Source of the DNA: an uncultured Candidatus Saccharibacteria bacterium
GTDB lineage: Bacteria > Patescibacteriota > Minisyncoccia > Phycocordibacterales > DATDWN01
Assembly (NCBI GenBank): GCA_964586695.1
Contig: CAZPGQ010000002.1
Span: 6,337 to 70,336 of the forward strand
Length of the DNA: 64,000 nucleotides
Direction of reading: 5' to 3'
Each line of letters begins with the position of its first letter. The first letter of the stretch is position 1. The translations under genes and the position numbers were made by a program. Below are positions 1-64,000 of this stretch, one piece after another. The notes beneath the pieces were generated by a model. The model was not told where the DNA came from, did not search any database, and saw only the letters and a program-made list of their open reading frames with translations.

Positions 1-3000
1 ACAGCTCCTCCGGTTGCACTCACTGCTCCAGTTGCATATGAATAATTTTCTATGATTCCACCACCAGCTCCCGCAGCAGTTCCGTTTGAACCAATAAGTC
101 CGCCAGCATATGCTGCACCGCCGGCTCCTGTAGCACCACCGGCACCACCCACTCCTCCGATTGAAGCTGTTCCACCTGCACCTCCAGCAACACCATTTGC
201 TCCGTTACCACTAGCACCACCGGTCGCAGTCACTGCTCGCGTAGAATAATTTGTAGTAATTTGTAAGTTATTACTTGCAGTGTTTGTTGTCTGTGCAACA
301 AGTCCACCAGCGTATGCTGCGCCTCCGGCTGAACTCGCACCACTCGCACCTGTTGCACCTCCAACTCCAGATCCTCCAGAAGCTGAACTACCAGCACTTC
401 CGCCAACACCTGATACACCTCCTGTTGCACTTACAGAACTAGTAATAGAATAATTATCTAGATAGTGAATAAATCCTGTTGTAACACTCGCAAGAGCAAC
501 AAGCCCACCTGCATCTGCTTCACCGCCAATTCCTCCCGCACCTCCTGCACCACCGGCGCCACCTATTGTTCCCCCTGTTGCACCTGCGCCTCCAGTACTA
601 CCAACAGCACCAACTCCACCTTGTGCACTGACAACTCCGGTTGAATATGAATTTGCAATACTACTGCCCGCAGGTGTTGTTGTAATTCTATGAATGCCAA
701 TAAGTCCACCTGCATATGCCGCACCGCCTGCTGGTGGAGTTCCAACTGCAGCTCCTCCTGCGCCCCCAGTAGCACCTGAAGCTGAAGATCCTCCTGCACC
801 AGAAGTTCCCTGAGTACCTGCATTTCCGCCAGTTGCACTAACACTGCCAGTTGCATAGTTAGAAAGATAGTCAATTGATCCAGTTGTTAAGTTGGATAAA
901 CCAATCAATCCACCTGCATCTGCTTCACCACCAACACCAGCGACTCCTCCCAATCCCCCGGCGGATCCTGTGTGAGTAGAACTTCCAGTTGAGCCATCAC
1001 CACCAGTACCACCTGTACCACCATTTCCACCCGTGCCACCCACAACACTGACATTACCAGTTGCATAAACATTTGAAATTCTCATTACTTGTGTAGTACC
1101 CGTGATACGACCAACCAACCCTCCTCCATATGTCGCGGCACCGGCACCACCATTTCCACCAACACCAGCAACAGCTGCCGTACCACTCGACTGACTTGCT
1201 CCTGATGTTCCACCAGCACCACCATTTCCACCATTACCACCAGTACCGCCTGTAACAGAAATATTTATATTTGAATATGAAGTATCTTGAATCGAACCAA
1301 GTGTTGATAGATAATCACCAACAAGTCCGCCGTATGCACGAATACCACCGGCACCTCCTGCGCCACCAACTGCACCAACACCACCGTTAAATGCACCAAC
1401 TCCTGTTCCTCCATTTCCGCCAGTACCACCATTACCTCCTGCCTGCTCACTTCCAGAAATACTTAAGTTAGTTGCGTATGAAGATGTAATAACACCAGAA
1501 CTAAATCCAATTAGACCACCCACAAACGCACCAGAAGATGCGCCTCCAACACCAAGTGTTGCAACAGCACCAGCTCCACCAGCACTTCCACCTGCTTTTC
1601 CTGAACCACCATTACCAGCATTACCACCATTTCCTGGAGTTCCACCTGTCACAGAGATATTACCTGTTCCCGCGCCGGCATCATAGCTGGCGTAAGAAGA
1701 AATAACATCTGCTGTTGCGTATCCCGCTAGACCTCCTGCATAAACAACTCCTGAAGCACCACCAGTACCAGGAACACTTCCGGCAACACCAGTACCTGAT
1801 GAACCTGAAATACCATTTGCACCGTTTGCCCCAGTACCGCCTGTTAATGTAAGTGTTGTTTTTGAATATGATCCATCTTGGATAACACCAGTGCTGTATC
1901 CAACAAGACCGCCAGCATAAACAGCACCACCTGCACCACCGTTTGATCCCGCTCCACCAATACCGTTAAGCGCTGTACCTGTACCAGTACCACCAGCACC
2001 ACCAAGCGCAGAAGCACCACCCGTACCACCAGTCGCTGTTACAGTTCCTGTTTTTGCATAACTATTTGTAATTGTTCCTAAAACATTTTGACCCGCAAGT
2101 CCCCCCGCTTGAACTGATGCTGCAAGAGTAATCGCACCAGCACCTCCGGCACCTGCTGCACCACCCACTCCACCAGCGTGGTTAGTTCCAGCAGAACCAT
2201 CTCCACCAACACCACCCACTCCTCCTGCACCTCCATTTCCACCAACAGCTGTAACACTAGTTGTTGCATATGAATCTGTAATACTTGCAGATAATGCAGT
2301 TACTCCATTTCTTCCAACAAGTCCTCCGACTGAAACTGCACCTCCGACACCACCCGCAGCACCAGCACCACCCGTCGCTGCAGTACCATTTGTAATTGTT
2401 CCAGACGCGCCCGCCGCACCACCAGCCCCACCCACGCCACCATTTCCACTTGTTGCAGTAACTGCTCCACCAATATGATAAGAATTTAATATATGTGAAG
2501 TATTATCACCAACAAGTCCACCAGTGAAGTTTACACCACCTGCACCACCCACTGTTCCTACAGTTCCTGCAGTTCCTGCTGAAGAAGATCCTCCCGCGCC
2601 TCCTGCGCCGCCGGCACCAGAATTTCCTCCGTTTCCAGATGTTCCTGTCACTGCACCGGTAGATGATGCATGAGAAATATTTCCTGTGGTTACAAGACCC
2701 ACAAGTCCACCTGTGTATGATGCACCGCCAAGACCTCCTGCGCCGCCGGCACCACCAGCACCACCCACTTGCGATGCACCACCTGTTGCACCTGCACCAC
2801 CCGCACCAGCATTACCTCCATTTCCTGCAACAACAGTAACATTACCTGTTGAATATGATGATTCAATCGAAACTCCAGTGTTTGTAAACCCAACAAGTCC
2901 ACCACCATATGCAAAACCTCCTGCTCCACCCGCACCACCTATGCCTCCTGCACCTCCAGCAACTGCACTTATAGCATTACTACCTACCCCACCGATACCA

Positions 3001-6000
3001 CCGGCACCACCTGTGTCTCCGGTAATTGTTACATTTCCTGTAGCATAAGAATCCTTTAATACAACTCCAGCTCCTGAAATAGAACCAATAAGACCTCCTG
3101 CATTTGATGCTGTTGCTTGAGTAATACCTCCAGCACCGCCGGCACCTCCAGAACTTCCAGCTGCACCGTTTACACCAGCAACTCCAGATCCTCCTGTGCC
3201 ACCTGTATCAGCATTGACAACAACATTATTGGTAGAAAATAGGTTATTGATATAAGCAACAGCAGAGTTACCCCCCAAAGCTCCTCCAACAAAAAGTGCA
3301 CCTGTTGCACCGCCGGCACCTCCAGCACCTCCTACTCCATTTCTTCCACTTCCTGAACCACCTGAACCACCAGCGCCACCTGAACCACCGTTTGCACCTC
3401 CACCACCAGAAGTAGCGGTAATCGTACCACCCTCACTACTTGAATTTGCAATATTTCCGTTCCCTTGACCAACAAGACCTCCTAAATATAAGTTTCCACT
3501 TGCTCCACCCGCTCCACCGGCACCACCAACTCCACCAGTGTGACCACCAGTTCCACTTGCACCGTTTCCTCCTGCGCCGCCGGCACCACCAGCACCACCA
3601 TCAACATTACTACTTGTAATATCTCCTACTACAATTGAATTATTTATAAGTCCTGGATTATCTCCTGCAAGTCCTCCTATATATGTTGCGCCTCCTGCGC
3701 CGCCGGCACCACCAGCACCACCTGTTGCTCCAGCACTTCCAGAAATATTACCGGATGCTCCAGCATTACCTCCGTTTCCACCAACACCTGGTGTTCCACC
3801 TGAGACAGTGATAGTAGTAATTGTATAATTGGTATTTCTAATAACACCAGTATTTGAACCGGCTATACCTCCACCATACCCCGCACCACCGGCACCACCA
3901 GCGCCTCCTACACCACCGGCACCACCTATTGCACCCGTAGAACTACCGCCCGCACCACCATTACCACCTGCACCACCATTACCACCTGCTCCACCTGCTG
4001 AATTAACCGTTCCTGTATTATTTGCAATATTAATTGTTCCTGCTATGACACCATTCCAACCCATAACACCCCCTGCATACGAGGCTCCTCCAGCACCTCC
4101 TGCACCTGCAGCTACTCCGGCAACACCAACAACTCCAGCGCCACTATTACCTCCATTTCCTGCATTTCCACCAGCACCACCAGCACCACCTGTTGCAGAA
4201 ACATTACCATTTGCATAAACATCTGATGCAACAGCACCAACACTAAATCCAATAAGTCCACCTGCTGCACCAACACCACCAACAGTTCCGACACCACCCG
4301 CAATACCAGTTCCTCCAGTAAATGCACCAGTTGATGTTCCTCCATTTGCGCCCGTAGCACCATTTGCACCTGCACCACCCGTTGCTGTTGCATTACCTGT
4401 TGCATAAGAACCTTGCACACTTCCATTTGTAGAATTAAATCCGATAAGCCCACCAGCATATCCAACACCTCCAAGGTTTGTTGCAGTAGCACCAGCTGCT
4501 CCACCAGCACCTCCAGCAGATGTTGCTCTATCACCACCAACACCACCACCACCATTCGCTCCACCGGCACCTCCAGTTGCTATCGCATTTCCAGTAGAAT
4601 ATGTCTCATGTATAGAACCTGTATTCATACCAACTGCTCCACCAGAATATCCAGCTGCTCCAACAACACCGGCACCTCCCACACCTCCAGCAGCACCCAC
4701 ACCTCCAGCTCCACCAGTCCCACCGATACCAGATGATCCTCCTGTTGAAGTAACAACAATATCAGCATATGAATCATTCACCACTCCAGCAGAATTAAAT
4801 GCAACAAGACCGCCTGCATATCCAATACCACCAGCACCGCTCGCACCACCTGTTCCACCCGCTGCACCAAGAGCTCCAGTACCACCGATACCACCAGCAC
4901 CACCTGTTGCACCTGTTCCACCATTACTACCGATTGAAGTAACAGAACCAGTTTCAAAATTTACCGAAGTTATACTTGCAGTATTTAAACCAGCAATACC
5001 ACCTGAATATGCAACTGCACCCGCACCTCCTGCTCCACCTGTAGCTCCTGCAGCACCAGTACTTGAAGCACCACCAGAAACATTACTGCCACCAAGACCC
5101 GCTGAACCACCATTCGCACCAGCAGATGCTGTTGCAGTTATTGTTCCACTTGCATAAGAATTAATAATTGTGTTTGTGTTGTTACCAACAACTCCAGATG
5201 CATACGCAATGGCACCAGCACCACCCGTGCCTCCAGTACCTCCTACTGCTCCTGCTCCAACAAAGGTTCCCACTGACGCACCTCCGGTACCACCGGAACC
5301 ACCAACCTGTGCAGTTCCTCCAAGTGAAGTAACATTACCTGTTGAATACGAAGTATCTTGAATCACACCAGCACTTTGTCCTGCTACACCTCCTGCAGTA
5401 GCAACACCACCAGCGCCTCCTGCTCCAGCAGCAGCACCAATACCACCCGCAAAGTTTGTTCCACCAACACCGCCAGTTCCTCCATTTCCAGCAGAACCAC
5501 CTGCACCACCAGTAACAAAAACATTTCCAGTATTGTAACTACTAGTAACTGTTCCTAGAATAATCTGTCCAACTACTCCTCCACCAAATGCTGCACCTCC
5601 TGCTCCACCAGCAGCTCCAGTCGATCCTGCTCCACCAGTGTTTGAAGTTCCCGCTCCACCATTCCCCCCGTTACCTCCGAGTCCACCAACACCACCAGTT
5701 GATGTAGCAATACCTGTTGAATATGAATTTTGAATTTCTCCGTTGTTAAGGTACCCAACAACACCACCTGCATAAGCGATACCACCTGCAGCTCCCGCTG
5801 AACCCGCAATACCAGCTACACCTGTTGTGAAAGTGTATCCATTACCACCATTTGCACCTGCTCCACCAGCACCAGATGTTCCTTCTACATTACTTGTTGA
5901 ATATGAGTCAGAAATTGTAGTTCCTGTATTGTGTCCAACAACTCCTCCCGCATAAATAATTCCTCCAACTGTTGCAGCACCAGCTGCACCTTGTGTTCCA

Positions 6001-9000
6001 CCTGTCCATGCACCACCAGCACCACCTGCGCCAGCAGATCCTCCTGCACCAGCTACACCAACTACACTACCGGTAGTATGGTAACTTTCTCTAACTGACA
6101 ACGTGCTGTTACCTGCAATTCCTCCAATATATAAAACTCCAGCTGCACCTCCAGTTCCGCCAGCAATACCAGCAAGTCCGTTCTGGGCCGCCACACCTGT
6201 GGCTCCTGCACCACCTGCACCACCAGTGCCAGACACAGCATTTGTAGAAGATGCAAATGCATTAACACCAAGATTACTTGCAACAACACCTCCAACATAT
6301 GCAGTACCACCAGCTCCACCTGCACCAGATGCACCCCCGGCACCAGATGTTCCCGCTGATCCCTTTGCACCACCGGATCCTCCAGTACCCCCAACTCCTC
6401 CAACTCCACCGACGACACTAACTAGTCCAGTCGTTGAATTTACATATCTAATCGCTCCATTATTTAATCCAACCAAGCCACCTGAATATGCTCCACCACC
6501 AGCACCACCAACAGACCCAGCTCCACCAGCACCACCTGTACCTGTAGTAGTAAGTGAAGCACTACCACCTGCTCCACCCGTAGTACCATTTTTACCCGCA
6601 GATCCTGTTGCCGTTACAACACCACTAGCGTAAACTTCTAAAGTTTCGCCTGAAATAATTCCTGATATACCATTTTGAGCAACGAGTCCTCCAGCGTATG
6701 CGATTGCTCCAGCACCACCAGCACCTCCAGTCGCAGTTGCACCAGATGCACCAGCAGCCACTGAACCCGCGGCAGAAGCACCACCCGCACTTCCCGCTGA
6801 ACCGTTACCTGGTGTACCACCAGTTGCCTGGACAACTCCTGTTGCATAACTTCCATTTTCAATAGTTCCTGAATTGTTTCCAACTAATCCACCTGCATAC
6901 GAAACACCACCAATTCCTCCAGCGGCACCGGCACCACCAATTCCTCCAATATTTGATCCTCCACCACCAGTTCCTGCATTACCCCCAGTACCAGATGTTC
7001 CTGCATTACCACCTGCACCACCTAGCGCAGTAACTTCTCCAGTAGTGAAAGAGGAACTCACTGTCCCGGCTTGTATCCATCCTACAAGTCCTCCAACATA
7101 AGAAACGCCTCCGGCTCCAGCTACTGCAGCTGCACCGCCTGCTCCACCAATTCCAGTTCCAACTCCAGTGACTGATCCATTTCCTCCATTTCCTGCATTT
7201 CCACTTGCACCTCCTGCTCCACCAGTACCAATAATTGTTGCCGTACTTGTTGCAGTTGCAATACTTCCTTGTTGTGAATATCCAACTACACCTCCCACAT
7301 ACACAGTACCGCCAATTGCAGCGGCATTACTAACAGCTGAACCACCTAAACCACCAGTGTTCGTCCCAGTTGTAGTGTTTCCACCGTTACCGCCAGCACC
7401 TCCTGCACCACCAGCACCTCCTGCACCAGTAACACTTCCCGCAACTCCAACATTTGTAATTGTTCCTGTGTTATATCCAACCAAACCACCGAGATATAAA
7501 ACACTACCCGCAGTACCAGCACCACCGTTAGTACCCGCAGTTGGTGATGCTCCATCCGATCCAGCTGAACCAGTACTACCTACAGTTCCCGCGGTACTTG
7601 TTGCACTAACAGATAAACCAGAAAGATATACATTTTGAATAAGGTTTGTTGAATATCCAAAAATTCCCACATAACTTGATGTCGTTGTGGCAATAAATAA
7701 ATTGCTTATGGTGAAATTATTTCCATCAAAAATTCCTGTAAATGTATTAACAGTTGAATTGCCCACTGGATCAAAACCGGCTCCAGAGTTCCAACCAGTT
7801 GTATTTGTGGCATCTATGTTGTTGTTTAATTTATAAGAACTTGATGTCGCAGTTTTCATTCCCTGTAGTCCATACACATCATAAATTATGAAAGGGTCTG
7901 TACTTATACCCAATCCGGTATATCGACGAAATGTACCTGCGCTTACAGAAAAACTTCCTGTCACGGTTAATGTATTTGTTTCAGGATTGGTCGCTGTAAA
8001 TGTCGCTGCAGATGTCTGAGAATAATTTCCAGACTGGCCACCAGAGTTTGTAATTGTAAGATCTTCACTTTGAACAATTGTCCCTGTATATCCACTGATA
8101 GTGATTGAGCCTGCAGTCGCAGAAGTATCTATGGTAATTACAGAAGATGCAGATCCAGAACTTGCATCAAAAAATACCGCAGTTGTTGCATCTGGAATAC
8201 CACCAAAACTTCCAGCCACACCGTTAGAAGATGCAGCCCATTTGTTTGAATCAGACCAATTTCCAGTACCTCCCACCCAGTAAGCATTTGGGTCAGTGAT
8301 GTAGTCTATCTCAATATTACCAATAATCTTTAAATCAAAAACTGCTGTCGGATTTATAAGCCCATTAAGAACTAGACTGTATCTTCCGTCACTACCGATT
8401 GTCGCAAAAGTTCCAACGTATGTACCATCAATTGTATAAACTTCTACCGTTACGGGAGAGCTGGAGCTAGCAGGTCGAGCAAACAATGTAATGTCACGTG
8501 TATTATCCAAAAGATGTTCAAATGTAACTCGCACATACTGCCCATCTAAAATACTCACATAATTTTGATCACGTGTTTTAACTAAATCATAAATATCCTC
8601 AATAACATTTTTAGCACTGTCCAATCTCATAGCATTTGAAATTAAAATAATTTCAAAAATCTGTGTAGACAAATGTGGAACTATCCATGCTACGTGATCT
8701 ATGTAACCGTTTCCATCTTCATCAGTTGCAACAAATTGCATTTCCTGAGCTCCGTTATTTTTCCACTGAATTTTAATTTTACTTTCATCACCCACTTTAA
8801 AAATTTCTGGTATAGCAGTTTGAACTGGAATGTTTATCATCGGTGTAATCAACTCCTGTTCCGGTGTTGCTGAAACTACTACTGTTTTTCCATTCTCTGA
8901 AATTTGCTCAACGATTGTTGGAATTTCTATTTGTGAAGATTGCGAACCTCCACCAGAAAGTGAATCATGGGTTTCAACTGAAGTTGTAGAATTCTGACTT

Positions 9001-9449
9001 ATAATATTTTCAGTAGAAGTTGAAACCTGTTCTTCGTTTAAAATTAAAACTGAAGTTGAGGTTGAAAATTGACCTTCATCTAAAACCGAATCAGAGTCAA
9101 GAATATTTTCATTATTTGAAATTTCATCCGTAGTTGTAGCAACAGAAATTTCTGTTGCTGTGGAATTTTGAATCTGCGTATCTATCTCAACTTGATTCTC
9201 GATTAGCGGATCTGCTGCCTGCTCAATATTTTCTTCAACAAGAATTGAAGGTTCAGTTATTTCTGGGATAGGCAATTCTGGAACTGCAGGCACTTCAGGA
9301 GCCACAACCTCTATTGGATCCACCTGGACCAATACTTCATTATCAGCATGGAGCTCCAATGGCAGCGCGACAAAGGCAAGTAGAAAAAATATCACTAAAG
9401 TATTTTTAGTGAAATATAATTTTAAATTTTTTATCCGTTCAAAAAACAT
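1..9449 (-). CDS. Giant secreted glycine-rich GLUG-repeat surface protein. 5'-partial (ORF runs off the left window edge), >3100 aa in window.
   Basis: Minus-strand ATG at 9449 encodes signal peptide MFFERIKNLKLYFTKNTLVIFFLLAFVALPLELHA. About 600 aa of non-repeat N-terminus follows, with GLUG-like stretches (GIFGYSTNLIQNVYLSGLSVSAT). Then about 7.6 kb of degenerate repeats of the form AGGLIG..ITNSYATGSVSA.GG separated by G/A/T/S linkers (e.g. ANGVAGGAGGTASIGGVGGAGGATGAGGAAYAGG read from revcomp of 100-200). No ORF ending at 9449 is listed in the track, so the frame stays open to the window edge. Confidence 0.8.
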   Translation of the reverse strand, partial: MFFERIKNLKLYFTKNTLVIFFLLAFVALPLELHADNEVLVQVDPIEVVAPEVPAVPELPIPEITEPSILVEENIEQAADPLIENQVEIDTQIQNSTATEISVATTTDEISNNENILDSDSVLDEGQFSTSTSVLILNEEQVSTSTENIISQNSTTSVETHDSLSGGGSQSSQIEIPTIVEQISENGKTVVVSATPEQELITPMINIPVQTAIPEIFKVGDESKIKIQWKNNGAQEMQFVATDEDGNGYIDHVAWIVPHLSTQIFEIILISNAMRLDSAKNVIEDIYDLVKTRDQNYVSILDGQYVRVTFEHLLDNTRDITLFARPASSSSPVTVEVYTIDGTYVGTFATIGSDGRYSLVLNGLINPTAVFDLKIIGNIEIDYITDPNAYWVGGTGNWSDSNKWAASSNGVAGSFGGIPDATTAVFFDASSGSASSVITIDTSATAGSITISGYTGTIVQSEDLTITNSGGQSGNYSQTSAATFTATNPETNTLTVTGSFSVSAGTFRRYTGLGISTDPFIIYDVYGLQGMKTATSSSYKLNNNIDATNTTGWNSGAGFDPVGNSTVNTFTGIFDGNNFTISNLFIATTTSSYVGIFGYSTNLIQNVYLSGLSVSATSTAGTVGSTGSAGSDGASPTAGTNGGAGTAGSVLYLGGLVGYNTGTITNVGVAGSVTGAGGAGGAGGAGGNGGNTTTGTNTGGLGGSAVSNAAAIGGTVYVGGVVGYSQQGSIATATSTATIIGTGGAGGASGNAGNGGNGSVTGVGTGIGGAGGAAAVAGAGGVSYVGGLVGWIQAGTVSSSFTTGEVTALGGAGGNAGTSGTGGNAGTGGGGSNIGGIGGAGAAGGIGGVSYAGGLVGNNSGTIENGSYATGVVQATGGTPGNGSAGSAGGASAAGSVAAGASGATATGGAGGAGAIAYAGGLVAQNGISGIISGETLEVYASGVVTATGSAGKNGTTGGAGGSASLTTTGTGGAGGAGSVGGAGGGAYSGGLVGLNNGAIRYVNSTTGLVSVVGGVGGVGGTGGSGGAKGSAGTSGAGGASGAGGAGGTAYVGGVVASNLGVNAFASSTNAVSGTGGAGGAGATGVAAQNGLAGIAGGTGGAAGVLYIGGIAGNSTLSVRESYHTTGSVVGVAGAGGSAGAGGAGGAWTGGTQGAAGAATVGGIIYAGGVVGHNTGTTISDSYSTSNVEGTSGAGGAGANGGNGYTFTTGVAGIAGSAGAAGGIAYAGGVVGYLNNGEIQNSYSTGIATSTGGVGGLGGNGGNGGAGTSNTGGAGSTGAAGGAGGAAFGGGVVGQIILGTVTSSYNTGNVFVTGGAGGSAGNGGTGGVGGTNFAGGIGAAAGAGGAGGVATAGGVAGQSAGVIQDTSYSTGNVTSLGGTAQVGGSGGTGGASVGTFVGAGAVGGTGGTGGAGAIAYASGVVGNNTNTIINSYASGTITATASAGANGGSAGLGGSNVSGGASSTGAAGATGGAGGAGAVAYSGGIAGLNTASITSVNFETGSVTSIGSNGGTGATGGAGGIGGTGALGAAGGTGGASGAGGIGYAGGLVAFNSAGVVNDSYADIVVTSTGGSSGIGGTGGAGGVGAAGGVGGAGVVGAAGYSGGAVGMNTGSIHETYSTGNAIATGGAGGANGGGGVGGDRATSAGGAGGAAGATATNLGGVGYAGGLIGFNSTNGSVQGSYATGNATATGGAGANGATGANGGTSTGAFTGGTGIAGGVGTVGGVGAAGGLIGFSVGAVASDVYANGNVSATGGAGGAGGNAGNGGNSGAGVVGVAGVAAGAGGAGGASYAGGVMGWNGVIAGTINIANNTGTVNSAGGAGGNGGAGGNGGAGGSSTGAIGGAGGVGGAGGAGGAGYGGGIAGSNTGVIRNTNYTITTITVSGGTPGVGGNGGNAGASGNISGSAGATGGAGGAGGAGGATYIGGLAGDNPGLINNSIVVGDITSSNVDGGAGGAGGAGGNGASGTGGHTGGVGGAGGAGGASGNLYLGGLVGQGNGNIANSSSEGGTITATSGGGGANGGSGGAGGSGGSGSGRNGVGGAGGAGGATGALFVGGALGGNSAVAYINNLFSTNNVVVNADTGGTGGSGVAGVNGAAGSSGGAGGAGGITQATASNAGGLIGSISGAGVVLKDSYATGNVTITGDTGGAGGIGGVGSNAISAVAGGAGGIGGAGGAGGFAYGGGLVGFTNTGVSIESSYSTGNVTVVAGNGGNAGAGGAGATGGASQVGGAGGAGGAGGLGGASYTGGLVGLVTTGNISHASSTGAVTGTSGNGGNSGAGGAGGAGGSSSAGTAGTVGTVGGAGGVNFTGGLVGDNTSHILNSYHIGGAVTATSGNGGVGGAGGAAGASGTITNGTAATGGAGAAGGVGGAVSVGGLVGRNGVTALSASITDSYATTSVTAVGGNGGAGGVGGVGGDGSAGTNHAGGVGGAAGAGGAGAITLAASVQAGGLAGQNVLGTITNSYAKTGTVTATGGTGGASALGGAGGTGTGTALNGIGGAGSNGGAGGAVYAGGLVGYSTGVIQDGSYSKTTLTLTGGTGANGANGISGSSGTGVAGSVPGTGGASGVVYAGGLAGYATADVISSYASYDAGAGTGNISVTGGTPGNGGNAGNGGSGKAGGSAGGAGAVATLGVGGASSGAFVGGLIGFSSGVITSSYATNLSISGSEQAGGNGGTGGNGGTGVGAFNGGVGAVGGAGGAGGIRAYGGLVGDYLSTLGSIQDTSYSNINISVTGGTGGNGGNGGAGGTSGASQSSGTAAVAGVGGNGGAGAATYGGGLVGRITGTTQVMRISNVYATGNVSVVGGTGGNGGTGGTGGDGSTGSSTHTGSAGGLGGVAGVGGEADAGGLIGLSNLTTGSIDYLSNYATGSVSATGGNAGTQGTSGAGGSSASGATGGAGGAAVGTPPAGGAAYAGGLIGIHRITTTPAGSSIANSYSTGVVSAQGGVGAVGSTGGAGATGGTIGGAGGAGGAGGIGGEADAGGLVALASVTTGFIHYLDNYSITSSVSATGGVSGVGGSAGSSASGGSGVGGATGASGASSAGGAAYAGGLVAQTTNTASNNLQITTNYSTRAVTATGGASGNGANGVAGGAGGTASIGGVGGAGGATGAGGAAYAGGLIGSNGTAAGAGGGIIENYSYATGAVSATGGA

Positions 9450-9903
9450 AGATTATTATTAATAATTTTAACAAACAGATTTTTTTATGTATATGAAAAA
9501 TGATTATATTTTTAGTCATATTCTTCTACTAAACTTTTTAATTTTATTAGTATTTTTTCACAGAAAAAATAGCTAGCTTTTTGCGGGAAAACAATTTAAA
9601 AATCAGCATTAACTATCCAATGAAATATTAGATTTGAAAATAATACTTGCATGAAACATCTACCCAGACGAAGCCATCACCTTTAAATTTATTATCGATA
9701 GAAATAGAAAATGTTTTTATGTATTTATATATACTATATTATTGGGCCGACACATTAATAAACCTTGATAATGATATATACGAAATTGACTATTTTATCT
9801 ATATTTATAGCTCCACTAGTTTAAAATTTATATTTTACTTGTAGATTTAATTTTTTGGTAAAAGTATGCCTAATTTAAATCTGTGTAACATTTTTGATTT
9901 TTG

Positions 9904-9974
9904 AGCCAAGAATGAGAATCGAACTCATGTTCCTGCTTTACGAAAGCAGTGTTCTACCACTGAACTACCCTGGC
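9904..9974 (-). tRNA. tRNA-Thr (anticodon CGU)
   Basis: Cloverleaf on minus strand: acceptor gccaggg/tcttggc (2 GU pairs), anticodon stem ctgct/agcag, loop ttCGTaa, T arm atgag-ttcgatt-ctcat. No encoded CCA. Confidence 0.75.
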
Positions 9975-10056
9975 TAATGAATACAATATAGTTCCAAAAT
10001 ATTGTATGTACCAAATTAAGTTATCCACAATCAAACTTAAAATTTGTTTAATTTTG

Positions 10057-10128
10057 AGCCGCTGGCGGGAATCGGACCCGCGCTCTCCGTCTTACCAAGA
10101 CGGTGCTTTACCACTAAGCCACAACGGC
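10057..10128 (-). tRNA. tRNA-Thr (anticodon GGU)
   Basis: Minus strand: acceptor gccgttg/cagcggc, anticodon stem ccgtc/gacgg, loop ttGGTaa, T arm gcggg-ttcgatt-cccgc. Confidence 0.75.
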
Positions 10129-10152
10129 ATTCGAACAATATAACACATAGTT

Positions 10153-10782
10153 TTATTTTTGGTCATACTCCTTTATCTTCCCCATTTCTATTTCTATCTT
10201 ATCCGCTTTCCTTAAATTTTTAATTTGTTTTTTTGTGAGTATTTGGTGGTGAGTTATTTTATCTAAATATTCTGGTATCTCAAAAAGATCGACTTCTGAT
10301 GTTCTCCAATTTATTTTATTAAAATGATTGAGATCAAAAGGATCAGAATATTCTCTCAAAGTTTTCAGACCATTATTGTTCAAAAAATATTCGTGAAAAT
10401 ACGACATTACCAACTCTCTTATGCTTTTATATACTGGCTCTCTGTACCTCAAAACTCCATGATTTGTTTTTGATATAGCTCCATAAAAACCCTCCTCATT
10501 CCAAATAGCAACGACATGGTCGTAGTCAAAAGGTTTTTTGGATGACCTCAAATCAAGTACTAGTGGTTTGAAACCATGATGTTCCAAAATTGCTGAAGCT
10601 AGTAACGCACCTTCCATGCAATGAGCTTTGTTCTCCAAAAGCACGCTTCTTGGAGACATACAGGTCTCACCTTTTTTTTCAAAATTAAAAGGTATTTTAT
10701 TCAAAAAATCTTGAATCTTTGCTGGTGTATTCAGTTTCTTAAATAATTTTTCTTCAGTTTTTGTATAACCAAAATTGTTCAT
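10153..10782 (-). CDS. Hypothetical protein with conserved Cys/His-containing core (CMSPRS...HCMEGALLASAILEHHGF...DYDH). Possible transglutaminase/papain-like fold, function unknown.
   Basis: 209-aa ORF with clean start. Motif recognition only. Confidence 0.5.
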   Translation of the reverse strand: MNNFGYTKTEEKLFKKLNTPAKIQDFLNKIPFNFEKKGETCMSPRSVLLENKAHCMEGALLASAILEHHGFKPLVLDLRSSKKPFDYDHVVAIWNEEGFYGAISKTNHGVLRYREPVYKSIRELVMSYFHEYFLNNNGLKTLREYSDPFDLNHFNKINWRTSEVDLFEIPEYLDKITHHQILTKKQIKNLRKADKIEIEMGKIKEYDQK

Positions 10783-10809
10783 ATATAGAACAATTTTAAC
10801 ATAAACAGA

Positions 10810-12258
10810 CTAATAATTTACTCCAAGCTCTTGAGATTTATAGGTGTCTTTTAGCCAATTTACTAGAGATAGTGTATCTTCATCTTTTGAGGATGAGCCG
10901 AGAATAACTACAGCAACTTTTCTGTCTTTACCATTAATTGGAACATTAAATATACTGGTTGCAACCTGCTTTAAATCTTCTGTTTCTCCGTGTTGGGTCA
11001 TAAGCACAGACTGATCTAGCAAAGTAGAATTATTCGTCCAAGAATAACTTTTATGTGAAGAACTTTCATCTATTTTATAACTTTTAACTGTTGTTACCTT
11101 TGATAAATATGAATGTTTCCTATAAAAATAACTCACTAATCTAAACATATCACTAGCAGTAGAGACATTCTCAGGATTCTTACTAATCACATCAGAGAAC
11201 TTTGTATCTGACATTTTTAGTGCTTTTGCTTTTATATTCATAAGACCAATAAACATACTCTTTCCAGCAGAATGTGCGATAGAGTCCCCTGCTACATCCT
11301 TACCGCCAATAAGAAGAGGCCTAAGCATTTGAGTTATTGTAAGCACGTCACCTTTCTCCATATCATAATTTAGACCAGCATGATCGCCAGAAATGTTTAC
11401 AGGAACTTTGCGGTCATCTCGATATATTTCGTCAGATATAACGGCAGTCATAATATTTGCCAATGAAGAAATTGGCATTTTCTCTTTAGAAGACTTTTCA
11501 GCAAATACAAAACCTGTATCTATATCAGCTACTACATAAGAACTGGCATCAACCTCTGGAAAGACACTTATACTACTAAAGTCTTTGTGGAATGACTCTA
11601 CAATAGCAACTGTATCCTGACCTTTTTCTGGTTCAATAATAAATACAGGAGTCCCAATTTTTACAAAATCAAAAACAATCTTCGAATTTTCATTTGAAAG
11701 CCTAATACAACCACCAGAATCTCCATCTCTAATGTTAACCCCGTTTGCATAATGTGGCATACCATGTATAAAAAAGTTTCCAAAAAACTGCATGCTGTAC
11801 GGCATATAAATATTACCTATTGAAACAGGATGACTAACTTCTTTGGTTAATACTTTATATACACCGATAGGAGTTTCGTATCTTGACCCTTCTTTACCTT
11901 TTGCCAAAATATTCAACTCTTGTTCAATTTTTCCGTCATTAATAAGCTTGATCTTCATTTCTGTTAAGTCAGCAAAAACAGCCTTACCTTCTGTAGGAAT
12001 ATCTATACCAGTTCCATCAATGCTAATAACCCTCTTTGATATAGAAGAGTTAATTGCATCCAATCTTTCTTGCTCAGCTAATTGCTGTTGTAACTTTTCA
12101 AACTCTACACTCTTTGCTTCTTCTGCCAATCTCTGTTTCTCATACTGAACATCAATATTGTGACTGCATATTGATAAACCAAATGATCCGAGACTTAAAA
12201 CAAAAAAAAGACTAGTGATAATGATTATGAAAGTCTTTCTTTTATTCCATATTTCCAT
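10810..12258 (-). CDS. Membrane-anchored L,D-transpeptidase (YkuD) domain protein with C-terminal PBP5/D-Ala-D-Ala carboxypeptidase-like region
   Basis: N-terminal TM, coiled-coil. YkuD catalytic signature FFIHGMPHY...DSGGCIRLS. C-terminal region carries the PBP5-like block PISSLANIMTAVI (resembles PASLTKIMTA but with N in place of K). Confidence 0.6.
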   Translation of the reverse strand: MEIWNKRKTFIIIITSLFFVLSLGSFGLSICSHNIDVQYEKQRLAEEAKSVEFEKLQQQLAEQERLDAINSSISKRVISIDGTGIDIPTEGKAVFADLTEMKIKLINDGKIEQELNILAKGKEGSRYETPIGVYKVLTKEVSHPVSIGNIYMPYSMQFFGNFFIHGMPHYANGVNIRDGDSGGCIRLSNENSKIVFDFVKIGTPVFIIEPEKGQDTVAIVESFHKDFSSISVFPEVDASSYVVADIDTGFVFAEKSSKEKMPISSLANIMTAVISDEIYRDDRKVPVNISGDHAGLNYDMEKGDVLTITQMLRPLLIGGKDVAGDSIAHSAGKSMFIGLMNIKAKALKMSDTKFSDVISKNPENVSTASDMFRLVSYFYRKHSYLSKVTTVKSYKIDESSSHKSYSWTNNSTLLDQSVLMTQHGETEDLKQVATSIFNVPINGKDRKVAVVILGSSSKDEDTLSLVNWLKDTYKSQELGVNY

Positions 12259-12320
12259 GTGTAAAAAATACTTTACTATGAAAAACCAGATTTGTCTAAT
12301 ATATTTTAGTATGGTAATTA

Positions 12321-12722
12321 TTAAAATGGAGACTGAGATTGGCTTAAATAGTTACAGATTGGTAAAAAAAGTGGTTGAGGTAATTTATCCCATTCGAACC
12401 AATCCCAAGATTCACATTTATTTGGTTCTTTGATTTCTGGCTCGCCACTATCATAGTCAGCAATAACAAATAGTGTGATGAAATGTTTACCTTCTTCCTT
12501 AAACATATCATTTGTGTAAATACTGTTCTTTAGATTTTTTATTTTCAAACCGGTCTCTTCCTCAACCTCACGCATCGCGCATTCTTCTGGTGTTTCCCAT
12601 AAATCTAATTTTCCACCAGGAAAACTCCATGTACCCGCGCCATGAGCCCCTTTTCTTTTACCAAGTAGAACCTTGTTACCTCTACGAATTATTACTCCAA
12701 CACCAATTCCAGGTTTTTCCAT
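12321..12722 (-). CDS. NUDIX hydrolase
   Basis: Nudix box GGKLDLWETPEECAMREVEEETGL. Confidence 0.8.
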   Translation of the reverse strand: MEKPGIGVGVIIRRGNKVLLGKRKGAHGAGTWSFPGGKLDLWETPEECAMREVEEETGLKIKNLKNSIYTNDMFKEEGKHFITLFVIADYDSGEPEIKEPNKCESWDWFEWDKLPQPLFLPICNYLSQSQSPF

Positions 12723-12727
12723 ATTGA

Positions 12728-13138
12728 TTATATTATTTTAATAAAATCTAATACTTTTGATTTTATTATATCCCTCAAGTTATTGTAAAATTCTTGACCA
12801 TCACCTACTGCACCCGACACATCCCATGTTTCCAGTTTGTTTGAATTCTTTAAATATTCAGGTAATTCGTCAAAAGAAATTAAGGACACTATTCTGTCTG
12901 AATTATAGACTGGATCAGGTGTAAGTTGATTTCTGACTTTTTTAGTAACATCTATACCCTCTTCAGTCATTGTATTTACTAATTTAGTATCAATTTCTGA
13001 AACCAACTGATTTTCATTTTGAACAGGAACATCTGTCCCAGCACTAAATGCAGTATGTTCTGAATTAAAATGTGAAAATAATGCTTCCGCCATCTGGCTC
13101 CTTCCAATATTTGATTTACACACAAACAGTATTTTCAT
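12728..13138 (-). CDS. Low-molecular-weight protein tyrosine phosphatase / ArsC-type arsenate reductase family protein
   Basis: P-loop ILFVCKSNIGRSQMAEA (C-X5-R-S) at the N-terminus. Confidence 0.7.
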   Translation of the reverse strand: MKILFVCKSNIGRSQMAEALFSHFNSEHTAFSAGTDVPVQNENQLVSEIDTKLVNTMTEEGIDVTKKVRNQLTPDPVYNSDRIVSLISFDELPEYLKNSNKLETWDVSGAVGDGQEFYNNLRDIIKSKVLDFIKII

Positions 13139-13147
13139 AATAAAATA

Positions 13148-13612
13148 CTATTTTAATGATGGAATTTTACCATTCATCATTATTTCCCATGAAGTAAATC
13201 CTTCTCCAAAAAGGCCACCAAATGTTCTAAACATGTCCGCAATATAAGTTACAGTAAATAGTATTATCAATATAAACATTATTTTCTTAATCCCTGAAAT
13301 TTTTGCTTTACTTCCTAGAAAAATTATCAACCCCATTAAACCCAAAGCTACCATATTTCCAATAAGATAATTTGGAAGTATGCTGGATACCAAAGAAAGT
13401 AGTCCAACTGGGGTAAATAAACCAAAAAATCCTGCAATGTGACCACCGGTAGACCCAACAAAACTGTCATTCAAATACTGATTATACAAAAGTATATAAA
13501 TCAAAGTTATTGAAAGCCACCATATTAACAATTCTTTACCGAAACTATCTTTAAACTTTACATTCATACTCTTTGCAAATACTTCTTCCTGGTTTAGATC
13601 ATAATTATTCAT
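13148..13612 (-). CDS. Polytopic membrane protein, function unknown
   Basis: 154 aa with about 4 hydrophobic helices. Confidence 0.5.
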   Translation of the reverse strand: MNNYDLNQEEVFAKSMNVKFKDSFGKELLIWWLSITLIYILLYNQYLNDSFVGSTGGHIAGFFGLFTPVGLLSLVSSILPNYLIGNMVALGLMGLIIFLGSKAKISGIKKIMFILIILFTVTYIADMFRTFGGLFGEGFTSWEIMMNGKIPSLK

Positions 13613-13733
13613 TTATAAATTATACCAAGTTAGAATTTAAAAGTCCTTATTTTAGGTGCTTTTATTTCAGCGTGACCTAATGGATGATGTTAGAACTAGT
13701 TTTGAAAGGATAAATGATGCAACAATCGTATTA

Positions 13734-14309
13734 CTACTGATTAGAAACTAATCTAAATGTTGAGAGAGCCTTTTTAAAGTTTTCTAATCTTTGGTCTGAA
13801 ATTACACAATAGTCATTTTTACCAGTCATTCCTGTATCTATAGAGTCACAACTCAACGAGAAGAAAACTGATTTACCATTTAACAAATTAGTGCTTGCAA
13901 CTACATTTCCACTCATTGAATATTGAACGACTATATTTTTACCATTTGCTAAAATATTACTACATCTAGTATCTACACTTTCAATACAAGTCAGCGAATT
14001 TTTAGAATCTTTTAACTGAATTGAAATAATTTTTTGACCAACATTATTTTGAAAATTATCTAATTTGTTTAACACCTCAACCCTTTCTTTGCTATATATA
14101 AATTCAAACCCATACTCACTATTTGTATATATTTCTGGTATACCATGCTTATCTATATCCTTCTGCATTCTGGCAATATCACTTTTTGTGGTTACTGGCC
14201 CACCCAAATAAGAGAGCAGGAAAGCAGCCATTAATACGATAATTATTAATGCACTTAAAACCAGAAAAATAATTTCGATTGCTTTTTTCATATACCAAAA
14301 TTCTACCAC
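13734..14309 (-). CDS. Membrane-anchored secreted protein with 4 Cys, function unknown. Likely start MKKAIEII at 14291.
   Basis: N-terminal TM anchor. Shares the Y-x-N-x-EYGFEF-x-Y motif with ORFs at 49076 and 51010. Confidence 0.5.
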   Translation of the reverse strand: MVEFWYMKKAIEIIFLVLSALIIIVLMAAFLLSYLGGPVTTKSDIARMQKDIDKHGIPEIYTNSEYGFEFIYSKERVEVLNKLDNFQNNVGQKIISIQLKDSKNSLTCIESVDTRCSNILANGKNIVVQYSMSGNVVASTNLLNGKSVFFSLSCDSIDTGMTGKNDYCVISDQRLENFKKALSTFRLVSNQ

Positions 14310-14364
14310 AGTTCTAATTCACTACACCCGTGTTTTGTGGCTAATTTATTTAGTGAAAAAGTTG

Positions 14365-14439
14365 CGCGGTCGACCGGACTTGAACCGGCAGCCTCTCCCG
14401 TGACAGGGGAGTGCTCTAACCAAATTGAGCTACGACCGC
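14365..14439 (-). tRNA. tRNA-Asp (anticodon GUC)
   Basis: Minus strand: acceptor gcggtcg/cgaccgc, anticodon stem ctccc/gggag, loop ctGTCac, T arm ccgg-ttcaagt-ccgg. Confidence 0.75.
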
Positions 14440-14530
14440 ATATATGCGAACAGATAAAACTGTAGCAGATTTTTAAGCTGAAATCAATTTATAAAAATAA
14501 GGATCAGTCCCCTATTTAAAGTGCACAAGA

Positions 14531-14557
14531 TTACGTCTTGTGTCGAGGGTGGGTTAC
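14531..14557 (-). repeat. Direct repeat of the last about 27 nt (T-arm 3' side + acceptor 3' strand + trailer) of the tRNA(CAU) gene at 14700-14772
   Basis: cgtcttgtgtcgagggtgggttac at 14533-14557 matches cgtttgtgtcgagggtgggttac at 14697-14720. The intervening about 140 bp is GC-rich with multiple hairpins (gcgac..gtcgc, cctggtc-tact-gaccagg, gaaagccg-taaca-cggctttc). Confidence 0.7.
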
Positions 14558-14699
14558 TTCCGCGACTATTTTTTCGCCGTCGCTCAAAAATGTCGTGTCC
14601 GCGACTCGCGACCTGGTCTACTGACCAGGTGCCCGCTCCGTCCATCGAACCCACACGAAAGCCGTAACACGGCTTTCTCCTCGCACAAAACTACGTTTG

Positions 14700-14772
14700 T
14701 GTCGAGGGTGGGTTACGATCCCACTGCCTTGGGCTTATGAGTCCCACGCTCTACCAATTGAGCTACCCCGAC
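14700..14772 (-). tRNA. tRNA with CAU anticodon (elongator Met or Ile2/lysidine type)
   Basis: Minus strand: G1-C72 acceptor gtcgggg/cctcgac, D arm gctc/gagc, loop ctCATaa (A31-G39 mismatch noted), T arm gtggg-atcgtaa-cccac. Confidence 0.65.
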
Positions 14773-14817
14773 AATCCATAAAATATAGCAGAAAATTGCA
14801 TAAAAACAAATATGTGC

Positions 14818-14846
14818 TTGCAAAGTGCTAAAAACAGTTGTAGAAT
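14818..14846 (+). promoter_or_regulatory. Sigma70-like promoter for the plus-strand tRNA (TTGCAA-17 nt-TAGAAT)
   Basis: ttgcaa at 14818-14823, 17-nt spacer, tagaat at 14841-14846, about 7 nt upstream of the tRNA 5' end. Confidence 0.5.
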
Positions 14847-14853
14847 GACCTGT

Positions 14854-14924
14854 AGCGGGATGGAGAAGCAGTATCTCGGTAGGCTCATAACCTGCAGACC
14901 CAGGTGCAAGTCCTGGTCCCGCAA
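14854..14924 (+). tRNA. tRNA-Met (anticodon CAU) with initiator-like features
   Basis: Acceptor agcggga/tcccgca with unpaired 1-72 (A-A). A11:U24 in D stem (gaga/tctc). Anticodon stem gtagg/cctgc, loop ctCATaa. T arm ccagg-tgcaagt-cctgg. Confidence 0.6.
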
Positions 14925-14925
14925 C

Positions 14926-14972
14926 AAGTATGAAAAAAGAACCCTTATGGGTTCTTTTTTCATACTTGTTGC
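14926..14972. terminator. Perfect 21-bp-arm palindrome (bidirectional terminator candidate)
   Basis: acaagtatgaaaaaagaaccc-ttat-gggttcttttttcatacttgt lies between the 3' end of the plus tRNA and the 3' end of minus gene 15115-16053. Confidence 0.6.
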
Positions 14973-15114
14973 GGACAGACATAGTGCCGAGCACTATGTC
15001 GTCAGGACTTGCAAGGCGGAGCGGGCACACACTCACCAGAGTGGGTCGAGAGCCGGGGAGGCGGAAATTTTGTTGCAACAAAATTATCCGTCGACGATGT
15101 CCTGGTCCAATTTT

Positions 15115-16053
15115 TTATATTATTTGAAATTCCTCAAACACATTCCTATAAAGGCCAATTACAATCTTTGCCTCTCTTTGATTTAAAATAAAACCTTCTC
15201 CATCATGACTTATTCTATTTCTTACTTTGTGTGCCTCCCAAGCATCATCTAGAGTTCTAAAATCACTTTTTTCTACAACCTTCAACTTGTCCCCTATTGT
15301 GTCGCCAGGCAAAGATAATTTATCCAAAAGATCACCTAACATTATATCTGCCTCAATAATAGCTATCTTCCAATCATTTTCGTTTAGTGAATCTGCGCTT
15401 GCCTCTATTCTTTGCCATTTTGGATTGTTAACTCTTTCTTCCTCTACGCTAACTGGATATAGCAACACTCTTTCATTTTCCAAAATTGGTTTTATTTTAA
15501 AATCTAGATAAAGAATATACAGGAAACACAATATACAAAATATTATTATTAATATCTTTATCAAACCGATCATTGAGAATAACCATATCAAGGTTTTCTC
15601 TAAAGCATTTGGTTCAGTATCTACATATGCAATATTGTTTTCATCTACCCAACCATCCACCCCAGAATCGTAGTCCACATACCAATATTTTTTACCACCT
15701 ATTTCGACTGGTCCCTGAAGTATCTTTCCCCTTGCACCCATTCTATGACTACCGATTTTTTTACCGCCAGGGCTGTCATAAACATCAGCCTTATTCATAT
15801 TTATAACACCTACGCCTATAGCATTCTGAAGTGAGGCTATAGGTCGCGTATGAGCCAACAAAATACTCTTTCCATCAATAAAACCCTTGAGTCCGGCAGA
15901 AAACCACCTATTTGAATTTATCTTAGAAGTAACCGAATTAAAGATAGCAGAAAAAATTATGAGAGCAATAATAAGAGTTGCTATTTCAGCAAACACTGTC
16001 GCTTTATCATTCTTAACTTCTGGTTTTGCTTCTGGTTTTTTTTCGTCTGCCAT
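15115..16053 (-). CDS. Two-TM membrane protein with periplasmic/extracellular SH3b-like domain and C-terminal HEPN-like (R-x4-H) cytoplasmic domain
   Basis: TM1 FAEIATLIIALIIFSAIF. SH3b-like MNKADVYDSPGGKKIGSHRMGARGKILQGPVEIGGKKYWYVDYDSGVDGWV. TM2 LIWLFSMIGLIKILIIIFCILCFLYILYL. C-terminal about 120 aa alpha-rich with AWEAHKVRNRISHDGEG. Confidence 0.55.
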   Translation of the reverse strand: MADEKKPEAKPEVKNDKATVFAEIATLIIALIIFSAIFNSVTSKINSNRWFSAGLKGFIDGKSILLAHTRPIASLQNAIGVGVINMNKADVYDSPGGKKIGSHRMGARGKILQGPVEIGGKKYWYVDYDSGVDGWVDENNIAYVDTEPNALEKTLIWLFSMIGLIKILIIIFCILCFLYILYLDFKIKPILENERVLLYPVSVEEERVNNPKWQRIEASADSLNENDWKIAIIEADIMLGDLLDKLSLPGDTIGDKLKVVEKSDFRTLDDAWEAHKVRNRISHDGEGFILNQREAKIVIGLYRNVFEEFQII

Positions 16054-16095
16054 ATGTAACTATTATACATCAGAAAAAAACTTAACTGTAGAACT

Positions 16096-17520
16096 TTATT
16101 CATTCAAAAACTTTTTACCAATTTCAAAAAGGATATCCTCGCAGTTATGTGGAGCCATAATTTGTAAACCTAGTGGTAATTTTACACCTAGTGATTCAAC
16201 TTCACCATTTGGGATAGAAATGGCTGGAATGCCTACAATATTTGCCGGTACTGTAAAAACATCTTCCAAATATAGTGATAATGGATCGTTAATTTTTTCT
16301 CCAATCTTGAATGCAGGACCAGGAGTTGTTGGAGTTATTATTGCATCAACTTCAGAAAAAGCTTTCTTAAAATCTTCAGAAATTTTCTGTCTTAAAATTA
16401 AAGCTTTATTGTAATAAGCATCATGATATCCAGCAGAAAGAACATATGTACCAATAAGAATTCTTCTTCTAGCTTCTGGACCAAAGCCTTGACCTCTAGT
16501 TTTTAAATAATCCTGCAAAAGATTGTCCCCATCAACATGGAGACCAAATTTTACTCCATCAAACCTAGAGAGATTGGATGAGACTTCTGCTGGCATAATA
16601 ATATAATATACAGCAAGTGAATACTCGATATTAGGAAGTTTGATATCTTTTATTTCATAGCCTAAATCTTTTAGTTTTTTAACCGCCTCTTCAAACTTAG
16701 ATTTTGATTCATCAGGAATTCCACCTTTTTCTAGAATATGATAAGGCACTCCAATAGTTAGACTATTTTCAATTTTTCTTTTCTCATATATATCATCACC
16801 AAAAGTTGTGCTATCAAAAGAATCTTTACCTTTTATTATGTTAAACAAAATCTCCGAATCAGTTACAGTCTTTGTAATAGGACCAATAACATCCAAAGAA
16901 GACCCCATGGCCATAAGCCCGTGTCTTGAAACAGAGCCGTATGTTGGTTTTAATCCTACAACTCCACAAAAAGATGATGGTTGCCTAACAGAGCCCCCAG
17001 TATCAGAACCAAGTGACGCCAAGGCGCCATTCATTGCCACAGCTGCTACTGAGCCACCGGAAGAACCCCCCGCAACACGAGAAGTATCTAGAGGATTTTT
17101 TGTTACACCAAAGGCTGAATTCTCTGTCGAACCACCCATAGCAAATTCATCCATATTTGCTCTTCCCAAAAACAAAGCTCCTGCTTCTTTTAACTTTTTA
17201 ATAACAGTTGCGTCATATGGAGACACAAAACCTTCTAAAATTTTTGATGCAGAGGTTGCTTTTTTACCATCAATTAAAATATTATCCTTTATTGCAAGCG
17301 GAACACCAAAAAGAGGTCCTATTTCCCCTTTTTCTATTTTTTCATCTAATTCCTGTGCCTGATCTATTACATCAGAATATACTTCTAGATAAGCATTGAT
17401 ATCAGAATTATTTTTTTTAATGTTTTCTAAATAAGCTTCTGCAAGCTCCTTTACAGTAAAGTCCTTTGACTTTAAATGCTTATTTAGATCTTTAATTGTT
17501 AACTTTGAAATATCAATCAT
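16096..17520 (-). CDS. gatA: Glutamyl-tRNA(Gln) amidotransferase subunit A
   Basis: Amidase signature GGSSGGSVAAVA...GSDTGGSVRQP. 474 aa. Confidence 0.9.
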   Translation of the reverse strand: MIDISKLTIKDLNKHLKSKDFTVKELAEAYLENIKKNNSDINAYLEVYSDVIDQAQELDEKIEKGEIGPLFGVPLAIKDNILIDGKKATSASKILEGFVSPYDATVIKKLKEAGALFLGRANMDEFAMGGSTENSAFGVTKNPLDTSRVAGGSSGGSVAAVAMNGALASLGSDTGGSVRQPSSFCGVVGLKPTYGSVSRHGLMAMGSSLDVIGPITKTVTDSEILFNIIKGKDSFDSTTFGDDIYEKRKIENSLTIGVPYHILEKGGIPDESKSKFEEAVKKLKDLGYEIKDIKLPNIEYSLAVYYIIMPAEVSSNLSRFDGVKFGLHVDGDNLLQDYLKTRGQGFGPEARRRILIGTYVLSAGYHDAYYNKALILRQKISEDFKKAFSEVDAIITPTTPGPAFKIGEKINDPLSLYLEDVFTVPANIVGIPAISIPNGEVESLGVKLPLGLQIMAPHNCEDILFEIGKKFLNE

Positions 17521-17795
17521 AAAATTTTCTTAACTTTAAGGTACCTGCCTTCTCTAGATGGTGCATTATTTAAAAGTTTTTCAGTATACTCATCTGAATT
17601 ATTAGTTATAACATCATCCCTCATGACATTTCTTAATTTTGAGACGTCAGCTTTTGCATCTCCAGTAGAATTCTGTATCTGTCCGACATAGCCCAAAATT
17701 GAGTCTATTTGTGATGTTAGACCCTCAGCCTCTTCGTCAGATACCTCTATACGGGCAAGATCAGCAAGTTTCTTTATTTCGTCTTTTGTAATCAT
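17517..17795 (-). CDS. gatC: Asp/Glu-tRNA amidotransferase subunit C
   Basis: 92 aa. IDSILGYVGQIQ motif. 4-nt overlap with gatA. Confidence 0.8.
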   Translation of the reverse strand: MITKDEIKKLADLARIEVSDEEAEGLTSQIDSILGYVGQIQNSTGDAKADVSKLRNVMRDDVITNNSDEYTEKLLNNAPSREGRYLKVKKIL

Positions 17796-17800
17796 AGTAT

Positions 17801-19831
<2,031 letters not shown>

Positions 19832-19842
19832 TTAAATTAGCA

Positions 19843-20754
19843 CTACCAAGTAGCCGTTACGGCAGAATTTGAACTAACTTGCCACGACCATGTTGGTCTC
19901 TGAGGATCATAAAATGGATCAGAAACAGAATAGCCACTTTCTGAACTACAATGAGAAATTAATTTATAGTTAACACCATCTGATTTATATAAATAAGCAT
20001 TATGCCAAGTACTAGGAAGACATATGGCCACCTTCGTTATCTCGACCCCCCTTGGGTCGTGTGGATATGTTGGCATAAAATTCGGAGCCAAGCCAGGTAT
20101 CCAATCCGGGGTAGAATACCACAGATCACCAACTTCAGAACTCTTCCACACCATACTAGTGTTTGGGTACGTACCATTTGCACTTTTATAAGCTTCTATT
20201 GCAGACTGAAGTTTTAACAATGTAGCTTTTCTTATTGAATCATTATCCTGCTTGTTTTCATATGTAATTGAAACCCCCCTTTCGTATCTTCTTGGTGATG
20301 TTGTATCACAAGTGTTATACCCCCTAGAGTCTATTGTTGTATAACCATTAGCTTTCTTTGTTACAGTTACAATGGCACAACCTTTTGTATAGGTTAGATA
20401 AAAAGTACTTGTTGCATTTGCAATTCCTCCACCACCAATAACACTACTCTGTGTTGGATTAGTAGGGACAGTTTGTAAACCAGTCTTTATAGTCTGGAAA
20501 TTACAAAAAATAGTTCCTGGTGTTGCTGTAGCAAAAGGGCTTAAATCTGCACTGCTTAAGTCCCAATGTTTTGCACACTCCAGACCACTGTCCGCCGCAA
20601 AAAACGCATATTGTGACTCTTCATTAGAGGTTGCAAGTTTTAATTGCTTTACAGCAACATCACTTAGCATAAAACCTATAACCAAAAGCATGGATGTAAC
20701 TACAACTGCAACTACCAATGTAAAACCTTTGTTTTTTTTCATTTTACTGACCAT
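19843..20754 (-). CDS. Pilin-like protein with non-canonical prepilin leader (KGFTLVVAVVV, no Glu5). Probable minor pilin / pilus-tip component.
   Basis: N-terminal KKNKGFTLVV hydrophobic helix. Cys-rich 303 aa. First gene of the pseudopilin run. Confidence 0.5.
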   Translation of the reverse strand: MVSKMKKNKGFTLVVAVVVTSMLLVIGFMLSDVAVKQLKLATSNEESQYAFFAADSGLECAKHWDLSSADLSPFATATPGTIFCNFQTIKTGLQTVPTNPTQSSVIGGGGIANATSTFYLTYTKGCAIVTVTKKANGYTTIDSRGYNTCDTTSPRRYERGVSITYENKQDNDSIRKATLLKLQSAIEAYKSANGTYPNTSMVWKSSEVGDLWYSTPDWIPGLAPNFMPTYPHDPRGVEITKVAICLPSTWHNAYLYKSDGVNYKLISHCSSESGYSVSDPFYDPQRPTWSWQVSSNSAVTATW

Positions 20755-21328
20755 TAAATAATGATTCTTTTATCTGAAATGATTTTGCTAAATTACCAGT
20801 ATTCCAACTCATTGTAACAATTATTTCAACTTCTGTTGAAGATATTGGTGAAATTTGTACTTCTCTTTTAAAATTAGATGACGTCCAACTTGCTCCAGAT
20901 GTATAACTAAATGCTCCAGTTGTAGAATTCTGTTTTAGATTTTGACACGTTCCAAAACCTCCGGCACAATTTGCAACAGTTTTTGTATAAACGTCTACAG
21001 TACAAGTCTTTTGTGATACACCAGTTCCTCCATACCAACATGCGTCAGATGTGACCTCTGATAATCCATGTAGCCAATTCACCATTGAACATGAGCCTGT
21101 TGAGATACAATATGTATCATTGAGTGCATTTTCATCTTTTAAATTTTTAATAAACTCTACAGCTTCTTGAGCCAGATAAAATGCGGTTACCTGATCTTTT
21201 ACAATAAGAGAACTTTTTAAGCTACCCTGCACAGCAGTAAATGTTGCCAATATAGAAACAGTCAAAATACTTATAGCCACCAGAGACTCAACTATCGTAA
21301 AACCTTTGTTGTTTTTTAAAATTTTCAT
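20744..21328 (-). CDS. Type IV pseudopilin / minor pilin
   Basis: Prepilin cleavage/methylation motif NKGFTIVESLVAISIL. Confidence 0.7.
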   Translation of the reverse strand: MKILKNNKGFTIVESLVAISILTVSILATFTAVQGSLKSSLIVKDQVTAFYLAQEAVEFIKNLKDENALNDTYCISTGSCSMVNWLHGLSEVTSDACWYGGTGVSQKTCTVDVYTKTVANCAGGFGTCQNLKQNSTTGAFSYTSGASWTSSNFKREVQISPISSTEVEIIVTMSWNTGNLAKSFQIKESLFNGQ

Positions 21329-21333
21329 AGATT

Positions 21334-21930
21334 TTATTGTGTATCAAAAAGTCTTTGTGAAACCGCAGTTTGTATTGCAAAAGTAGATTTAATAGTTGGC
21401 TTTGAACCCACATAACCTTTAATAATTATGACTATCATAGGTTGTGCAAAATTAAGACTTGAATATTTTGCTGAACCATAAACATAAAACTTTAAACTCT
21501 CAATGGTAACGTCTGAACTAGTCAAATAAGATGGTGTAGCAGAGCCTCCAACGTATCTTGTAATACGATTACTCTCAAGCTTATAGATATAATTTACACC
21601 AGATGATGAATACAAAGATATTGAGGATGCTCCATTTACCATATCAGGACAGTCACTTGGCAGAGTCAAAACTACTGGATTAGTGGCTGGATCAGAATCA
21701 CAATGATAAAGATAACCAAAACGCATTACTCTTGTCATTGATTCCAAAGTAATATTTAGATTGTCCATAATGGATCGCATACTTTGTGATTTCCGATTTC
21801 CTTCTATAACACTGTATATAGACCCCATACTTATAGTCATAATAACTATAAATATAGTTGAAGAAACCATGATTTCTATCAGAGTAAATCCTCTTTTTTT
21901 ATTTATTTTTTTTATCTTATTGAATATCAT
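21334..21930 (-). CDS. Type IV pseudopilin / minor pilin
   Basis: KRGFTLIEIMVSSTIFIV prepilin N-terminus. Confidence 0.7.
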   Translation of the reverse strand: MIFNKIKKINKKRGFTLIEIMVSSTIFIVIMTISMGSIYSVIEGNRKSQSMRSIMDNLNITLESMTRVMRFGYLYHCDSDPATNPVVLTLPSDCPDMVNGASSISLYSSSGVNYIYKLESNRITRYVGGSATPSYLTSSDVTIESLKFYVYGSAKYSSLNFAQPMIVIIIKGYVGSKPTIKSTFAIQTAVSQRLFDTQ

Positions 21931-21942
21931 TATAAATATTTA

Positions 21943-22533
21943 CTATTGGAAATTTACCTGACCTGTTTTTTCTACCGTTATTGTAACAGTCTTACTTTTT
22001 GGAGACCTTAAAATAATTTTACCTGTATTTTTAGTAACTATATAATTATTACTACTATCAACAAAGTATATTATCGAATCTGGATCAGGACGAAGAAAAC
22101 CTATGTACATCCTTGTAGCGTTTGGAGGTGGACAAATCAAATCCCCACAAATACCATCAATTACAACATTACTTTTATATGCCCCCTTTTCAATACACTC
22201 TGTAGTACTAGTACCACAACCTGTTCCAACATCATAACGACCGTTAACATTTTTATCCACAAACAAATAGTAATCTGGACTTGAAGTGTCAAAATAAACG
22301 GCATAAGAATAATTAAAATTACCCCCAGAAACAGATGCCTCCCTAACATTTATTGCATAAGCTTGTGCTTGTTTTATTAATGACGCTATATCCTGAGCTG
22401 ATGCTGTCAAAGCCAATCTATCATTAAAATCAGAATAATTAAACAGCACAAAACTAGATATTATGGTTACTATTGATATAGAAACCAAAAGCTCAATTAA
22501 AGTGAAACCTCTTAAAGATTTTATGGTTTTCAT
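21943..22533 (-). CDS. Type IV pseudopilin / minor pilin
   Basis: LRGFTLIELLVSISIV prepilin N-terminus. Confidence 0.7.
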   Translation of the reverse strand: MKTIKSLRGFTLIELLVSISIVTIISSFVLFNYSDFNDRLALTASAQDIASLIKQAQAYAINVREASVSGGNFNYSYAVYFDTSSPDYYLFVDKNVNGRYDVGTGCGTSTTECIEKGAYKSNVVIDGICGDLICPPPNATRMYIGFLRPDPDSIIYFVDSSNNYIVTKNTGKIILRSPKSKTVTITVEKTGQVNFQ

Positions 22534-22535
22534 AA

Positions 22536-23372
22536 TTAACTCAATAGTTCTTTTATACCCAACACATCAATTCCACTAAAAAATACAATAACCATAGCCA
22601 GTATAAGAAATGGAGCAAACGGAATTTCGGAACTAACACTAACTCCATTATTTTTAGATAATTTGCTCCTTAATAGAATAAATACGCTGTATATTGCACC
22701 TATCCAAAAGGCCAATACTACAGCATTTAAACCAGAAGAAAGCCCCATAAATGCACCGATACCAAAAACAAGCTTAGCATCACCAAATCCCATCCAAAGA
22801 CCAGATGACACGAGCCACAACAAGGCAAATGGTGTAAATAAGATAAGAGGCGCAGACAAATCTAGATAATCCAAGAAAGAAAGATCAAAGTCTTTACAAT
22901 AAGCAAAGATAAAGAAACGAATCAGTGAAAGGAAAATAAAAGTGTATACCAGCTTATCTGGAATTATTTTATGCTTAATATCATATATACACATAACCAA
23001 CAAAAGAGAAAAGACCACTATATAGTAAATAGAAAATAAAACAGAATAAACAAGAGCATTTTCCAAACCAACATACATTGGCCAAAGCATATACTGTCTT
23101 AGACCAATCAATACAAATATTAAGCCAGCAGAAGCTTCGACAATAGGATACTGAATTGAAATCTCACTATGACAAGTTCGACATTTACCCCTTTGAAACA
23201 AAAAACTAAAGAGTGGTATTAGCTCGTACCATTCTAATGTTTTGTTACAATCGAAACATTTTGATCTTCCTGAAGCGAAAGAAAGCCCGCTGTTATATCG
23301 CAAACCTATTACATTAACAAAACTGCCGACAATAGTACCGAAAACAAAAAGTAGTATGAACAATAGCTCCAT
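22536..23372 (-). CDS. pilD: Prepilin peptidase (A24 family)
   Basis: N-terminal Zn-binding CxxC...CxxC (CFDCNKT...CRTCHSE), polytopic membrane, DIKHKIIPD catalytic region. Confidence 0.8.
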
Positions 23373-23415
23373 ATAACTATTATATTATTAAAATCAAACA
23401 TTTGCACCAAAGATA

Positions 23416-23835
23416 CTAACAAGCGGTGATGCGACCTGCGCCAGCTGGTCTAGGTATCTGCTTAGAACTACCCACACTATCAACACACCAAACCTGCGCG
23501 CCACCGACAGAAGATTTGAGTGGGACCCAAGCGGCCCAAGCAACAATACTAGGCCAGCAAACCCCAACACTACCACCACTAGCATTTTTTGCTGCTTGAA
23601 ACAACTCATTCATTCTAGACTCTGCACAAATTGACCTAAAACCAATATCATTTACGTCATACCAATTTTCTCCTTCCCCTCTCATTGCGGATAAATTACT
23701 TTTTATTGCAGAATCTGCTGCATTATTTCTACCTGTCGTAAAAAAATTCAGCACAACTGATGACAATATACCGATAATCGCAATAACCACCAACAATTCG
23801 ATAAGTGTAAAACCTCTAATAGTTTTATATGTCAT
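23416..23835 (-). CDS. Type IV pilin (PilA-like), paralog 1
   Basis: IRGFTLIELLVVIAIIGILSSVVL N-terminus. C-terminal Cys pair. Confidence 0.8.
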   Translation of the reverse strand: MTYKTIRGFTLIELLVVIAIIGILSSVVLNFFTTGRNNAADSAIKSNLSAMRGEGENWYDVNDIGFRSICAESRMNELFQAAKNASGGSVGVCWPSIVAWAAWVPLKSSVGGAQVWCVDSVGSSKQIPRPAGAGRITAC

Positions 23836-23914
23836 TTTATAATTTTAACAAGAATTGGCTCAATTATTATTAATAATAAACTATTTTTTTTAAAAAATAT
23901 AGTTTATTGGCAAC

Positions 23915-23939
23915 AAAAAACCGCAAATAGCGGTTTTTT
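23915..23939. terminator. Rho-independent terminator hairpin downstream of pilin paralog 2
   Basis: aaaaaaccgcaaatagcggtttttt (palindromic, T-runs both sides). Confidence 0.6.
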
Positions 23940-23963
23940 GTACATTATAAAACGTAAAATAAA

Positions 23964-24443
23964 CTAAGTGTTTGCAATTACACAATCTGCATCTGTATTT
24001 GCGTCAAAAGTAGCAGTAGTAATTTGCATTGAGTTACCTGAATTATCCACACACCAAGCATTAGCGGGATCAGTCTTCAGAGGAGATGCTATTACATACC
24101 AAGTAGAATCCCCGGCGCAAATCACTTCAACATTACCATTCTTTACTATAGCATCATCAATCTGTTTCTGGACAGTTGGGTCGTCGGAAACTGAACTTGG
24201 CTGTCCAGCTGCCCCACAAGTGGCATTATAGTAAGCGCCAACAGGACCATAGTTACCACTAGTATCATAAAATACCTCAGCAGCCGCTCTAATACCTGCG
24301 ATGTCAGCCTTTATAGCAGCGTCAGAACCCTTTGCTCTTGCTGTATTGAGGGATGCCAAAACAACTGATGACAATATACCGATAATCGCAATAACCACCA
24401 ACAATTCGATAAGTGTAAAACCTCTGTTAAGTCTATTTTTCAT
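23964..24443 (-). CDS. Type IV pilin (PilA-like), paralog 2
   Basis: MKNRLNRGFTLIELLVVIAIIGILSSVVLASLNTAR... N-terminus. First about 60 aa near-identical to paralog 3. Confidence 0.8.
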   Translation of the reverse strand: MKNRLNRGFTLIELLVVIAIIGILSSVVLASLNTARAKGSDAAIKADIAGIRAAAEVFYDTSGNYGPVGAYYNATCGAAGQPSSVSDDPTVQKQIDDAIVKNGNVEVICAGDSTWYVIASPLKTDPANAWCVDNSGNSMQITTATFDANTDADCVIANT

Positions 24444-24516
24444 TATTTTAAAATGATTATTATAATTAGTTACTTAATAATAAATCATTTATTTTATAAA
24501 GTATAGTTTATTATTA

Positions 24517-24542
24517 ACAAAAAACCGCAATTTGCGGTTTTT
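24517..24542. terminator. Rho-independent terminator hairpin downstream of pilin paralog 3
   Basis: aaaaaaccgcaatttgcggtttttt, near-identical to the hairpin at 23915. Confidence 0.6.
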
Positions 24543-24568
24543 TGCACATCATGAAATGTGGAAATATA

Positions 24569-25051
24569 TTAACTATTTGCTAATACACAGTCAGAATCTC
24601 CAGTACCTGTGAAAGTAGCCATTGTAATCTGCATTGAATTACCTGAACTATCCACACACCAACCATTAGCTGTACTTGTCTTTAGAGGAACAGCAACAAC
24701 ATAGAGTGAAGGAGAACCAACACATATCGCATCTGTACCACCATTCTTTGCAACAGCATCATCAATTTGTTTCTGTACTATTGGATCTGCTGAAACTGAA
24801 CCAGCAGTAGGTGAAACGCCACAAGATCCATCAAAAAATAGAGCGGCTGAACCGTAGTTACCATTAGCTGTATCATAAAAAACCTCTGCAGCGGCTCTGA
24901 TACCTGCAACGTCCGCTTTGATAGCAGCATCTGATCCCTTACTTCTAGCTGTGTTTAGTGAAGCCAAAACAACTGATGACAATATACCGATAATCGCAAT
25001 AACCACCAACAATTCGATAAGTGTAAAACCTCTGTTAAGTCTATTTTTCAT
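24569..25051 (-). CDS. Type IV pilin (PilA-like), paralog 3
   Basis: Same conserved N-terminus, divergent C-terminal half. Confidence 0.8.
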   Translation of the reverse strand: MKNRLNRGFTLIELLVVIAIIGILSSVVLASLNTARSKGSDAAIKADVAGIRAAAEVFYDTANGNYGSAALFFDGSCGVSPTAGSVSADPIVQKQIDDAVAKNGGTDAICVGSPSLYVVAVPLKTSTANGWCVDSSGNSMQITMATFTGTGDSDCVLANS

Positions 25052-25211
25052 AATTAAATTTTATAATTTTTATTACTAATTTTTTATAATATAACCTCCA
25101 TAATTATTCGACCATCGCTCTCTTTTCAGAGATTACCGTTTTATATAAACGAATAGATATATTATACGGCTGTATTAGAACTAATAAAAGTACCCCTGTG
25201 GATAAGCCACT

Positions 25212-26423
25212 CTATGCAGCAGAAGCAATATTGTATATAGGCATCAAAACAGCGGCCAGAAGCACTCCAACTCCGAGACCAAGAGAAACAATCATCACAG
25301 GCTCTATAAGACTAACCAGAGTGTCGACAGCTGTCATAACTTCTCTTTGGTAGAAATTTGATAGGGATTTAAGAATTTTACCCAATTCCCCCGTCTCCTC
25401 TCCAACCTTAACCATCTGGGTAAGAATATTTGGGATTTCTTTATGCTGCGCAAAAGCATTTGATAGAGATGTTCCTTCTTTAACCTTCTGTAGTGCATCA
25501 TTTAGAATATCTCTAAACATTATATTGTCTACAATTGAAGAAGTTATTTCTAAAGCCTTTAAAATTGGTATTCCACTAATAATCATAGTATTTAAGTTGT
25601 CTGCAATACGTGACAAGTAAAGTTTCCTGTACAAATCTCCTACATATGGAACATTAAGTTTAAGGGTATCAAAATATGCAGCTCCTTCTTCTGTCTGCGC
25701 ATACTTCCACGACATAAAACCCAAAACAACCAACCCAATTGCCATATAAATGCCATAATTTATGAAAAGACTACTTAAATTTAAAACTATAGATGTATAT
25801 ACAGGCACAGGTTGACCAGAGTCAGTTATCATCAAAGCAATTTTAGGAATTATGACTGTTAGCATCAGAACCATAACAGCCAAAAATGTAAATATAATAA
25901 ATGCTGGATATATTAATGCACTTTTTGCTTTTGATGTTACAGCATATGTTCGATCAAGATAGTCTGCTAAGTAGTTAAATATTTCATCCAACTTTCCAGA
26001 CTCTTCACCAGACTTAACCATATTTACGTAAAAACCAGAAAATGTATCTGGATATTTTGACAAAGCCATTGAGATAGAACTTCCACCTTGTATATCATCT
26101 GAAACTTGAGACAAATATTTTGAAAGCAACTTATTGTCAACCTGTGCAGAAAGTAATCTAAAAACTCTTAATGCTGATATTTGAGCTGAAAACAAAGTTG
26201 CTATCTGTCTAGACAATATGACTATATCTTTATTTGAAACTTTATTAAAAATAGCCAAATTGGATAAGTCAAAACCTTTTTGTGACTCATCTACAGAGTT
26301 TATTTGTGTAATAACCAGACCATTACTTTGTAGTTGCTTTATGGCAACATCCACATTAAAAGCCTCTACAGTTCCTTCTGTGGGTGAACCAGTTTTATTT
26401 ATGGCTTTATATTTGAATATCAT
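25212..26423 (-). CDS. pilC: Type IV pilus inner-membrane platform protein (GspF/PilC family)
   Basis: 403 aa, duplicated T2SSF-like domains with 3 TM segments. Confidence 0.8.
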   Translation of the reverse strand: MIFKYKAINKTGSPTEGTVEAFNVDVAIKQLQSNGLVITQINSVDESQKGFDLSNLAIFNKVSNKDIVILSRQIATLFSAQISALRVFRLLSAQVDNKLLSKYLSQVSDDIQGGSSISMALSKYPDTFSGFYVNMVKSGEESGKLDEIFNYLADYLDRTYAVTSKAKSALIYPAFIIFTFLAVMVLMLTVIIPKIALMITDSGQPVPVYTSIVLNLSSLFINYGIYMAIGLVVLGFMSWKYAQTEEGAAYFDTLKLNVPYVGDLYRKLYLSRIADNLNTMIISGIPILKALEITSSIVDNIMFRDILNDALQKVKEGTSLSNAFAQHKEIPNILTQMVKVGEETGELGKILKSLSNFYQREVMTAVDTLVSLIEPVMIVSLGLGVGVLLAAVLMPIYNIASAA

Positions 26424-26427
26424 AAAT

Positions 26428-27495
26428 TTATATCATTCTATCTAGACCTTTTGGATTCTGAGTGTGTAGATAAGCATTTTCAATAGAAATCTCCCCCGCC
26501 CTCACCAAGTCACTCAAGTATCTATTTAAATCAATCATTCCCTGATCTGAACTAGTTTCTATAACAGAATTTATTTCGTGTATACGATTCTCTCTGATTA
26601 GATTTGCAACAGCACTATTGTTTATAAGCAACTCTACAGCAGGAATAAGCCCTCCTGAAATTCTTGGTATTAAACGCTGAGAGAAAATTCCAAGTAAACT
26701 TGAAGATAACTGACTTCTAATCTGTGACTGCTGTCTTGTATCAAATGAGTCTATGATACGGTCTATAGTTTGCGCAGCATTGTTAGTGTGAAGTGTAGAA
26801 AAAACCAAATGTCCAGTTTCTGCAGCGGTAACAGCTGTAGAAATATCTTCAGGAGTTCTCATTTCACCTATCATAATCACATTTATGTCCTGTCTAAAAG
26901 TACCCTGAAGTGCTGTATGAAAATCTGGTGTATCTTCCAAAACTTCCCTCTGATCTATAATAGATTTTTTTGATTCGAATATGTACTCGACAGGGTCTTC
27001 TATAGTAACTATATGTTCTAGACGCTCTTGATTTATGATTTCAATCATAGAGGCAAGTGTTGTACTTTTTCCCTGACCAGTAGGACCCACAACAAGAAAG
27101 AAACCCTGCTTTTTGCTTGTAAAATTCGTAAGAATAGAAGGCAATTTTAATTCTTCAAGTGTTTTTACATGTCGAGGTATAATTCGAAGCGCTATACTTA
27201 TCTTACTCAACTGAATAAATGCATTACCTCTAAATCTTGCAATTGTTCCACTGTTATATGCAAAGTCTACTTCTTTCTTTGTAACAAATATTTCCTTTTT
27301 AGAATCGTCTATCATTTCATCCAGAACCCCCTTTACATCCTGTTTTGACATAACGCCCTGGTTTACAAGAGGAATCAAAATACCAGAAACACGAATAGCA
27401 GGAACTCTACCCTCTCCAATATGTATGTCCGAAGCACCTTCTTTCAAAAGAATTGCAATCAAAGTGTCTAATTGTTTTTTATAATCTGTTGCCAT
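26428..27495 (-). CDS. pilT: Type IV pilus retraction ATPase (PilT family)
   Basis: 355 aa. Walker A GPTGQGKSTTLASMI. Size and architecture of PilT rather than PilB. Confidence 0.8.
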   Translation of the reverse strand: MATDYKKQLDTLIAILLKEGASDIHIGEGRVPAIRVSGILIPLVNQGVMSKQDVKGVLDEMIDDSKKEIFVTKKEVDFAYNSGTIARFRGNAFIQLSKISIALRIIPRHVKTLEELKLPSILTNFTSKKQGFFLVVGPTGQGKSTTLASMIEIINQERLEHIVTIEDPVEYIFESKKSIIDQREVLEDTPDFHTALQGTFRQDINVIMIGEMRTPEDISTAVTAAETGHLVFSTLHTNNAAQTIDRIIDSFDTRQQSQIRSQLSSSLLGIFSQRLIPRISGGLIPAVELLINNSAVANLIRENRIHEINSVIETSSDQGMIDLNRYLSDLVRAGEISIENAYLHTQNPKGLDRMI

Positions 27496-27882
27496 TTATT
27501 TTTGTTTATTTTTATAGACAGAAAGCACCTGATCAACAACTTCCGATGGAATAGTAGTTGCTTTTATTATATAACCATCAACACCAAGCACCTTTGCTTT
27601 ATCAAAATCATCTGCCTGATTTGTTAACATAATTATTGTTGATTCTGGCAATAATTTTTCCTCTCTAATTTTTTTAAGAAGCTCTAAACCATCCATACCA
27701 GGCATTATTATATCCATAAGTATAATGTTATAGACATTTGAGCGAATTTTTTCTAGAGCAGACAGACTATTTGATGACGTATCTATCTCAAGACCTGACT
27801 TCTTAAACTTCATGGAATACATATCGAGAAGAAACTTGTCATCATCAATAAGTAGTATTTTTATTTGTGGGTTATCTGACAT
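27496..27882 (-). CDS. CheY-like response regulator receiver (stand-alone REC, PilH-like)
   Basis: KILLIDDDKFLL...ILMDIIMPGMDGLELLKKIR. 128 aa, no output domain. Confidence 0.75.
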   Translation of the reverse strand: MSDNPQIKILLIDDDKFLLDMYSMKFKKSGLEIDTSSNSLSALEKIRSNVYNIILMDIIMPGMDGLELLKKIREEKLLPESTIIMLTNQADDFDKAKVLGVDGYIIKATTIPSEVVDQVLSVYKNKQK

Positions 27883-27890
27883 TTTTTTGA

Positions 27891-29609
27891 TTATAACATA
27901 TTGACCTCTTCAAAAGGAATCAGCTTGTGCATTGCTTTTATAATTGCATCTTCTTTCATTGTGATCATTCCATTTGCTCTAACTAGTTTTGCAATTTCTA
28001 TTTCATTTGCACCTTTCAAGATCAAACTTTCTAGGTCTTTACCCATTTCCATAACTTCCATAACAGCAACTCTTCCTCTTGTTCCATTTGGGCATTCTGG
28101 ACTTTCACCTGCCTTATAAACTTTATCAGTGAATTCTATTTCATCTTTAAATTTCTTTGGCAGGTCTTCGAATTGTTTATCTATCATAACTTTTATACTA
28201 CCTTCTACCGCCATTGGCACACCAGCATCTGGACACAATCCCAACGCTAGGCGCTGTGCTATAGCCAAAATAAGCGTAGGGGCAATAAGATATGGATCAA
28301 TACCCATATCTATAAGTCTTGGAATCACGCCAACAGCTGTGTTCGTGTGGATTGTCGAAAGCACCAAGTGACCCGTCAAAGCAGCCTGTATGGCTAGCTG
28401 AGCTGTCTCTTTGTCTCGAATCTCACCCACCATTATAATGTCTGGGTCTTGACGAAGTGTTGTACGAAGTCCAGATGCAAATGTATAACCAATCTCTGAT
28501 TGAACTTGGGATTGAGATATACCCTCAATGTTATATTCGATAGGATCTTCAAGAGAAAGAACATTTTGATGTTCCCTATCAAGCTCGTTTAACATTGAAT
28601 AAAGAGTTGTTGTTTTTCCTGAACCTGTTGGACCAGAAATTAATATAAGGCCATACGGTTTATCAATCGCATCCCTGATAAGTTTTATATTTTTTGGACT
28701 CAAACCTAATTGTTCCAAAGTTTTTATACCCTTTTCTTGATCCAAAAGACGCATCACAACCTTCTCTCCAAAATATGTAGGGAATGTAGAAACACGAAAG
28801 TCTATCTTCCTACCTTCAATACGTGTAGTAAAACGACCGTCCTGTGGCTTCCTTCTTTCATCCAATCTCATTTCACTCAAAATTTTGATACGAGCAACCA
28901 CCGCAGAATGAACTTTTGAAGGCAACGTCAGACTTGTGTTCATAACGCCATCAACACGAAAACGAACCTTAACCTGTTCTCTCCACGGTTCAATGTGAAT
29001 ATCTGAAGCATTACCGTCTGAAGCATATCGTAGTATTGTTGCTACGATTCTTGTTACTGGTGCATCTTCTGAAATTTCACTTTCATTTGGAGTTTCATTT
29101 TCAGCATTTGCTCTTTCTTCCGCTCTCGTGGTTTCCAGTGCTAGTTCTGTTTCTAGCTCACTTAATGTCTTAGAAACCTCTGCTGTTATGCCTTTGTATT
29201 GTGAAGAAATTTTATTAAAATCTGCCTCAGAAATTAAGAAGATTTTAAACGGCATACCAATTTTTGTTGATATGAAATTTAATGCATCACGAGCCTCTAT
29301 GTCATCAGGATCAACCATTCCAACCTCTAGTACCCCGTTTGTAACAGCCAAAGGAACAAAACGATAGTGCGAGACTGAATCTTCTGGAATATAAGAAAGA
29401 ATTTTTTCTGAAACATCCTTACCACTCAAATTTTTTGTTGGTATATCAAAATACTCCCCTTTTGCCAAGAGAATATCGTGAGGAGAAACTCCATTTTTAA
29501 TCAAAGATTCTTCTATTGTTATACCTTCGTTAACAGAATAATCAGTAATCTTATTGACATCACTTTGATTAACTATTTTCTTTTGTACTAATATCTGAAT
29601 TATATCCAT
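27891..29609 (-). CDS. pilB: Type IV pilus assembly ATPase (GspE/PilB family)
   Basis: 572 aa. N-terminal GSPII_E_N-like region. Walker A ISGPTGSGKTTTLYSML. Confidence 0.85.
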   Translation of the reverse strand: MDIIQILVQKKIVNQSDVNKITDYSVNEGITIEESLIKNGVSPHDILLAKGEYFDIPTKNLSGKDVSEKILSYIPEDSVSHYRFVPLAVTNGVLEVGMVDPDDIEARDALNFISTKIGMPFKIFLISEADFNKISSQYKGITAEVSKTLSELETELALETTRAEERANAENETPNESEISEDAPVTRIVATILRYASDGNASDIHIEPWREQVKVRFRVDGVMNTSLTLPSKVHSAVVARIKILSEMRLDERRKPQDGRFTTRIEGRKIDFRVSTFPTYFGEKVVMRLLDQEKGIKTLEQLGLSPKNIKLIRDAIDKPYGLILISGPTGSGKTTTLYSMLNELDREHQNVLSLEDPIEYNIEGISQSQVQSEIGYTFASGLRTTLRQDPDIIMVGEIRDKETAQLAIQAALTGHLVLSTIHTNTAVGVIPRLIDMGIDPYLIAPTLILAIAQRLALGLCPDAGVPMAVEGSIKVMIDKQFEDLPKKFKDEIEFTDKVYKAGESPECPNGTRGRVAVMEVMEMGKDLESLILKGANEIEIAKLVRANGMITMKEDAIIKAMHKLIPFEEVNML

Positions 29610-29611
29610 AT

Positions 29612-29953
29612 TTAAGGTCTAGATGCAGTTTGTGTTTTTGGAGCTCTATAAGTCCCATCCTCAGCACCTATAGGAGCAAATGGATTTGGTCTACCCTGCT
29701 CTTCAGGCGAAATAATAGACGAAAAATCGACTAAACTTAGAAAAGCTTCATTTGAAAAAATTGTTTTATCAATTTTTAAATCCTTAAGTTTAGTAACTAA
29801 TGCTACAACATCCTCACTAGTCGTTTCAGCCTCAATAGATTCATTAAGAACAACACCTTCTGTAGATTTGTTGTATAAACCGTAACCCAAATAGGCCACA
29901 AAAATAATAGTTATTGATACAGCTATTAATTTTTGAACGAGTGATGTGAGCAT
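29612..29953 (-). CDS. Small single-TM pilus-assembly accessory protein (PilP-like position), function uncertain
   Basis: 113 aa, N-terminal TM, operon context. Confidence 0.4.
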   Translation of the reverse strand: MLTSLVQKLIAVSITIIFVAYLGYGLYNKSTEGVVLNESIEAETTSEDVVALVTKLKDLKIDKTIFSNEAFLSLVDFSSIISPEEQGRPNPFAPIGAEDGTYRAPKTQTASRP

Positions 29954-29954
29954 A

Positions 29955-30509
29955 TTATTTTAGAGAATAGGTATTTACTTCTAATGAAACTTTGACCAAA
30001 GAATCCAACTTTGTACTATCTGACAATTCTACGTCCAGGCCAACAACATCTATGACTCTTAAACTAGTCTCTATATCATTCAAAAAACCTAATGCATCCT
30101 CATATTTACCAACAATATTAAAAGTCGCCGAGGTTGTCCTATATGTTGGTGTGAGTAAACCAGTTATATCATCTTGTCTAACATCGGATCTGTTGTCTGT
30201 AGTGGTAAACCCATCAAACGAAAGGTTCCTTTGGTTTGCCATACCTGTTAAATCATTAACAAAAGTAACTGGATCAAACTTATCTGGCACAGCCTTAGTC
30301 AGTCTATCCATATCTTCCTGTGATATCGTATTGTAATCCTGCAATATCTGATCTCTTTTATCATTTAAACCAGTAGCCTCTTGAATTACAGTTTTATAAT
30401 CTTTATTCATTTTTGCTAGTAATTTTACTTTACCAGCAAGAGGTACTATATAAAAATAGTACATAAAGATTGAAATTATAACGACTAATATTGGTGTTAA
30501 TGATTTCAT
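29955..30509 (-). CDS. PilO-like bitopic pilus assembly protein
   Basis: 184 aa, N-terminal TM followed by coiled coil. Context between pilN-like and pilB. Confidence 0.45.
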   Translation of the reverse strand: MKSLTPILVVIISIFMYYFYIVPLAGKVKLLAKMNKDYKTVIQEATGLNDKRDQILQDYNTISQEDMDRLTKAVPDKFDPVTFVNDLTGMANQRNLSFDGFTTTDNRSDVRQDDITGLLTPTYRTTSATFNIVGKYEDALGFLNDIETSLRVIDVVGLDVELSDSTKLDSLVKVSLEVNTYSLK

Positions 30510-31151
30510 TTATGGTTCAATTTGTGACTCATCAGTTACAGTTGATTCAACCTGATCAACAGCAGTATCCTCTGCCTTCATATAAGAAATAACAGTAGTG
30601 TCTATACCAGATGTAAAAGTAATTTTCACATTACCATTGTCTTGTAATGAAAAATCGCCAAATGTAGGATTTACTATGTACGGATTCTGAGAAAAAATAT
30701 TTGATTGCTCGACTACTGCGTTATATGTCTGTGCCTCACCCGCCATTGTTAATGTTGGAATATTATTCTGCTTATTATAACTTAACTTTGTTAGTCTAAC
30801 TTTCTTTACAATTAAATCTTGCATGAGGTACAAAATTTCTGAAGTAGACACGTGATTATTTATAATTCTTCTTGCAGAAGTTATCTTAGCATCTACATCA
30901 ACCAACTCTTGCACTTTTTCGACTTGATAGACAGCTTTAGCTTTTTTTAAATCTTCATCTGCTTTACTTATCTGACTCAATAAAATCATTTTGTATAAAA
31001 ACAAGCCTCCAAAAGTAGCTAGAGAGATAACAAATATAGTATTAGAAATTATAGATATAATATTAATATCTCTTACAACATTTGAACTATGACCAGGTTC
31101 ATTTATTATAGATTTCTTAGGAATGAACGATGTTTGGAATGTTGGTTGCAT
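30510..31151 (-). CDS. pilN: PilN-like bitopic pilus assembly protein
   Basis: 213 aa, TM (IFVISLATFGGLFLY) followed by coiled coil. Immediately downstream of pilM. Confidence 0.5.
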   Translation of the reverse strand: MQPTFQTSFIPKKSIINEPGHSSNVVRDINIISIISNTIFVISLATFGGLFLYKMILLSQISKADEDLKKAKAVYQVEKVQELVDVDAKITSARRIINNHVSTSEILYLMQDLIVKKVRLTKLSYNKQNNIPTLTMAGEAQTYNAVVEQSNIFSQNPYIVNPTFGDFSLQDNGNVKITFTSGIDTTVISYMKAEDTAVDQVESTVTDESQIEP

Positions 31152-31237
31152 AAGTTATAAGTAATTATATTACAGTATATATAAAAAGACTATATGCTAT
31201 TGGTGGAAAACTAATTATAAACTATATAAATTAAAAA

Positions 31238-32350
31238 TTAATCTAACTCTTGTAACTTTCTCAACGCAATACCGACAGCAACAGCAAATTCTGGACCGGT
31301 TTCTTTTAATACTTTTTCTAAAAATGCTGGGGCAACTACTTTTGAAAATGGGTCTCCAGCAACAACTTCTGTCTGAAAAATATTTTTTGCAACATCAACA
31401 ACCCCTTTTAATGCACTACCTCCGCCAACAAGCATAACTTTACTTACGTTTTTGTTGTATTTTTTTTGATAAGCCATAACAACGTGACTTGCTTCAGAAA
31501 AAATATAATTAAGCGTAAAAGAAGCGACATCTTTGAGAGCTATACCGTTAATATCCCCTAAAAGTCCCTTCTCTCTCTTTAAATACTCTGCATCTTCGAT
31601 TGAAATTCCTATGGATTTTGAAAGTTCATCAGTTATATTGTGAGATCCCCTATCTATCATATGCGAAGATCTAAGTACACCTTTCTCAACAATGTATAAT
31701 TTTGTTGTAGATGCCCCCATATCAATTATCATTACTGGAGAGACTTCTTCGTCCAAAACCGAACGCATTGTACTAAAAATCTCTATCTCAAAAAACCCAG
31801 CAATAAGTCCAGTTTTTGTAACTATATCTTTGTATCGATTGATTGTGTCATTATGTAAAGCAACTATTAAAACCTCCATTTTCTGCATTGTTTCCCCTTC
31901 ATTCTCAACAGGTATTGGATCTATATTTTTTTCCTTTGGTACTACATACCAATCCAAAGTTACCTCTGAAATTGGAACTGGAATGTATTTTCTAGCTTCT
32001 ATTGGAACCATTTGCTCTAGCTGTTTTTTATCAACAACTGGCATATCTATCACGGTCATCAAGCTTGATGAAAACTGAATTGCAACACCGCAATCTCTTG
32101 TTGTAATATTGACCTCCTTCTCCTTTAAAATATCATTTACAGCTTCTATGATCTTTTCCGTCGAAAGATTTGTTGACTCTCCCACTCCCTTGCCAGAATA
32201 AGGTCCTAGAGCAAGTTCACCGTAAGTTTCTAGAACGGCATGACCATTCCTTTTACTTATTTGAACTATTTTTATTGAAGAGGAGCCTATATCTACACCA
32301 AGAACGCTGGCGCTTTGTTTATTAAATAGTTTTGTAAAGAAATTAGCCAT
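31238..32350 (-). CDS. pilM: Type IV pilus assembly ATPase-like actin-fold protein
   Basis: 370 aa. N-terminal VLGVDIGSSSIKIVQI actin-like phosphate-1 motif. Confidence 0.75.
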   Translation of the reverse strand: MANFFTKLFNKQSASVLGVDIGSSSIKIVQISKRNGHAVLETYGELALGPYSGKGVGESTNLSTEKIIEAVNDILKEKEVNITTRDCGVAIQFSSSLMTVIDMPVVDKKQLEQMVPIEARKYIPVPISEVTLDWYVVPKEKNIDPIPVENEGETMQKMEVLIVALHNDTINRYKDIVTKTGLIAGFFEIEIFSTMRSVLDEEVSPVMIIDMGASTTKLYIVEKGVLRSSHMIDRGSHNITDELSKSIGISIEDAEYLKREKGLLGDINGIALKDVASFTLNYIFSEASHVVMAYQKKYNKNVSKVMLVGGGSALKGVVDVAKNIFQTEVVAGDPFSKVVAPAFLEKVLKETGPEFAVAVGIALRKLQELD

Positions 32351-32403
32351 AGAGAATTTTGTTCCTATTCAAGTTAGTATAACACATTTATTGGCTGTAT
32401 AAT

Positions 32404-33066
32404 ATGTATATGTTGAAAAATATACAAAATATAATGGATTTTGTATTAGACAGCATACTTCCTCCTAGGAAAGATTTTGATATTGTTAAGAGACTTAATC
32501 CAGAAAAAATTTACAAATTACCAAAACCTGAAAAAGTTGTTGGTGAAGATTGGATTCACCCATTATTTCAATATAAGGATAAAAGAGTCAAAGCTATAGT
32601 ATGGGAATTAAAATACAGAGAAAACACTCTTCCAATCGATACAATAGGCAAAATACTATATGAAGAGATAATATCAACTATTTCGGATATATTTATCTTT
32701 GACAATGATGCCAGTTTTGTCTTAATACCAGTTCCAATAACAAAGTACAGAAGAATTGAGAGGGGTTATAATCAAAGTGAAATAATAGCAAAATCAATAA
32801 TACAATATGATCTAAACCACATTCTATTATATGCTCCACAGTGGTTAGAAAAAACAATAGACACTCCAAGACAAAGCCGTAGCGAGACAAAATATGACAG
32901 AGTGATGAATCTTCTGGATTCATTTAAGGCAAACCATATGGTTAAGGGGAAATATGTAATATTAGTTGATGACGTAGTAACAACTGCCAGTACTTTAAAA
33001 GAAGCTCGTAAAGAGCTTCTTTTAAATGGATCTAAGCAAGTTTTAGCTTTTACAATAGCGCACTAA
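32404..33066 (+). CDS. comF: ComF-family phosphoribosyltransferase-domain protein (competence protein F-like, lacks N-terminal zinc finger)
   Basis: C-terminal PRTase motif KYVILVDDVVTTASTL. Divergent from the pilus operon. Confidence 0.65.
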   Translation: MYMLKNIQNIMDFVLDSILPPRKDFDIVKRLNPEKIYKLPKPEKVVGEDWIHPLFQYKDKRVKAIVWELKYRENTLPIDTIGKILYEEIISTISDIFIFDNDASFVLIPVPITKYRRIERGYNQSEIIAKSIIQYDLNHILLYAPQWLEKTIDTPRQSRSETKYDRVMNLLDSFKANHMVKGKYVILVDDVVTTASTLKEARKELLLNGSKQVLAFTIAH

Positions 33067-33070
33067 ATAT

Positions 33071-36000
33071 TCACTTGAAAGTCTTATCAAGGAAGTTTTT
33101 TATCTTTCCAACAACACTAGTTGAGCTTTTTCCAGTAGAAGACTGATTTGAATCAACAGTGGATGGTATTGCTTCTGTTGTCTTTTGTACAGAGATTGAG
33201 TTAACAATATTAACTGTAGCTGATTTGGACACAGGTTTCATATTTGCACCTCTACAAGTTATCACATAAGTAGAAGTTCTAGCAGGAGAAACTACTTGGG
33301 ATCCTGATAAATTCTTGCTACCAGCCCAACTACCAGAAGCCGTACAAGAAGTATATGACTTTGATGACCACTTAATAGTTGATGATCCTCCAAGTGTAAT
33401 GGACGAAGGTGATGCAGTGATCGTAACCAATTGAGATGAAGGTTCTACTTTGTTTACTGTTGTGGGTTTAACAGTAGTTGCTCCAGTTGATGACGTTGAT
33501 GATAATGTAGTAAATGAAAGAGTGTTTTCTCCTGACAAAACCCTTAGATTACCAGATGCATCAACAGCTTTTATCTTAAACATGTATGTAGTTTTTGGAT
33601 TTAAGTTAACAACAGTCATTGAGTGAACAGTTGATAACTCTGAATTTAGTCCTGTAATACAACCTGTAGATGGACAATTTCCAACAAACTCTATCTGACC
33701 AGTGGTTGGTTCATTTGTCTTCCAATATATTTTAACAGAATTCTTTGTAATACTTGTCTTAGCTACATTTGTTATAGTTGGAGCGACTGTATCAGTAGGT
33801 GAAGCTGTAGTTGTTTGTCCTGAACTTGTAACATTAACTGTTACAGAAGAAACGTACGTGACCAAACCATCACCGAAACATATCATTGTATATTTTGTTG
33901 TTTCTTTAGGAGAAACTATCTCTGAACCAGAAGTGTTAGTACTTGTTGTCCATGCAGTTGCCTTACAACCAGTGTATGCCGTAGAAGTCCATGAAATAGT
34001 AGATGATTCACCAGCTTTTATGGAAGTTGGAGAAGCTGAGATAGATAATGAAGGAAATACGTTGTTGGAACCTGTTCCTCCGGTACTTCCTCCAGTAGTT
34101 GTGCCTCCACCAGTTGTTCCAGTGCCTCCTGTTGTTCCACCAGTAGTACCACCAGTACTTCCCCCTGTATTACCTGTCGTTCCAGTTCCTGTGCCACCTG
34201 TATTTCCTCCAGTGTTTCCACCAGTTGTATTAGCAGGAGTAACATTTATAGAAGCAGACTGAACAGAAGACGCACCACCAGACCCACTACAAGATATTGA
34301 GTAGACTGAATCACTTGTTGGATTAACTGTAACTGTTCCAGATGTTCCCTTTGTGCCTGACCATGCCCCACTTGCTGTACAAGTAGTTGCATTGTTTGAT
34401 GACCAAGTAATAGTAGAAGGATCTCCAGAAACCACCACAGATGGTGAAGCGGATATGCTTGCTGTAGATATAAGCGCTGCTGTAACACTAACCGTTGCAG
34501 ACTGAGAAACTAAAGTTGTATTTGCTCCACTACATGCAAGTGTGTATGTTGTATTAGCTGTCGGACTTATAGAAACTGAACCAGATGTTCCCTTTACTCC
34601 AGTCCAACCTCCACTAGCTGTACAAGTTGTTGCGTTAGTTGTTGACCAATTTAACGATACAGGACTACCTACAGTGACAGATGAAGGTGAGGCAGAGATT
34701 GTAACTGTTGCAAGAGGACTCAGAGTAGTGACATTGATTGTGACTGACTTAGAAATTGATGTTTGACCAGTTCCACTACATGTAAGTGTGTATGTAGAGT
34801 TTGCTGTTGGGCTTACAGATACAGAACCAGATGTTCCTTTTGTACCTGACCATGCTCCGCTTGCTGTACAAGTAGTAAATACGGTTGATGACCAAGTGAG
34901 AGTTGATGAATTACCTGAGTTTATGTTTGTAGGTGAAGCAGAAATACTTACGGTTGGAGTTGGAACAACAGGAGGAATAACTGTAACTGTAACTGATTTT
35001 GAAACCGCTGTAACATTTGCTCCGCTACATGTAAGAGTGTAAGTAGAATCAGTTGTTGGACTCACTGATACAGAACCTGATGTTCCCTTTGTACCCGACC
35101 ACGCTCCTGATGCAGTACATGTTGTGGCGTTTGCTGTTGACCAAGTGAGAGTTGATGAATTACCAGAGTTTATGTTTGTGGGTGATGCTGAAATATTAAC
35201 TGTAGCTAAAGGTGGAGCTGTAACTACAATTGTTGCCGATTTAGAAATTGGAGTCGCATTCGCTCCACTACATGTAAGTGTATATGTAGAGTTTGCTGTT
35301 GGGCTTACAGATACAGAACCAGATGTTCCCTTTGTCCCTGACCATGCTCCACTTGCTGTACAAGTTGTTGCATTGGTTGATGACCAAGTAAGTGTAGATG
35401 AATTACCAGAAACAATTGTTGCTGGAGAAGTAGAAATACTAACAGTTGCTGGAGGAGGAGTAGAAACGTTGATAGTTGTAGACTGAGAAACACCAGTTGT
35501 ATTTGCGCCACTACATGTAAGTGTATATGTAGAGTTTGCTGTTGGGCTTACAGATACAGAACCAGATGTCCCCTTTGTTCCAGACCACGCTCCACTTGCT
35601 GTACAAGTTGTTGCATTGGTTGTTGACCAAGTAAGCGTTGATGAATTACCAGAGTTTATACTTGCTGGTGAAGCAGAAATGTTAACTGTTGCTAGAGGTG
35701 AAGTAATCAAGCTAATTTTTATATTCTGCGAAGCTGAAACTCCCCCAGAACCAACACAAGTCAATGTATATGAAGCTTGAGCATCCGGAGGTGTAACACT
35801 TTGACTACCAGAAGTTCCCTTTGTTCCTGTCCAATCGCCAGAAGCCGTACAAGATACCGCATTCGTTGTTGACCAAGTAATAGTTGATGAACTTCCAGCT
35901 ACAACTGAAGTTGGAGAGGCAGACATAGATATTGTTGGTGCTGAACCAGTACCAACAGAAACAGTAACTGACTGTGATGCAGAATTTATATTTGTTCCAT

Positions 36001-38647
36001 TACAAGTCAATGTATAAGTAGTGTTTGCTGTTGGGTTAACTGTTGCTGTTCCAGATGTAGCCTTTGTTCCAGTCCATCCTCCACTTGCTGTACAAGTTGT
36101 TGCTATAGTTGAAGACCAAGTGATTGTTGCAGAGCCACCAGATGAAACTGAGGTTGGAGAAACAGACATAGAAACCGTAGCTGTTTGATTTGTAGAAACT
36201 ATTGGACCCCCAACAAGACCTGTAGGTTTAACTATAGGTGTGAGTGGTGCAGTAGAAATAGAAGTATATGGACATGTTATTCCATTGATTTCTGGACGAG
36301 AAGTCGTGTCTGAACAAGTTGCTGGTGTTCCAGCAACAGCATAACCATATTGAGCAAAACTTTGGGTATTGGTTAGCCCAGCTACAGGAGTAGATAGAAG
36401 AGAAATACAGTTTGGTCCATATTGAAGCGAATAGTAACCCTGCGGAACTATAGCATTTGCATCTGCCTCTTTGTAGAACACTCTGAAGTTATTCCCTGCT
36501 ACTTGATTATAGTCTGTAACAAATAATTCATCCTTTTGAATAACGCTTCTTACTGGATTTGCGGAAAATACCATACTAATGTTTTTTGTAGCTGGACCAG
36601 ATGCATCAAATTTTACATTTTTTACTAGAGTCAGTCTTGGTAGGTTATATATCGCACTACAAGAAGATGTCCACATCGTACCGTAATATATATTATTGGT
36701 ATAGTTTCTAAGATATGTATTCTCTATTATTTGTGTACCTTGCACATCTGTACTTGGTGATATTCCAACGTTCATACCCTGAATATCAGAATTCTTAATT
36801 GTTATATTGTTTCCATAATAATCACCACCATTGTAACCAAGCCCACAACAAGAAGCCTGATTAGGTGGTATATTTCCGCCTCTTATTACCAAACCATCAA
36901 AAGTTACGTTGTAGCTTGGGTACTGCCAAATACCATTGTCGGAAACATGCCAAATCTTAAGATCTTTAATGAGATTTACCCCTGATGCTCTTGGTGTTCG
37001 ATATTCAGCACCCAACCACCAGAATGTAAATCCAACCGTTCCGGCACCATATATTTCGTTATTTGAGTCCTCTGGAATAACAATAGAGTTACCTTGAACT
37101 ACAGTATACTGGCCTGCAACAGTAGTATCTGCACCCTTGTACTTTGGTATTTTTACATTACCTAAATATTCATGCCAGTATGCAATCCCCCATGATCTAA
37201 AATTTGCAACAACATTGTTTCGCAAAATGTTGTTTGGTCCTCTAAGCCATATTCCTCCTCCTTCGAAACCAAATTCTGTGCCTCTTTCATTACCTCTTCC
37301 TCCAGCTCCGTCAGTTCTAACAACAAAGTTATGATCAAAGACATTCATTGTTTCATTTCCATCCTCTGTCATAATTCCAGCACCAGGATAGTTGTATACA
37401 ACATTGTCCTGTATCAATCCAAAGTGACTATCGTGAATAGTAATACCCCACTTAAACTTGTGGACAGTTGAACCTCCATCTACAGCATTTCCAATCAGTG
37501 TGAACTGATAGCCATTTGAAGGAGTGGTCATTGGACCCATATTGTGGTGCATATGCAGAGGATATCTACCCTTTTGGTTTGTACCGATAGCTACAGGATC
37601 ATATGTTGTACGTCCCATATCCTTGAATGTTGCGTAACGTATATCTGTGTCTGACATATGCATCATCGCCATATGACCTCGTGTGCCAGTAGGATTAGCA
37701 GAGCTAAATGTTATATTTCTAGTTAAGTTTCCTACGTGTGGCAAGAAAGTGATGCTTCCAGCAACATCCCTAGCACCTTTATGGTTATAAGCAAGGGCTC
37801 GATCTAGAGTAATTGTTGAACCAGATATACCCTGTATTGTAAATTCTTCCCATTGAGGTACCTTTGGATAAAATCTACTATCAACATCAGCCTGTCTGTA
37901 GTGTCTTGTATCTGGGATAAAAATTCTGTCCCCAACTTGCCATCCAGTTGGAGCCTGTGCCAAAGAAATAGTACTTTGTCCTGCCATTGGCTCTGATGCA
38001 ACTTTTACAAAAGTTGGATTCTTTGTTGAACCAGCAATTCTAACCTTTCCAAGAGATAGAAAACCTGTTCCCCATTGTTCAGGATCAAGATTTGTATCTA
38101 TTGCAGTGTTAGCGATAACAACCTCTGCTGTAACAGATGGATTAACAGGTGTAGAAACAGTACCTATTTCTAGATAACCGTTAGACATAACCTGTAAGTT
38201 TGTAACTGTAAGTTTTGTATTTATATCTGTTCGGAACTTTAGAGTACCATTTATGGATACAGTGTAAGCTGTACCAGAAGTAGAATCATATGTAATAGTC
38301 TGACCAGTAGGAATAACCACAATATCAGCAGAAGTTGGAAGAACACCCCCAGACCACACTGTCGGATCAGACCAAACACCGGATTTCAAAGATGTAACTT
38401 GTGGTTTTGTAAAATCTTGCGCAAAGTCAGGGATATGATCACCACTCATAACCAAAGCATTAGGCAAAGCAGCTGCATATGCAGTGGAAATATATGTAGT
38501 ATAAATCGCTGAAGTAAGAGAGAAAGTAGTAATGAGTGCTATAGCAACAAACCCGGCCCAGTGAACATGATGATGATAATCTTTTTCATGCCAATTCTTA
38601 TAAAAATCACTGTTGTCAGTGAACCACGAATGTATTGTATTGATCAT
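33071..38647 (-). CDS. Giant (1858 aa) cell-surface protein: N-terminal TM/signal anchor, right-handed parallel beta-helix (pectate-lyase-like) region, Gly/Thr-rich linker, about 10 tandem 85-aa Ig-like repeats with conserved Cys pair, FN3-like domains
   Basis: Repeat unit ...TLTWSSTNATTCTASGAWSGTKGTSGSVSVSPTANSTYTLTCSGAN... is near-identical at DNA level across 34.2-35.7 kb. Beta-helix signatures NVVANFRSWGIAYW and HMSDTDIRYATFKDMGRT. Confidence 0.8.
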   Translation of the reverse strand: MINTIHSWFTDNSDFYKNWHEKDYHHHVHWAGFVAIALITTFSLTSAIYTTYISTAYAAALPNALVMSGDHIPDFAQDFTKPQVTSLKSGVWSDPTVWSGGVLPTSADIVVIPTGQTITYDSTSGTAYTVSINGTLKFRTDINTKLTVTNLQVMSNGYLEIGTVSTPVNPSVTAEVVIANTAIDTNLDPEQWGTGFLSLGKVRIAGSTKNPTFVKVASEPMAGQSTISLAQAPTGWQVGDRIFIPDTRHYRQADVDSRFYPKVPQWEEFTIQGISGSTITLDRALAYNHKGARDVAGSITFLPHVGNLTRNITFSSANPTGTRGHMAMMHMSDTDIRYATFKDMGRTTYDPVAIGTNQKGRYPLHMHHNMGPMTTPSNGYQFTLIGNAVDGGSTVHKFKWGITIHDSHFGLIQDNVVYNYPGAGIMTEDGNETMNVFDHNFVVRTDGAGGRGNERGTEFGFEGGGIWLRGPNNILRNNVVANFRSWGIAYWHEYLGNVKIPKYKGADTTVAGQYTVVQGNSIVIPEDSNNEIYGAGTVGFTFWWLGAEYRTPRASGVNLIKDLKIWHVSDNGIWQYPSYNVTFDGLVIRGGNIPPNQASCCGLGYNGGDYYGNNITIKNSDIQGMNVGISPSTDVQGTQIIENTYLRNYTNNIYYGTMWTSSCSAIYNLPRLTLVKNVKFDASGPATKNISMVFSANPVRSVIQKDELFVTDYNQVAGNNFRVFYKEADANAIVPQGYYSLQYGPNCISLLSTPVAGLTNTQSFAQYGYAVAGTPATCSDTTSRPEINGITCPYTSISTAPLTPIVKPTGLVGGPIVSTNQTATVSMSVSPTSVSSGGSATITWSSTIATTCTASGGWTGTKATSGTATVNPTANTTYTLTCNGTNINSASQSVTVSVGTGSAPTISMSASPTSVVAGSSSTITWSTTNAVSCTASGDWTGTKGTSGSQSVTPPDAQASYTLTCVGSGGVSASQNIKISLITSPLATVNISASPASINSGNSSTLTWSTTNATTCTASGAWSGTKGTSGSVSVSPTANSTYTLTCSGANTTGVSQSTTINVSTPPPATVSISTSPATIVSGNSSTLTWSSTNATTCTASGAWSGTKGTSGSVSVSPTANSTYTLTCSGANATPISKSATIVVTAPPLATVNISASPTNINSGNSSTLTWSTANATTCTASGAWSGTKGTSGSVSVSPTTDSTYTLTCSGANVTAVSKSVTVTVIPPVVPTPTVSISASPTNINSGNSSTLTWSSTVFTTCTASGAWSGTKGTSGSVSVSPTANSTYTLTCSGTGQTSISKSVTINVTTLSPLATVTISASPSSVTVGSPVSLNWSTTNATTCTASGGWTGVKGTSGSVSISPTANTTYTLACSGANTTLVSQSATVSVTAALISTASISASPSVVVSGDPSTITWSSNNATTCTASGAWSGTKGTSGTVTVNPTSDSVYSISCSGSGGASSVQSASINVTPANTTGGNTGGNTGGTGTGTTGNTGGSTGGTTGGTTGGTGTTGGGTTTGGSTGGTGSNNVFPSLSISASPTSIKAGESSTISWTSTAYTGCKATAWTTSTNTSGSEIVSPKETTKYTMICFGDGLVTYVSSVTVNVTSSGQTTTASPTDTVAPTITNVAKTSITKNSVKIYWKTNEPTTGQIEFVGNCPSTGCITGLNSELSTVHSMTVVNLNPKTTYMFKIKAVDASGNLRVLSGENTLSFTTLSSTSSTGATTVKPTTVNKVEPSSQLVTITASPSSITLGGSSTIKWSSKSYTSCTASGSWAGSKNLSGSQVVSPARTSTYVITCRGANMKPVSKSATVNIVNSISVQKTTEAIPSTVDSNQSSTGKSSTSVVGKIKNFLDKTFK

Positions 38648-38737
38648 ATGCTCAACATTATCTCACTCAGAGAAATAAAAGTCTATGAAATATGAGAACT
38701 TATCCACAAAACATTCGGCATATTTAAAATTCCAATG

Positions 38738-38826
38738 CGGAGACGGACGGATTCGAACCGTCGGTGCCGTTTAAAGGGCACACCTCTTTAGCAAAGAGGC
38801 ACGTTAGACCACTCTGACACGTCTCC
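38738..38826 (-). tRNA. tRNA-Ser (anticodon GCU), class II
   Basis: Acceptor ggagacg/cgtctcc, anticodon stem cctct/agagg, loop ttGCTaa, long variable arm, T arm ttcgaat. Confidence 0.75.
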
Positions 38827-38891
38827 AATATAGTGCAGATTATCACAAATAGGCATTTTTTAAAATGTTGTGATATATTTACTTTTATCTT

Positions 38892-38978
38892 GGAGAGATG
38901 GATGAGTGGCTTAAATCAACGGTTTACTAAACCGTCATCCCTTAATTGGGATCGCGAGTTCGAATCTCGCTCTCTCCG
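38892..38978 (+). tRNA. Class II (Ser-type) tRNA whose anticodon reads ACU as drawn (unusual A34). Needs tRNAscan-SE verification.
   Basis: Acceptor ggagaga/tctctcc, D stem gat/atc, anticodon stem acggt/accgt, loop ttACTaa, variable stem atccc/gggat, T arm gcgag-ttcgaat-ctcgc. Confidence 0.6.
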
Positions 38979-39125
38979 CAAGTAAAAATTACTTGTAATT
39001 TTTATCGAAGGAGAGGAGGACTAGCTTTTTGTATTCAAAAAGCGTTAGTCGATTCGAAAAGGTTCTTTAGATATTTTTAGAGCTTGCGAATAAAAATATC
39101 AAAAACCTGCACTGAAACTGTAAGT

Positions 39126-39147
39126 TTCGAATCTCGCTCTCTCCGCA
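39126..39147 (+). repeat. Direct repeat of the 3'-terminal 22 nt of the tRNA at 38892-38978, located about 145 bp downstream
   Basis: ttcgaatctcgctctctccgca occurs at 38959-38980 and again at 39126-39147. Confidence 0.7.
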
Positions 39148-39197
39148 GGAGAAATTTATTATGATAAAATAATGCCATTATTATTATCATAAATAAA

Positions 39198-39467
39198 ATG
39201 TTCAAAATCATAGGAGATATTTTTATTCCCCACCCCTATCTTGCACTAATACCAGCTATTATTTTTGGTTTTATATATTTTAAAAATAAGCAATCAGCAC
39301 TCCTTTGGCCAATTTCACTTTGGACACTGTATGCAATATACGAGGAGCTAAATTTACTCAGAATCACTTGTTCTGGGGAATGTAATATAAGAATAGATTT
39401 GTTTTTGATCTACCCTATTCTTGCAGTTGTATCTATCTGGGGAATTATAAAAAGTTTTAACAAATAA
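39198..39467 (+). CDS. Small (89 aa) three-helix membrane protein, function unknown
   Basis: Hydrophobic ORF followed by GC hairpin terminator ggcgcggg...ccgcgccc (39476-39500). Confidence 0.4.
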   Translation: MFKIIGDIFIPHPYLALIPAIIFGFIYFKNKQSALLWPISLWTLYAIYEELNLLRITCSGECNIRIDLFLIYPILAVVSIWGIIKSFNK

Positions 39468-39788
39468 ACGAAAGGGCGCGGGTAAATTCACCGCGCCCAC
39501 CGTATCAATCAACTTCCCGACATCTTTTGGGAATTTTGCTGATATCCTCGATCCTCTGCTTCCTCTCCCGCATCTGCTTGTCTGTTTCACCCGGGGCCCT
39601 TTCTGGCGGAGGAGCAGACTCTTCAGAATCTCGATTGGTTAGAATTTCCAAGATGAGCTCCTCTCAAGGTTTCGGTCCGGCACAATCCGCATTTAATTAT
39701 ACCACCATACCAAACTACGTCAATAGATACCAAAATAGTAATAAATGTGGATAATATTTGTAGTATAATGTTCTCCTAACCTAACCAA

Positions 39789-40946
39789 ATGAACTACTAC
39801 AAAAAATCACTGGATCTACACAAAAAACTTAAAGGCAAACTAGAAGTTATTTCAAAAACAAAAATAAAAAACAAAGATGACCTTTCGACTGTATACACTC
39901 CGGGTGTAGCAGAAGTATCCAGAACTCTCTCAAAAAACCCTGCTCTCGCCAGAACTTACTCAATGAAAGCAAACTCTGTCGCTGTTATATCTGACGGCTC
40001 TGCAGTACTTGGTCTTGGGAATATTGGCCCATATGGGGCGCTACCGGTAATGGAAGGCAAGGCGGTTTTGTTCAAAGAATTTGCTGGAGTGGATGCCTAC
40101 CCTATTTGTCTTGATACACAAGACACAGAAGAAATAATAAAAACAATAAAAAACATTGCCCCAGGTTTCGGAGGAATAAATCTGGAAGATATTTCTGCAC
40201 CAAGATGTTTTGAAATTGAAGAAAGACTAAAAAAAGAACTAGATATCCCTGTCATGCACGATGACCAACATGGAACAGCTATTGTGGTTCTTGCTTCTCT
40301 TATTAACGCCCTAAAGATAGTTAAGAAAGAAAAAACCAAAGTCAGAGTTGTTATAAACGGCGCTGGCTCTGCAGCAATAGCGATAGCCAAACTTCTTATG
40401 GAATACGGTTTTAATGGTCACAATATGATCATGGTAGACAGTGTGGGAATAATCTACCGTGGTCGCGAAGGCATGAACCCTCACAAATCCTTTATCGCAG
40501 AAAAAACAAACTTAAAAAAAGTATCCGGATTACTTGAACATGCGTTGGTGGGTGCAGATATTTTTATTGGAGTTTCTGTTGCTGATTCTCTAAAACCAGA
40601 ATGGGTAGAAACAATGTCAGAAGATCCTATTGTCATCGCGCTAGCAAACCCTAATCCAGAAATAAGTATGGAAAAAGCCAAAAAAACAAAGATCAAAGTT
40701 TTTGGGACTGGTCGTTCCGACTACCCTAACCAAATAAACAACGTTCTGGTTTTTCCTGGTATCTTTCGGGGAGTCTTAGACAGTGGAGCAAAACAGATAA
40801 CTGAAAAAATGAAGCTGGCTTCGGCAGAGGCTATAGCGAAACTAGTCTCAAAAAAAGAGCTATCTGCTTCTTATATAATCCCAAATCCTTTTGATAAAAG
40901 AGTAGCAAAAGCTGTTGCAAATGCAGTTAAAAAGGTTTCCAAGTAA
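39789..40946 (+). CDS. maeA: NAD(P)-dependent malic enzyme (short form)
   Basis: 385 aa. VYTPGVA...[12 protein letters not shown]...[10 protein letters not shown] motifs of the malic enzyme N-terminal and NAD-binding domains. Confidence 0.8.
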
Positions 40947-41062
40947 ATAAGGACGGGTGTTTTAATTTATGTTCTAATGTTACAATCTTGAAAGGAAGAT
41001 GCGGGTTTATCGTCTTCATGAAAGTACGGTTATTGCCGTCATTTATAATTTAAAATTTACCA

Positions 41063-42064
41063 ATGAATATCAAAAAAATCGCAAGTATAGCCATAGCAGG
41101 TGTTATGGCTATGGGCCCTGTTATGACATACGCACAAACAGCGACCACAACTTCAAATACGCAAGTTCAAACAATGATGAGCCAGATACAAACATTACAG
41201 GCTCAAATACAAGCTTTAAAAAATTTACAAGCCCAAGTTGCATCTACAACAGCAAGTATATCTGCGACACTAGGTCAAATGAGAAATCTTCGACAAGGAA
41301 TGAGTGGTGAAGATGTGAAAGCTCTTCAAGCAATATTAGCTTCTGATCCAAATATCTATTCTGGAGAAATTACAGGATTCTTTGGAAATCTTACTGCCGA
41401 AGCTCTTAAAAAATACCAGAAGAAGTTTGGTATTGACGCAGTTGGATATGTTGGACCAAAAACTCTAAAGAAAATCTCTGAACACATGAATGAGATTGGA
41501 CTTTCATCAGAAAACCGAGAATCAAATAATTCAGAAAAGAAGAAAGGAGATGATGACAAAAAACAATTATGTGTAAAGGTGGCGCCTGGCCAATTAATTG
41601 CGCCCGGTCAGCAAAAAAGAGATGATGATAGAAAAGGTGATGACGACAGAAATGAGAGAGAAAGAAAGAATAACATTTTATCAAAACTACCTCTTTGTAA
41701 AGATCTTCCTAAAGGAATAGACGACAAAATTAATGGTGAAAATCATGGTACAGTAACACCAAGAGACACTACCGCTCCAGTAATATCTTCTGTTGGAACA
41801 AGCAATATTCTTGCAACTACGACAAACATTGTTTGGACAACAAATGAAAACTCAAACAGCAGAGTTTGGTTTGGAACAACAAACCCAGTAAACTACAAGG
41901 CTGATCCAAACATAAGAACTGGAGATCTATTTGTAACAAACCATGTTATTCCTCTATCAGGACTTTCTACTTCAACAACTTACTACTTTGTAGTTGGTTC
42001 AATTGATCCAAAAGGAAATGTAGCAACATCTAGTCAGAGTTCATTCACTACTCTAGCTCAATAA
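41063..42064 (+). CDS. Secreted protein with peptidoglycan-binding domain (PG_binding_1), charged linker and C-terminal FN3-like domain
   Basis: Signal peptide. GEDVKALQAILASDPNIYSGEITGFFGNLTAEALKKYQKKFGIDAVGYVGPKT. C-terminal TAPVIS...TYYFVVGSID. Confidence 0.65.
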   Translation: MNIKKIASIAIAGVMAMGPVMTYAQTATTTSNTQVQTMMSQIQTLQAQIQALKNLQAQVASTTASISATLGQMRNLRQGMSGEDVKALQAILASDPNIYSGEITGFFGNLTAEALKKYQKKFGIDAVGYVGPKTLKKISEHMNEIGLSSENRESNNSEKKKGDDDKKQLCVKVAPGQLIAPGQQKRDDDRKGDDDRNERERKNNILSKLPLCKDLPKGIDDKINGENHGTVTPRDTTAPVISSVGTSNILATTTNIVWTTNENSNSRVWFGTTNPVNYKADPNIRTGDLFVTNHVIPLSGLSTSTTYYFVVGSIDPKGNVATSSQSSFTTLAQ

Positions 42065-42134
42065 GCTTAATTAGATCTGATTTCACAAAAACAACCCTAG
42101 CGGGTTGTTTTTGTTTTCATGATAAAATGCTTAT

Positions 42135-44294
42135 ATGCGCGCAGATTCTACACTAAAGGAAAATTTTAGACTTACAGAATTACAAAGAAAAGCTTTGGCT
42201 AAAATAGGTATTTCTACAGTCGAAGATATGTTGTATCACTTCCCTGTTCGATACGGGGACACAGCCCAAGTGTCATATGTAGATAGCCTAACAAAAGGGA
42301 CAGACTCAGTTATTTTTGGAACCATTTCAGGACTCAAAACTAGTAAAGCTTTTATCAAAAAAATTCCAATGTCAGAAGCTGTGGTGGAAGATGAAACTGG
42401 AAAAATAAAACTGGTTTGGTTCAACCAGCCATACATAGCAAAAATGATGCGCGAAGGTGCACTAGTTCGTGTCGAAGGAAAAGTTACCGAAAGAAAAAAT
42501 GAGCTCTATATGAGTAACCCCAAAATAGAAATGATTAACCAGTTACCAAATGCAGTTGGTGATTCTCTTTTTGGTAAGGCTGAAGGTGACGAACACTCAA
42601 TGTATCCAGTCTACCCAGAAAGCAAAGGTGTGACTTCCTACTGGATGTACCACACAATACAGAAAATATTTTCTGCTGGAGTTCTAGATAACATCTCCGA
42701 CCCCATACCAGAAGATATTTTGAAAAAGTACAACTTACCTGGAATAAAAACGGCACTCATATGGGTTCACACACCAAAAAACGAAAACGATGCCCTGTCT
42801 GCAAGAAAAAGATTTGCTTTTCAAGAAATATTTTTCATCCAACTAGAAAAACAAAAAGAGAAAAAACTTTGGGCAGAGAAAAGTAGTTTCAATATTCAAA
42901 CAAGCGAAAAAGATGTTATGGATTTTGTTAAACGTTTTCCATTTGAAGCAACAGCTTCACAAATGGATGCGATAAAATCTATAACATCTGACTTTCGTCG
43001 AGGTCACCCAATGTCCAGACTCCTAGAGGGAGACGTGGGGTCTGGGAAAACAGCAGTCGCAGCAACAACAATATATGCAGTAACTAATGCCAGACCAAAT
43101 GGAAAGGATTATGGTAACCTCCAAACAGCATATATGGTACCGACTGAGATCCTTGCAAAACAACATTATGAAAATTTTATAAGTTACTTTAATCACCTCC
43201 CTATAAAAATAGGTCTGGTTACTGGGAGTGAATGTAAAATATTCCCTAGTAAAAGTGACCCAACAAAACCAACCAAAATTTCCAAAGCTCAGTTACTAAA
43301 ATGGGTTGCAAATGGCGAGGTGCCAATACTTATTGGCACTCATGCACTCATACAAAAATCCGTAACATTTAAACACCTAGCTTTTGTTGTTATCGACGAA
43401 CAACATCGTTTTGGAACTCTGCAAAGACAGAAACTGACAACCAAAAACGAGATGCTCCCCCACCTACTTTCAATGACAGCGACCCCTATTCCCCGAACAC
43501 TGGCTCTTACTATATACGGCGACCTCGATATAACAGTTCTAGAAGGAATGCCTCATGGAAGAAAACCAATTATTACAAAAGTTGTTCCGACAGTTGATCG
43601 GAAAAATACATATGAGGAAATCAGAAATGAACTAAAAGCTGGGAGACAGCTGTATGTTATCTGCCCACGTATCGATGAACCGGATCCAACAAAAGAAATG
43701 GCAGTAATGGCTAAGTCAGTAACCCTCGAAGCCGAAAGATTGAAAAAAGAAGTATTCAAAGAGTACACCATCGACATTTTACACAGCAAAATGACCCCGG
43801 CAGAAAAAGAATCTGTGATGACAAAGTTTGAGCAAGGCAAAACAAAAATACTTGTAGCTACTTCTGTGGTTGAAGTTGGTGTGAATGTACCAAATGCAAC
43901 TGTTATTATTATCGAGGGGGCAGAAAGATTTGGTCTCTCACAACTCCATCAGTTACGAGGTCGTGTCATACGTTCCAACCATCAGGCCTACTGCTATGTA
44001 TTTCCAGAAAGTAATGGTCAAAAAACCAAAGATAGACTGAAAGCACTAACTACTGCAAAAAATGGTTTTGAACTTGCAGAGTTCGACCTACAACAGCGAG
44101 GAGCGGGCGAACTATACGGACGAAAACAATGGGGTATCTCCGACCTAGCTATGGAGGCAATAAAAAATATAAAAATGGTAGAAGCTTCTAGAAACGAAGC
44201 GTTGAGACTCGTAGATGAAGATGTTGAGTTTAAAAAATATCCAATGATACAAGAGTACTTTAAAAACCAGACTAACAAAATACATTTTGAATAA
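42135..44294 (+). CDS. recG: ATP-dependent DNA helicase RecG
   Basis: 719 aa. N-terminal wedge domain. Helicase motif I GDVGSGKTAVAA, DEQHRFG, QLRGRVIR. Confidence 0.85.
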   Translation: MRADSTLKENFRLTELQRKALAKIGISTVEDMLYHFPVRYGDTAQVSYVDSLTKGTDSVIFGTISGLKTSKAFIKKIPMSEAVVEDETGKIKLVWFNQPYIAKMMREGALVRVEGKVTERKNELYMSNPKIEMINQLPNAVGDSLFGKAEGDEHSMYPVYPESKGVTSYWMYHTIQKIFSAGVLDNISDPIPEDILKKYNLPGIKTALIWVHTPKNENDALSARKRFAFQEIFFIQLEKQKEKKLWAEKSSFNIQTSEKDVMDFVKRFPFEATASQMDAIKSITSDFRRGHPMSRLLEGDVGSGKTAVAATTIYAVTNARPNGKDYGNLQTAYMVPTEILAKQHYENFISYFNHLPIKIGLVTGSECKIFPSKSDPTKPTKISKAQLLKWVANGEVPILIGTHALIQKSVTFKHLAFVVIDEQHRFGTLQRQKLTTKNEMLPHLLSMTATPIPRTLALTIYGDLDITVLEGMPHGRKPIITKVVPTVDRKNTYEEIRNELKAGRQLYVICPRIDEPDPTKEMAVMAKSVTLEAERLKKEVFKEYTIDILHSKMTPAEKESVMTKFEQGKTKILVATSVVEVGVNVPNATVIIIEGAERFGLSQLHQLRGRVIRSNHQAYCYVFPESNGQKTKDRLKALTTAKNGFELAEFDLQQRGAGELYGRKQWGISDLAMEAIKNIKMVEASRNEALRLVDEDVEFKKYPMIQEYFKNQTNKIHFE

Positions 44295-44299
44295 AAGTT

Positions 44300-44620
44300 A
44301 AATATTGGAAAAGCCCGCGGAAAGCCTCAAAGTTGCGGACTTTTCCTACGGGCTAGAGAAGAACTACCTTATGGACGAGTGTCGTGGATCCGTGGTCTTT
44401 CGGCGTCATACTCGTGCCTTCTGGCACGACCATTGTAACCCTGTGGTTATACCAACGGCCAACAGGAATGCTTCTCCTGTACACACCATAGATGACAACC
44501 TGACGAAGCACTGTAATGGTCCCCACCTCCTGGAAGTAGTCACCAATCTTGAGGTCGCCGAACTTTTCATCCCGAAATCTCTTACAGTTATCCTGCATAT
44601 GCCTCCCTACAGTCCATAAT
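44300..44620. other. GC-rich orphan segment of unknown nature (no confident ORF or RNA assignment). Possible remnant of an integrated element beside the tRNA-fragment cluster.
   Basis: Base composition visibly richer in G+C than flanks. Overlapping short ORFs on both strands (44305-44619 +, 44353-44598 -) without recognisable motifs. Confidence 0.4.
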
Positions 44621-44641
44621 ATTTATTAAGAATATATTGTC

Positions 44642-44672
44642 AAACTCTTGTGCGCCTGCCTGGAATCTGAAC
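44642..44672 (-). pseudogene. Degenerate tRNA 3' fragment (T arm + acceptor 3' strand ...caggcgcac)
   Basis: Minus-strand cccagaagttcagattccaggcaggcgcac resembles the 3' end of the tRNA at 44835-44908. Confidence 0.5.
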
Positions 44673-44719
44673 TTCTGGGAAACCCACGGTTTTCCCAATC
44701 CTTCCTCCACGGGAAACTC

Positions 44720-44744
44720 CCGTTTCCCGACCCCTTCCCTGGTT
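44720..44744 (+). pseudogene. Plus-strand tRNA 3' fragment (T arm cctgg-ttcgagt-ccagg + taggca) followed by terminator hairpin aaacgcctttcggcgttt
   Basis: Orientation opposite to the other copies. Confidence 0.45.
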
Positions 44745-44776
44745 CGAGTCCAGGTAGGCAAAAACGCCTTTCGGCG

Positions 44777-44826
44777 TTTATTCTGTGCGCCTGCCTGGAC
44801 TCGAACCAGGGACCCCAGAGGTATAT
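44777..44826 (-). pseudogene. tRNA 3' half (anticodon-loop 3' side through acceptor end). Variant copy with compensatory T-stem swap.
   Basis: Minus-strand tatacctctggggtccctggttcgagtccaggcaggcgcac. T stem cctgg/ccagg versus ccagg/cctgg in the intact gene. Confidence 0.6.
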
Positions 44827-44834
44827 GGGGAAGA

Positions 44835-44908
44835 AAACTCCGTGCGCCTGCCAGGATTCGAACCTGGGACCCCAGAGGTATAAGCTCTGTGCTCTAACCA
44901 ACTGAGCT
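44835..44908 (-). tRNA. tRNA-Ile (anticodon UAU) by loop reading
   Basis: Acceptor gcgcctg/caggcgc, D arm gctc-agttggtta-gagc, anticodon stem cagag/ctctg, loop ctTATac, T arm ccagg-ttcgaat-cctgg. Confidence 0.65.
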
Positions 44909-44988
44909 ACAGGCGCACGCAATTTTCTTCCATCCCATATAGCTGGTTCGATCGGATGTAATGAAAGCAAGCTTTCGCCACATCCTCA

Positions 44989-45027
44989 CTGCCAGCTATA
45001 AGCTCTGTGCTCTAACCAACTGAGCTA
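44989..45027 (-). pseudogene. tRNA 5' half (positions 1 to about 37, ends inside anticodon loop cttata), identical to the 5' half of the tRNA at 44835-44908
   Basis: Minus-strand tgcgcctgtagctcagttggttagagcacagagcttata. Followed by an 80-nt segment bounded by gctgg...ccagc instead of a 3' half. Confidence 0.65.
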
Positions 45028-45043
45028 CAGGCGCATTTATGTT

Positions 45044-45340
45044 ATGATTAACTCATATAAATTAGCACACTTTATGAAAAATAAAAACACACATAAAAAG
45101 TTGTGGTTCAAATCAAAAATGTATGGCTGGGGCTGGCAACCATGTAGCTGGGAAGGTTGGGCTGTCCTCGCTCTTTATATAACAACACTAACTGTTAACT
45201 TTATAAACACAAATAAAATCTATACTACAACTCCTAACACTATTGCAGATTTTACTCCTGTTTTTGTAATTAATACCTTTTTCCTTCTGACTATTTGTTA
45301 TATCAAAGGTGAAAAACCAAGGTGGAGATGGGGCAAATAA
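45044..45340 (+). CDS. Small membrane protein, function unknown
   Basis: 98-aa ORF with two hydrophobic helices. Ends at terminator hairpin. Confidence 0.4.
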   Translation: MINSYKLAHFMKNKNTHKKLWFKSKMYGWGWQPCSWEGWAVLALYITTLTVNFINTNKIYTTTPNTIADFTPVFVINTFFLLTICYIKGEKPRWRWGK

Positions 45341-45344
45341 CTAA

Positions 45345-45378
45345 AACAAAACCCGAGAAATCTCGGGTTTTGTTTTAG
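45345..45378. terminator. Bidirectional rho-independent terminator
   Basis: aaaacaaaacccgagaaatctcgggttttgtttt between convergent ORF 45044-45340 and ftsH. Confidence 0.7.
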
Positions 45379-45383
45379 TTATT

Positions 45384-47318
45384 TTAAACTTGGTGTTCTA
45401 TATCAAGCTTTTTCTTTGGAGTAATACCGTGAGCAACAAGTATACTTTCAAAATCTGCTCGTTCTATAGTTTCTTTATCCATTAGAACAGCTGCTATAGC
45501 ATCTAGAAGTTTTTTGTTTTCAGTAATAGTTTTTTCTGCTTTATCTTTTGCTTCGTTCATTATTCGAGAGACTTCCGCGTCTATGTCAGCAGAAACTTTT
45601 TCTGAGAAAGATTTCTCCTCTACTCCCCGACCAAACAAAGCCTTACCTTCTTGACCTTCTAGCGCAACAGGACCAACCATATCTGACATTCCGTATTTTG
45701 TAACCATGTCTCGCGCAAGAGCGGTAGAAACTTGTAAGTCGTTTGATGGACCAGTTGTAAGATCACCAAACATCATTTTTTCTGTAACATACCCACCTAA
45801 AGAAACTGCAATATCGTCTAGAAATTCTTTCTTTGATTGAAGTTTATTTTCTTCTAATGGCAACTTGAAAACATATCCTAATGCACGTCCTCTAGAAATA
45901 ATTGTGATCTTATGAACTGGATCAGCATAAGGAAGTATTGATGCAAGAACAGCATGACCAGCTTCGTGATAAGCAGTTATTTCTTTTTCTTTCTTTGACA
46001 ATAGATGACTTCTTCGTTCAGGACCAATTATTACCTTTTCGATTGAACGAATCAAATCAAACTGGGCAACAGTAGTCCGGTTTTCTCGCGCTGCAAGTAT
46101 CGCACCTTCGTTCATAAGAGAGTACAGATCTGCTCCACTAAACCCTGGTGTTCTTTCTGCAATAACTTTTAGATTTACATCTTCTGCAAAAGGTTTCTTT
46201 TTGCTATGTACTTTCAAAATCTCCTCTCTGTCGTGTCTGTCTGGAAGGTCCAAAGTAACTCGTCTGTCAAAACGTCCTGGTCGAAGTAGTGCAGGATCCA
46301 AAACATCTGGTCTGTTTGTTGCCGCCATAACAATAACTTTTTCATTTGGCTCAAAACCATCCATCTCAACAAGTATCTGGTTTAGTGTCTGCTCTCTTTC
46401 ATCATTTCCACCGCCAGCACCAACACCTCTTACACGACCAACAGCATCTATCTCATCTACGAAAATAATAGCTGAAGAATTTTTCTTAGCCATCAAAAAT
46501 AGATCTCTTACTCGTGATGCTCCAACACCAACAAACATTTCTACGAACTCTGAACCAGAAATAGAAAAGAAAGCTACCCCAGCCTCACCAGCCACAGCAC
46601 GTGCAAGTAGTGTCTTTCCTGTTCCAGGAGCACCCATAAGCAATATTCCTTTTGGAATACGTGCACCAATGTCTAGAAACTTTTTTGGATTTCGCAAGAA
46701 ATCTACAATTTCTGTGAGTTCTTCTTTTGCTTCTTTTGCACCCGCAACATCCTTGAATGTAACTCTTTGTGAAGAATCATTCGGATCTATCATTCTTGCC
46801 TTTGACTGTCCAAAAGTTAGTGCTTGCATGCCTGCACCCTTTACCTGACGAGTAATAAACCAAATAAAAATAGCGATAAAAAGTATTGGAAAAATAATTG
46901 GTGATAAATTCAAAATCCAATAGCCAACTCCATTTTCATTTTTAATATTAATATTTACTGCAGAAACTTGTTCTTTTGTTACACCGTAGTTAACTAGTGT
47001 TTGAGAAAGAGCCTCGCCATCTTCTTTTTTTGAAATTTTCTTTTCACCAGCTTTGTATTCGATATCCAGAGCGTCTCCTTTTACAACCACGGTCTTTACT
47101 GTCCCTGCTTTTATATCAGTAGAAAGTTGTGAGATAGAAATCTGCTCTGCTTTTTTTGAAGAAGAACTCGATACAAAAGAGTACACTGAAGAAATAAGTA
47201 CAAATATCAAGATCACAGTCAAAACATAGCTGATTATTGATCCGTTTTCTGGATCTCCCCCTGTTCCCTTTTTCTTGATTATTAATTTTGTCTTTTGTGG
47301 AGTTTCTTCTGGTTTCAT
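45384..47318 (-). CDS. ftsH: ATP-dependent zinc metalloprotease FtsH. Start taken at internal ATG (MKPEETPQK...). The track ORF extends to 47420 via an upstream alternative start.
   Basis: TM helices. AAA Walker [22 protein letters not shown]. Zn motif AYHEAGHAV. Confidence 0.85.
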
Positions 47319-47385
47319 AGTAGCCACAGTATACACGAAAAAAGTTAAAATAAAAGCTAAAAAATATGTTATAGTTAGCCGTAAG

Positions 47386-47829
47386 ATGTCATTAATCACA
47401 AACAAAAAGGCACACTTCAACTATGAAATTGGAGAAAAATATACCGCTGGTATAGAGCTTTTTGGTTATGAGGTAAAGTCTGTCCGCAAGGGCCAAGGTT
47501 CCCTAGATGGGTCATATGTGACTGTTCGTGGCGGAGAAGCCTTTCTAATTAACGCTTTTATTCCACCATTCCAAGAGAAGAATGCTCCAAAGGACTACGA
47601 CCCAAACCGAACTCGAAAACTACTTTTGACCAAAAAAGAGATACTAGAGCTAGGAAATATAGAGAAAACAAAGGGATTGACAATAGTGCCTATTTCGGTG
47701 TATAATAAGGGTAGAGTTTTGAAAGTCGAGCTTGGTGTCGGAAAAGGCAAAAAGAAGTTCGACAAAAGAGAGACTTTGAAAAAACAGGATTCTGAAAGAG
47801 ATCTGAGACGAGATTTTAGCGACAGATAG
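47386..47829 (+). CDS. smpB: SsrA-binding protein SmpB. Start at MSLITNKKAHFNYEI (track ORF 47275 carries a spurious N-terminal extension).
   Basis: KKAHFNYEI...YTAGIELFGYEVKSVR...GEAFLINAFIPPF...KGLTIVPISVYNKGRVLKVELGVGKGKK. Confidence 0.8.
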   Translation: MSLITNKKAHFNYEIGEKYTAGIELFGYEVKSVRKGQGSLDGSYVTVRGGEAFLINAFIPPFQEKNAPKDYDPNRTRKLLLTKKEILELGNIEKTKGLTIVPISVYNKGRVLKVELGVGKGKKKFDKRETLKKQDSERDLRRDFSDR

Positions 47830-47984
47830 TTAGCTATCATTCGGCTAAAGTAAGTTTACTTATTACTCATACCTTTTTCTTGTACCAGAATAATTTTCTG
47901 CTGAAAATTTTCTTTCTGCTCACCTTTTCACAGGTTCCGCAGACACAAGAAAAAGCTACGAGTAATAAAATTAAGTTTATTTTA

Positions 47985-48378
47985 GGGGGATGACAGGCAT
48001 AGACAAGTAAGTCCTTTGACAATGTGCACGACAGAACTGAAGTAATTCTTTAAACTGCTTCAAAGCATAGATGCTAAAAACACCTTTGCAAAAGCAATCC
48101 CTTCACCATTTATGGCGAATGGATTCGCTCTCGCTTTCGCTTAATCTTTTAGATTAAACCAAAACGGCGGCTATTCCTCGAAGTCTGTTACAGGAAATAG
48201 TTGATATATCATCGGACTTGAGAACGTCTTAGTTTCGAGGCGGACTGACACAAAGAAAACTAAAATACAATTCATTTTGTTGGTTTAAAGAATTGTATTT
48301 GAAAAATAAAACCAACTACGTCGTGTAGAAACATTGCCAAAACTTATTTGCACGGCGGTTCAAATCCGCCCTTCTCCA
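47985..48378 (+). ncRNA. ssrA: tmRNA (ssrA): tRNA-Ala-like ends plus tag reading frame ANGFALAFA-stop
   Basis: 5' GGGGGAUGACAGGCAUAGAC. 3' T arm ggcgg-ttcaaat-ccgcc + acceptor cttctcc + A, with G3-U70 wobble pairing to the 5' end. In-frame gcg aat gga ttc gct ctc gct ttc gct TAA at 48115-48144. Immediately downstream of smpB, and followed by a terminator. Confidence 0.7.
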
Positions 48379-48382
48379 CAAA

Positions 48383-48415
48383 TATCAAAAAACCGCCAAG
48401 TGGCGGTTTTTTGTG
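48383..48415 (+). terminator. Rho-independent terminator after ssrA
   Basis: aaaaaaccgccaagtggcggtttttt. Confidence 0.7.
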
Positions 48416-48416
48416 A

Positions 48417-48977
48417 CTAAACTTTTAGATATGAAGGCTTTTGGAGCATGCTTGCATCCTTTGACCAAGGGTGGCACATCCAACTTGCACTATACAAACC
48501 TGAACCAAGAACTTTTGCAGCAACAATTTCCTTTGGAATTATTGCTGGGAAATCTGAAAGAGACTTTGGGCGAGTAACTGTTCCTGTATCCTTACCTTCT
48601 GTCCAAGTGTATAGATTTACACCATCATAAACCATAATGTTATTTGTAGAGCCTGAAGCAGTTCGTGATCGGAATTCCGCTCGCATCTTACCGTCAGCAA
48701 GATAAACTGTGTTTGTACTTCTTACTACGTTAACTTCCTCGTAGTCGCACTGATAGTTACCAAGCTTTGGAAGAATATTTGTAAATGTTTCTGTTGGAGC
48801 AACACTGACTGGTTTTGATACAGCAGGCTTAGCAGGTGTTTTTTCTGCCACAACACTTTTTGTTGTATCTTCTGTATTAACACTTTCTACTGGAGCATTA
48901 CCTTTTGAAACTATTAACCAAACCACCAAAACAACACCGACAACCACCAAAGAACCCCACAATATATTTTTATTCAT
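48417..48977 (-). CDS. Membrane-anchored secreted protein, function unknown
   Basis: 186 aa, N-terminal TM (LWGSLVVVGVVLVVWLIV), Pro/Lys-rich linker. Confidence 0.5.
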   Translation of the reverse strand: MNKNILWGSLVVVGVVLVVWLIVSKGNAPVESVNTEDTTKSVVAEKTPAKPAVSKPVSVAPTETFTNILPKLGNYQCDYEEVNVVRSTNTVYLADGKMRAEFRSRTASGSTNNIMVYDGVNLYTWTEGKDTGTVTRPKSLSDFPAIIPKEIVAAKVLGSGLYSASWMCHPWSKDASMLQKPSYLKV

Positions 48978-49075
48978 ATTAAAAATTATTTAATAAAAGT
49001 CGTAACTGTGAATATAATTATATACCCCACAGCAACAAAAACAATGTTGCTTGTGCTATAATCTGGAAAATAGAG

Positions 49076-49714
49076 ATGAAAAAATATATTTTAATAATAA
49101 TTCTTGTAGCTATATTGATTCTTGCCTTTTTGTTTTATAAAAAGTCCAACTCAAAACCAGCAGAAACGAATATTGCTTCATATAGAAACTCTTCTTTGGG
49201 AATTTCTTTTCAATATCCCAAAAAGCTAAAGGTGACTGGGACAACTTCTTCTATTAAAATCCATCACGAAGTTCCCTTTGAGCACCACGACTATTGCGAC
49301 TTTAAAGGTGAAGCTACAACCACAATAAAAACTTTGACAGACTTCAATGTAGAAATGCATTTGGTGAACCAAAGCATAATTAAGGCTATGAAAACCGAAA
49401 GCCCTTACATACCAGAAGAAAATTTTCTAAACGGTAAAATAGTCGTCTCCCCTGGTTTTATTGACCCTGTCACTTTTGGAAACCTAAAAGGCTACAGTAT
49501 ATTTGAAGGCGCAGAAGGTTGTGGCCACACTATATATTATTTTGAAATCGAAAGTGAAAAGACACTTGTTGTTACAGATGACTTCATAACTATATTCTCT
49601 GGAGCAATAGACACAGAAAACATGGATAGAGCTTTAGCTGTCCCAGATGTCATCAATAAACAGTCTGCGACCTCCATATTTGAATCAATAGTAAACAGCC
49701 TGAAGGTAGAGTAG
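49076..49714 (+). CDS. Membrane-anchored secreted protein with Y-x-N-x-x-G-x-SFQYP motif, function unknown
   Basis: 212 aa, N-terminal TM, ASYRNSSLGISFQYPKK. Confidence 0.5.
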   Translation: MKKYILIIILVAILILAFLFYKKSNSKPAETNIASYRNSSLGISFQYPKKLKVTGTTSSIKIHHEVPFEHHDYCDFKGEATTTIKTLTDFNVEMHLVNQSIIKAMKTESPYIPEENFLNGKIVVSPGFIDPVTFGNLKGYSIFEGAEGCGHTIYYFEIESEKTLVVTDDFITIFSGAIDTENMDRALAVPDVINKQSATSIFESIVNSLKVE

Positions 49715-49774
49715 CCAAAAAGCAATAAATATGCTATATTTTCGTGACTAGATTATTAATTTAACTCATTCAAT

Positions 49775-50281
49775 ATTTCACACATACGGATAAATAACCA
49801 AATAACTGCGCCAACACTCCGTGTAATTATGGAAGATGGTACAAACCTTGGAGAACTCTCTTTTAAAGACGCATTGGACAAGGCTCGCGAAGCTGGTCTG
49901 GACCTTATAGAGATTTCACCAAAAGCCGTCCCTCCAGTTGCAAAAATCATGGATTATGGTAAATTTCAGTATGCCGAAAACAAGAAGCTAAAGGTGGCTA
50001 AAACCAAGGCTCACACTGTAGAAATCAAGAATATACAGGTAAAAGTTGGCACTGGAGAGCACGATCTTGAACTCAAAGCTAAGAAAGCCTCAGAGTGGCT
50101 AAAGGAAGGAAATCGTATAAAAGTAGACCTATTTCTACCCGGTAGAACTAAGTATATGGATATAAAGTTCCTAGAGGAAAGAATGGCAAGAGTCTTAAAG
50201 CTCATAACGGAACAGTACAAAATAGCTGATCCAGCCAAGAAAAGCCCTAAAGGACTGAGTGTCATAATAGAGAAGGCATAA
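49775..50281 (+). CDS. infC: Translation initiation factor IF-3, probable non-AUG (AUU/AUA) start upstream of the track ATG at 49829
   Basis: In-frame upstream extension ...ISHIRINNQITAPTLRVIMEDGTNLGEL matches the IF-3 N-terminus. C-terminal domain KIMDYGKFQYAE... Confidence 0.8.
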   Translation: MSHIRINNQITAPTLRVIMEDGTNLGELSFKDALDKAREAGLDLIEISPKAVPPVAKIMDYGKFQYAENKKLKVAKTKAHTVEIKNIQVKVGTGEHDLELKAKKASEWLKEGNRIKVDLFLPGRTKYMDIKFLEERMARVLKLITEQYKIADPAKKSPKGLSVIIEKA

Positions 50282-50300
50282 AAAAATCACGAGAAATAAA

Positions 50301-50489
50301 ATGAGCACAAAAACAAACAAATCATTCACAAAGAGACTAAAGGTCAGTAAAAATGGCAAGATAAAAGCTCGTGCTACAGGCCGAAACCACTTTAGAGCAA
50401 AGGAGTCTCGAAGAGCTCAGCTAGCATCTAACAGAGATGTTACTTTCAATATGAGCAACAAGGATATAGCTTTCTACATAAAGAAATAA
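50301..50489 (+). CDS. rpmI: 50S ribosomal protein L35
   Basis: 62 aa, KRLKVSKNGKIKARATGRNHF. Confidence 0.8.
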   Translation: MSTKTNKSFTKRLKVSKNGKIKARATGRNHFRAKESRRAQLASNRDVTFNMSNKDIAFYIKK

Positions 50490-50513
50490 TTTTAATATAA
50501 ATAACAAACCAAC

Positions 50514-50858
50514 ATGACAAGAGTAAAAGGAGCGGTAAATGCACTAAAATCAAGACGAAATATACTCAGACGAGTAAAGGGTTTTAGAAATGGAAGATCA
50601 ACAAAGGAACGACAGGCACAGGAAGCTATCTTCCACGCAGGAGCTTCTGCTTTTGCTCACCGAAAGGACAAAAAGGGTGATGCTCGAAACATGTGGAACG
50701 TAAAGATCTCATACGCCCTAAAGGAAATGGGAACTTCATACAGCAAAGTTATGGGAGGACTAAAGAAGAAAGGAATCCTACTAGACCGAAAGATTCTTGC
50801 GACACTAGTTGAGGAGAATCCAGAAACATTTAAGAAAGTAGTAGCCCTAGCAAAGTAG
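50514..50858 (+). CDS. rplT: 50S ribosomal protein L20
   Basis: MTRVKGAVNALKSRRNILRRVKGF...GTSYSKVMGGLKKKGILLDRKILA. Confidence 0.85.
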   Translation: MTRVKGAVNALKSRRNILRRVKGFRNGRSTKERQAQEAIFHAGASAFAHRKDKKGDARNMWNVKISYALKEMGTSYSKVMGGLKKKGILLDRKILATLVEENPETFKKVVALAK

Positions 50859-50974
50859 GATCTCCAAATTTGGCGAATTCCTCGTTCCCAAATTTAAAAT
50901 CTTCGTCACCTTATGCTCGATAAGGCTCCTCAAATTTTAAATTTCTCACATCGGATTTCACTCAAATTTTGAAA

Positions 50975-51003
50975 TCCTAAACAAAAAACCGCCATCTGGC
51001 GGT
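50975..51003. terminator. Rho-independent terminator after rplT (bidirectional with 51010-52092)
   Basis: aaaaaaccgccatctggcggtttttt. Confidence 0.7.
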
Positions 51004-51009
51004 TTTTTG

Positions 51010-52092
51010 TTATTTAATGAATTTAAATGTGGAGAGAATTTTATCAAAAAACTCCTGATTATTTTCTGGATGTATATAGAAAACATGTGTAACATCTTCG
51101 ACGGTATGAGATACTATTCTATAAAAACTATAATGGGTTGGAATTGTATACTCATAATCAAAAATTGTCCATTTAATGTTATTTATAATTGATTCTTTTT
51201 CAGCAATTTTTTTACCTCCAAATACTAATAACTTACTAGTGTTTTTAATAATCGAAAAAGTTGTTAAAGATCGACTAAGTCCACCATTATCTACTCCAAC
51301 ATCCATCCTAAATAGGATATCCTGGTTATTTATTAAATTATCGATTTCAATATCTTCTATATAAGGATCATTAAATACCGGATACTTAAACTCAAATCCA
51401 TACTCCTCATTTCGATAAGTATTCCAGTTAGAAATGTCAGTAGTTGTTGAGTTAAAAAATTTAAATGTTGAGAGAATCTTAATTATATATTTATCATAAT
51501 CATAAAATGAGTTACCGTTCTGATAGAACTTAGATACTTCAAACTTAAACACATTTTTATTATCTGAAAAATAGTATGAAAATCCATCACTTCCATCTGC
51601 ACTGTTTATACTTTTTACTACACTATTACCATTGATTATTAATTTTGATTTTGAATCAATAAACTCTGTATTGTAATTTTCTAACCATTTATCAATATTC
51701 ATTCCATTAGAATCTGTGATTGAAACATATATGCCCTTATAAGGTTTATTTAGATCTTGCATATCTATAACCCTAAACAAATCTTCCTTGCCATCAATAG
51801 TCCAATCTTTTGGGTACTTAAACTCAAATCCATACTGTTCATTTCTATATGTTTTCCAATTACTAACATCACTACTGGATTCTACAACATTGTAAGGTTT
51901 TAAAGAATATGCACATTTAGGACCTAGCTCATAACCCAAATAATCCTCCTCAAAACAAGGGTTATTAAAAACTACAAAACCGATTACGACCATAATTAAT
52001 ACAATTAATACAAAAAGTGAGGCGACAATTATTATGAACTTACGATTGTTTTTATGTTCTGGTGGTAGAGCTAAAGGAGTTTGTGGTTCCAT
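51010..52092 (-). CDS. Membrane-anchored secreted protein with internally duplicated domain (SNWKTYRNEQYGFEFKYP / SNWNTYRNEEYGFEFKYP ... ILSTFKF)
   Basis: 360 aa, N-terminal TM, two repeated about 150-aa modules. Confidence 0.55.
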   Translation of the reverse strand: MEPQTPLALPPEHKNNRKFIIIVASLFVLIVLIMVVIGFVVFNNPCFEEDYLGYELGPKCAYSLKPYNVVESSSDVSNWKTYRNEQYGFEFKYPKDWTIDGKEDLFRVIDMQDLNKPYKGIYVSITDSNGMNIDKWLENYNTEFIDSKSKLIINGNSVVKSINSADGSDGFSYYFSDNKNVFKFEVSKFYQNGNSFYDYDKYIIKILSTFKFFNSTTTDISNWNTYRNEEYGFEFKYPVFNDPYIEDIEIDNLINNQDILFRMDVGVDNGGLSRSLTTFSIIKNTSKLLVFGGKKIAEKESIINNIKWTIFDYEYTIPTHYSFYRIVSHTVEDVTHVFYIHPENNQEFFDKILSTFKFIK

Positions 52093-52099
52093 ATATTAA

Positions 52100-53494
52100 T
52101 TATACATCCAATTTGTATGAGACTCCACGTTCAGGATAAATAGCATCAACCTCAAGTTCGTCTCGGAGTCTTTGAGAAAGATATGTCGAAGATTTTGGCT
52201 CACCCATTACCACAAAAACTTTCTTTACTGTCTTTGCTGTGTTTTCTACCAGTCCAACTATTCCATCTGAATCCTTGTGAGAAGAGTAGCCAGATATCAT
52301 TTCTATTCTCGCCCTTACTGGGATCATTTGACCTTTTATTTCTATCTCTTTTGGTTTGTCTTGTATCCGTCTGCCCAGAGTCCCAATAGCTTGGTAGCCC
52401 ATAAGTAGCACAGTGCTTTTTGGATCAGGTAAGAAATGTAACTCATGCCACACCACTCGCCCACCGGATGACATACCTGAGCCAGCGATAACTATCTTTG
52501 GACTTTCTGCTCGCTCTATTTCCTGTGAGTCTCTAGAACCATGAGTGATGGTGAGTTTTGGAAAGTTGAAAATGTTGTCACCACCTTTTATTTCTTTTTG
52601 TACTCCATCGTTAAAATCCTTTATATGCTGAGCATAAATATTTGTAACTTTCTGACCAAGTGGAGAGTCCAGATATATAGGAACAGATGGTATTTTTTTA
52701 TCCTCTACCAGATTATTTAACTCATAAAGTATTACCTGAGTTCGTTCTATAGAAAATGCAGGTATAACAAGAGTTCCCCCACTCTGGATTGTCTCTGTGA
52801 CTATCTGTCTGAAACGTGCGTCTCTTTCTTCTTTTGACTCATGATTTCTATCCCCATAAACACTATCAACGATAAGATAGTCTGCATCGGTTATGGCTTC
52901 TGTATCTTTGAGTAGAGGTGTTGGAGAATTACCTGAGTCACCAGTGAAAACTATTTTCTTGCCATTATATTTAAACTCATACATAGAAGAACCAAGTATA
53001 TGTCCAGCATCCTTCAGATAAACAGAGAAATCTTCTCCAACTTTTGTTTCTGTGTGATATGGAATAGTTTTCCAAAGTGAAAAAGCTGTGTCGAGGTCAG
53101 CCAAAGTATAAAGCGGTTCTTCGGCAACTTTGTCCTGTGGGGCATTTAATCCCAGCTGTTTTGCATTCATTTCCATGACCTTTAGTGCGTCAGCAAGCAT
53201 TGGCATAGCTATTTCTTTTGTTTCTGGAGTTGAATATATAGTTCCACGGAAACCCTCTCTTACTATCTTCCCCACTCTTCCTATGTGGTCGAGATGAGCA
53301 TGAGTTATAAAAAGAAAATCCACAGATTTAACATCATAGTCAAAAGGTTTTTTATTTTCATCAAAAGCGTCTGGCGTTCCCTGAAGTAAACCGCAATCTA
53401 CAGCAATTTTTGTCTTTGGTGATTCCAAAAGAAAGTTAGCACCTGTCACTGTTCCAACTCCTCCATAAAAAGTTATTCTCAAATTATCGCTCAT
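52100..53494 (-). CDS. MBL-fold beta-CASP-type metallohydrolase (RNase J / CPSF-like)
   Basis: HxHxDH motif ITHAHLDHIG. N-terminal TFYGGVGTVTGANFLL. Confidence 0.55.
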   Translation of the reverse strand: MSDNLRITFYGGVGTVTGANFLLESPKTKIAVDCGLLQGTPDAFDENKKPFDYDVKSVDFLFITHAHLDHIGRVGKIVREGFRGTIYSTPETKEIAMPMLADALKVMEMNAKQLGLNAPQDKVAEEPLYTLADLDTAFSLWKTIPYHTETKVGEDFSVYLKDAGHILGSSMYEFKYNGKKIVFTGDSGNSPTPLLKDTEAITDADYLIVDSVYGDRNHESKEERDARFRQIVTETIQSGGTLVIPAFSIERTQVILYELNNLVEDKKIPSVPIYLDSPLGQKVTNIYAQHIKDFNDGVQKEIKGGDNIFNFPKLTITHGSRDSQEIERAESPKIVIAGSGMSSGGRVVWHELHFLPDPKSTVLLMGYQAIGTLGRRIQDKPKEIEIKGQMIPVRARIEMISGYSSHKDSDGIVGLVENTAKTVKKVFVVMGEPKSSTYLSQRLRDELEVDAIYPERGVSYKLDV

Positions 53495-53912
53495 TTGTTT
53501 TTATAAATTTAAGTGAATATAAGATACCAACATAACCTCCGAAAAGATCCATGATTATATCAAAGATAGTATCTTTGATATAAGAAGCCCCATCTGACAA
53601 AAAAGTGATGTCAGCATAAATTTCAAAAAATTCCCAACCAACTCCAACAACCAACACGGAAAGCAAAAACAAACCTATAGCTTTTGCTTTATTTTGAGTA
53701 AATAGAGAAAAATAATAACACAAAATAGCAAAAGCCATTGATACAGCAAATCCTCCACCAAAGTGCATTAGCTTATCAAACCACCAGTAGTTCCAAGACA
53801 GATACAATTTTTCATCCACAAAATAGAAAAAGGCTATTACTAGCAATAAAGATACAAGTCTTTTAAAAAGTCTCTTTTGAAACATGGATTTATTGTAACC
53901 TAAAAATGCCAT
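53484..53912 (-). CDS. Small polytopic membrane protein (VanZ-like?), function unknown
   Basis: 142 aa, 4 hydrophobic segments. Confidence 0.4.
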   Translation of the reverse strand: MAFLGYNKSMFQKRLFKRLVSLLLVIAFFYFVDEKLYLSWNYWWFDKLMHFGGGFAVSMAFAILCYYFSLFTQNKAKAIGLFLLSVLVVGVGWEFFEIYADITFLSDGASYIKDTIFDIIMDLFGGYVGILYSLKFIKTNER

Positions 53913-54159
53913 AAACTAAAACATCCACATTGAAGTGGATGGTCTAGTGGGATCACAGACGATATTTCCCTACCGAAAAAGTAGGTGGGTGCCCGCAAAT
54001 GTATTCGTCAGAACCAAAAATAAATCAGGCTCATCGTGACACAAAGATATAAGGCTCCCGAAATGTTATTTAGGAGGAAAATATCATGAGTGACCCTGGT
54101 AACATTATAACTCTGTTTTTTTGCTACGGAACTTGCAGGAATTACAAAATGGGTTGGAA

Positions 54160-54762
54160 TTATTCTAGAATACCGTCTAGATTTACATCGTACAGTATCT
54201 GCTCCTGAACAAGACGGTAATTTATCATTTCCTCTGGCTTGAACCAGTGTTTTATCTCATCTTCTGCATCTTTTGCTGAACCAGAACAATGCAAGACATT
54301 TCTGATAGATCTCTCATCTGCATCTGACATAGCATATGAATCCAAAACAAAATCCCCTCTTATTGTACCTACATCTGAAGAAAGAGGTTCTGTACCGCCA
54401 GTAATTTTTTTAACAATTTTTTGTGCATGTGCACCCTCCAACACCATAGCAACAAGAGGTCCGGAAGTCATGAACGGCCAAAGTTTATTGAGAAGTTTTT
54501 CTGTTACTTCTAAAGGGTCATTTGTTGGAGGAGTTAACCCCTTATCCAAATATCCTTTTATTGTTTTCTCTCCAGTTATACGTCTCCACTCTGGATCAAG
54601 TGTGTAATGCTTTATGATTTGCTCTTTATCAGCAACGATCATTTTCATAGCAACTAATTTCAACCCCACTCTTTCAAAACGAGAAATGACTTCACCAATC
54701 AGGCCCCTCTGTACTCCGTCTGGCTTTACTGCCACAAAAGTTCTTTCTTTTTTTGGATGCAT
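54160..54762 (-). CDS. ndk: Nucleoside diphosphate kinase (with insertion)
   Basis: ERTFVAVKPDGVQRGLIGEVISRFERVGLKLVAMK and active-site NVLHCSGS. Confidence 0.75.
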   Translation of the reverse strand: MHPKKERTFVAVKPDGVQRGLIGEVISRFERVGLKLVAMKMIVADKEQIIKHYTLDPEWRRITGEKTIKGYLDKGLTPPTNDPLEVTEKLLNKLWPFMTSGPLVAMVLEGAHAQKIVKKITGGTEPLSSDVGTIRGDFVLDSYAMSDADERSIRNVLHCSGSAKDAEDEIKHWFKPEEMINYRLVQEQILYDVNLDGILE

Positions 54763-54769
54763 ATCTTTA

Positions 54770-55552
54770 TTATTTAGTTAATATTATGGGATCTCCTTCT
54801 GTGATGGCGACTGTATGTTCAAAGTGAGCAGCATTAGTTCCATCTGCTGTTTTATATGTATAACCATCACGAGCAAGAACTATTTTATCTGTACCCAAAG
54901 TAAGCATAGGTTCTATCGCAATAACCATTCCAGGCTTTAACAATTCTCCTGTGCCTTTCTTTCCTTCATTTGGTACATATGGGTCTTCGTGAACTTTATA
55001 TCCCACACCATGTCCAGCCAAGCCTTCTGAAAGACCGTAACCCAAACCCCTGGCGAATGTTCCTATTGCCTCCCCTATATCACCAACCCTAGAGCCCCCT
55101 CTGGCGGCCTTAATTCCGAGGTACAAAGCCTCTTTTGTGTGCTCTAGCAACTTTCTATCTTCCTCTAGAACACTGCCAACTGGCACCGTTATAGCACTGT
55201 CTGTAATAAGTCCTTGATGAACCAGACCGAGATCCAGAGAAACGATGTCACCATCCTGCAAAATAAGAGGATCTTCATTTGGTATTCCGTGAACTATTTC
55301 ATTGTTTACAGAAACACATAGTGCTGCTGGATAAGGTCTTTTTGCACCGTGTGGTGTGTAGTTCAAAAATGCAGCAGTGTCCCCACCTTCATGAATTAAT
55401 TTTTGCGCATAGTCTTCTAGATGCTGTGTCGAAACTCCCGGAGCTACCTTTTTTGCAACTTCAGCAAGAATATATGCGTGGCGTTTGCCACCCTCTCTCA
55501 TTATCTCTATTTCCTCCTGTGTTTTTATATTTATAGCCATTTTATAATCCAA
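54770..55552 (-). CDS. map: Methionine aminopeptidase type I
   Basis: Metal-binding residues in DIVSLDLG...HGVGYKVHEDP...IAIEPM. Confidence 0.85.
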   Translation of the reverse strand: MDYKMAINIKTQEEIEIMREGGKRHAYILAEVAKKVAPGVSTQHLEDYAQKLIHEGGDTAAFLNYTPHGAKRPYPAALCVSVNNEIVHGIPNEDPLILQDGDIVSLDLGLVHQGLITDSAITVPVGSVLEEDRKLLEHTKEALYLGIKAARGGSRVGDIGEAIGTFARGLGYGLSEGLAGHGVGYKVHEDPYVPNEGKKGTGELLKPGMVIAIEPMLTLGTDKIVLARDGYTYKTADGTNAAHFEHTVAITEGDPIILTK

Positions 55553-56132
55553 GTTTAGACATCAACTCTTTGTTCACCTCTACGATAGACTGTTCACCAT
55601 TTACAGTTATAAAGTTGTAAAATTCATTATTCTTAAAATACTCTACTGCAGAAAGTACATTATTCTCAAACCAATCCAATCTTTTTTCAATTTGCTCCAA
55701 CTTATCATCTCCTCTTTCTCTTGCGAGCAACTTTTCTCTTGCCCACTCACGAGAAACTTCAATCATAATCACATACGGCTTTTCCCTGTTATAAAACTTC
55801 ATTGCAGAATTAAGTATTGGCGCCTCATGTGCTCGCCTAGAAAGACCGTCGAGTATCATATGTTCATCACCACTAACATGTCTAACAAAATATTCTGACC
55901 AAAGCCAAATAGGCAAGAACTCTGGAAGAAGACCCCCACCATCAATTAACTCTTTCGTCTTCATAGATGTAAATGAAGCCTCTGTCATAAACTCTCGAAA
56001 GCGTCTACCAGTTTCAATATATAAAGTCTTTCTTTCCGGATCAACACTTTGTAAATGATCGATAAGAATTCTTGCTTGTGTTCCCTTTCCGGCTCCTGAT
56101 GGACCGAAAAATATGAAAGTTTTTGGTGTCAT
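55542..56132 (-). CDS. adk: Adenylate kinase (start at MTPKTFIFFGPSGAGKGTQ)
   Basis: P-loop GPSGAGKGTQA. LID/NMP-binding regions. Confidence 0.8.
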   Translation of the reverse strand: MTPKTFIFFGPSGAGKGTQARILIDHLQSVDPERKTLYIETGRRFREFMTEASFTSMKTKELIDGGGLLPEFLPIWLWSEYFVRHVSGDEHMILDGLSRRAHEAPILNSAMKFYNREKPYVIMIEVSREWAREKLLARERGDDKLEQIEKRLDWFENNVLSAVEYFKNNEFYNFITVNGEQSIVEVNKELMSKLGL

Positions 56133-56195
56133 AAGATGAGTATAGCAAAATTTATACAAACGATAAACGACGGCCACTCCTCCAAGTGGACGTCG

Positions 56196-57176
56196 TTAGA
56201 AACGAATTTCAGACTGAACTGCTTTGCCATTCCAAGGGACTTCTTCTCGAGGAATATCGAAGAGGCCGTACTGGAAGTGTGGACCCACCCAGACACCTAG
56301 GGCTGGGACTGACAAAAGATCCCCGAGGTCTGCTGGTCGAACAACTGGTTCGACGATAGTTTCTTCCGTTTTTGGCACGATGACCGCATGCGGAAGAATC
56401 TCGAGGTTAACCTGTACGGGGTTTCTCCGCCACAGAGGGACTCTCGTCAGAAAACCGACAATCTCCTTGAACCGCTTTACTTGTTCGTAGGAAATGGAAG
56501 CTTCCCTTTCGAGTAGTGAGTGATGGAGTCTCTCAGCCCACTTTCGGTGACCAGCAGATTCGAAGCGGAACTTTTCAGGTCCATCGTTCCATGCAGATCG
56601 CCAACTACGAGCCATGAACGAAAGCTCGTGTGGCACAATCTCACAGGATCCAACCAGCGAAGCCAGCCTCTGGGCCAACTGCCAGTCGGTGTCTGTGTAC
56701 AGGAAGTACTTGTGGTGGTCACCTTTAGTCCTAGACTCACCAGAAATACTCGGCCCTGGAAAATATGGAACCAACTGCCAACGAAGAGCTATGCAACCCT
56801 TTATGACAGTTTGACGGTACAGATAAGTCAGCTTCTCAGGATGCAGACCTTGTCTTATCTTCCTTTGCAGACTCTTGGCCTTGAACAGGAAGTCACCAAT
56901 CGGAGTTCCGGCAGAATACTCTACATTTTTCCGACTGGAGAATTTACGAGCCCAATAGTCGAGCTCCGCAAGCAGGTCACTGTCTGACAGAAGTGTAACC
57001 TGCGGTAGGTAGTACAGACGAACCTCGTCGGACTTTTCAGGGTCAGACTTTGGGTCGTAGTCTGGGAATAGTGCTTGTAGCCTTTTCCCAAACTTAGTAT
57101 TTTCCTTTGCTGGTGTCGGGGTAATATTTCGTAAAGCCTTCATGGGCGATACGAAAGACAAAACTCTCGCAGCCAT
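56196..57176 (-). CDS. GC-rich foreign ORF (326 aa from MAARVLSFVSP...) inserted between secY and adk. Function unknown.
   Basis: Composition visibly richer in G+C than all neighbours (many overlapping spurious ORFs in the track). RBS aagagg 6 nt upstream of ATG 57176. No recognisable catalytic motif by eye. Confidence 0.6.
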   Translation of the reverse strand: MAARVLSFVSPMKALRNITPTPAKENTKFGKRLQALFPDYDPKSDPEKSDEVRLYYLPQVTLLSDSDLLAELDYWARKFSSRKNVEYSAGTPIGDFLFKAKSLQRKIRQGLHPEKLTYLYRQTVIKGCIALRWQLVPYFPGPSISGESRTKGDHHKYFLYTDTDWQLAQRLASLVGSCEIVPHELSFMARSWRSAWNDGPEKFRFESAGHRKWAERLHHSLLEREASISYEQVKRFKEIVGFLTRVPLWRRNPVQVNLEILPHAVIVPKTEETIVEPVVRPADLGDLLSVPALGVWVGPHFQYGLFDIPREEVPWNGKAVQSEIRF

Positions 57177-57219
57177 GAAAACCTCTTTCTGAAATTCGTG
57201 TGAAGAACAGCCTGAATGA

Positions 57220-57278
57220 ATGTTAAACAAACACAAAAACAGTGTCAAAGAATTTTCGTTCTTTGACACTGTTTTTGA
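57220..57278 (-). promoter_or_regulatory. Hairpin-plus-promoter module: 18-bp-arm palindrome (57235-57276) whose 3' arm carries TTGACA (-35), 17-nt spacer, TAACAT (-10), upstream of the GC-rich ORF
   Basis: aaaaacagtgtcaaagaa-ttttc-gttctttgacactgttttt. -35 at 57243-57248 and -10 at 57220-57225 on the minus strand. Confidence 0.5.
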
Positions 57279-57424
57279 TTTTCCGCAATGCTGTGTTCAA
57301 AATTCTGAGGATTTTTGTTGAAGTTCGAAGTTTGCAGATTTTACTTTCGACCAAGCTGTACACTGAGTACTGCGCGTGGAGGAAGTAAAATCGAGAACAA
57401 AGAAATTCGGCGAAAAGACCAGAA

Positions 57425-58696
57425 TTAATATTCTCGGATAGAAACTTGTGCATCAACTCGCTTAATCAGGTCGATTACCACTGATACAACGATAAGCAAT
57501 GCTGTACCACCAACTGAAACTGCTGTGATTCCTGTAACACCTCGCATAATAAGAGGTAGAACTGCAATGAAACCTAGGAACAACGCGCCAACTAAAGTTA
57601 GTCGAGTAAGTATTCGAGCAATATGTTCTGAAGTTGATTTTCCTGGTCGAACTCCTGGAATAAACGCTCCGTTCTTCTGTAGGTTAGTTGAAATCTGATC
57701 TGGATCAAATGTAACTGCTGTGTAGAAATATGTGAAGATAAACACAAGCAAGAAATATGCAATAGCGTAGAACCAACTGTTAGCAAGAACTGTTAGGACT
57801 GCAGATGAAATTGTTTGAACTATTGAGTTAGAAGAGTTTTCCAAGAATCTCAAAATCATCTGTGGGAAAAGAAGAATAGAAAGTGCAAAGATAATTGGGA
57901 TAACTCCTGCTTGGTTTATTCGTAGTGGTAGGTATGTAGATGTTCCACCGTATACCCTGTTTCCTCTTACCTGCTTTGCATATGTAACTGGTATTGGTCT
58001 TTCTGCTTCTGTGATGATAACCACTGCAACAATAACAATAACTGCAATAACTGCGAATGCTAGATAAACAGGAATCTGTGATGGATCAAATGAGAAAGCT
58101 AACTGTGAAATTACTGTAGGAAGAGACGCTACGATACCAGAGAAAATAATCAGACTCATTCCGTTTCCAATACCGTACTCTGTGATTAGTTCACCAACCC
58201 ACATCAACAGAACTGATCCAGCTGTTATTACTAAAATATTTGTAACCAAAGCAAGAGGAGGAAGGTGTGCTATTACACTCTGACTCTCTAGAAGTTTTAT
58301 AAAACTGAAAGACTGAAGTACAGCAAGAGGAACAGTGATTAATCTAGAATATTGCGCGAACTTCATTCTTCCTGCCTCACCTTCTTCCTGATACATCTCC
58401 TTTAGTCGTGGAGACATGATAGTCAAAAGTTGCATTATGATAGACCCTGTAATGTAAGGACCTACTCCAAGCATCACTATAGAAAGCTGTGAAAGTCCTC
58501 CTCCAGAGAAAATGTTAAGCAAACCAAAAAACTCATTACTTGTAAAAAACTGTGCAAGTCTTCCACGATCAACTCCTGGAACAGGAATAGAAGCTAAAAC
58601 TCTAAAAAGAGCTAAAGCAAAAAGTGTGAAAAATATTCTTCGTCTCAGGATTCTATCTGCAAAGACGAGTGAAAATTTATTAAAGAATTCTTTCAT
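57425..58696 (-). CDS. secY: Preprotein translocase subunit SecY
   Basis: 423 aa, 10 TM, conserved SecY blocks. Confidence 0.9.
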   Translation of the reverse strand: MKEFFNKFSLVFADRILRRRIFFTLFALALFRVLASIPVPGVDRGRLAQFFTSNEFFGLLNIFSGGGLSQLSIVMLGVGPYITGSIIMQLLTIMSPRLKEMYQEEGEAGRMKFAQYSRLITVPLAVLQSFSFIKLLESQSVIAHLPPLALVTNILVITAGSVLLMWVGELITEYGIGNGMSLIIFSGIVASLPTVISQLAFSFDPSQIPVYLAFAVIAVIVIVAVVIITEAERPIPVTYAKQVRGNRVYGGTSTYLPLRINQAGVIPIIFALSILLFPQMILRFLENSSNSIVQTISSAVLTVLANSWFYAIAYFLLVFIFTYFYTAVTFDPDQISTNLQKNGAFIPGVRPGKSTSEHIARILTRLTLVGALFLGFIAVLPLIMRGVTGITAVSVGGTALLIVVSVVIDLIKRVDAQVSIREY

Positions 58697-58701
58697 AGTA
58701 T

Positions 58702-59142
58702 TTATTTTACACTACCACCAGCTTTCTCGATAGCAGTCTTAGCAGTAGCTGAGACAAGACATCCTTCAAAACTTAGTTTTTTATCTAGTGCTCCTGTTGC
58801 CAAAATCTTTACCTTTGGAAGGTTTCCTTTAGACATTGTTAGTACGTTGTACTTTACCAATGATTCTGGAGAAACAACATCTCCGTTTTTACATAGTTTG
58901 TTCAATAGACCCAAGTTTACTGTAGAGAATTTTGACTGGATACTTGTGTTCAAGTTCTTTCCTCGTCCTCGAAGCTTTGGAAGTCTCTTTATGAAGTCTC
59001 GGATTTCTGGTCGCTTCTTGTGACCTGCTCGAGCATTCTGTCCCTTTGTACCTCGTCCAGAAGTTTTTCCACGAGTTCCACCTCTTCCCATCTGTCGGTG
59101 CTTCTTGTTCTTTGTTACTCTTTTTAGTTCGTGACTTTGCAT
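58702..59142 (-). CDS. rplO: 50S ribosomal protein L15
   Basis: GRGGTRGKTSGRGTKGQNARAG. Confidence 0.85.
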   Translation of the reverse strand: MQSHELKRVTKNKKHRQMGRGGTRGKTSGRGTKGQNARAGHKKRPEIRDFIKRLPKLRGRGKNLNTSIQSKFSTVNLGLLNKLCKNGDVVSPESLVKYNVLTMSKGNLPKVKILATGALDKKLSFEGCLVSATAKTAIEKAGGSVK

Positions 59143-59153
59143 ATATTTTTAAA

Positions 59154-59735
59154 TTATTTAGCTGGCTTCAACATCTGAAGAGCTTTTATTGTAGCCTTTG
59201 CGTTGTTTATCTTGTTCTTTGATCTTGAGAAAAACTTAGCACTAACCTCTTTGATTCCTGCCATCTCTAGAACAACACGAGCAGATGAACCTGCTAGAAC
59301 TCCCTTTCCTGGAGCTCTCATGATAAGAACTTGTGATCCAGAAAACTTTGCCTTTACATCATGTGGAACTGAACCATGCTTTGTTAAGTTCACCTTGATC
59401 ATATTCTTTCGAGCGTCTCGAACTGCTTTGTCGATAGCGACAGGAGTGTCTCCAGCCTTACCCATTCCAACTCCAACTCTTCCTTTGTGATCACCAATAA
59501 CTACACCAACTGAAAATGAGAATCTTCGTCCTCCAGTAACAACACGAGTCACTCTTCGGATTCCGATAAGTTTCTGATCGAATTCAGGTTTAACACGAGC
59601 CTCTCTTCTTGGAGCGCCTTTTCGTGAGTTCTTCTTGAACTCTCTTCCTCCTCGGTTATCCTGTGCAGGAATAGTAGCCTCTACTGGTAGAGTTGTTGCT
59701 GTAACTTCTTCTGTTTTTATTACGTCTGTATCCAT
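59154..59735 (-). CDS. rpsE: 30S ribosomal protein S5
   Basis: VTRVVTGGRRFSFSVGVVIGDHKGRVGVGMGKAGDTPVAIDKA. Confidence 0.85.
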   Translation of the reverse strand: MDTDVIKTEEVTATTLPVEATIPAQDNRGGREFKKNSRKGAPRREARVKPEFDQKLIGIRRVTRVVTGGRRFSFSVGVVIGDHKGRVGVGMGKAGDTPVAIDKAVRDARKNMIKVNLTKHGSVPHDVKAKFSGSQVLIMRAPGKGVLAGSSARVVLEMAGIKEVSAKFFSRSKNKINNAKATIKALQMLKPAK

Positions 59736-59744
59736 ATGTTTTTA

Positions 59745-60095
59745 TTAAAACTTAAGTCCTCCAGCTCTTGCTCCATCAGCCAAAGCTTTAACTGCACCTG
59801 TATAAATAAATCCTCCTCGATCAAAAACTATCTTCTCGACTTTTAATGCGATAGCTTTCTTTGCCATTTCTTCACCAACCTTTACTGACTTCTCCATCAT
59901 TCCCTTTCCTTTTACATCTCGTGAGTGAACAGAAGCAAGAGTCTTACCACTTGAGTCATCAATAAGCTGAGCAGAGATATGCTTGTTTGATTTGAAAATA
60001 GAAAGACGTGGCATTTCTTTTGTACCAGAAATCTTTGATCGTATTCGAGCATGTCGTCTTGTTCTACTTGCTACTTTTGAGTTTGTTGTTTTCAT
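59745..60095 (-). CDS. rplR: 50S ribosomal protein L18 (start at MKTTNSKVASRTRRHARIR; the track extends to 60155)
   Basis: RTRRHARIRSKISGT...FDRGGFIYTGAVKALADGARAGGLKF. Confidence 0.8.
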   Translation of the reverse strand: MKTTNSKVASRTRRHARIRSKISGTKEMPRLSIFKSNKHISAQLIDDSSGKTLASVHSRDVKGKGMMEKSVKVGEEMAKKAIALKVEKIVFDRGGFIYTGAVKALADGARAGGLKF

Positions 60096-60111
60096 AATTT
60101 TATTTTGGAGA

Positions 60112-60645
60112 TTATGCTGTCTTCTTACCTTGCTTTCGTTTAATAACCTCACCATCGTATCTCATTCCCTTACCCTTGTATGGTTCAGGCTTCTTCATAG
60201 ATCGTAAGTTTGCAGCAAATTCACCGACAACTTCTTTATCAATTCCAGAAACTGTTATAACGTTCTTCTCTGCTGTAACTTTCAAAGTAGCTGGGATAGG
60301 TACATTTACTGGGTGTGAGAAACCAAGAGCAAGAACAAGGTTAGTTCCCTTTACTTCTGACTTGTATCCAATACCTTCTAGAATAAGTTTCTTTACAAAA
60401 GGAGTTGTAACACCTGCCACCATGTTCATAACATGAGAAGCATATGTTCCCCAAAGTGCTCGGTTTTCAAGAGACATTGTCTTTGGAGCTAGAGTAACGT
60501 TTCCATCTGCGATTGTTACATCGATATCATTTTTAAAATTCTTTGAAAGAGATCCTTGTGCACCTTTCACAGTCAAAACACCGTTAACTAAAGTAACTTC
60601 TGTTCCTGCTGGTATCGCTATTATTTTTTTTCCGATTCGTGACAT
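60112..60645 (-). CDS. rplF: 50S ribosomal protein L6
   Basis: MSRIGKKIIAIPAGTEVTL... two alpha/beta repeats. Confidence 0.85.
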   Translation of the reverse strand: MSRIGKKIIAIPAGTEVTLVNGVLTVKGAQGSLSKNFKNDIDVTIADGNVTLAPKTMSLENRALWGTYASHVMNMVAGVTTPFVKKLILEGIGYKSEVKGTNLVLALGFSHPVNVPIPATLKVTAEKNVITVSGIDKEVVGEFAANLRSMKKPEPYKGKGMRYDGEVIKRKQGKKTA

Positions 60646-60659
60646 ATATTTATAATTGA

Positions 60660-61049
60660 TTACCAGATCTTAAATAAAGCCTCTCCTCCAAGGTGTGCCT
60701 CTCTAGCAGCCTTGTCTGTCATGATTCCTTTTGGAGTTGAAAGTATAAGTGCGCCATAACCATTTTTAACTTTCTTGATTTCTTTTGACTTACTGTAAAC
60801 TCGCTTTGAAGTTTTTGAAACTCTTTCTACGCCAGTTATCTTTGGACCATTAGCGTCGTATGAAAGACCAACTTCGATAAACTTTGCAACTTTCTTTCCT
60901 TTCTTTCCAAAAGATTTTATAAAACCTTCCTTCATAAGAACGTCTAGAATAGCAAGCTTTATTTTTGACTGCGGAAATACAACTGACTCTTTCTTTGAAT
61001 CAGAAGCGTTCTTTAGTCTCACTATCATGTCTGCGATTGGATCGTGCAT
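60660..61049 (-). CDS. rpsH: 30S ribosomal protein S8
   Basis: MHDPIADMIVRLKNA...KEGFIKSF. Confidence 0.85.
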   Translation of the reverse strand: MHDPIADMIVRLKNASDSKKESVVFPQSKIKLAILDVLMKEGFIKSFGKKGKKVAKFIEVGLSYDANGPKITGVERVSKTSKRVYSKSKEIKKVKNGYGALILSTPKGIMTDKAAREAHLGGEALFKIW

Positions 61050-61119
61050 TTTATTTGTTATTATATCTGGGTAGTTTCTTGCTCCTAGTGGAGGAAGACT
61101 TGCCTAGACTTCTTTTATC

Positions 61120-61305
61120 TTACCAAGAACTTTTCTTGATTCCTGGGATCTTACCTTCGTTAGCCAACTCTCTGAAGCAGATTCTGCAAAGACCAAAGTC
61201 TCGCATGAATCCTCTTCCACGACCACATCGAAAACATCGGTTAGTAGCTTTTGTACTAAATTTTGGTTTCTTTGCAGCTCGTGCTTTTACAGATGTTTTT
61301 GCCAT
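61120..61305 (-). CDS. rpsZ: 30S ribosomal protein S14 type Z (zinc-binding)
   Basis: 61 aa, [23 protein letters not shown]. Confidence 0.85.
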
Positions 61306-61343
61306 TGATTTTGTAAATAAAAAAGCTTTTTCAAGCTGGGGTT

Positions 61344-61409
61344 ATACTACCAATAAGGCAGAAAAAAGTCAACGAAAACGAACCAGCCGGCACCAAAGTG
61401 GTGCCGGCT
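61344..61409 (-). promoter_or_regulatory. Module A: terminator hairpin agccggcac-caaagt-ggtgccggct (61385-61409) followed by cgttttcgTTGACTttttt-17nt-TAGTAT promoter driving rpsN
   Basis: -35 TTGACT at 61367-61372 and -10 TAGTAT at 61344-61349 (minus strand). Small hairpin agctt-gaaa-aagct + T-run in the 5' UTR. Confidence 0.5.
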
Positions 61410-61483
61410 ATGATGGTCACTGACGACCATCGAGGAACTTGGAACGGGAAGCGACATACTTCTCCAGATCTTGAAGGGCTCTC

Positions 61484-61840
61484 TCAATATCTACCGGATC
61501 CCGATAGTGGCTGAGAACATCTGATATCAATTCGGGAATTTGTTCCATCGACAAATATCCGAATTGTCATAACGTATCCAGACACACTGTCAGAGGATTC
61601 TACAACGTAGTACCCATCAAGCACCCTCCACTCTTCCACCTTGAAGCGTGGTTCTGTGAGGAGCTTACGGTACTTACTTGAGAGCTTCTCCTCCCTCTTT
61701 TCCCTTAACCAGCGCCTGTACCCCTGACCGATTTTCTTTATACCCACCCAGTATCTCTTGGCGAGCACCGTCAGTGTACTTGTAGGGATTGCACATCCCA
61801 TACCAAGTGCAAATCCGAGCAGTATTCCACTCAAATCCAT
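61484..61840 (-). CDS. GC-rich foreign ORF 1 (118 aa): N-terminal TM helix + basic/beta-rich C-terminal domain. Function unknown.
   Basis: MDLSGILLGFALGMGCAIPTSTLTVLA... ; G-rich RBS ggggggg upstream; followed by module A. Confidence 0.5.
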   Translation of the reverse strand: MDLSGILLGFALGMGCAIPTSTLTVLAKRYWVGIKKIGQGYRRWLREKREEKLSSKYRKLLTEPRFKVEEWRVLDGYYVVESSDSVSGYVMTIRIFVDGTNSRIDIRCSQPLSGSGRY

Positions 61841-61879
61841 ATCCCGCCCCCCCTAAACAAGGGTATTCTGAATTATAAA

Positions 61880-61928
61880 AAAGTCAACGAAAACGAATCA
61901 GCCGGCACACCCATAGGGCATGCCGGCT
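61880..61928 (-). promoter_or_regulatory. Module B: hairpin agccggcac-acccatagggca-tgccggct plus gattcgttttcgTTGACTttttt, between foreign ORF2 and ORF1 (near-repeat of module A)
   Basis: Shared about 30-nt core ...agccggca...tgccggct(g)gttcgttttcgttgactttttt with module A. Confidence 0.5.
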
Positions 61929-61934
61929 TAGTAC

Positions 61935-62372
61935 TCAGAACCTTGAATCGAGAATTCGACCCAAGTAGATCGTTGTGAATGATATCACATCCTGAGCCGA
62001 CGCGTTTGCGTCGTATAACCGGATGCTCTTTCCCCAGCTAATGTTCCAGTGGATGTCACCCTTGGAACTTGATGACATATCCACCTCGATGTGGATAAGG
62101 GGGATCATATGTTCAGCCACCACAATATGGTGAGCGCCACCCTCTTCAGCACGAACCTGCACCACAAACTGACTACCGAAGTAGCCAGAGATCGCATTTG
62201 CGATCCTATTGGTGATGTTGTCTTGTGTCGACCGGAGCTTGTGGCTCCGTCGCTCTTTGCGGTACCTGACCAGCTTCTTCTGCTGACGGCTCTTGGCATC
62301 ATCGGCGCCAAGTTTCCAGCCAACGAAGAACACGAACAAATACGAAACGATGAGGTTCAGAAAGATGTACAT
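61935..62372 (-). CDS. GC-rich foreign ORF 2 (146 aa from MYIFLNLIVSYLFVFFVGW): N-terminal TM helix + Arg/Lys-rich and His-rich C-terminal domain. Function unknown.
   Basis: Track ORF begins at a TTG (62477) that is actually the -35 box. The ATG at 62372 is preceded by aaggata. Confidence 0.5.
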   Translation of the reverse strand: MYIFLNLIVSYLFVFFVGWKLGADDAKSRQQKKLVRYRKERRSHKLRSTQDNITNRIANAISGYFGSQFVVQVRAEEGGAHHIVVAEHMIPLIHIEVDMSSSSKGDIHWNISWGKSIRLYDANASAQDVISFTTIYLGRILDSRF

Positions 62373-62447
62373 CTTACTATCCTTGTAGGGAGTAAACGTC
62401 CCTTGACGTATTGAGGAATTTGGGTACCTCAATTTACCACTATGTAT

Positions 62448-62477
62448 ATTATACCACACTTTATATATAAAAGTCAA
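62448..62477 (-). promoter_or_regulatory. Consensus sigma70-type promoter TTGACT-18nt-TATAAT for the inserted cassette
   Basis: Minus strand cTTGACTtttatatataaagtgtggTATAATatacat, directly after the rplE terminator. Confidence 0.55.
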
Positions 62478-62495
62478 GCATATAAGAGTATTAGA

Positions 62496-62521
62496 AAAAC
62501 CGCTCGATTGAGCGGTTTTTC
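62496..62521. terminator. Rho-independent terminator after rplE
   Basis: aaaaaccgctcgattgagcggttttt. Confidence 0.65.
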
Positions 62522-62527
62522 TTAGTA

Positions 62528-63073
62528 TTATTTCTTTGTGTCTGCTTTCTTAAATGGGAATCCTAGGTGGTTTAGGAAAGCTCTAGTTTCCTTTGGATTC
62601 TTTATGTTTGTTACTACTGTAACCGCAAGTCCAAACACATCCTTTAGTTCTTCATCTGAACATTCTGGGAAGATAGTGTTTTCCTTTATTCCCATAGTGT
62701 AGTTACCCATCTCATCCATGTTTGTTCCCAAACCTCGGAAGTCCTTTGTTCGAGGAATAGCGATGTTAATGAGCTTGTCTAGGAAGTCATACATTCTCGC
62801 ACCCCTTAGAGTTATCTGCATACCAACGATATCACCCTGTCGTGTTTTAAATGAAGCGATAGAAATCTTTGCACCTTTCTTTACTGGCTTTTGGCCTGTG
62901 ATTTTTGAAAGTCTGTCTACGATAAGTTCTATTTTCTTTTTATCCTTTACAGATCCAACACCAGCAGAAACAACCAGCTTCTCTATTTTTGGAGCCTGCA
63001 TCTTGTTCTTGTATCCGAACTCACCCTTTAGAGCGTCGAATGCTGTTGTTACTTTTGATTTTGTTGATTCCAT
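62528..63073 (-). CDS. rplE: 50S ribosomal protein L5
   Basis: 181 aa, ...QAPKIEKLVVSAGVGS...GMQITLRGARMYDFLDKLINIAIPR. Confidence 0.85.
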   Translation of the reverse strand: MESTKSKVTTAFDALKGEFGYKNKMQAPKIEKLVVSAGVGSVKDKKKIELIVDRLSKITGQKPVKKGAKISIASFKTRQGDIVGMQITLRGARMYDFLDKLINIAIPRTKDFRGLGTNMDEMGNYTMGIKENTIFPECSDEELKDVFGLAVTVVTNIKNPKETRAFLNHLGFPFKKADTKK

Positions 63074-63094
63074 GTTGGTTTAAGTTACTTTATC

Positions 63095-63313
63095 TTATTT
63101 AGCCTTCTTTACGTTTGAAGCTTGTATTGGCATAGTCTTGTCTACTATTTGTCCTTTTTCTCCTGCTTTTCGAGGCTTCTGGTGAACCTTTAGAACGTTT
63201 ACTCCAGAAACAACTATTCTTCCCTCTTTTGGCATAGACTTAAGAACTGTACCAGTCTTTCCCTTGTCTTTTCCTGTTAGAACTATTACTTTGTCGTCTT
63301 TTTTTACGTGCAT
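63095..63313 (-). CDS. rplX: 50S ribosomal protein L24
   Basis: MHVKKDDKVIVLTGKDKGKTGTV (KOW motif). Confidence 0.85.
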   Translation of the reverse strand: MHVKKDDKVIVLTGKDKGKTGTVLKSMPKEGRIVVSGVNVLKVHQKPRKAGEKGQIVDKTMPIQASNVKKAK

Positions 63314-63323
63314 ATATTTAAAA

Positions 63324-63701
63324 TTAAACTACTTCAGGAGCTAGAGAAATAATCTTCTGGTATCCAACTTCACCGATCTCTCGAGGGATGGGTCCGAATA
63401 CACGTCCAGCAACTGGCTCTTTCTTCTTGTCATCCTTCATAACGATAACAACTGCGTTCTCATCGAATCGTAGGTATGTTCCATCCTTTCTTCGGAAAGG
63501 AGCCTTTTGTCGAACAACGATACCGTAAACAACATCCTTCTTCTTTGTTCCCTTTCGAGGCTCTGCCTTCTGAACTGAAAGTACAACCAATTCACCGATA
63601 CTAGCGTATCTTTTCTTTGAGCTTCCAAGCACCTTGAAAATTCTTCCGAGCTTTGCTCCAGTGTTGTCAGCTATTTTAACTATTGATCTTGGTTGTATCA
63701 T
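63324..63701 (-). CDS. rplN: 50S ribosomal protein L14
   Basis: MIQPRSIVKIADNTGAK... Confidence 0.9.
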   Translation of the reverse strand: MIQPRSIVKIADNTGAKLGRIFKVLGSSKKRYASIGELVVLSVQKAEPRKGTKKKDVVYGIVVRQKAPFRRKDGTYLRFDENAVVIVMKDDKKKEPVAGRVFGPIPREIGEVGYQKIISLAPEVV

Positions 63702-63716
63702 GGCTTTTAATGTTAT

Positions 63717-63977
63717 TTATATTACTCGGAATTTCTTGTCCTTTGAGATAGGAGCACACTCTTCGATAGTTACTTTGTCTCCAACTTTCTTTGTGTTTCC
63801 CTTGTCGTCTGCTTTGAATCTCTTGTCGATAGAGATGTATTTATCATACTTTGGGTGTTTTACAAAGCGAGAAACTTCAACAACGATAGTGTCTTTCATC
63901 TTGTCAGAAACAACTGTTCCAACTAGTTGTTTTCGTCCCTTCTTTACTTCTTCTGTTTTTTTAATAGTCTTTGTCAT
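63717..63977 (-). CDS. rpsQ: 30S ribosomal protein S17
   Basis: KQLVGTVVSDKMKDTIVVEVSRFVKHPKYDKYI. Confidence 0.85.
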   Translation of the reverse strand: MTKTIKKTEEVKKGRKQLVGTVVSDKMKDTIVVEVSRFVKHPKYDKYISIDKRFKADDKGNTKKVGDKVTIEECAPISKDKKFRVI

Positions 63978-64000
63978 GGTTTTTATTTAACTTCTGTAGG

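Follow-up and report, generated by a model that had tools for sequence, protein, structure and literature searches.

A small ORF-less module on the tail of tRNA-Ser(ACU), and its counterparts at other tRNA and tmRNA genes of Patescibacteria

Results

The module behind tRNA-Ser(ACU)

The 22-mer at 39126–39147 of the window (the whole 64 kb stretch of DNA that was analysed) forms the 3' arm of a small module, devoid of ORFs, on the tail of tRNA-Ser(ACU). The module begins with the tRNA tail (X), from the T-loop to the 3' end, and continues with an AT hairpin (t), a split inverted tail copy X', a 67-nt cassette and a direct copy of X (Table 1); another hairpin and then the next gene follow, the gene starting 50 nt beyond the distal X. 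The same layout was found behind tRNA-Ser, tRNA-Ile and tmRNA genes in related Patescibacteria, where the arms follow the local tRNA and the cassettes are swapped between tRNAs.

A preliminary description of this DNA had claimed that the last 22 nt of the tRNA are repeated after a spacer of about 145 bp containing the hairpin listed as t in Table 1, and both points were borne out. The 22-mer, TTCGAATCTCGCTCTCTCCGCA, is present in exactly two copies in the 64 kb, both on the + strand, with a start-to-start spacing of 167 nt and a spacer of 145 nt; no match was obtained in 100 dinucleotide-preserving shuffles with up to 3 mismatches allowed. The proximal copy opens on the first T-loop base of the tRNA (anticodon ACT) and extends over the discriminator and two trailer bases. 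From position 38980 up to 39200 no second tRNA was detected by ARAGORN or Rfam, the repeated part being the last 22 nt only, and the longest ORF in the spacer is at most 44 aa. The whole module was identical, at full length, in contigs from SRR10036056, SRR10036059, SRR32414321, GCA_013558295.1 and GCA_013565575.1, and the repeat is therefore not an assembly artefact. The tail repeats carry genomic trailer bases (gCA, aCAA) and no CCA, so copying took place at the DNA level. An origin as a primer-binding site, or by reverse transcription of a mature tRNA fragment, was considered and ruled out, since the trailer bases are not CCA and X' lacks the TGG complement.

The interruption of X' is a small hairpin placed exactly at the acceptor/T-stem boundary, with a GTATT loop common to the cassette-A modules of the related loci L088 and L002. 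X' is a true inverted copy that includes the T-loop: its inner end, the gcgagATTCGAA junction, is also present in L087, L088 and L002, and the corresponding sequence at the second tRNA-Met of the window is caggACTTGCA. The T-stem part of the Ser X' (..agtcg) mismatches the ACU tRNA and only the acceptor and TTCGAA parts pair; the closing helix of this module is therefore imperfect. Hairpin t failed the G+C criterion of the terminator scan, and the hairpins at 39140–39197 are possibly the original terminator of tRNA-Ser. A consensus scan found no sense-strand promoter-like site within 38981–39147. A tRNA-Ser of identical anticodon (ACT) is also present in L087, L088 and L089. Further downstream, the GC-rich stretch 39470–39700 was not significantly structured (z = -1.6) and had homologues only in the same strain.

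Table 1. Features of the tRNA-Ser(ACU) locus and of the other tRNA modules in the window.
Feature	Position	Strand	Basis
Promoter-like site TAGGCA-18-TATATT, TG before the -10, ahead of tRNA-Ser(ACU)	38850–38879	+	Consensus scan; not evidence of function
tRNA-Ser, class II, anticodon ACT, CCA not encoded	38892–38979	+	ARAGORN; Rfam RF00005, 55.6 bits
Proximal X, the tRNA's own tail: T-loop, T-stem 3' strand, acceptor 3' strand, discriminator, 2 trailer nt	38959–38980	+	
Hairpin t, aaaaattac-ttg-taattttt, 10-bp A/T-rich stem (one G-C pair) and T run, terminator-like	38982–39005	+	Minimum-free-energy fold
X' acceptor part, GGAGAGG against TCTCTCC of X (6 Watson-Crick pairs and 1 G-U)	39010–39016	+	Inverted repeat; pairs with distal X in fold
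Junction hairpin, loop GTATTC, inserted at the acceptor/T-stem boundary of X'	39017–39050	+	Fold
gATTCGAA, inverted copy of T-loop TTCGAAT, inner end of X'	39051–39058	+	Sequence
Cassette A, 67 nt, AT-rich; inner hairpin 39066–39104, loop GAGCTTGCGAA; end ACTGAAACTGTAAGT	39059–39125	+	Inverted repeat, fold
Distal X, exact 22-nt direct tail copy, 3' arm of the closing helix	39126–39147	+	Repeat search, fold
Small hairpin TCTCC-GCA-GGAGA, then AT-rich imperfect hairpin just ahead of ORF89	39140–39197	+	Terminator-like match 39140–39152; remainder read from sequence
ORF89, 89 aa, membrane-like, no Pfam match	39198–39467	+	
Malic enzyme gene, 3' of ORF89	39789–40946		
tRNA-Met1 (14699–14772) and module: X' (gtgcgagg / hairpin / gtgtgggttcgat), GC-rich cassette B, distal X 14538–14557	14538–14772	-	
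tRNA-Met2 (14854–14925) and module	14854–15108	+	Fold z = -8.66
tRNA-Ile(UAU) complex	44649–45035	-	Fold -205 kcal/mol, z = -11.6

Other modules in the window

Structures of this kind accompany four of the eight tRNA genes in the window (Ser, Met1, Met2 and Ile). The preliminary description had pointed to a second tRNA with a duplicated tail at 14531–14772; this proved to be tRNA-Met1, with an exact 20-nt repeat (14538–14557 and 14697–14716) at a spacing of 159. Its suggestion of a recurrent mechanism was strengthened by the four window tRNAs and by the tRNA and tmRNA genes of related Patescibacteria. Added here are the inverted tail copy inside each spacer, the tRNA-Met2 and tRNA-Ile cases, and the spacer homologues that related genomes have at other tRNAs. 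The Met region was identical in five assemblies; as the five contigs are identical, they speak for reproducibility only and carry no strain-variant information. The Met1 module stands ahead of another tRNA gene (Met1, then Asp).

[quoted passage not shown] The tRNA-Ile complex is larger. It opens with a copy of the 5' half of the tRNA (45035–44994), a hairpin and a long helix bearing the intact tRNA (44916–44842), and continues with a 3'-half copy (44825–44782), a terminator, an inverted T-arm copy (44759–44736), cassette C and a 3'-end copy (44667–44649); the repeat at this locus begins in the anticodon loop. The complex is about 98% identical to its counterpart in L001, whereas the adjoining recG DNA is only 81% identical.

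Alignment of the spacers to each other, which had been proposed as a check, gave little: those of Ser and Met1 could not be aligned over their length, BLAST found no match between them, and the Met1 spacer shares only a 12-nt match with the region 3' of Met2. The Ser and Met1 cassettes have one hairpin type in common, an AT stem with a GAGC..GCGA loop; a scan of all loci for the motif GAGC-N(2-4)-GCGA was too permissive for use.

Recurrence and cassette exchange in related Patescibacteria

Across the window and the related loci, copies of the last 24 nt within 400 nt downstream were found for 10 of 88 tRNAs, at offsets of 124–250 nt, and upstream copies for none of the 88. The duplication is neither confined to two cases nor explained by a collapsed tandem array. 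The breakpoints of the partial copies are located in T-, anticodon and D-loops, and an extra hairpin, present in six modules, is always placed at the acceptor/T-stem boundary.

The arms match whichever tRNA they stand beside, and the inner cassettes are common to different tRNAs. Cassette A is found behind tRNA-Ser(ACU) in the window and behind tRNA-Ser(GCU) in L088 and L002 (nhmmer E = 0.003 and 5e-4, respectively). Cassette B is hosted by Met1 and Met2 in the window, tRNA-Ser(ACU) in L088, tRNA-Ile in L003 and L001 and tmRNA in L002; cassette C by the Ile complex of the window and of L001 and by tRNA-Ser(ACU) in L087. These families comprise only 2 to 7 sequences each. No further match to the cassettes was obtained in the window, the ribosomal operon included.

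At tRNA-Ser(ACU), three different cassettes are present among strains that are 88–98% identical. One metagenome yielded both L087, with cassette C behind tRNA-Ser(ACU), and L099, which has cassette A behind that tRNA and is identical to the window sequence; coexisting strains thus show allelic replacement of the cassette at this gene. In L002 two modules stand in tandem, of which the one nearer the tRNA is intact and the other decayed, and in L089 both Ser tRNAs are without a 3' module; absence in the one and decay in the other suggest turnover rather than a fixed function. The flanks in L089 are not orthologous to those of the window, and no precise empty site or excised form of the tRNA-Ser(ACU) locus was seen. 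L001 and L003 have cassette B without a distal X after it, so that the closing helix is not obligatory. The orientation of the cassette relative to the tRNA was constant in every case, which rules out invertible, shufflon-like segments.

Predicted folding and its conservation

In unconstrained folds X' paired with the distal X at Ser (z = -3.8), Met1 (z = -5.95) and Met2 (z = -8.66), and likewise in both modules of L088 (z = -5.5 and -6.9). The predicted helix resembles an acceptor/T-stem (a tRNA minihelix) and would close the cassette; in the model the small hairpin branches off where the body of the tRNA would, and the cassette takes the place of the T-loop. In 13 of 14 modules the better fold was that of the tRNA-sense strand rather than of the antisense.

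The cassette hairpins are conserved through compensatory changes. Between the cassette B hairpins of Met1 and L088 there are four compensatory pair changes and the AGTA loop is conserved, and the RNAalifold consensus has compensatory changes in 8 of its 13 pairs, one G-U pair being kept in five of seven sequences. No known RNA family matched the spacers or cassettes at permissive thresholds. The terminator-like hairpin between tRNA and module means that transcription of the module is not assured.

Searches for integrases and phage homologues

Among the annotated ORFs (10–53 kb of the window) there was no recombinase, transposase, reverse transcriptase or Phage_integrase match, and an extra 1.2 kb in L087 codes only for a 369-aa membrane protein. 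In the IMG/VR contigs L082 and L084 the 22-mer TTCGAATCTCGCTCTCTCCGCA was also found, within a partial tRNA-Ser that adjoins tyrosine integrase genes. For the cassettes themselves, pattern scans of IMG/VR were judged to be at chance level and nhmmer gave no real homologue; that they are arms of a phage attP was ruled out on these scans.

Discussion

Likeness to the RtT repeats of E. coli

The closest known arrangement is the RtT repeat of E. coli (RF00391; rttR/tpr locus), for which the points of likeness were checked on NC_000913.3. RtT units also lie directly 3' of a tRNA gene on the same strand (behind tyrV and tyrT), and end in the 3' 19 nt of tRNA-Tyr (AATCCTTCCCCCACCACCA), starting inside the T-loop; in the present case the identity is 22 of 22. 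The Rfam consensus structure is closed by GGGGAAGG:CCUUCCCC, which amounts to an X':X helix around a multi-hairpin insert, GGGGAAGG being an inverted copy of the T-stem/acceptor strand on the upstream side. The unit is 178 nt in E. coli and 159–186 nt here, and units may be tandem, as in L002. The repeat number in E. coli is reportedly 3.14, and the rtT RNA of the tyrT operon is said in the older literature to be transcribed and processed.

The two differ in that there is no detectable similarity of sequence or covariance model: RF00391 gave no match in the window at the gathering threshold, nor around the modules at E <= 5 or <= 1, nor in L088, L001 and L065 at E <= 0.1, whereas the E. coli positive control scored 133–137 bits. 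In E. coli a single cassette occurs at a single tRNA; here several families are swapped among Ser, Met, Ile and tmRNA genes. In the present modules a terminator-like hairpin stands between tRNA and X', X' copies the whole T-loop, and CCA, encoded in E. coli, is not encoded.

A possible origin of the module

We favour, with moderate confidence, the reading that the structure is an RtT-like, ORF-less modular element of the tRNA tail, which T-loop-anchored recombination would have installed and which is probably retained as structured RNA. As we infer the steps, a 167-bp unit would have entered at the T-loop, bringing with it a replacement tail and hairpin and moving the original tail 167 bp downstream, which would make the repeat an att-like duplication of the target; the enzyme responsible, a recombinase encoded elsewhere, would act in trans. 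A simple T-loop crossover with a cassette from a foreign tRNA would yield a chimeric tRNA, and an extra step is therefore assumed (for example gene conversion, or exchange of the inner part only). A precise empty site would join the T-loop of tRNA-Ser(ACU) to GGAGAAATTTATTATG, and a circle or tandem junction would read ...ACTGTAAGT-TTCGAATCTCGCTCTCTCCGCA-AGTAAAAATTAC. By analogy with the rtT RNA of the tyrT operon, read-through transcripts may fold into a minihelix-closed RNA that tRNA end-processing enzymes could trim.

The preliminary description had offered a small tRNA-targeting insertion element as one explanation. This came close and was too simple, in that the unit is a composite (tail, hairpin, inverted tail, exchangeable cassette, tail); as the arms match the local tRNA and the cassette is shared with other tRNAs, it is not an element of fixed sequence with ends of its own. 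MITEs and the Correia, RPE and REP/BIME repeats are likewise small (100–200 bp), non-coding, hairpin-forming, situated at gene ends and multi-copy. MITEs, however, have constant terminal inverted repeats and short target duplications, whereas here the arms vary with the tRNA (Ser, Met, Ile, tmRNA), the shared part is the inner cassette and the "duplication" is 20–22 nt of tRNA.

Alternative explanations

The module could instead be a purely local and immobile functional RNA, in which the tail was duplicated in place for an RtT-like regulatory or processing role and the shared cassettes reflect common descent and gene conversion. The strong predicted folds, the compensatory changes, the conserved G-U pair and the sense-strand bias are what such an RNA would lead one to expect, as are the constant orientation to the tRNA and the conservation of the Ile complex above that of neighbouring coding DNA; RtT itself is curated as a structured RNA with covariation support (PMC8250186). 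We nonetheless consider this unlikely, because one cassette is found behind different tRNAs in different genomes, the three cassettes at tRNA-Ser(ACU) belong to closely similar strains, modules are absent or decayed in L089 and L002, and a terminator-like hairpin precedes the module.

A similarly doubtful explanation is that a tyrosine integrase of a phage or island, acting in the T-loop of tRNA-Ser, duplicated the tail, and that deletions then left about 145 bp of attachment-site arms. A direct repeat from T-loop through 3' end is the standard att geometry of tRNA genes (Reiter 1989 and Williams 2002, cited in PMC9897764). The repeats here share this geometry (starting in the anticodon loop at Ile) and leave the tRNA intact. 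As with the att duplications of phages, islands, ICEs and tycheposons, there appears to be presence or absence at the strain level, and there are serial arrays with the older copies further from the tRNA; the intact proximal and decayed distal module of L002 is as expected from serial integration. Tycheposons have arrays of partial tRNAs. The 22-mer beside tyrosine integrase genes in L082 and L084 fits as well. In the known cases, however, the repeats are kilobases apart rather than 145 nt, and here there is no integrase, cargo or ORF between them, nor an integrase in the annotated part of the window; the interval is occupied by the inverted copy of the tail and by a structured, conserved cassette. 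Deletions arising independently at 10 different tRNAs would not all end in units of 125–250 nt. The inverted copy and the acceptor/T-boundary hairpin are foreign to known attP arms, and the compensatory evolution of the cassettes and their merely chance-level pattern matches in IMG/VR likewise speak against this explanation.

It is also conceivable, though improbable to about the same degree, that the modules belong to an undescribed class of ORF-less minicassettes of 150–250 nt, shaped as a putative dumbbell in which the tRNA-tail stem X:X' would carry a hairpin at one end and the structured cassette at the other. Their movement among tRNA and tmRNA genes would be T-loop-specific and catalysed in trans, the tRNA gene would serve as an attI-like receptor, the transcript would mimic the acceptor/T-arm half of a tRNA, and the RtT repeats would be related to this process or a fossil of it. 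Integron attC and CTX-phage-type hairpin sites share with the modules the order site, content, inverted site, variable structured centre, site; the likeness is one of form only. In integrons the order is attI/R', cassette, R'', variable terminal structure, R'. Also like integron cassettes in form only, the units are ORF-less, uniformly oriented, sometimes tandem, and have exchangeable centres. The arms, however, lack the RYYYAAC/GTTRRRY core sites, there is no adjacent intI, and at 19–22 nt and dependent on the tRNA they are not explained by the 6–7-nt exchange of integrons; a single-stranded intermediate would be hypothetical here.

The remaining explanations are weaker. Template switching at quasi-palindromes during replication could have lengthened hairpins outward and copied the tail first inverted and then direct, leaving a neutral by-product with neither function nor dedicated mechanism; the region is indeed a nest of palindromes (X-t-X' and X'-cassette-X) and the arms always match the adjoining tRNA. 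We hold this to be quite improbable, as it leaves unexplained why the copy boundaries lie in tRNA loops in every case, why the extra hairpin, wherever present, is at the boundary of acceptor and T-stem, and why homologous cassettes occur at unrelated loci. The other proposal of the preliminary description, a transplanted promoter/terminator cassette like those of the spc operon, which would here control ORF89 and the malic enzyme gene, fared worse and is highly improbable: the terminator-like hairpin with its T run right after the tRNA and the nearness of the next gene to the distal X would suit it, but there is no sense promoter-like site in 38981–39147, the cassettes are unmatched elsewhere in the window, and the same layout is seen behind tmRNA and, at Met1, in front of a further tRNA (Asp). 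An assembly artefact or collapsed tandem tRNA array is effectively refuted, for although some contigs do break inside tRNAs (L081, a Logan contig, has its start at 38907, and further contigs stop at 14393 or 14757), the whole module is identical in five independent assemblies, the second copy is the last 22 nt only, and other species have homologous modules.

Implications

Partial tRNA copies are usually dismissed as prophage scars. In the present case such a "scar" belongs, as an arm, to a compact unit, predicted to be folded, which recurs at many tRNA and tmRNA genes of the ultra-small Patescibacteria genomes with its inner cassette swapped between tRNAs. In practice such modules break assemblies inside tRNA genes, and may be mis-called as tRNA fragments or att sites. 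To our knowledge the RtT repeats of E. coli have stayed unexplained since the 1970s. If the RtT-like reading is true, RtT would be an instance of a widespread design rather than an enterobacterial oddity, and the Patescibacteria would supply many independent sequences with which to ask whether tRNA-tail modules serve as processing signals, tRNA mimics or mobile cassettes, and by what route they originated.

Anatomy of the tRNA-tail modules

The window DNA is low-GC and of Patescibacteria (CPR) type, the closest genome matches of its RecG being uncultured 'Saccharibacteria', Taylorbacteria or Paceibacteria MAGs; the 50% GC and GC skew of -0.4 in its first 8 kb are due to a glycine-rich ORF (at least 3150 aa, running past the window start; 30% glycine, GGA/GGT-type repeats), which probably encodes a surface protein. 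ARAGORN and Rfam agreed on a class II tRNA-Ser with anticodon ACT and no encoded CCA. The 22-mer TTCGAATCTCGCTCTCTCCGCA occurred exactly twice in the 64 kb, and was absent from 100 shuffles with up to three mismatches permitted; its proximal copy spans the first T-loop base, the acceptor 3' strand, the discriminator G and two trailer bases (CA). The Ser arrangement was found in at least five independent assemblies (three sequencing runs and two GenBank metagenome assemblies) and the Met region was identical in five, and there is therefore virtually no chance of an artefact. The tail repeat of the preliminary description was thus borne out, as was its companion at a tRNA-Met (Met1), an exact 20-nt repeat at a spacing of 159 nt.

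The tRNA-Ser(ACT) gene lies head-to-head with tRNA-Ser(GCT) in the window and in contigs L087, L088 and L089. All three contigs, which are related metagenome sequences, keep its anticodon (A34), uncommon in bacteria except in tRNA-Arg(ACG). The more distant relatives L002–L004 have near recG the GCT tRNA-Ser only. A non-coding, GC-rich stretch (about 51%) that separates ORF89 from the malic enzyme gene holds a GGGCGCGG..CCGCGCCC hairpin; its overall structure was not significant (z = -1.6) and no Rfam family matched it.

Positions and parts of the features discussed
Feature	Locus	Position	Parts or remarks
tRNA-Ser(ACT)	window	38892-38979
tRNA-Ser(ACT)	L087	4756-4843
tRNA-Ser(ACT)	L088	1201-1288
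tRNA-Ser(ACT)	L089	2772-2861
22-mer, proximal	window	38959-38980
Ser stretch read	window	38981-39147
Ser part 1	window	38982-39005	hairpin t, AT-rich
Ser part 2	window		GGAGAGG, complement of acceptor 3' strand
Ser part 3	window		hairpin, 34 nt
Ser part 4	window		gATTCGAA, reverse complement of T-loop
Ser part 5	window		cassette, 67 nt, AT-rich, own hairpin
22-mer, distal	window	39126-39147	last part of the stretch read
tRNA-Met1	window	14699-14772 (-)
tRNA-Met2	window	14854-14925
Met2 part 1	window		perfect 26-bp hairpin, tRNA's own 3' end included
Met2 part 2	window		split inverted copy: cttgttgcgg, hairpin, caggacttgca
Met2 parts 3-4	window		cassette, then 10-nt tail copy
Ile nest	window	44649-45035 (-)	5'-half tRNA copy (break in anticodon loop); 3'-half copy (start in anticodon loop); terminator, 24-nt inverted T-arm copy; cassette, final tail copy
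Ile nest counterpart	L001	8777-9227
Promoter-like site	window	44616-44643 (-)
GC-rich stretch	window	39470-39700
tmRNA	window	47986-48379
Glycine-rich ORF	window	1-9452 (-)
5'-side insertion	L087	3377-3552
Partial homologue of insertion	L003	8462-8525
Segment between Ser tRNAs	L087	3598-4707
RtT-like loop	L090 (E. coli)	1138-1149	and repeats
RtT-like loop	window	14585-14600 region
RtT-like loop	L088	1060-1071
RtT-like loop	L001	8662-8673
tRNA-Leu(UAG) module	L043	15667-15851
tRNA-Leu(UAG) module	L065	6769-6956
tRNA-Leu(UAG) module	L076	18056-18326

Parts 2 and 4 of the Ser spacer complement the tRNA tail, so the spacer holds an inverted copy (X') of that tail (X, T-loop to 3' end). The unconstrained fold of the module consisted of the t hairpin and a multibranch structure closed by X':X, in which the distal 22-mer pairs with X' (-46.6 kcal/mol, z = -3.8). 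The Met1 spacer had the same order (gtgcgagg, hairpin, gtgtgggttcgat, GC-rich cassette, then gtaacccaccctcgacacaa; z = -5.95). A script plus closer inspection added two window cases, tRNA-Met2 (z = -8.66) and tRNA-Ile(UAU), bringing the affected tRNA genes to four of eight. The small hairpin interrupting X' lay at the acceptor/T-stem boundary, or at most 2 nt away, in all six modules having one (window Ser, Met1 and Met2, L088 Ser(GCU) and both L002 Ser(GCU)), and additionally in the module of the L002 tmRNA. This boundary is the only natural branch point of a tRNA-like acceptor/T helix, and the cassette occupies the position of the T-loop in such a helix.

Following the T-stem-like bases were ATTCGAA in Ser-type modules and ACTTGCA in Met2, the reverse complements of TTCGAAT and TGCAAGT; X and X' both carry gene trailer bases (gCA, aCAA; tgcggagacg in L002), not CCA/TGG. 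Judged from these bases, X' is an inverted DNA copy of the tRNA tail and not the tRNA 5' strand. Because trailer bases replace CCA/TGG, a retro-copy of mature tRNA or tRNA fragments was ruled out, and so was a primer-binding site.

The intact tRNA-Ile(UAU) sits inside a 390-nt nest (-205 kcal/mol, z = -11.6), which looks as if a tRNA gene had been inserted into a copy of itself, at the anticodon loop; in a comparison of the window with the related locus L001, identity was about 98% for the complex but only 81% for the adjacent recG DNA. The leader of the intact tRNA pairs with its trailer (atatggg..ggaagaaaa / ttttcttcc..cccatat), and the L001 nest has an extra 66-nt insertion within one cassette hairpin loop. 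Directly after the last Ile tail copy is a near-consensus promoter-like site (TTGACA-16-TATTAT, 11/12), which faces the end of recG; no minus-strand gene is evident there.

Recurrence and cassette exchange

We surveyed 88 tRNAs (from the window, 80 loci anchored on RecG and a few more) for a copy of the last 24 nt of the tRNA (score at least 12, at most 400 nt away). Downstream copies were found for 10 of the 88, at offsets of 124-250 nt, and upstream copies for none; breakpoints of partial copies clustered in the T-loop, anticodon loop and D-loop. The idea of a recurrent mechanism, proposed from two window cases, was right, with further cases in related genomes.

Scanning metagenomes for the anticodon arm of tRNA-Ser(ACU) led to three relatives. 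L088 shares about 88% identity with the window; behind its tRNA-Ser(ACU) come t, a perfect X' (gggagagcgagattcgaa), GC-rich cassette B (homologue of the Met1 cassette) and X, and behind the neighbouring tRNA-Ser(GCU) t, X', cassette A (homologue of the window Ser cassette) and a copy of the GCU-tRNA tail. The flanks of L087 match the window at 98.5% identity, and its tRNA-Ser(ACU) has behind it t, a perfect X' and cassette C (homologue of the Ile-complex cassette); L099, from the same metagenome assembly, has the window sequence, which means that one community harbours both allele A and allele C. Cassette A was also behind tRNA-Ser(GCU) of L002, whose RecG is only 65% identical and where two modules stand in tandem (proximal intact, distal decayed). 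Cassette B was also behind tRNA-Ile (L003), after the Ile complex (L001), and behind the L002 tmRNA gene, there with all parts in sequence (X, terminator, split X', cassette, degenerate X). Both Ser tRNAs are present in the more distant L089, neither with a 3' module. With the same cassettes at different tRNAs and arms matching the local tRNA, cassettes move or are exchanged between tRNA tails. The window Ser module has a perfect ACU-type distal X, an imperfect X' (GGAGAGG, then ..agtcg) and a junction hairpin with the GTATT loop common to GCU-associated A modules, which suggests that its inner part (junction hairpin, inverted T-loop, cassette A) was imported from a GCU-type module.

L087 also has a module on the 5' side, a 176-nt insertion upstream of tRNA-Ser(GCT) duplicating tRNA positions 1-17, with a pseudo D-arm/anticodon arm, an insert in the D-loop and partial homology to L003; the window strain has no such insertion. 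The two Ser tRNAs of L087 are separated by a segment of 1.2 kb that codes for a polytopic membrane protein of 369 aa, a strain-level indel compared with the window, where this space is only 65 nt. The window tmRNA has an unusually long tag, AKNTFAKAIPSPFMANGFALAFA, and lacks the tail module of its L002 counterpart.

Conservation of the fold

The first hairpin of cassette B kept its AGTA loop between Met1 and L088 while four of seven pairs changed on both sides. RNAalifold on a seven-sequence alignment gave a second hairpin and an outer helix with compensatory changes in 8 of 13 pairs, one G-U pair being kept in five of the seven sequences, and an AT-stem hairpin with a GAGC..GCGA loop was common to cassettes A and B. 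The tRNA-sense strand was more stable than the antisense fold in 13 of 14 CPR modules (G-U pairs, 48 vs 34). The compensatory changes, sense-strand bias, hairpin position and Ile-complex conservation favour selection on a folded sense-strand molecule, which in these small samples could be RNA or single-stranded DNA, the two not being separable with certainty. A purely local functional RNA we consider unlikely. Neutral template switching is improbable.

Comparison with known systems

The E. coli tyrT locus carries 178-bp repeats, each with the last 19 nt of tRNA-Tyr. In NC_000913.3 these RtT units had a 178-bp period, and each ended in AATCCTTCCCCCACCACCA, beginning in the T-loop, and contained GGGGAAGGATGAGAAGCTTCGA (22 nt, 86% complementary to the tRNA T-arm plus acceptor). 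The Rfam model RF00391 matched four units at 133-137 bits, and its consensus structure has the closing pair GGGGAAGG:CCUUCCCC, with ccaCCACCA left as tail; this is the X':X design, and the CPR modules are therefore RtT-like in architecture. They fail the RF00391 sequence and covariance test, no Rfam family matches their cassettes, and, unlike RtT, they use several tRNAs and several exchangeable cassettes. Parts of the RtT structure have covariation support (PMC8250186).

The conserved cassette B loop GAGCGACGGCGAGA is similar to GAGCGCCAGCGAGA (GAGCG-N3-GCGAGA), which every RtT unit of E. coli contains; the two are placed differently in the unit, and the likeness could be chance. A related kind of module was seen at Saccharibacteria tRNA-Leu(UAG) genes (L043, L065, L076): after a terminator come a direct repeat of the variable-arm/T-stem 5' strand, matching the tRNA of the genome in question (gtggagg or gttaagg), TGAGAA with a covarying hairpin and TTCG, a 100-190 nt insert, and a tRNA tail with CCA. 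The L001 insertion likewise has GGTGAGAA-hairpin-TTCG, and E. coli RtT has GGATGAGAAG.

Integron attC and CTX-type hairpin attachment sites are arranged in a similar order, but neither the core sequences that define them nor their integrase occur here. A MITE was excluded because the terminal arms of the modules are not constant.

Discussion

The anatomy, recurrence, exchange, polymorphism and structural conservation of the modules are shown by the data. The reading we prefer, with evenly balanced confidence, is that the 22-mer forms the distal arm in a tRNA-tail module that is RtT-like, lacks an ORF and arose by T-loop-anchored DNA recombination, with cassette exchange and a selected sense-strand fold. 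Recombination anchored in the T-loop would create the tail duplication by inserting 167 bp (replacement tail, hairpin t, X', cassette A), displacing the original tail and its following hairpin downstream, and cassettes would afterwards be exchanged between modules. The folded sense strand would be under selection, most simply as read-through RNA whose acceptor end is tRNA-like. We infer the recombination step, its enzyme (none is encoded nearby), and transcription and processing of the module. This reading has weak points: a terminator-like hairpin precedes the Ser module, the T-stem part of X' is imperfect at tRNA-Ser(ACU), and the cassette B copies of L001 and L003 are without a distal X. 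A cassette arriving from another tRNA would require an extra step for the tRNA to stay intact.

That the repeat is a classical integration scar seems doubtful: its geometry fits the att duplications of tRNA-integrating elements, and the 22-mer adjoins tyrosine integrase genes in two viral contigs, but a decayed prophage does not fit the lack of ORF and cargo in the spacer and of any integrase among the annotated ORFs between 10 and 53 kb, the consistently small size of the units, or their structured and conserved content. The insertion element earlier proposed for the recurrence was too simple, and the alternative proposal, a transplanted promoter/terminator, found no support and is very improbable.

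The module is a variant in which an RtT-like architecture is combined with the repeat geometry of tRNA att duplications. With it, a long-known E. coli structure that has lacked an explanation is extended to a distant phylum, as a modular family whose members exchange parts.

Follow-up and report, generated by a model that had tools for sequence, protein, structure and literature searches.

A tRNA-Ile(UAU) gene split in its anticodon loop by an insert with a second, complete tRNA-Ile(UAU) in an uncultured Candidatus Saccharibacteria bacterium

Between recG and ftsH, an uncultured Candidatus Saccharibacteria bacterium (Patescibacteria) with a tiny genome has a minus-strand tRNA-Ile(UAU) gene that is interrupted in its anticodon loop by a 175-bp insert containing a second, complete tRNA-Ile(UAU). 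The locus lies in a 64-kb stretch of DNA (the window), which apparently stems from a short-read metagenome assembly. We consider it probable, with a rough probability of 0.6, that the insert is an insertional tRNA cassette that carries its own replacement tRNA-Ile and was spread by homologous recombination. To our knowledge, the founding event, placement of a whole tRNA into an anticodon loop, is without precedent. The presence of tmRNA, SmpB, FtsH and RecG identifies the host as a bacterium. The open reading frames in and around 44295-45043 are recG, an orphan termed ORF81, a 98-aa membrane-like ORF, and ftsH. All tRNA pieces at the locus are on the minus strand, and their presence is well beyond chance expectation.

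ARAGORN identified one complete tRNA-Ile(UAU), at 44843-44916(-), with an Rfam score of 74.6 bits. An initial annotation of this DNA had recognized this tRNA, but placed it at 44835-44908. Every tRNA piece in that annotation proved to be real, although several coordinates were off by up to ~9 nt. We refer to the complete gene (T stem CCAGG/CCTGG) as the inner tRNA, and to the resident gene around it as the outer tRNA. The outer 5' half (44997-45034, minus strand) comprises positions 1-37, ends in CTTATA, and is identical to the inner tRNA 5' half in 38 of 38 nt; the exact copy had been noticed, with a span of 44989-45027. The sequence upstream of it shares homology with the leader that precedes the uninterrupted tRNA in the related loci L002, L100 and L102.

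The insertion itself (44996-44822, minus strand) has TATA at both sides and splits the outer gene between A37 and C38; the TATA repeat allows a border up to 4 nt further 5'. Right after the outer A37 begins P1 (44942-44996, minus strand), a 55-nt hairpin GCTGG...CCAGC that was seen in the MFE fold. The length of 80 nt previously assigned to this segment is that of the whole stretch between the outer 5' half and the inner tRNA. P1 is followed by TATA and a leader (44917-44941, minus strand), the inner tRNA, and a trailer, GGAGTTTTCTTCCCCA (44826-44842, minus strand). Leader and trailer are complementary inverted repeats and constitute the 5' and 3' arms of a helix, P2. The outer 3' half (44786-44825, minus strand), previously assigned to 44777-44826, consists of TATA and positions 38-73. 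Its T stem (CCTGG/CCAGG) is swapped relative to the inner tRNA, as had been observed; altogether, the two copies differ at four T-stem positions and one T-loop position. The 5' junction of the insert reads CTTATA/GCTGG (longer form CTTATA/GCTGGCAG) and the 3' junction CCCCATATA/CCTCTG (longer form CCCCATATA/CCTCTGGGG). A hypothetical circle of the insert would read CCCCATATAGCTGG at its junction. Apart from the embedded tRNA and one TATA, the insert contains ~97 nt of non-tRNA sequence.

Both tRNA copies have intact counterparts in relatives. The inner tRNA is 100% identical to the tRNA of L003, and the joined outer halves are identical to the intact tRNAs of L002, L004, L016, L022 and L032. 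In L002, L004 and L032, the sequence of the outer 3' half (40/40 nt identical) runs contiguous with the 5' half. The empty-site form of the outer gene reads CTTATACCTCTG, with the outer T stem. Both T-stem versions occur in intact tRNAs of relatives, and the swapped stem derives from a functional allele, as had been suggested. The two halves do not stem from separate integrations; they are the two sides of one insertion in one gene.

Comparison with sister genomes revealed both uninterrupted and occupied sites. In L002, whose recG protein segment is 97% identical, both halves are joined as one uninterrupted tRNA in homologous flanks. L100 (neighbouring gene 98.6% identical in nucleotide sequence) shares the leader with the window and has no interruption in the anticodon region. 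Occupied sites were found in four JGI samples (L102-L105), with a nested region identical to the window in 256 of 258 positions (P1 55/55, trailer 17/17, leader 24/25). The insert, at 99% identity, is embedded in a background diverged by ~15%, with identities of 84.6% for recG, 78% for the rest of the neighbouring gene, and 83-86% for ftsH. The same insert junctions, with diverged sequence, were present in L011, an independent SPAdes MAG (recG segment 83% identical). The insert termini differ, TGGG..GAAG in the window versus TCAGGAT in L011. The recurrence of the same insert in other species indicates that most of the scattered tRNA fragments belong to a single interrupted gene and are not old integrase scars.

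The exact insert is known from three lineages only, and a RecG tree places the window and L011 in different subclades, with many insert-free lineages between them. A tandem triplication followed by two deletions was considered as an origin of the arrangement and dismissed as less parsimonious, since the three lineages share identical junctions. In the 64-kb window and in 81 loci, BLAST did not find a second copy of P1, and the hairpin had no match in Rfam. An exact scan of JGI metagenome contigs for the P1 motif GGCAGTGAGGANNNGGCGAAAG returned 16 matches, all of them chance matches without tRNA context. These matches apparently lie inside coding sequence of unrelated organisms. The P1 motif and the Y-insert motif were not found in IMG/VR viral contigs, and a BLAST comparison of the locus with phage genomes gave only generic tRNA matches to the inner tRNA.

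The independent occurrences also bear on the possibility that strain variants of one tRNA locus were collapsed or concatenated during assembly. The apparent short-read origin of the window, the presence of several alleles of the locus in the population, and the breaking of Logan contigs at repeats would be consistent with such an artefact. However, the nested order was assembled independently in L011 and in the four samples L102-L105, and analogous nesting is present in L039, L041, L106 and L024. Moreover, the repeats are short (38-44 nt), and the spans over which the new junctions connect tRNA halves with unique sequence exceed them in length. We consider an assembly artefact extremely improbable.

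Leader and trailer form a 22-nt inverted repeat with 91% complementarity, giving a P2 helix of ~20 bp. The energy of this duplex is -21.8 kcal/mol, compared with -1.2 to -8.8 kcal/mol for seven other tRNAs in the window. In the MFE fold (z = -6.4), outer halves pair with each other and inner halves with each other, and the outer acceptor stem has a pairing probability of 0.999. P1 of L011 is only ~69% identical; in three of its stem pairs both partners differ from the window, and pairing is retained. For P1 and P2 together, 5-6 pairs are altered on both sides in L011 with pairing kept; two imperfections in the proximal part of P2 are shared by the window and L011. The compensatory changes in both P1 and P2 suggest that an RNA or single-strand structure is under selection. 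One idea was that P2 acts as a clamp that shields folding of the inner tRNA from the outer halves. It found little support: in a thermodynamic model, shuffling the leader lowered the probability of correct inner-tRNA pairing from 0.999 to a mean of 0.94.

The conserved structure raises the question of whether the 175-nt insert may be removed from the outer pre-tRNA as RNA, resulting in two mature tRNA-Ile isodecoders. RNase P and a 3' end enzyme would release the inner tRNA, and the outer halves, held by leader and trailer in the manner of split tRNAs, would be trimmed and ligated by an unspecified bacterial activity. We know of no bacterial enzyme set for joining such outer tRNA halves. The insertion occupies the canonical 37/38 intron position, the limits of P1 and P2 coincide exactly with the exon borders, pairing survives compensatory changes, and the outer acceptor stem is almost always paired in the fold. 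In the window, both outer halves are fully preserved (78/78 nt); those of L011 differ at a single base (77/78 nt), which gives a G-U pair. In addition, tRNA introns are unusually abundant in Patescibacteria (PMC13011429). Against intron-like removal, a group I core or known ribozyme was not detected, and by inspection a bulge-helix-bulge cannot be drawn at the junctions. A survey found group I introns at nearly every anticodon-loop position but 37/38 (PMC13011429). Furthermore, the T stem of the L102 outer 3' half contains an A x A mismatch, and the outer 3' parts of the analogous loci L024, L039 and L041 are unable to form a tRNA. We consider removal at the RNA level unlikely. It is likewise improbable that we see here a novel type of tRNA intron in bacteria, a "tRNA within a tRNA" from which one transcript yields two mature tRNA-Ile.

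Decay or mosaicism is seen in the outer 3' parts of all four loci with analogous nesting (L024, L039, L041 and L106). Together with the L102 mismatch, this suggests that the outer copy is not under selection at the tRNA level, which we count in favour of the DNA-level cassette. According to this preferred reading, a resident tRNA-Ile(UAU) gene with its own leader would have been split between A37 and C38 by the 175-bp insert, composed of P1 and a full tRNA with a leader that repeats the trailer in inverted orientation. The inner tRNA would presumably be the working gene, and the outer halves the remains of the disrupted one. Transcription would start upstream of the outer 5' half, and ordinary end processing would free the inner tRNA. 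The insertion would be tolerated only because the cassette supplies its own copy of a probably essential tRNA. The simplest route for its spread between related species would be homologous recombination, with the near-invariant tRNA halves and the flank next to them serving as homology arms. The recG-ftsH interval as a whole would be a recombination hotspot with repeated swapping of tRNA-Ile alleles and small cassettes, and in some relatives a GIY-YIG gene accompanies the tRNA. Points that weigh against this reading are the well-preserved outer halves in the window and L011, the compensatory changes in P1 and P2, the restriction of the exact insert to three lineages, and the lack of a linked nuclease, transposase or recombinase in the window.

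The recG-ftsH interval has a different arrangement in almost every close relative, and its length varies from 190 nt to >3 kb. Even L040, with a recG segment 98% identical to that of the window, has another tRNA-Ile and other ORFs, and L101 has a chimeric tRNA at the locus. A 219-aa ORF of L040, suspected to be LAGLIDADG-like, gave only a weak N-terminal HTH match in PDB and NCBIfam. A GIY-YIG gene (Pfam 6e-15) adjoins tRNA-Ile in L003, L010 and L025 only, and L003 retains a relic 5' tRNA fragment upstream of its GIY-YIG and tRNA cassette. At the window locus, a nuclease gene was not found, nor was a nuclease, transposase or recombinase linked to the insert anywhere in the window.

These observations are relevant to a scenario in which the nested locus is a scar of double-strand-break repair. 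A nuclease directed at the tRNA-Ile gene, for example a GIY-YIG enzyme like those beside this tRNA in relatives, would have cut the gene. Fold-back priming on the acceptor-stem palindrome of the tRNA would then have generated the inverted leader/trailer cassette, followed by its capture through TATA microhomology in the anticodon loop and later recombinational spread. Such a course would fit the leader as an inverted copy of the trailer, the trailer itself, which over its first ~12 nt agrees with the sequence natively found 3' of the lone L004 tRNA, the TATA at every junction, the identical two proximal-helix imperfections in the window and L011, and the relic in L003. However, there is no nuclease gene at the window locus. 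The inner tRNA would also remain cleavable because its anticodon stem-loop is identical in sequence to that of the outer halves, and would thus provide no escape from a site-recognising nuclease. Finally, a neutral scar leaves the compensatory upkeep of P1 and distal P2 unexplained. We regard a repair scar as an unlikely explanation.

The fragments downstream of the outer 3' half have a separate origin. A 135-bp insertion (44649-44783, minus strand) is bounded by 16-nt exact direct repeats of the tRNA 3' end (44649-44664 and 44784-44799), which begin in the T stem and extend through the tRNA 3' end. Its first component is a bidirectional terminator-like hairpin with a T run (AAACGCC-GAAA-GGCGTTT, 44760-44779, both strands), read from the sequence and seen in folds, but unflagged by a consensus terminator scan. 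Then follow a 24-nt inverted T-arm/acceptor copy (44736-44759, 96% complementary to 44789-44812), a hairpin (44711-44728), an invariant linker, GTGGAGGAAGGATT (44697-44710), a second hairpin (44677-44696), a degenerate T arm, and the direct repeat. The inverted copy corresponds to an opposite-strand 3' fragment with its own terminator that had been reported at 44720-44760. Similarly, a degenerate 3' fragment reported at 44642-44672 does exist; it contains the 16-nt repeat and belongs to the 135-bp insertion. Two tight hairpins noted earlier are those on either side of the linker.

The 135-bp element is conserved in L002, L012, L017 and L032, in one case inverted relative to recG. L102 provides the empty site, which reads ...TCCAGGCAGGCGCAC/AAGAGTTTGAC. 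Fold z scores were -2.5 for the minus strand and -5.3 for the plus strand. Similarly built elements are located behind tRNA-Met and tRNA-Ser(ACU) in the window and behind tRNAs in L017, L025, L036 and L044; at tRNA-Ser(ACU) of L012 and L050 the element is absent. A possible circle would join 44783 to 44665. These data show that the 135-bp element is a second insertion, independent of the 175-bp insert. The terminator, the T-arm copy on the opposite strand, both hairpins and the degenerate 3' fragment are all parts of it.

The initial annotation had explained the entire locus by repeated tRNA-targeted site-specific integration and excision followed by decay, with the fragments as attL/attR remnants. 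For the 135-bp element this has some appeal: its repeat is at the classic att position, L102 has the empty site, similar elements at other tRNAs are present or absent among relatives, and the locus is hypervariable. The ~119 nt between its repeats are, however, conserved and structured across species and not decayed. ORF inspection, Pfam, and a protein homologue search did not detect a recombinase or its relic in or next to the interval, and among the mobile genes that relatives carry at the locus there is a GIY-YIG nuclease gene but no recombinase. The nested insert is only 175 bp long and carries a whole tRNA. Crossover in the anticodon loop would give two flanking tRNAs, or a full tRNA and a 3' fragment; it cannot yield a full tRNA inside a split tRNA or duplicate the 5' half in this order. 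A crossover between chromosomal and element-borne tRNA was rejected for this reason: it predicts two full tRNAs flanking the element, which is unlike the nested order. The locus is a hotspot, as had been proposed, but an integrase was not found, and att-like direct repeats of the tRNA 3' end bound only one part of it, the 135-bp element. As an account of the whole locus, integration and excision is improbable.

The GC-rich block next to the element is a separate small-gene cassette (44307-44643, minus strand) and not an integrase relic. It had been described as lacking a convincing ORF, but contains ORF81, an 81-aa orphan (44353-44598, minus strand), with the ribosome binding site AGGGAGG (44608-44602) 3 nt before the ATG. 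A promoter-like site, TTGACA-16-TATTAT at 44643-44616(-), matches in 11 of 12 positions and is weak alone, with 1.2 such sites expected by chance in the region. A terminator-like hairpin (44307-44346; 12-nt arms, 92% complementary) follows the stop codon. A motif RRHTRAFW, previously proposed as an integrase box-II remnant, is in a frame antisense to the better-supported ORF81 and had no match in Pfam. Searches with ORF81 returned only the self-match among 5.8 billion proteins and no family in Pfam, PHROG or NCBIfam, and the AlphaFold2 model was unusable (mean pLDDT 41). In relatives, unrelated small ORFs occupy the slot of ORF81.

Disrupted tRNA genes (with introns, split, or permuted) occur chiefly in archaea and eukaryotes, and the bacterial tRNA gene interruptions known to us are self-splicing introns. 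Here, a bacterial tRNA gene is broken at the canonical intron site by a short insert that is mainly a complete copy of the same tRNA. If the insert is a DNA-level cassette, it illustrates how the interruption of a probably essential, highly conserved gene can be maintained and passed on when a rescue copy comes with it; conserved gene halves could serve as recombination arms. If it is removed as RNA, a new bacterial splicing route would be implied. Such nested loci conceal a gene from tRNA finders and fragment assemblies. Elements of ~120-160 nt between repeats of a tRNA 3' end may form a family that is widespread, but unannotated, in the genomes of Patescibacteria.

Several known systems resemble parts of the locus. 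Like tRNA-targeted integrase islands, the inserts use a tRNA as target, are patchy among relatives, and restore a working gene; a direct repeat of the tRNA 3' end (16 nt) at the far end, together with an empty site (L102), was found for the 135-bp element only. Unlike islands, which duplicate only the distal part of the tRNA, the nested insert carries a whole tRNA and leaves 5' and 3' halves; the inserts of 135 and 175 bp also lack an integrase. In E. coli tyrT, repeats behind the tRNA each hold the last ~19 nt of tRNA-Tyr. The 135-bp element shares with tyrT the direct repeats of a tRNA 3' end at a fixed distance downstream, but consists of one unit, which includes an inverted T-arm copy as well as conserved hairpins, and is found at several tRNA genes and in several species.

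With MITEs, the nested insert has in common small size, non-coding character, and a terminal inverted repeat of ~22 nt (91% complementary). The identical TATA at its two sides may be a target-site duplication, but is also the anticodon-loop sequence itself. In contrast to MITEs, it is single at each locus with no other in the 64 kb, its termini vary between species with pairing kept, and its cargo is a tRNA whose acceptor stem is part of the repeat. Free-standing homing-endonuclease cassettes include the GIY-YIG Seg genes in tRNA regions of T-even phages. The GIY-YIG genes beside tRNA-Ile in L003, L010 and L025, and the relic of a displaced gene in L003, are reminiscent of these, but the window locus has no endonuclease gene.

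Group I introns in anticodon loops of tRNA genes are common in Patescibacteria, and the survey cited above found them at nearly every loop position except 37/38 (PMC13011429). The nested insert is likewise found in this phylum and in this loop, is patchy, and hides the outer gene from tRNA finders. Unlike group I introns, it has no core detectable with Rfam (none at E <= 10 on 44250-45100, none at E <= 0.1 on eight related loci) and only ~97 nt of non-tRNA sequence. A group I intron has U ahead of its 5' splice site and G as its last base, but with every border that the TATA repeat allows, the last base of this insert is other than G. Permissive Rfam searches of the locus and related loci returned tRNA and tmRNA, and weak overlaps with tRNAs or hairpins that we took as spurious.

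Archaea have disrupted tRNA genes of several kinds, with bulge-helix-bulge introns, split tRNAs (Nanoarchaeum), and permuted tRNAs. A bulge-helix-bulge, in which two 3-nt bulges flank a 4-bp helix at the exon-intron borders, is by inspection not formed in the present locus, where positions 32-35 (CUUA) cannot pair with CAUA, the four bases before the last two of the intron, and folds show a multi-helix junction instead. As in the archaeal genes, the break is located one base 3' of the anticodon, and complementary neighbours could hold the halves together; in contrast to them, the host is a bacterium and the intervening sequence is a complete tRNA of the same identity.

A search with ARAGORN and Rfam returned one intact tRNA-Ile(UAU) gene (44843-44916, minus strand, 74.6 bits), which is enclosed by the two halves of another. 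Along the minus strand, positions 1-37 of this outer tRNA (45034-44997), identical to the intact tRNA at 38 of 38 nucleotides, are followed by a 55-nt hairpin, P1 (GCTGG...CCAGC, 44996-44942), by TATA and a leader (44941-44917), by the inner tRNA, by a trailer (44842-44826), and by TATA together with positions 38-73 of the outer tRNA (44825-44786). The outer 3' half is followed by a hairpin and T run (44779-44760) and by 24 nt that repeat the T arm and acceptor in inverted orientation (44759-44736). Two hairpins with GTGGAGGAAGGATT between them come next, and then a degenerate T arm whose last 16 nt (44664-44649) duplicate the tRNA 3' end exactly. All tRNA pieces of the initial annotation exist, at coordinates that had been up to about 9 nt off and on strands that had been left unstated.

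The window belongs to a Parcubacteria/Zambryskibacteria-like Patescibacteria genome. Nearly all of the 80 best RecG C-terminus matches in GTDB genomes are from MAGs with labels of this kind, many of them titled with the generic name "Saccharibacteria". The joined outer halves are exactly the intact tRNA of five compared loci (L002, L004, L016, L022, L032). In L002, with a RecG segment 97% identical, the sequences flanking the halves in the window are contiguous around a single uninterrupted tRNA, and in L100, an ENA contig with an identical leader and a neighbouring gene 98.6% identical in DNA, the anticodon loop is without interruption. Together, these comparisons place a 175-bp insertion (44996-44822, one TATA counted) between A37 and C38 of the resident gene. 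Within this insertion lies a whole tRNA, identical in identity to the gene that the insertion splits. The swapped T stem of the 3' half, earlier ascribed to a functional variant, is that of the resident allele, and both T-stem versions occur as intact genes in relatives.

The order and junctions of the nested insertion recur in L011, an independent SPAdes MAG with a RecG segment 83% identical to that of the window. Its hairpin is only ~69% identical to P1; both partners are altered, with pairing kept, in 5-6 pairs of P1 and the leader/trailer helix. In the RecG tree, the window and L011 fall into different subclades with many insert-free lineages between them. In four JGI samples (L102-L105), the nested region matches the window at 256 of 258 positions (hairpin 55/55, trailer 17/17, leader 24/25), whereas the surroundings are more divergent (recG 84.6%, the rest of the neighbouring gene 78%, ftsH 83-86% identical). 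That a ~350-bp tract is far more similar than its surroundings indicates that homologous recombination transferred it recently. In L102, the T stem of the outer 3' half is a chimera (CCAGG...CCAGG) with an A x A mismatch, a pattern that fits a crossover within the tRNA and an outer copy not under tRNA-level selection. Misassembly of repeated tRNA sequence is a very unlikely source of the arrangement, since it was recovered in independent assemblies and since contigs in Logan, assembled from two sequencing runs, break off at the repeats or inside them, consistent with real repeats.

Analogous loci were found at L039, L041 and L106/L107, where a 5' tRNA part ending in CTTATA comes before a whole tRNA-Ile(UAU), whose leader and trailer are complementary, and a 3' fragment of another allele follows; L108 has the same flanks and a single plain tRNA. 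A tRNA-Ile(GAU) is similarly nested in L024 (7440-7790, minus strand), where the outer 5' part precedes a complete inner tRNA and the outer 3' half behind it is decayed; by inspection, leader and trailer are complementary over roughly 30 bp. In these analogous loci, the outer 5' part also contains an insert of roughly 96 nt, here named Y, which is GC-rich and structured and sits right behind the D-stem GAG in tRNA-Ile-like genes. Copies of Y were located at L042 5756-5855, L039 4085-4181, L041 6320-6390, L024 7693-7756, L062 3470-3507 and L106 ~1850-1950. Compensatory change affects 11 of its 35 predicted pairs, G-U pairs favour the tRNA strand, and Rfam returned no match. P1 of the window starts with the AGUGAGG motif, as in Y; no kinship between the two was established. 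Partial or permuted copies of Y were also seen downstream of tRNAs in L003, L022 and L080.

On the most likely reading, the inner tRNA would be the working gene, with transcription probably coming from a point upstream of the outer 5' half, and the outer halves would represent the disrupted gene. The insert may persist through the rescue copy that it carries, and may spread by recombination via the conserved halves and nearby flank. The leader repeats the trailer in inverted orientation, and the trailer's first roughly 12 nt are identical to the native 3' flank of the L004 tRNA, so that the cassette appears to stem from an ordinary tRNA locus; more speculatively, it might have originated by fold-back copying on the acceptor-stem palindrome. 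The leader/trailer helix has a predicted energy of -21.8 kcal/mol, far stronger than the leader/trailer pairing of the seven remaining window tRNAs (-1.2 to -8.8), and a thermodynamic test of its putative role as a folding clamp revealed a small effect only.

Behind the tRNA-Ile lies a separate insertion of 135 bp (44649-44783). In L102, TCCAGGCAGGCGCAC directly adjoins AAGAGTTTGAC; in the window, 135 bp lie between two 16-nt repeat copies before the same AAGAGTTTGAC. The initial reading of the locus as an integrase scar is only partly right, in that its att-like picture best fits this element, for which no recombinase was seen. The unit is also present, in conserved form, in L002, L012, L032 and, inverted relative to recG, in L017; it folds into a closing helix and two hairpins (z = -2.5 on the tRNA strand, -5.3 on the opposite strand). 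One hairpin has a pair changed on both sides and still paired in L017, is diverged in L032 and is expanded in L002. The linker GTGGAGGAAGGATT (44697-44710) does not vary between the window, L012 and L017; L002 differs by one substitution, and in L032 conservation is limited to GTGGAGGAAGG. On the plus strand, where the element folds better, the linker reads AAUCCUUCCUCCAC and resembles an anti-Shine-Dalgarno sequence.

The same build (a terminator, a sequence complementary to the 3' strand of the acceptor, an inverted T arm, hairpins and, at +117 to +164, a 15-21 nt repeat of the tRNA 3' end) follows other tRNAs, namely tRNA-Met and tRNA-Ser(ACU) in the window and tRNAs in L017, L025, L036 and L044; it is absent at tRNA-Ser(ACU) in L012 and L050. 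The tRNA-Met (14699-14772, minus strand; whole region 14540-14772) is followed by a GC-rich structured segment and by 18 nt (14540-14557, minus strand) that match its 3' end exactly; the small hairpin behind the tRNA is also repeated, with compensating changes. The tRNA-Ser(ACU), of unusual anticodon (38892-38979, plus strand), stands head-to-head with a tRNA-Ser(GCU) (region 38737-39146), and a 21-nt repeat of its 3' end (39126-39146) closes a roughly 146-nt insert. Many relatives (L003, L005, L009, L010, L015, L018, L020, L023, L028) have an extended terminator hairpin just downstream of tRNA-Ile, in which the sequence past the T run complements the 3' acceptor strand of the same tRNA and varies with each tRNA's acceptor sequence.

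The locus is bordered by recG on the left (42135-44294, plus strand) and by a 98-aa membrane-like ORF on the right (45044-45340, plus strand), past which lie ftsH (minus strand), smpB and the tmRNA gene. GC content is 51-59% at 44325-44925, compared with ~38% for the genome. The proposed hotspot is borne out by the recG-ftsH interval, which varies among relatives in content and in length, from 190 nt (L004, tRNA only) to >3 kb. The RecG segment of L040 is 98% identical to that of the window, yet its tRNA-Ile(UAU) differs, as does the small GC-rich ORF, and its interval also encodes a 219-aa HTH protein. The gene for the latter (5195-5854, minus strand; HTH N-terminal) adjoins the replaced tRNA-Ile allele, and its motif LLIAGLFLYWGEGTK recalls LAGLIDADG endonucleases, a likeness without any confirming family match. 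In three species, a 78-aa GIY-YIG nuclease gene (Pfam 6e-15) lies directly upstream of the tRNA-Ile(UAU), by a few bases (L003 5576-5809, L010 5361-5594, L025 5479-5712). Ahead of the nuclease gene, L003 retains a relic 5' fragment of the displaced tRNA gene, with a 36-nt GC-rich hairpin insertion of its own. The tRNA of L101, another compared locus, is chimeric.

The GC-rich block, initially considered to lack a convincing ORF, contains a plausible gene for 81 aa, ORF81 (44598-44353, minus strand), with AGGGAGG 3 nt before the ATG, a hairpin past the stop, and a promoter-like TTGACA-16-TATTAT site (11/12), although the promoter scan alone is not significant (1.2 sites expected by chance). The supposed integrase remnant RRHTRAFW lies in an antisense frame without a Pfam match and is not upheld. 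A homologue search with ORF81 found none. The same slot holds other small GC-rich ORFs in L040 (4827-5072) and L102 (1878-2159), both on the minus strand; the two show a weak relationship (37% over 41 aa), and neither is related to ORF81. By inspection, similar promoter-like sequences precede these two (TTGACT, 17-18 nt, then TAATAT or TAGTAT).

Among known systems, a group I intron was rejected: the insert is too short, no core was detected, and the G at its 3' end is impossible for the permitted borders. A survey of tRNA introns in Patescibacteria lists none at 37/38 (PMC13011429). Unlike bulge-helix-bulge introns, the insert is without that motif; the nested insert is not an integrase island, and its likeness to a MITE is one of form alone. 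Among the titles and abstracts from a full-text literature search on nested or split bacterial tRNA genes, none describes such an arrangement. Its anatomy, empty sites, recurrence across lineages and local excess identity are all demonstrated. The locus is real and unusual, and we rate it as a new variant both of disrupted tRNA genes and of tRNA-targeted insertions.

Follow-up and report, generated by a model that had tools for sequence, protein, structure and literature searches.

The genes secY and adk are usually adjacent. In the window analysed here, a 64,000-nucleotide stretch from a Candidatus Saccharibacteria genome, additional DNA lies between them and carries a GC-rich orphan gene for a protein of 326 amino acids, ORF326. 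We asked whether this gene is a recent foreign insertion, as a preliminary description of the DNA had proposed, or an established part of the cluster, and what accounts for its high G+C content. Saccharibacteria are host-dependent and have reduced genomes, and the function of most of their lineage-specific genes is unknown.

The gene order on the minus strand is rpsE, rplO, secY, ORF326, adk, map and ndk, with rpmD absent between rpsE and rplO. The coordinates of the features are collected in Table 1. The 326-aa frame between secY and adk, its elevated G+C and its good ribosome-binding site, all pointed out in the preliminary description, were confirmed. The G+C content of ORF326 is 0.497 and its GC3 is 0.498, compared to a GC3 of 0.26-0.30 (about 0.28) for the neighbouring genes, and a sliding window along the locus reached a G+C of 0.50-0.52 only across positions 56200-57200. 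Among all ORFs of the window, comparable GC3 outliers were limited to two ORFs at 61484-62477, some tRNA regions and a giant repetitive gene. For Phe, Tyr, Asp and His, 67-81% of the codons of ORF326 end in C versus 28-38% in host genes, and the share of CTG codons is 37% versus 5%. The excess G+C resides at synonymous sites and does not extend beyond the coding sequence.

Table 1 Features of the secY-adk region (positions in the window)
Feature	Position	Strand	Details
secY, upstream flank	57425-58696	minus	PF00344 in orthologous locus
Upstream hairpin, directly after secY	57234-57277	minus	perfect 19-bp stem CAAAAACAGTGTCAAAGAA / TTCTTTGACACTGTTTTTG, 6-nt loop
Sigma-70-type promoter-like site	57220-57248	minus	TTGACA 57248-57243, 17-nt spacer, TAACAT 57225-57220
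Ribosome-binding site of ORF326	57182-57187	minus	AAGAGG, 5 nt upstream of ATG
RBS hairpin	57133-57185	minus	Shine-Dalgarno (AAGAGG) and AUG (57176-57174) paired with codons 10-15
ORF326 (326-aa orphan gene)	56196-57176	minus	ATG 57176, stop TAA 56198-56196; MAARVLSF...EIRF
Downstream GC-rich hairpin	56166-56197	minus	arms 56166-56178 / 56185-56197, 13 nt, one mismatch, loop TGGAGG
Extended -10-like element	56139-56147	minus	TGcTATACT, 6 nt upstream of adk ATG (56132-56130)
adk, downstream flank	55542-56132	minus	true start MTPKTF, ATG 56132

Overlapping ORFs on both strands, which had been taken as the sign of the high G+C, are present in the window but are not conserved in the homologues. 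The sense frame of ORF326 is the only one open in all of them, over 290 to 425 codons, and an overlapping or antisense gene was therefore rejected as the source of the G+C. Indels among the homologues are multiples of whole codons, and motifs of the protein are conserved. The dN/dS ratio of 0.11-0.22 indicates purifying selection on a gene that evolves much faster than its neighbours (0.01-0.09).

Distribution of the ORF326 family

Homologues of ORF326 were found directly after secY in all 12 loci with readable context, down to 23% identity, and adk lies next to the homologue in 10 of the 11 loci that extend to the following gene. The synteny extends to loci in which the ORF shares 23-26% identity and adk no more than 43-45%. 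Among 1.84 billion representatives, 20 sequences matched ORF326, and none of the 12 contexts read departs from the secY-adk locus type; one of the family loci carries the name Candidatus Saccharibacteria. No homologue was found by tblastn in phage and plasmid collections or by protein patterns in viral and JGI metagenome contigs, and a scan of genome collections returned the contig of locus L001 as its sole match. Neither a second copy of ORF326 nor mobility genes were found.

The preliminary description held that homologues routinely located between secY and adk, with native composition, would speak against a foreign insertion. They are routinely located there, but the native composition is absent, every copy being GC-rich: the GC3 of the homologues is 0.48-0.65 whatever the GC3 of the host (0.19-0.54). 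Considering that every homologue is GC-rich at a fixed site, the high G+C is a maintained property of ORF326. The gene is best explained as an ancient lineage-specific addition in a clade of Candidatus Saccharibacteria and not as a recent import.

Folding of the ORF326 mRNA

The mRNA of ORF326 is more folded than shuffled sequences, with z-scores of -4.5 to -5.1; the tool that gave -5.09 for ORF326 gave +0.39 for secY. Against synonymous-codon shuffles, the z-score was -4.6 for ORF326 and between -3.4 and -7.2 for all 12 homologues, for which dinucleotide shuffles gave -3.4 to -12.8. By comparison, about 60 control genes ranged from -2.5 to +2.5, the 38 other genes of the window had a mean of -0.26 (sd 1.31, minimum -2.45), and GC-matched control genes fell between -1.8 and +0.4. 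The sense strand is more extreme than the antisense strand (-4.7 to -6.7 versus -1.7 to -4.3). The excess persists in 120-nt windows and with shuffles within 60-codon blocks, and these block shuffles, together with the GC-matched genes, led us to reject local compositional heterogeneity as its cause. To our knowledge, an effect of this strength, with every homologue at -4 to -7 relative to synonymous shuffles, is more usual of RNA viruses than of cellular genes.

A single RNA fold common to the family was not supported, as the retention of pairs equalled the null expectation, the structure conservation index was 0.09-0.19 and the local z profiles were uncorrelated. Minimum-free-energy predictions are imprecise for RNAs of 1 kb. 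No base pairs or hairpin positions of the coding region are conserved between diverged homologues, and compensatory changes were found only in the two hairpins flanking the gene and, among close relatives, in the hairpin at the ribosome-binding site. The conserved feature of the ORF326 mRNA is its propensity to fold in general; no particular fold is kept.

In the RBS hairpin of L001 and L002, codon 13 carries a compensatory AAG>AGG change that matches a T>C change in its 5'UTR part. Opening the region from -15 to +12 takes 15.3 kcal/mol in ORF326; the family averages 12.3, versus 5.8 for 48 genes of the window (p = 1e-6). The RBS hairpin is accordingly predicted, on these modelled energies, to restrain the initiation of translation.

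The high G+C of ORF326 is most likely due to selection for a tightly folded mRNA and not to recent import. Not every other GC-rich orphan ORF in the relatives is hyper-structured, which leaves room for further causes of the high G+C.

Hairpins and promoter-like elements around the gene

The palindrome upstream of ORF326 is perfect, as had been described, with arms of 19 bp instead of the 18 bp given. It is preceded by an A-run and followed by a T-run, and a terminator scan matched it with 19 pairs and a T-rich tail. The described promoter-like site, with its spacer, was found again; it matches 10 of the 12 consensus positions, is the best such site of the region and predicts a transcription start for ORF326 near 57213. 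Its -35 element sits in the 3' arm of the hairpin. Seven promoter-like matches were found where 3.5 ± 1.8 were expected, so that a single match alone is not significant, and the site draws its support from its conservation in the relatives instead of the consensus match alone.

Across 11 aligned loci, 96.4% of the cells of the hairpin are paired, compared to 39-53% in slid controls, and 7 of the 19 pairs change on both sides, which none of 500 shuffles reached. The -35 core TGACA and its partner TGTCA are unchanged in 9 of these 11 loci, and in the loci read by eye a -10-like hexamer follows the -35 element by 15-17 nt. The covariation together with the kept -35 core support, at the sequence level, the double role that had been assigned to the palindrome: it would be the intrinsic terminator of the upstream ribosomal-operon transcript, ending after secY, and would provide the putative sigma-70-type promoter of ORF326. 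With its long stem and its near-invariant sequence in closer relatives, the hairpin could also be a protein operator. A 14-mer of its arm is unique within the window, the palindrome had no match in a scan of JGI metagenomes, and Rfam 15 gave nothing at gathering score in the region, with chance-level matches of microRNA models on the palindrome (E 0.25-0.63).

The GC hairpin reported between the ORF and adk is also present, and overlaps the stop codon: its stem begins inside the stop codon of ORF326 and TTTATCGTTT then follows. Of the 12 other loci, 11 have a GC-rich hairpin at their stop codon or immediately after it; in L014, the remaining one, the sequence ends 129 nt past the stop. The hairpin sequences are quite different in distant loci. 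The hairpin is a candidate terminator or attenuator of the ORF326 transcript. The adk start has no Shine-Dalgarno sequence, and an element TGnTATAAT or TGnTATACT precedes its ATG in L001-L006 and L008, at a distance of 6-7 nt in five loci and of 15-17 nt in L005 and L008. This extended -10 element may be a restart promoter for a leaderless adk-map-ndk mRNA.

The preliminary description counted ORF326 as one of two independent foreign insertions of the same design in the operon. A second GC-rich insertion does exist, between rplE and rpsN, with the same design of hairpin plus TTGACT and with a 32-nt terminator-promoter module directly repeated around one ORF; the foreign origin of ORF326 is the part that is not supported. 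By tblastn, the GC-rich ORFs of this second insertion showed no homology to ORF326 or to positional counterparts in the relatives. Two other GC-rich cassettes of the ribosomal cluster of the window are over-folded, with their own promoters and buried ribosome-binding sites.

The protein, competing explanations and related systems

The product of ORF326 is a basic (pI 9.3), Arg/Trp-rich, all-alpha cytoplasmic protein. It is built of a repeated helical unit and ends in a disordered acidic C-terminal tail with conserved short motifs; AlphaFold2 predicted a helical core over residues 40-260 approximately, mostly with a pLDDT of 85-98. The earlier statement that it has no recognisable domain was borne out: searches of Pfam, PHROGs, NCBIfam and PADLOC, including those with every member of a 22-sequence alignment, gave no or only chance matches, a profile search against PDB sequences gave nothing below E = 0.3, and no known family or fold was matched. 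A similarity to HEPN proteins was rejected, the catalytic histidine not being conserved. In many members of the family the acidic tail carries up to three motifs of the Qx[DE]L[LF] type, e.g. QLDLF in the family protein P0003, and the C-terminus follows W[DN]GxAxQ..[LI]xF. Peptides resembling clamp motifs are found in the tails of about half of the members and are degenerate in the protein of the window (DLGDLL, QSEIRF). The composition and the motif resemblance, on which any role given to the protein rests, suggest a nucleic-acid-binding or adaptor role in which the tail would dock on a conserved partner.

Several explanations were weighed against these data. A foreign GC-rich gene recently inserted at the secY-adk junction, together with a promoter and terminator of its own, would account for the atypical composition and codon usage, for the candidate signals around the gene and for its being an orphan. 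This reading, that of the preliminary description, is largely refuted and we consider it very unlikely, since the site is the same in each of the 12 relatives, even at 23% identity, no homologue was found elsewhere among the representatives or in the phage, plasmid and viral collections, and the dS of ORF326 relative to L001 and L002 equals that of the flanking genes. The distribution is not patchy, with neither mobile homologues nor mobility genes nor a second copy, and there is no decay of composition toward the host: the polarised third-position changes, AT>GC 18 and GC>AT 16, are balanced with no GC>AT excess, in a test of moderate power since the outgroup is nearly saturated (dS ~1.3), so that the composition of ORF326 is not drifting toward that of the host. 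Other data fit a fixed slot in which the gene is repeatedly swapped among Saccharibacteria, by homologous recombination via the conserved flanks. In L003, the ORF is only 45% identical to that of the window (dS ~3.2), whereas the flanks (adk 84%, secY 92%, dS 1.1-1.2) have diverged to the same extent as in L001, where the ORF keeps 78% identity, and the identity between the window and L002 is a mosaic of blocks of 60-100%; the inheritance of ORF326 is therefore not purely vertical. The GC3 values that disregard those of the host and the repeated 32-nt module of the second insertion fit such swapping as well, the composition then coming from a shared gene pool or from GC-biased gene conversion and not from RNA folding. 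Composition alone nevertheless explains neither the sense-strand bias nor the folding z-scores, for which the shuffles kept composition and protein sequence unchanged; the dS of L001 and L002 fits vertical descent, and no recombinase or att-like site was found. In place of folding selection this account is unlikely, but the process itself could act in addition to the main explanation.

The folding data could also be read as the sign of a large structured non-coding RNA as the functional product, with an incidental ORF. The GC-rich segment in an AT-rich genome, the extreme z-scores in all homologues and the buried ribosome-binding site agree with it, but the dN/dS ratio, the single long frame open in every homologue, the whole-codon indels with conserved protein motifs and the confident predicted protein core do not, and neither covariation nor positional conservation of RNA helices in the coding region, nor an Rfam match, was found; we regard it as extremely improbable. 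Somewhat less improbable, though still far from likely, is a lineage-specific ribosome- or translocon-associated factor under autogenous translational control, as known for regulators of ribosomal-protein operons. The fixed location in the ribosomal-protein/secY cluster, the basic Arg-rich protein and the structured ribosome-binding site as a possible operator speak for it, as does the absence of rpmD here, in a group reported to be without some ribosomal proteins (PMC9297842). Against it are the insulation of the gene by its predicted terminators and promoter, a codon usage unlike that of ribosomal protein genes, the faster evolution, and the lack of similarity of the protein to any ribosomal or Sec component.

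The data taken together favour, with a probability of about 0.6, ORF326 as a clade-fixed, single-copy orphan gene forming an insulated transcription unit, with a G+C content that results from selection on mRNA structure. The ribosomal-operon transcript would end at the 19-bp hairpin right after secY, whose 3' arm would supply the -35 TTGACA for a monocistronic ORF326 mRNA of ~1.05 kb; this mRNA would end at the hairpin starting in the stop codon, and adk would restart as a leaderless message from its own extended -10 element. Selection for dense sense-strand structure, including the hairpin that buries the Shine-Dalgarno sequence and the AUG, would raise the G+C. Such a structure predicts a compact, long-lived message, translated poorly or only under some conditions. 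A more tentative and on balance doubtful extension is that the ~1-kb transcript is bifunctional, encoding the protein while the RNA itself matters as a stored message, a scaffold or a ligand of its own basic Arg/Trp-rich protein in an RNA-protein particle; with the two other cassettes, it might then represent a new class of insulated, structure-selected Saccharibacteria genes.

A gene with atypical G+C and a promoter and terminator to itself gives the impression of recent horizontal transfer. The present case corrects this common inference, as the composition is here a stable property of a gene that occupies one and the same slot in each of the 12 loci. ORF326 belongs to a protein-coding family in which mRNA folding appears to be the main influence on synonymous sites, and it is a natural system for how mRNA structure constrains coding sequence. 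As a fast-evolving, insulated gene, predicted to be translationally restrained, amid the most conserved operon cluster, it offers a concrete and testable lead to lineage-specific biology. No description of the gene or of its folding phenomenon was found in the literature.

The locus shares features with several known systems. Sliding-clamp-binding peptides have the form QL[SD]LF, and SSB-like acidic tails end in a hydrophobic tip; the motifs of the disordered acidic tail of the ORF326 family resemble both, a lead only, while its core fold resembles that of no known clamp partner. Among mRNAs regulated by coding-region structure are the rpoH thermosensor and the stable folded mRNAs of the hok type. 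Like them, ORF326 has its Shine-Dalgarno sequence and AUG paired with downstream coding sequence, and its whole message is more folded than expected. Unlike them, its structure spans ~800 nt of a 326-codon gene, shows no positional conservation in distant homologues and is linked to no known small toxin, antisense RNA or heat-shock role. As in intrinsic terminators that overlap a downstream promoter, the upstream hairpin combines an A-run, a stem, a T-run and a -35 element in its 3' arm, and the likeness extends to the conservation of the structure and of the hexamer core; the stem in the family is unusually long, 14-21 bp, for such a candidate element. Finally, phage morons are independent transcription units with their own promoter and terminator, located between normally adjacent genes and differing in G+C from their surroundings (PMC3594210). 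ORF326 resembles them in its predicted promoter and terminator, in its insertion between two normally adjacent genes of a conserved operon and in its deviating GC3, an offset repeated in all homologous loci. It differs from them in lying in a chromosomal ribosomal-protein/secY/adk cluster and not in a phage, in being present in every relative examined instead of showing a presence/absence polymorphism, and in a composition that is held at equilibrium and is not a marker of recent transfer.

Layout and composition of the secY-adk segment

The preliminary description had placed a GC-rich ORF of 326 aa (ORF326), preceded by a palindromic promoter, between secY and adk. The minus-strand order is rpsE, rplO, secY, ORF326, adk, map and ndk. 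All elements of that sequence description were found again, with two adjustments only: the stem of the palindrome is indeed perfect, with a length of 19 bp in place of the 18 bp first given, and the adk start was set at 56132. The G+C of ORF326 is 0.497 and its GC3 0.498, compared with a GC3 of 0.26-0.30 in the neighbours and of 0.19-0.33 in the ordinary genes of the window, and the sliding G+C profile showed that the G+C of 0.50-0.52 is confined to the ORF326 coding sequence. Apart from ORF326, outlying GC3 values occur in the whole window only for two ORFs (61484-62477), in some tRNA regions and in a giant repetitive gene.

Features of the secY-adk segment and of the second GC-rich insertion (window positions)
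Feature	Position	Strand	Description
secY	57425-58696	minus	
Upstream palindrome	57234-57277		perfect stem, 6-nt loop; A-run 5', T-run 3'
Promoter-like site	57248-57243 and 57225-57220		TTGACA, 17-nt spacer, TAACAT; in and beyond the palindrome 3' arm
Shine-Dalgarno of ORF326			AAGAGG, 5 nt upstream of ATG
ORF326	57176-56196	minus	326 aa
GC hairpin at ORF326 end	56166-56197		13-nt arms; begins within the stop codon
adk extended -10-like element	56130-56147		TGnTATACT, 6 nt 5' of ATG; adk without Shine-Dalgarno
adk	ATG at 56132	minus	
Second GC-rich insertion	61362-62510	minus	between rplE and rpsN
ORF145	61935-62372	minus	145 aa, GC-rich
ORF118	61484-61840	minus	118 aa, GC-rich

Other features of the window were recorded. 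The rpmD (L30) gene is absent between rpsE and rplO (58702-59735), rplO adjoining rpsE, which fits the L30 loss reported for this bacterial radiation (PMC9297842). On the minus strand, 1-8198 is an open frame of over 2,732 aa that extends past the window start; its product is repetitive and Gly/Ala/Thr/Ser-rich (33% Gly), and this frame accounts for the block at 1-7500 in which G+C is 0.50 and the GC skew is strongly negative. The regions 19843-32350 and 47986-48381 together comprise a type IV pilus-like cluster, with several pilin-like N-termini (GFTLIELLVV), and a tmRNA gene (Rfam RF00023, 100.8 bits).

Coding status, product and inheritance of ORF326

ORF326 is a real gene. The sense frame is the only one open across all 12 homologous loci; the overlapping ORFs remarked on earlier are present, yet they are by-products of composition. 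The dN/dS of ORF326 against its relatives is 0.11-0.22, compared with 0.01-0.09 for adk, secY and map, so that it is under purifying selection weaker than theirs. Searches among billions of proteins gave about 20 representatives in all, with three close homologues at 89%, 76% and 45% identity.

Sequence-family and fold searches with the ORF326 protein gave no match to a known family or fold. AlphaFold2, run with a 22-sequence alignment, predicted with confidence an all-alpha core (residues ~40-260, mostly pLDDT 85-98) interrupted by a low-confidence loop at 138-157, with a disordered N-terminus and C-terminal tail (~260-326). The family proteins are basic (pI mostly 8-10), Arg/Trp-rich and have no membrane segment. 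Their core repeat of about 55 residues (SDWxLxQxLAS...ELxF...GPxxFxF...RxxAExL) is present in two or partly two copies in some members. As many as three Qx[DE]L[LF]-type motifs lie in the acidic tail, which terminates in W[DN]GxAxQ..[LI]xF. These tail motifs resemble sliding-clamp-binding peptides and SSB-like tails, which we take as a lead only. As a working inference, the protein may be nucleic-acid-binding or an adaptor, with low confidence in any specific biochemical role. The 254-aa family member of locus L004 (P0017; L004 35-950) is apparently frameshifted: past its called stop codon, the conserved C-terminal motif (...SAWKGEATQVGLFDL) is encoded in a different frame.

The segment had been interpreted as a foreign insertion, a reading that has to be replaced. 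All 12 family members with readable genomic context lie directly 3' of secY, and adk immediately follows in 10 of the 11 loci reaching the next gene, the exception (L010/L011) having a 100-aa ORF in between. This placement holds for members only 23-26% identical, from genomes with an adk of 43-45% identity to the window's; one homologous locus is labelled as an uncultured Candidatus Saccharibacteria genome. The synonymous divergence of ORF326 matches that of the flanking genes, being 1.31 to L001 (flanks 1.2-2.1) and 0.26 to L002 (flanks 0.17-0.28), and no homologues were found in phage, plasmid, viral-contig or JGI metagenome collections. The homologues are all GC-rich (GC3 0.48-0.65; their flanking genes 0.19-0.54). 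Polarised against the outgroup L001, the third-position differences of the window and L002 comprise 18 AT>GC and 16 GC>AT changes, a balanced count; therefore, the G+C is maintained and not decaying. Descent has not been purely vertical: in L003 the ORF has diverged far more than its flanks, and the window-L002 identity is a mosaic of 60% to 100% per 100-nt block, which point to allele exchange by recombination. ORF326 is an orphan gene specific to this lineage, probably insulated and fixed at the secY-adk slot in the loci examined, and not a recent insertion.

Folding of the ORF326 message

The ORF326 RNA folds far more stably than its own shuffled versions, with a z of -5.09; a stretch of secY of the same length gave +0.39. 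All 12 homologues showed z values of -3.4 to -12.8 with dinucleotide shuffles and of -3.4 to -7.2 with synonymous shuffles, which permute only synonymous codons and keep protein and codon usage. The excess persisted in 120-nt windows and when shuffling was limited to 60-codon blocks; the C-terminal tail codons showed none. Control values were -2.0 to +1.5 for flanking genes (synonymous shuffles), -0.95 to +0.55 for six ribosomal-protein and ndk genes and -1.8 to +0.4 for seven GC-matched genes of a relative with G+C 0.49. Beside 38 further window genes (mean -0.26, sd 1.31, minimum -2.45), ORF326 is the extreme value with -4.55. Folding is stronger on the sense strand (z -4.7 to -6.7) than on the antisense (-1.7 to -4.3), which favours an effect on RNA, in which G-U pairs contribute, over one on DNA.

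The ribosome-binding site of the family is predicted to be buried, opening of -15 to +12 costing a mean of 12.3 kcal/mol compared with 5.8 in 48 window genes (p = 1e-6). In the window, a predicted hairpin at 57133-57185 pairs the Shine-Dalgarno and AUG with codons 10-15; L001 and L002 carry AAG>AGG in codon 13 together with a matching T>C change in the 5'UTR. Among diverged homologues the structure conservation index falls to 0.09-0.19, predicted pairs are retained no more than null pairs, and local folding profiles correlate among the three closest sequences only. The conserved property is a tendency to fold and no particular fold. The best explanation of the ORF326 G+C is an RNA-level constraint, namely selection for a compact message with restrained or conditional translation, which accounts for its maintenance. 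Neither the gene family nor the folding phenomenon appears to have been described before.

Putative promoter and terminator elements and the second GC-rich segment

A hairpin of 14-21 bp with A-run and T-run lies 46-77 nt 5' of the ATG in 12 of 12 loci. In an 11-locus alignment 96.4% of cells pair and both sides have changed in 7 of 19 pairs, values reached by 0 of 500 shuffles, and slid registers gave 39-53% pairing only. Of the 11 loci, 9 keep the TGTCA/TGACA core without change, as expected if the 3' arm doubles as a -35 element, and a -10-like hexamer follows 15-17 nt downstream in the loci inspected by eye. The covarying hairpin and the kept core give comparative support to the proposal that the palindrome may serve as terminator plus promoter.

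The GC hairpin reported after ORF326 has a counterpart in 11 of 12 other loci, placed at the stop codon or shortly beyond it; in distant loci the hairpin sequences are unrelated. The remaining locus, L014, ends 129 nt beyond the stop. In 8 of the 12 loci showing this hairpin, including the window, L001, L003, L006, L008, L009 and L010, its loop or apical part contains an SD-like GGAGG or GAGGTGA, with no start codon at a usable distance. Upstream of the adk ATG, seven related loci present TGnTATAAT or TGnTATACT without a Shine-Dalgarno, at 6-7 nt in five loci and 15-17 nt in L005 and L008, which suggests a putative restart promoter giving a leaderless adk-map-ndk mRNA.

The secY-palindrome spacers of the distant loci L001 (9700-9790) and L010 (7790-7870) share a conserved non-coding element of about 75 nt (CCTTACAGGnACnGTACACCTTTC...TCAAGGTCTTGCGAA), a possible small mobile element or small RNA. 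It is not in the window's spacer, where 57337-57346 and 57383-57392 form a 10-nt inverted repeat.

A second insertion of the same design is present as described, a hairpin and a TTGACT promoter-like site preceding each of ORF145 and ORF118. ORF118 is flanked by direct repeats of a 32-nt piece of this terminator-promoter module (61362-61393 and 61877-61908, 97% identical), which suggests that the cassette may have been added by duplication of, or recombination at, the module. L001 has the same module 5' of rpsN with a different GC-rich ORF, without detectable similarity to those of the window. The ORF145 and ORF118 mRNAs are over-folded (z -4.0 and -2.9), with ribosome-binding sites predicted to be buried, and both proteins have N-terminal hydrophobic segments; over-folding is not seen in some of the ORFs at corresponding positions in relatives. 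Further GC-rich orphan ORFs of relatives (L010 9156-9458 and 10988-11521; L001 895-1275; L012 3703-4173 and 10622-10855) lie between conserved genes of this cluster, after the ORF326 homologue and at map-ndk, rplB-rpsS and rplE-rpsH, and only some have over-folded mRNAs.

With its own promoter and terminators, ORF326 would thus form an insulated monocistronic unit. Phage 'morons' likewise combine a promoter and a terminator of their own with a G+C that deviates (PMC3594210). ORF326 shares this layout and, unlike a moron, is chromosomal and present in every relative examined.
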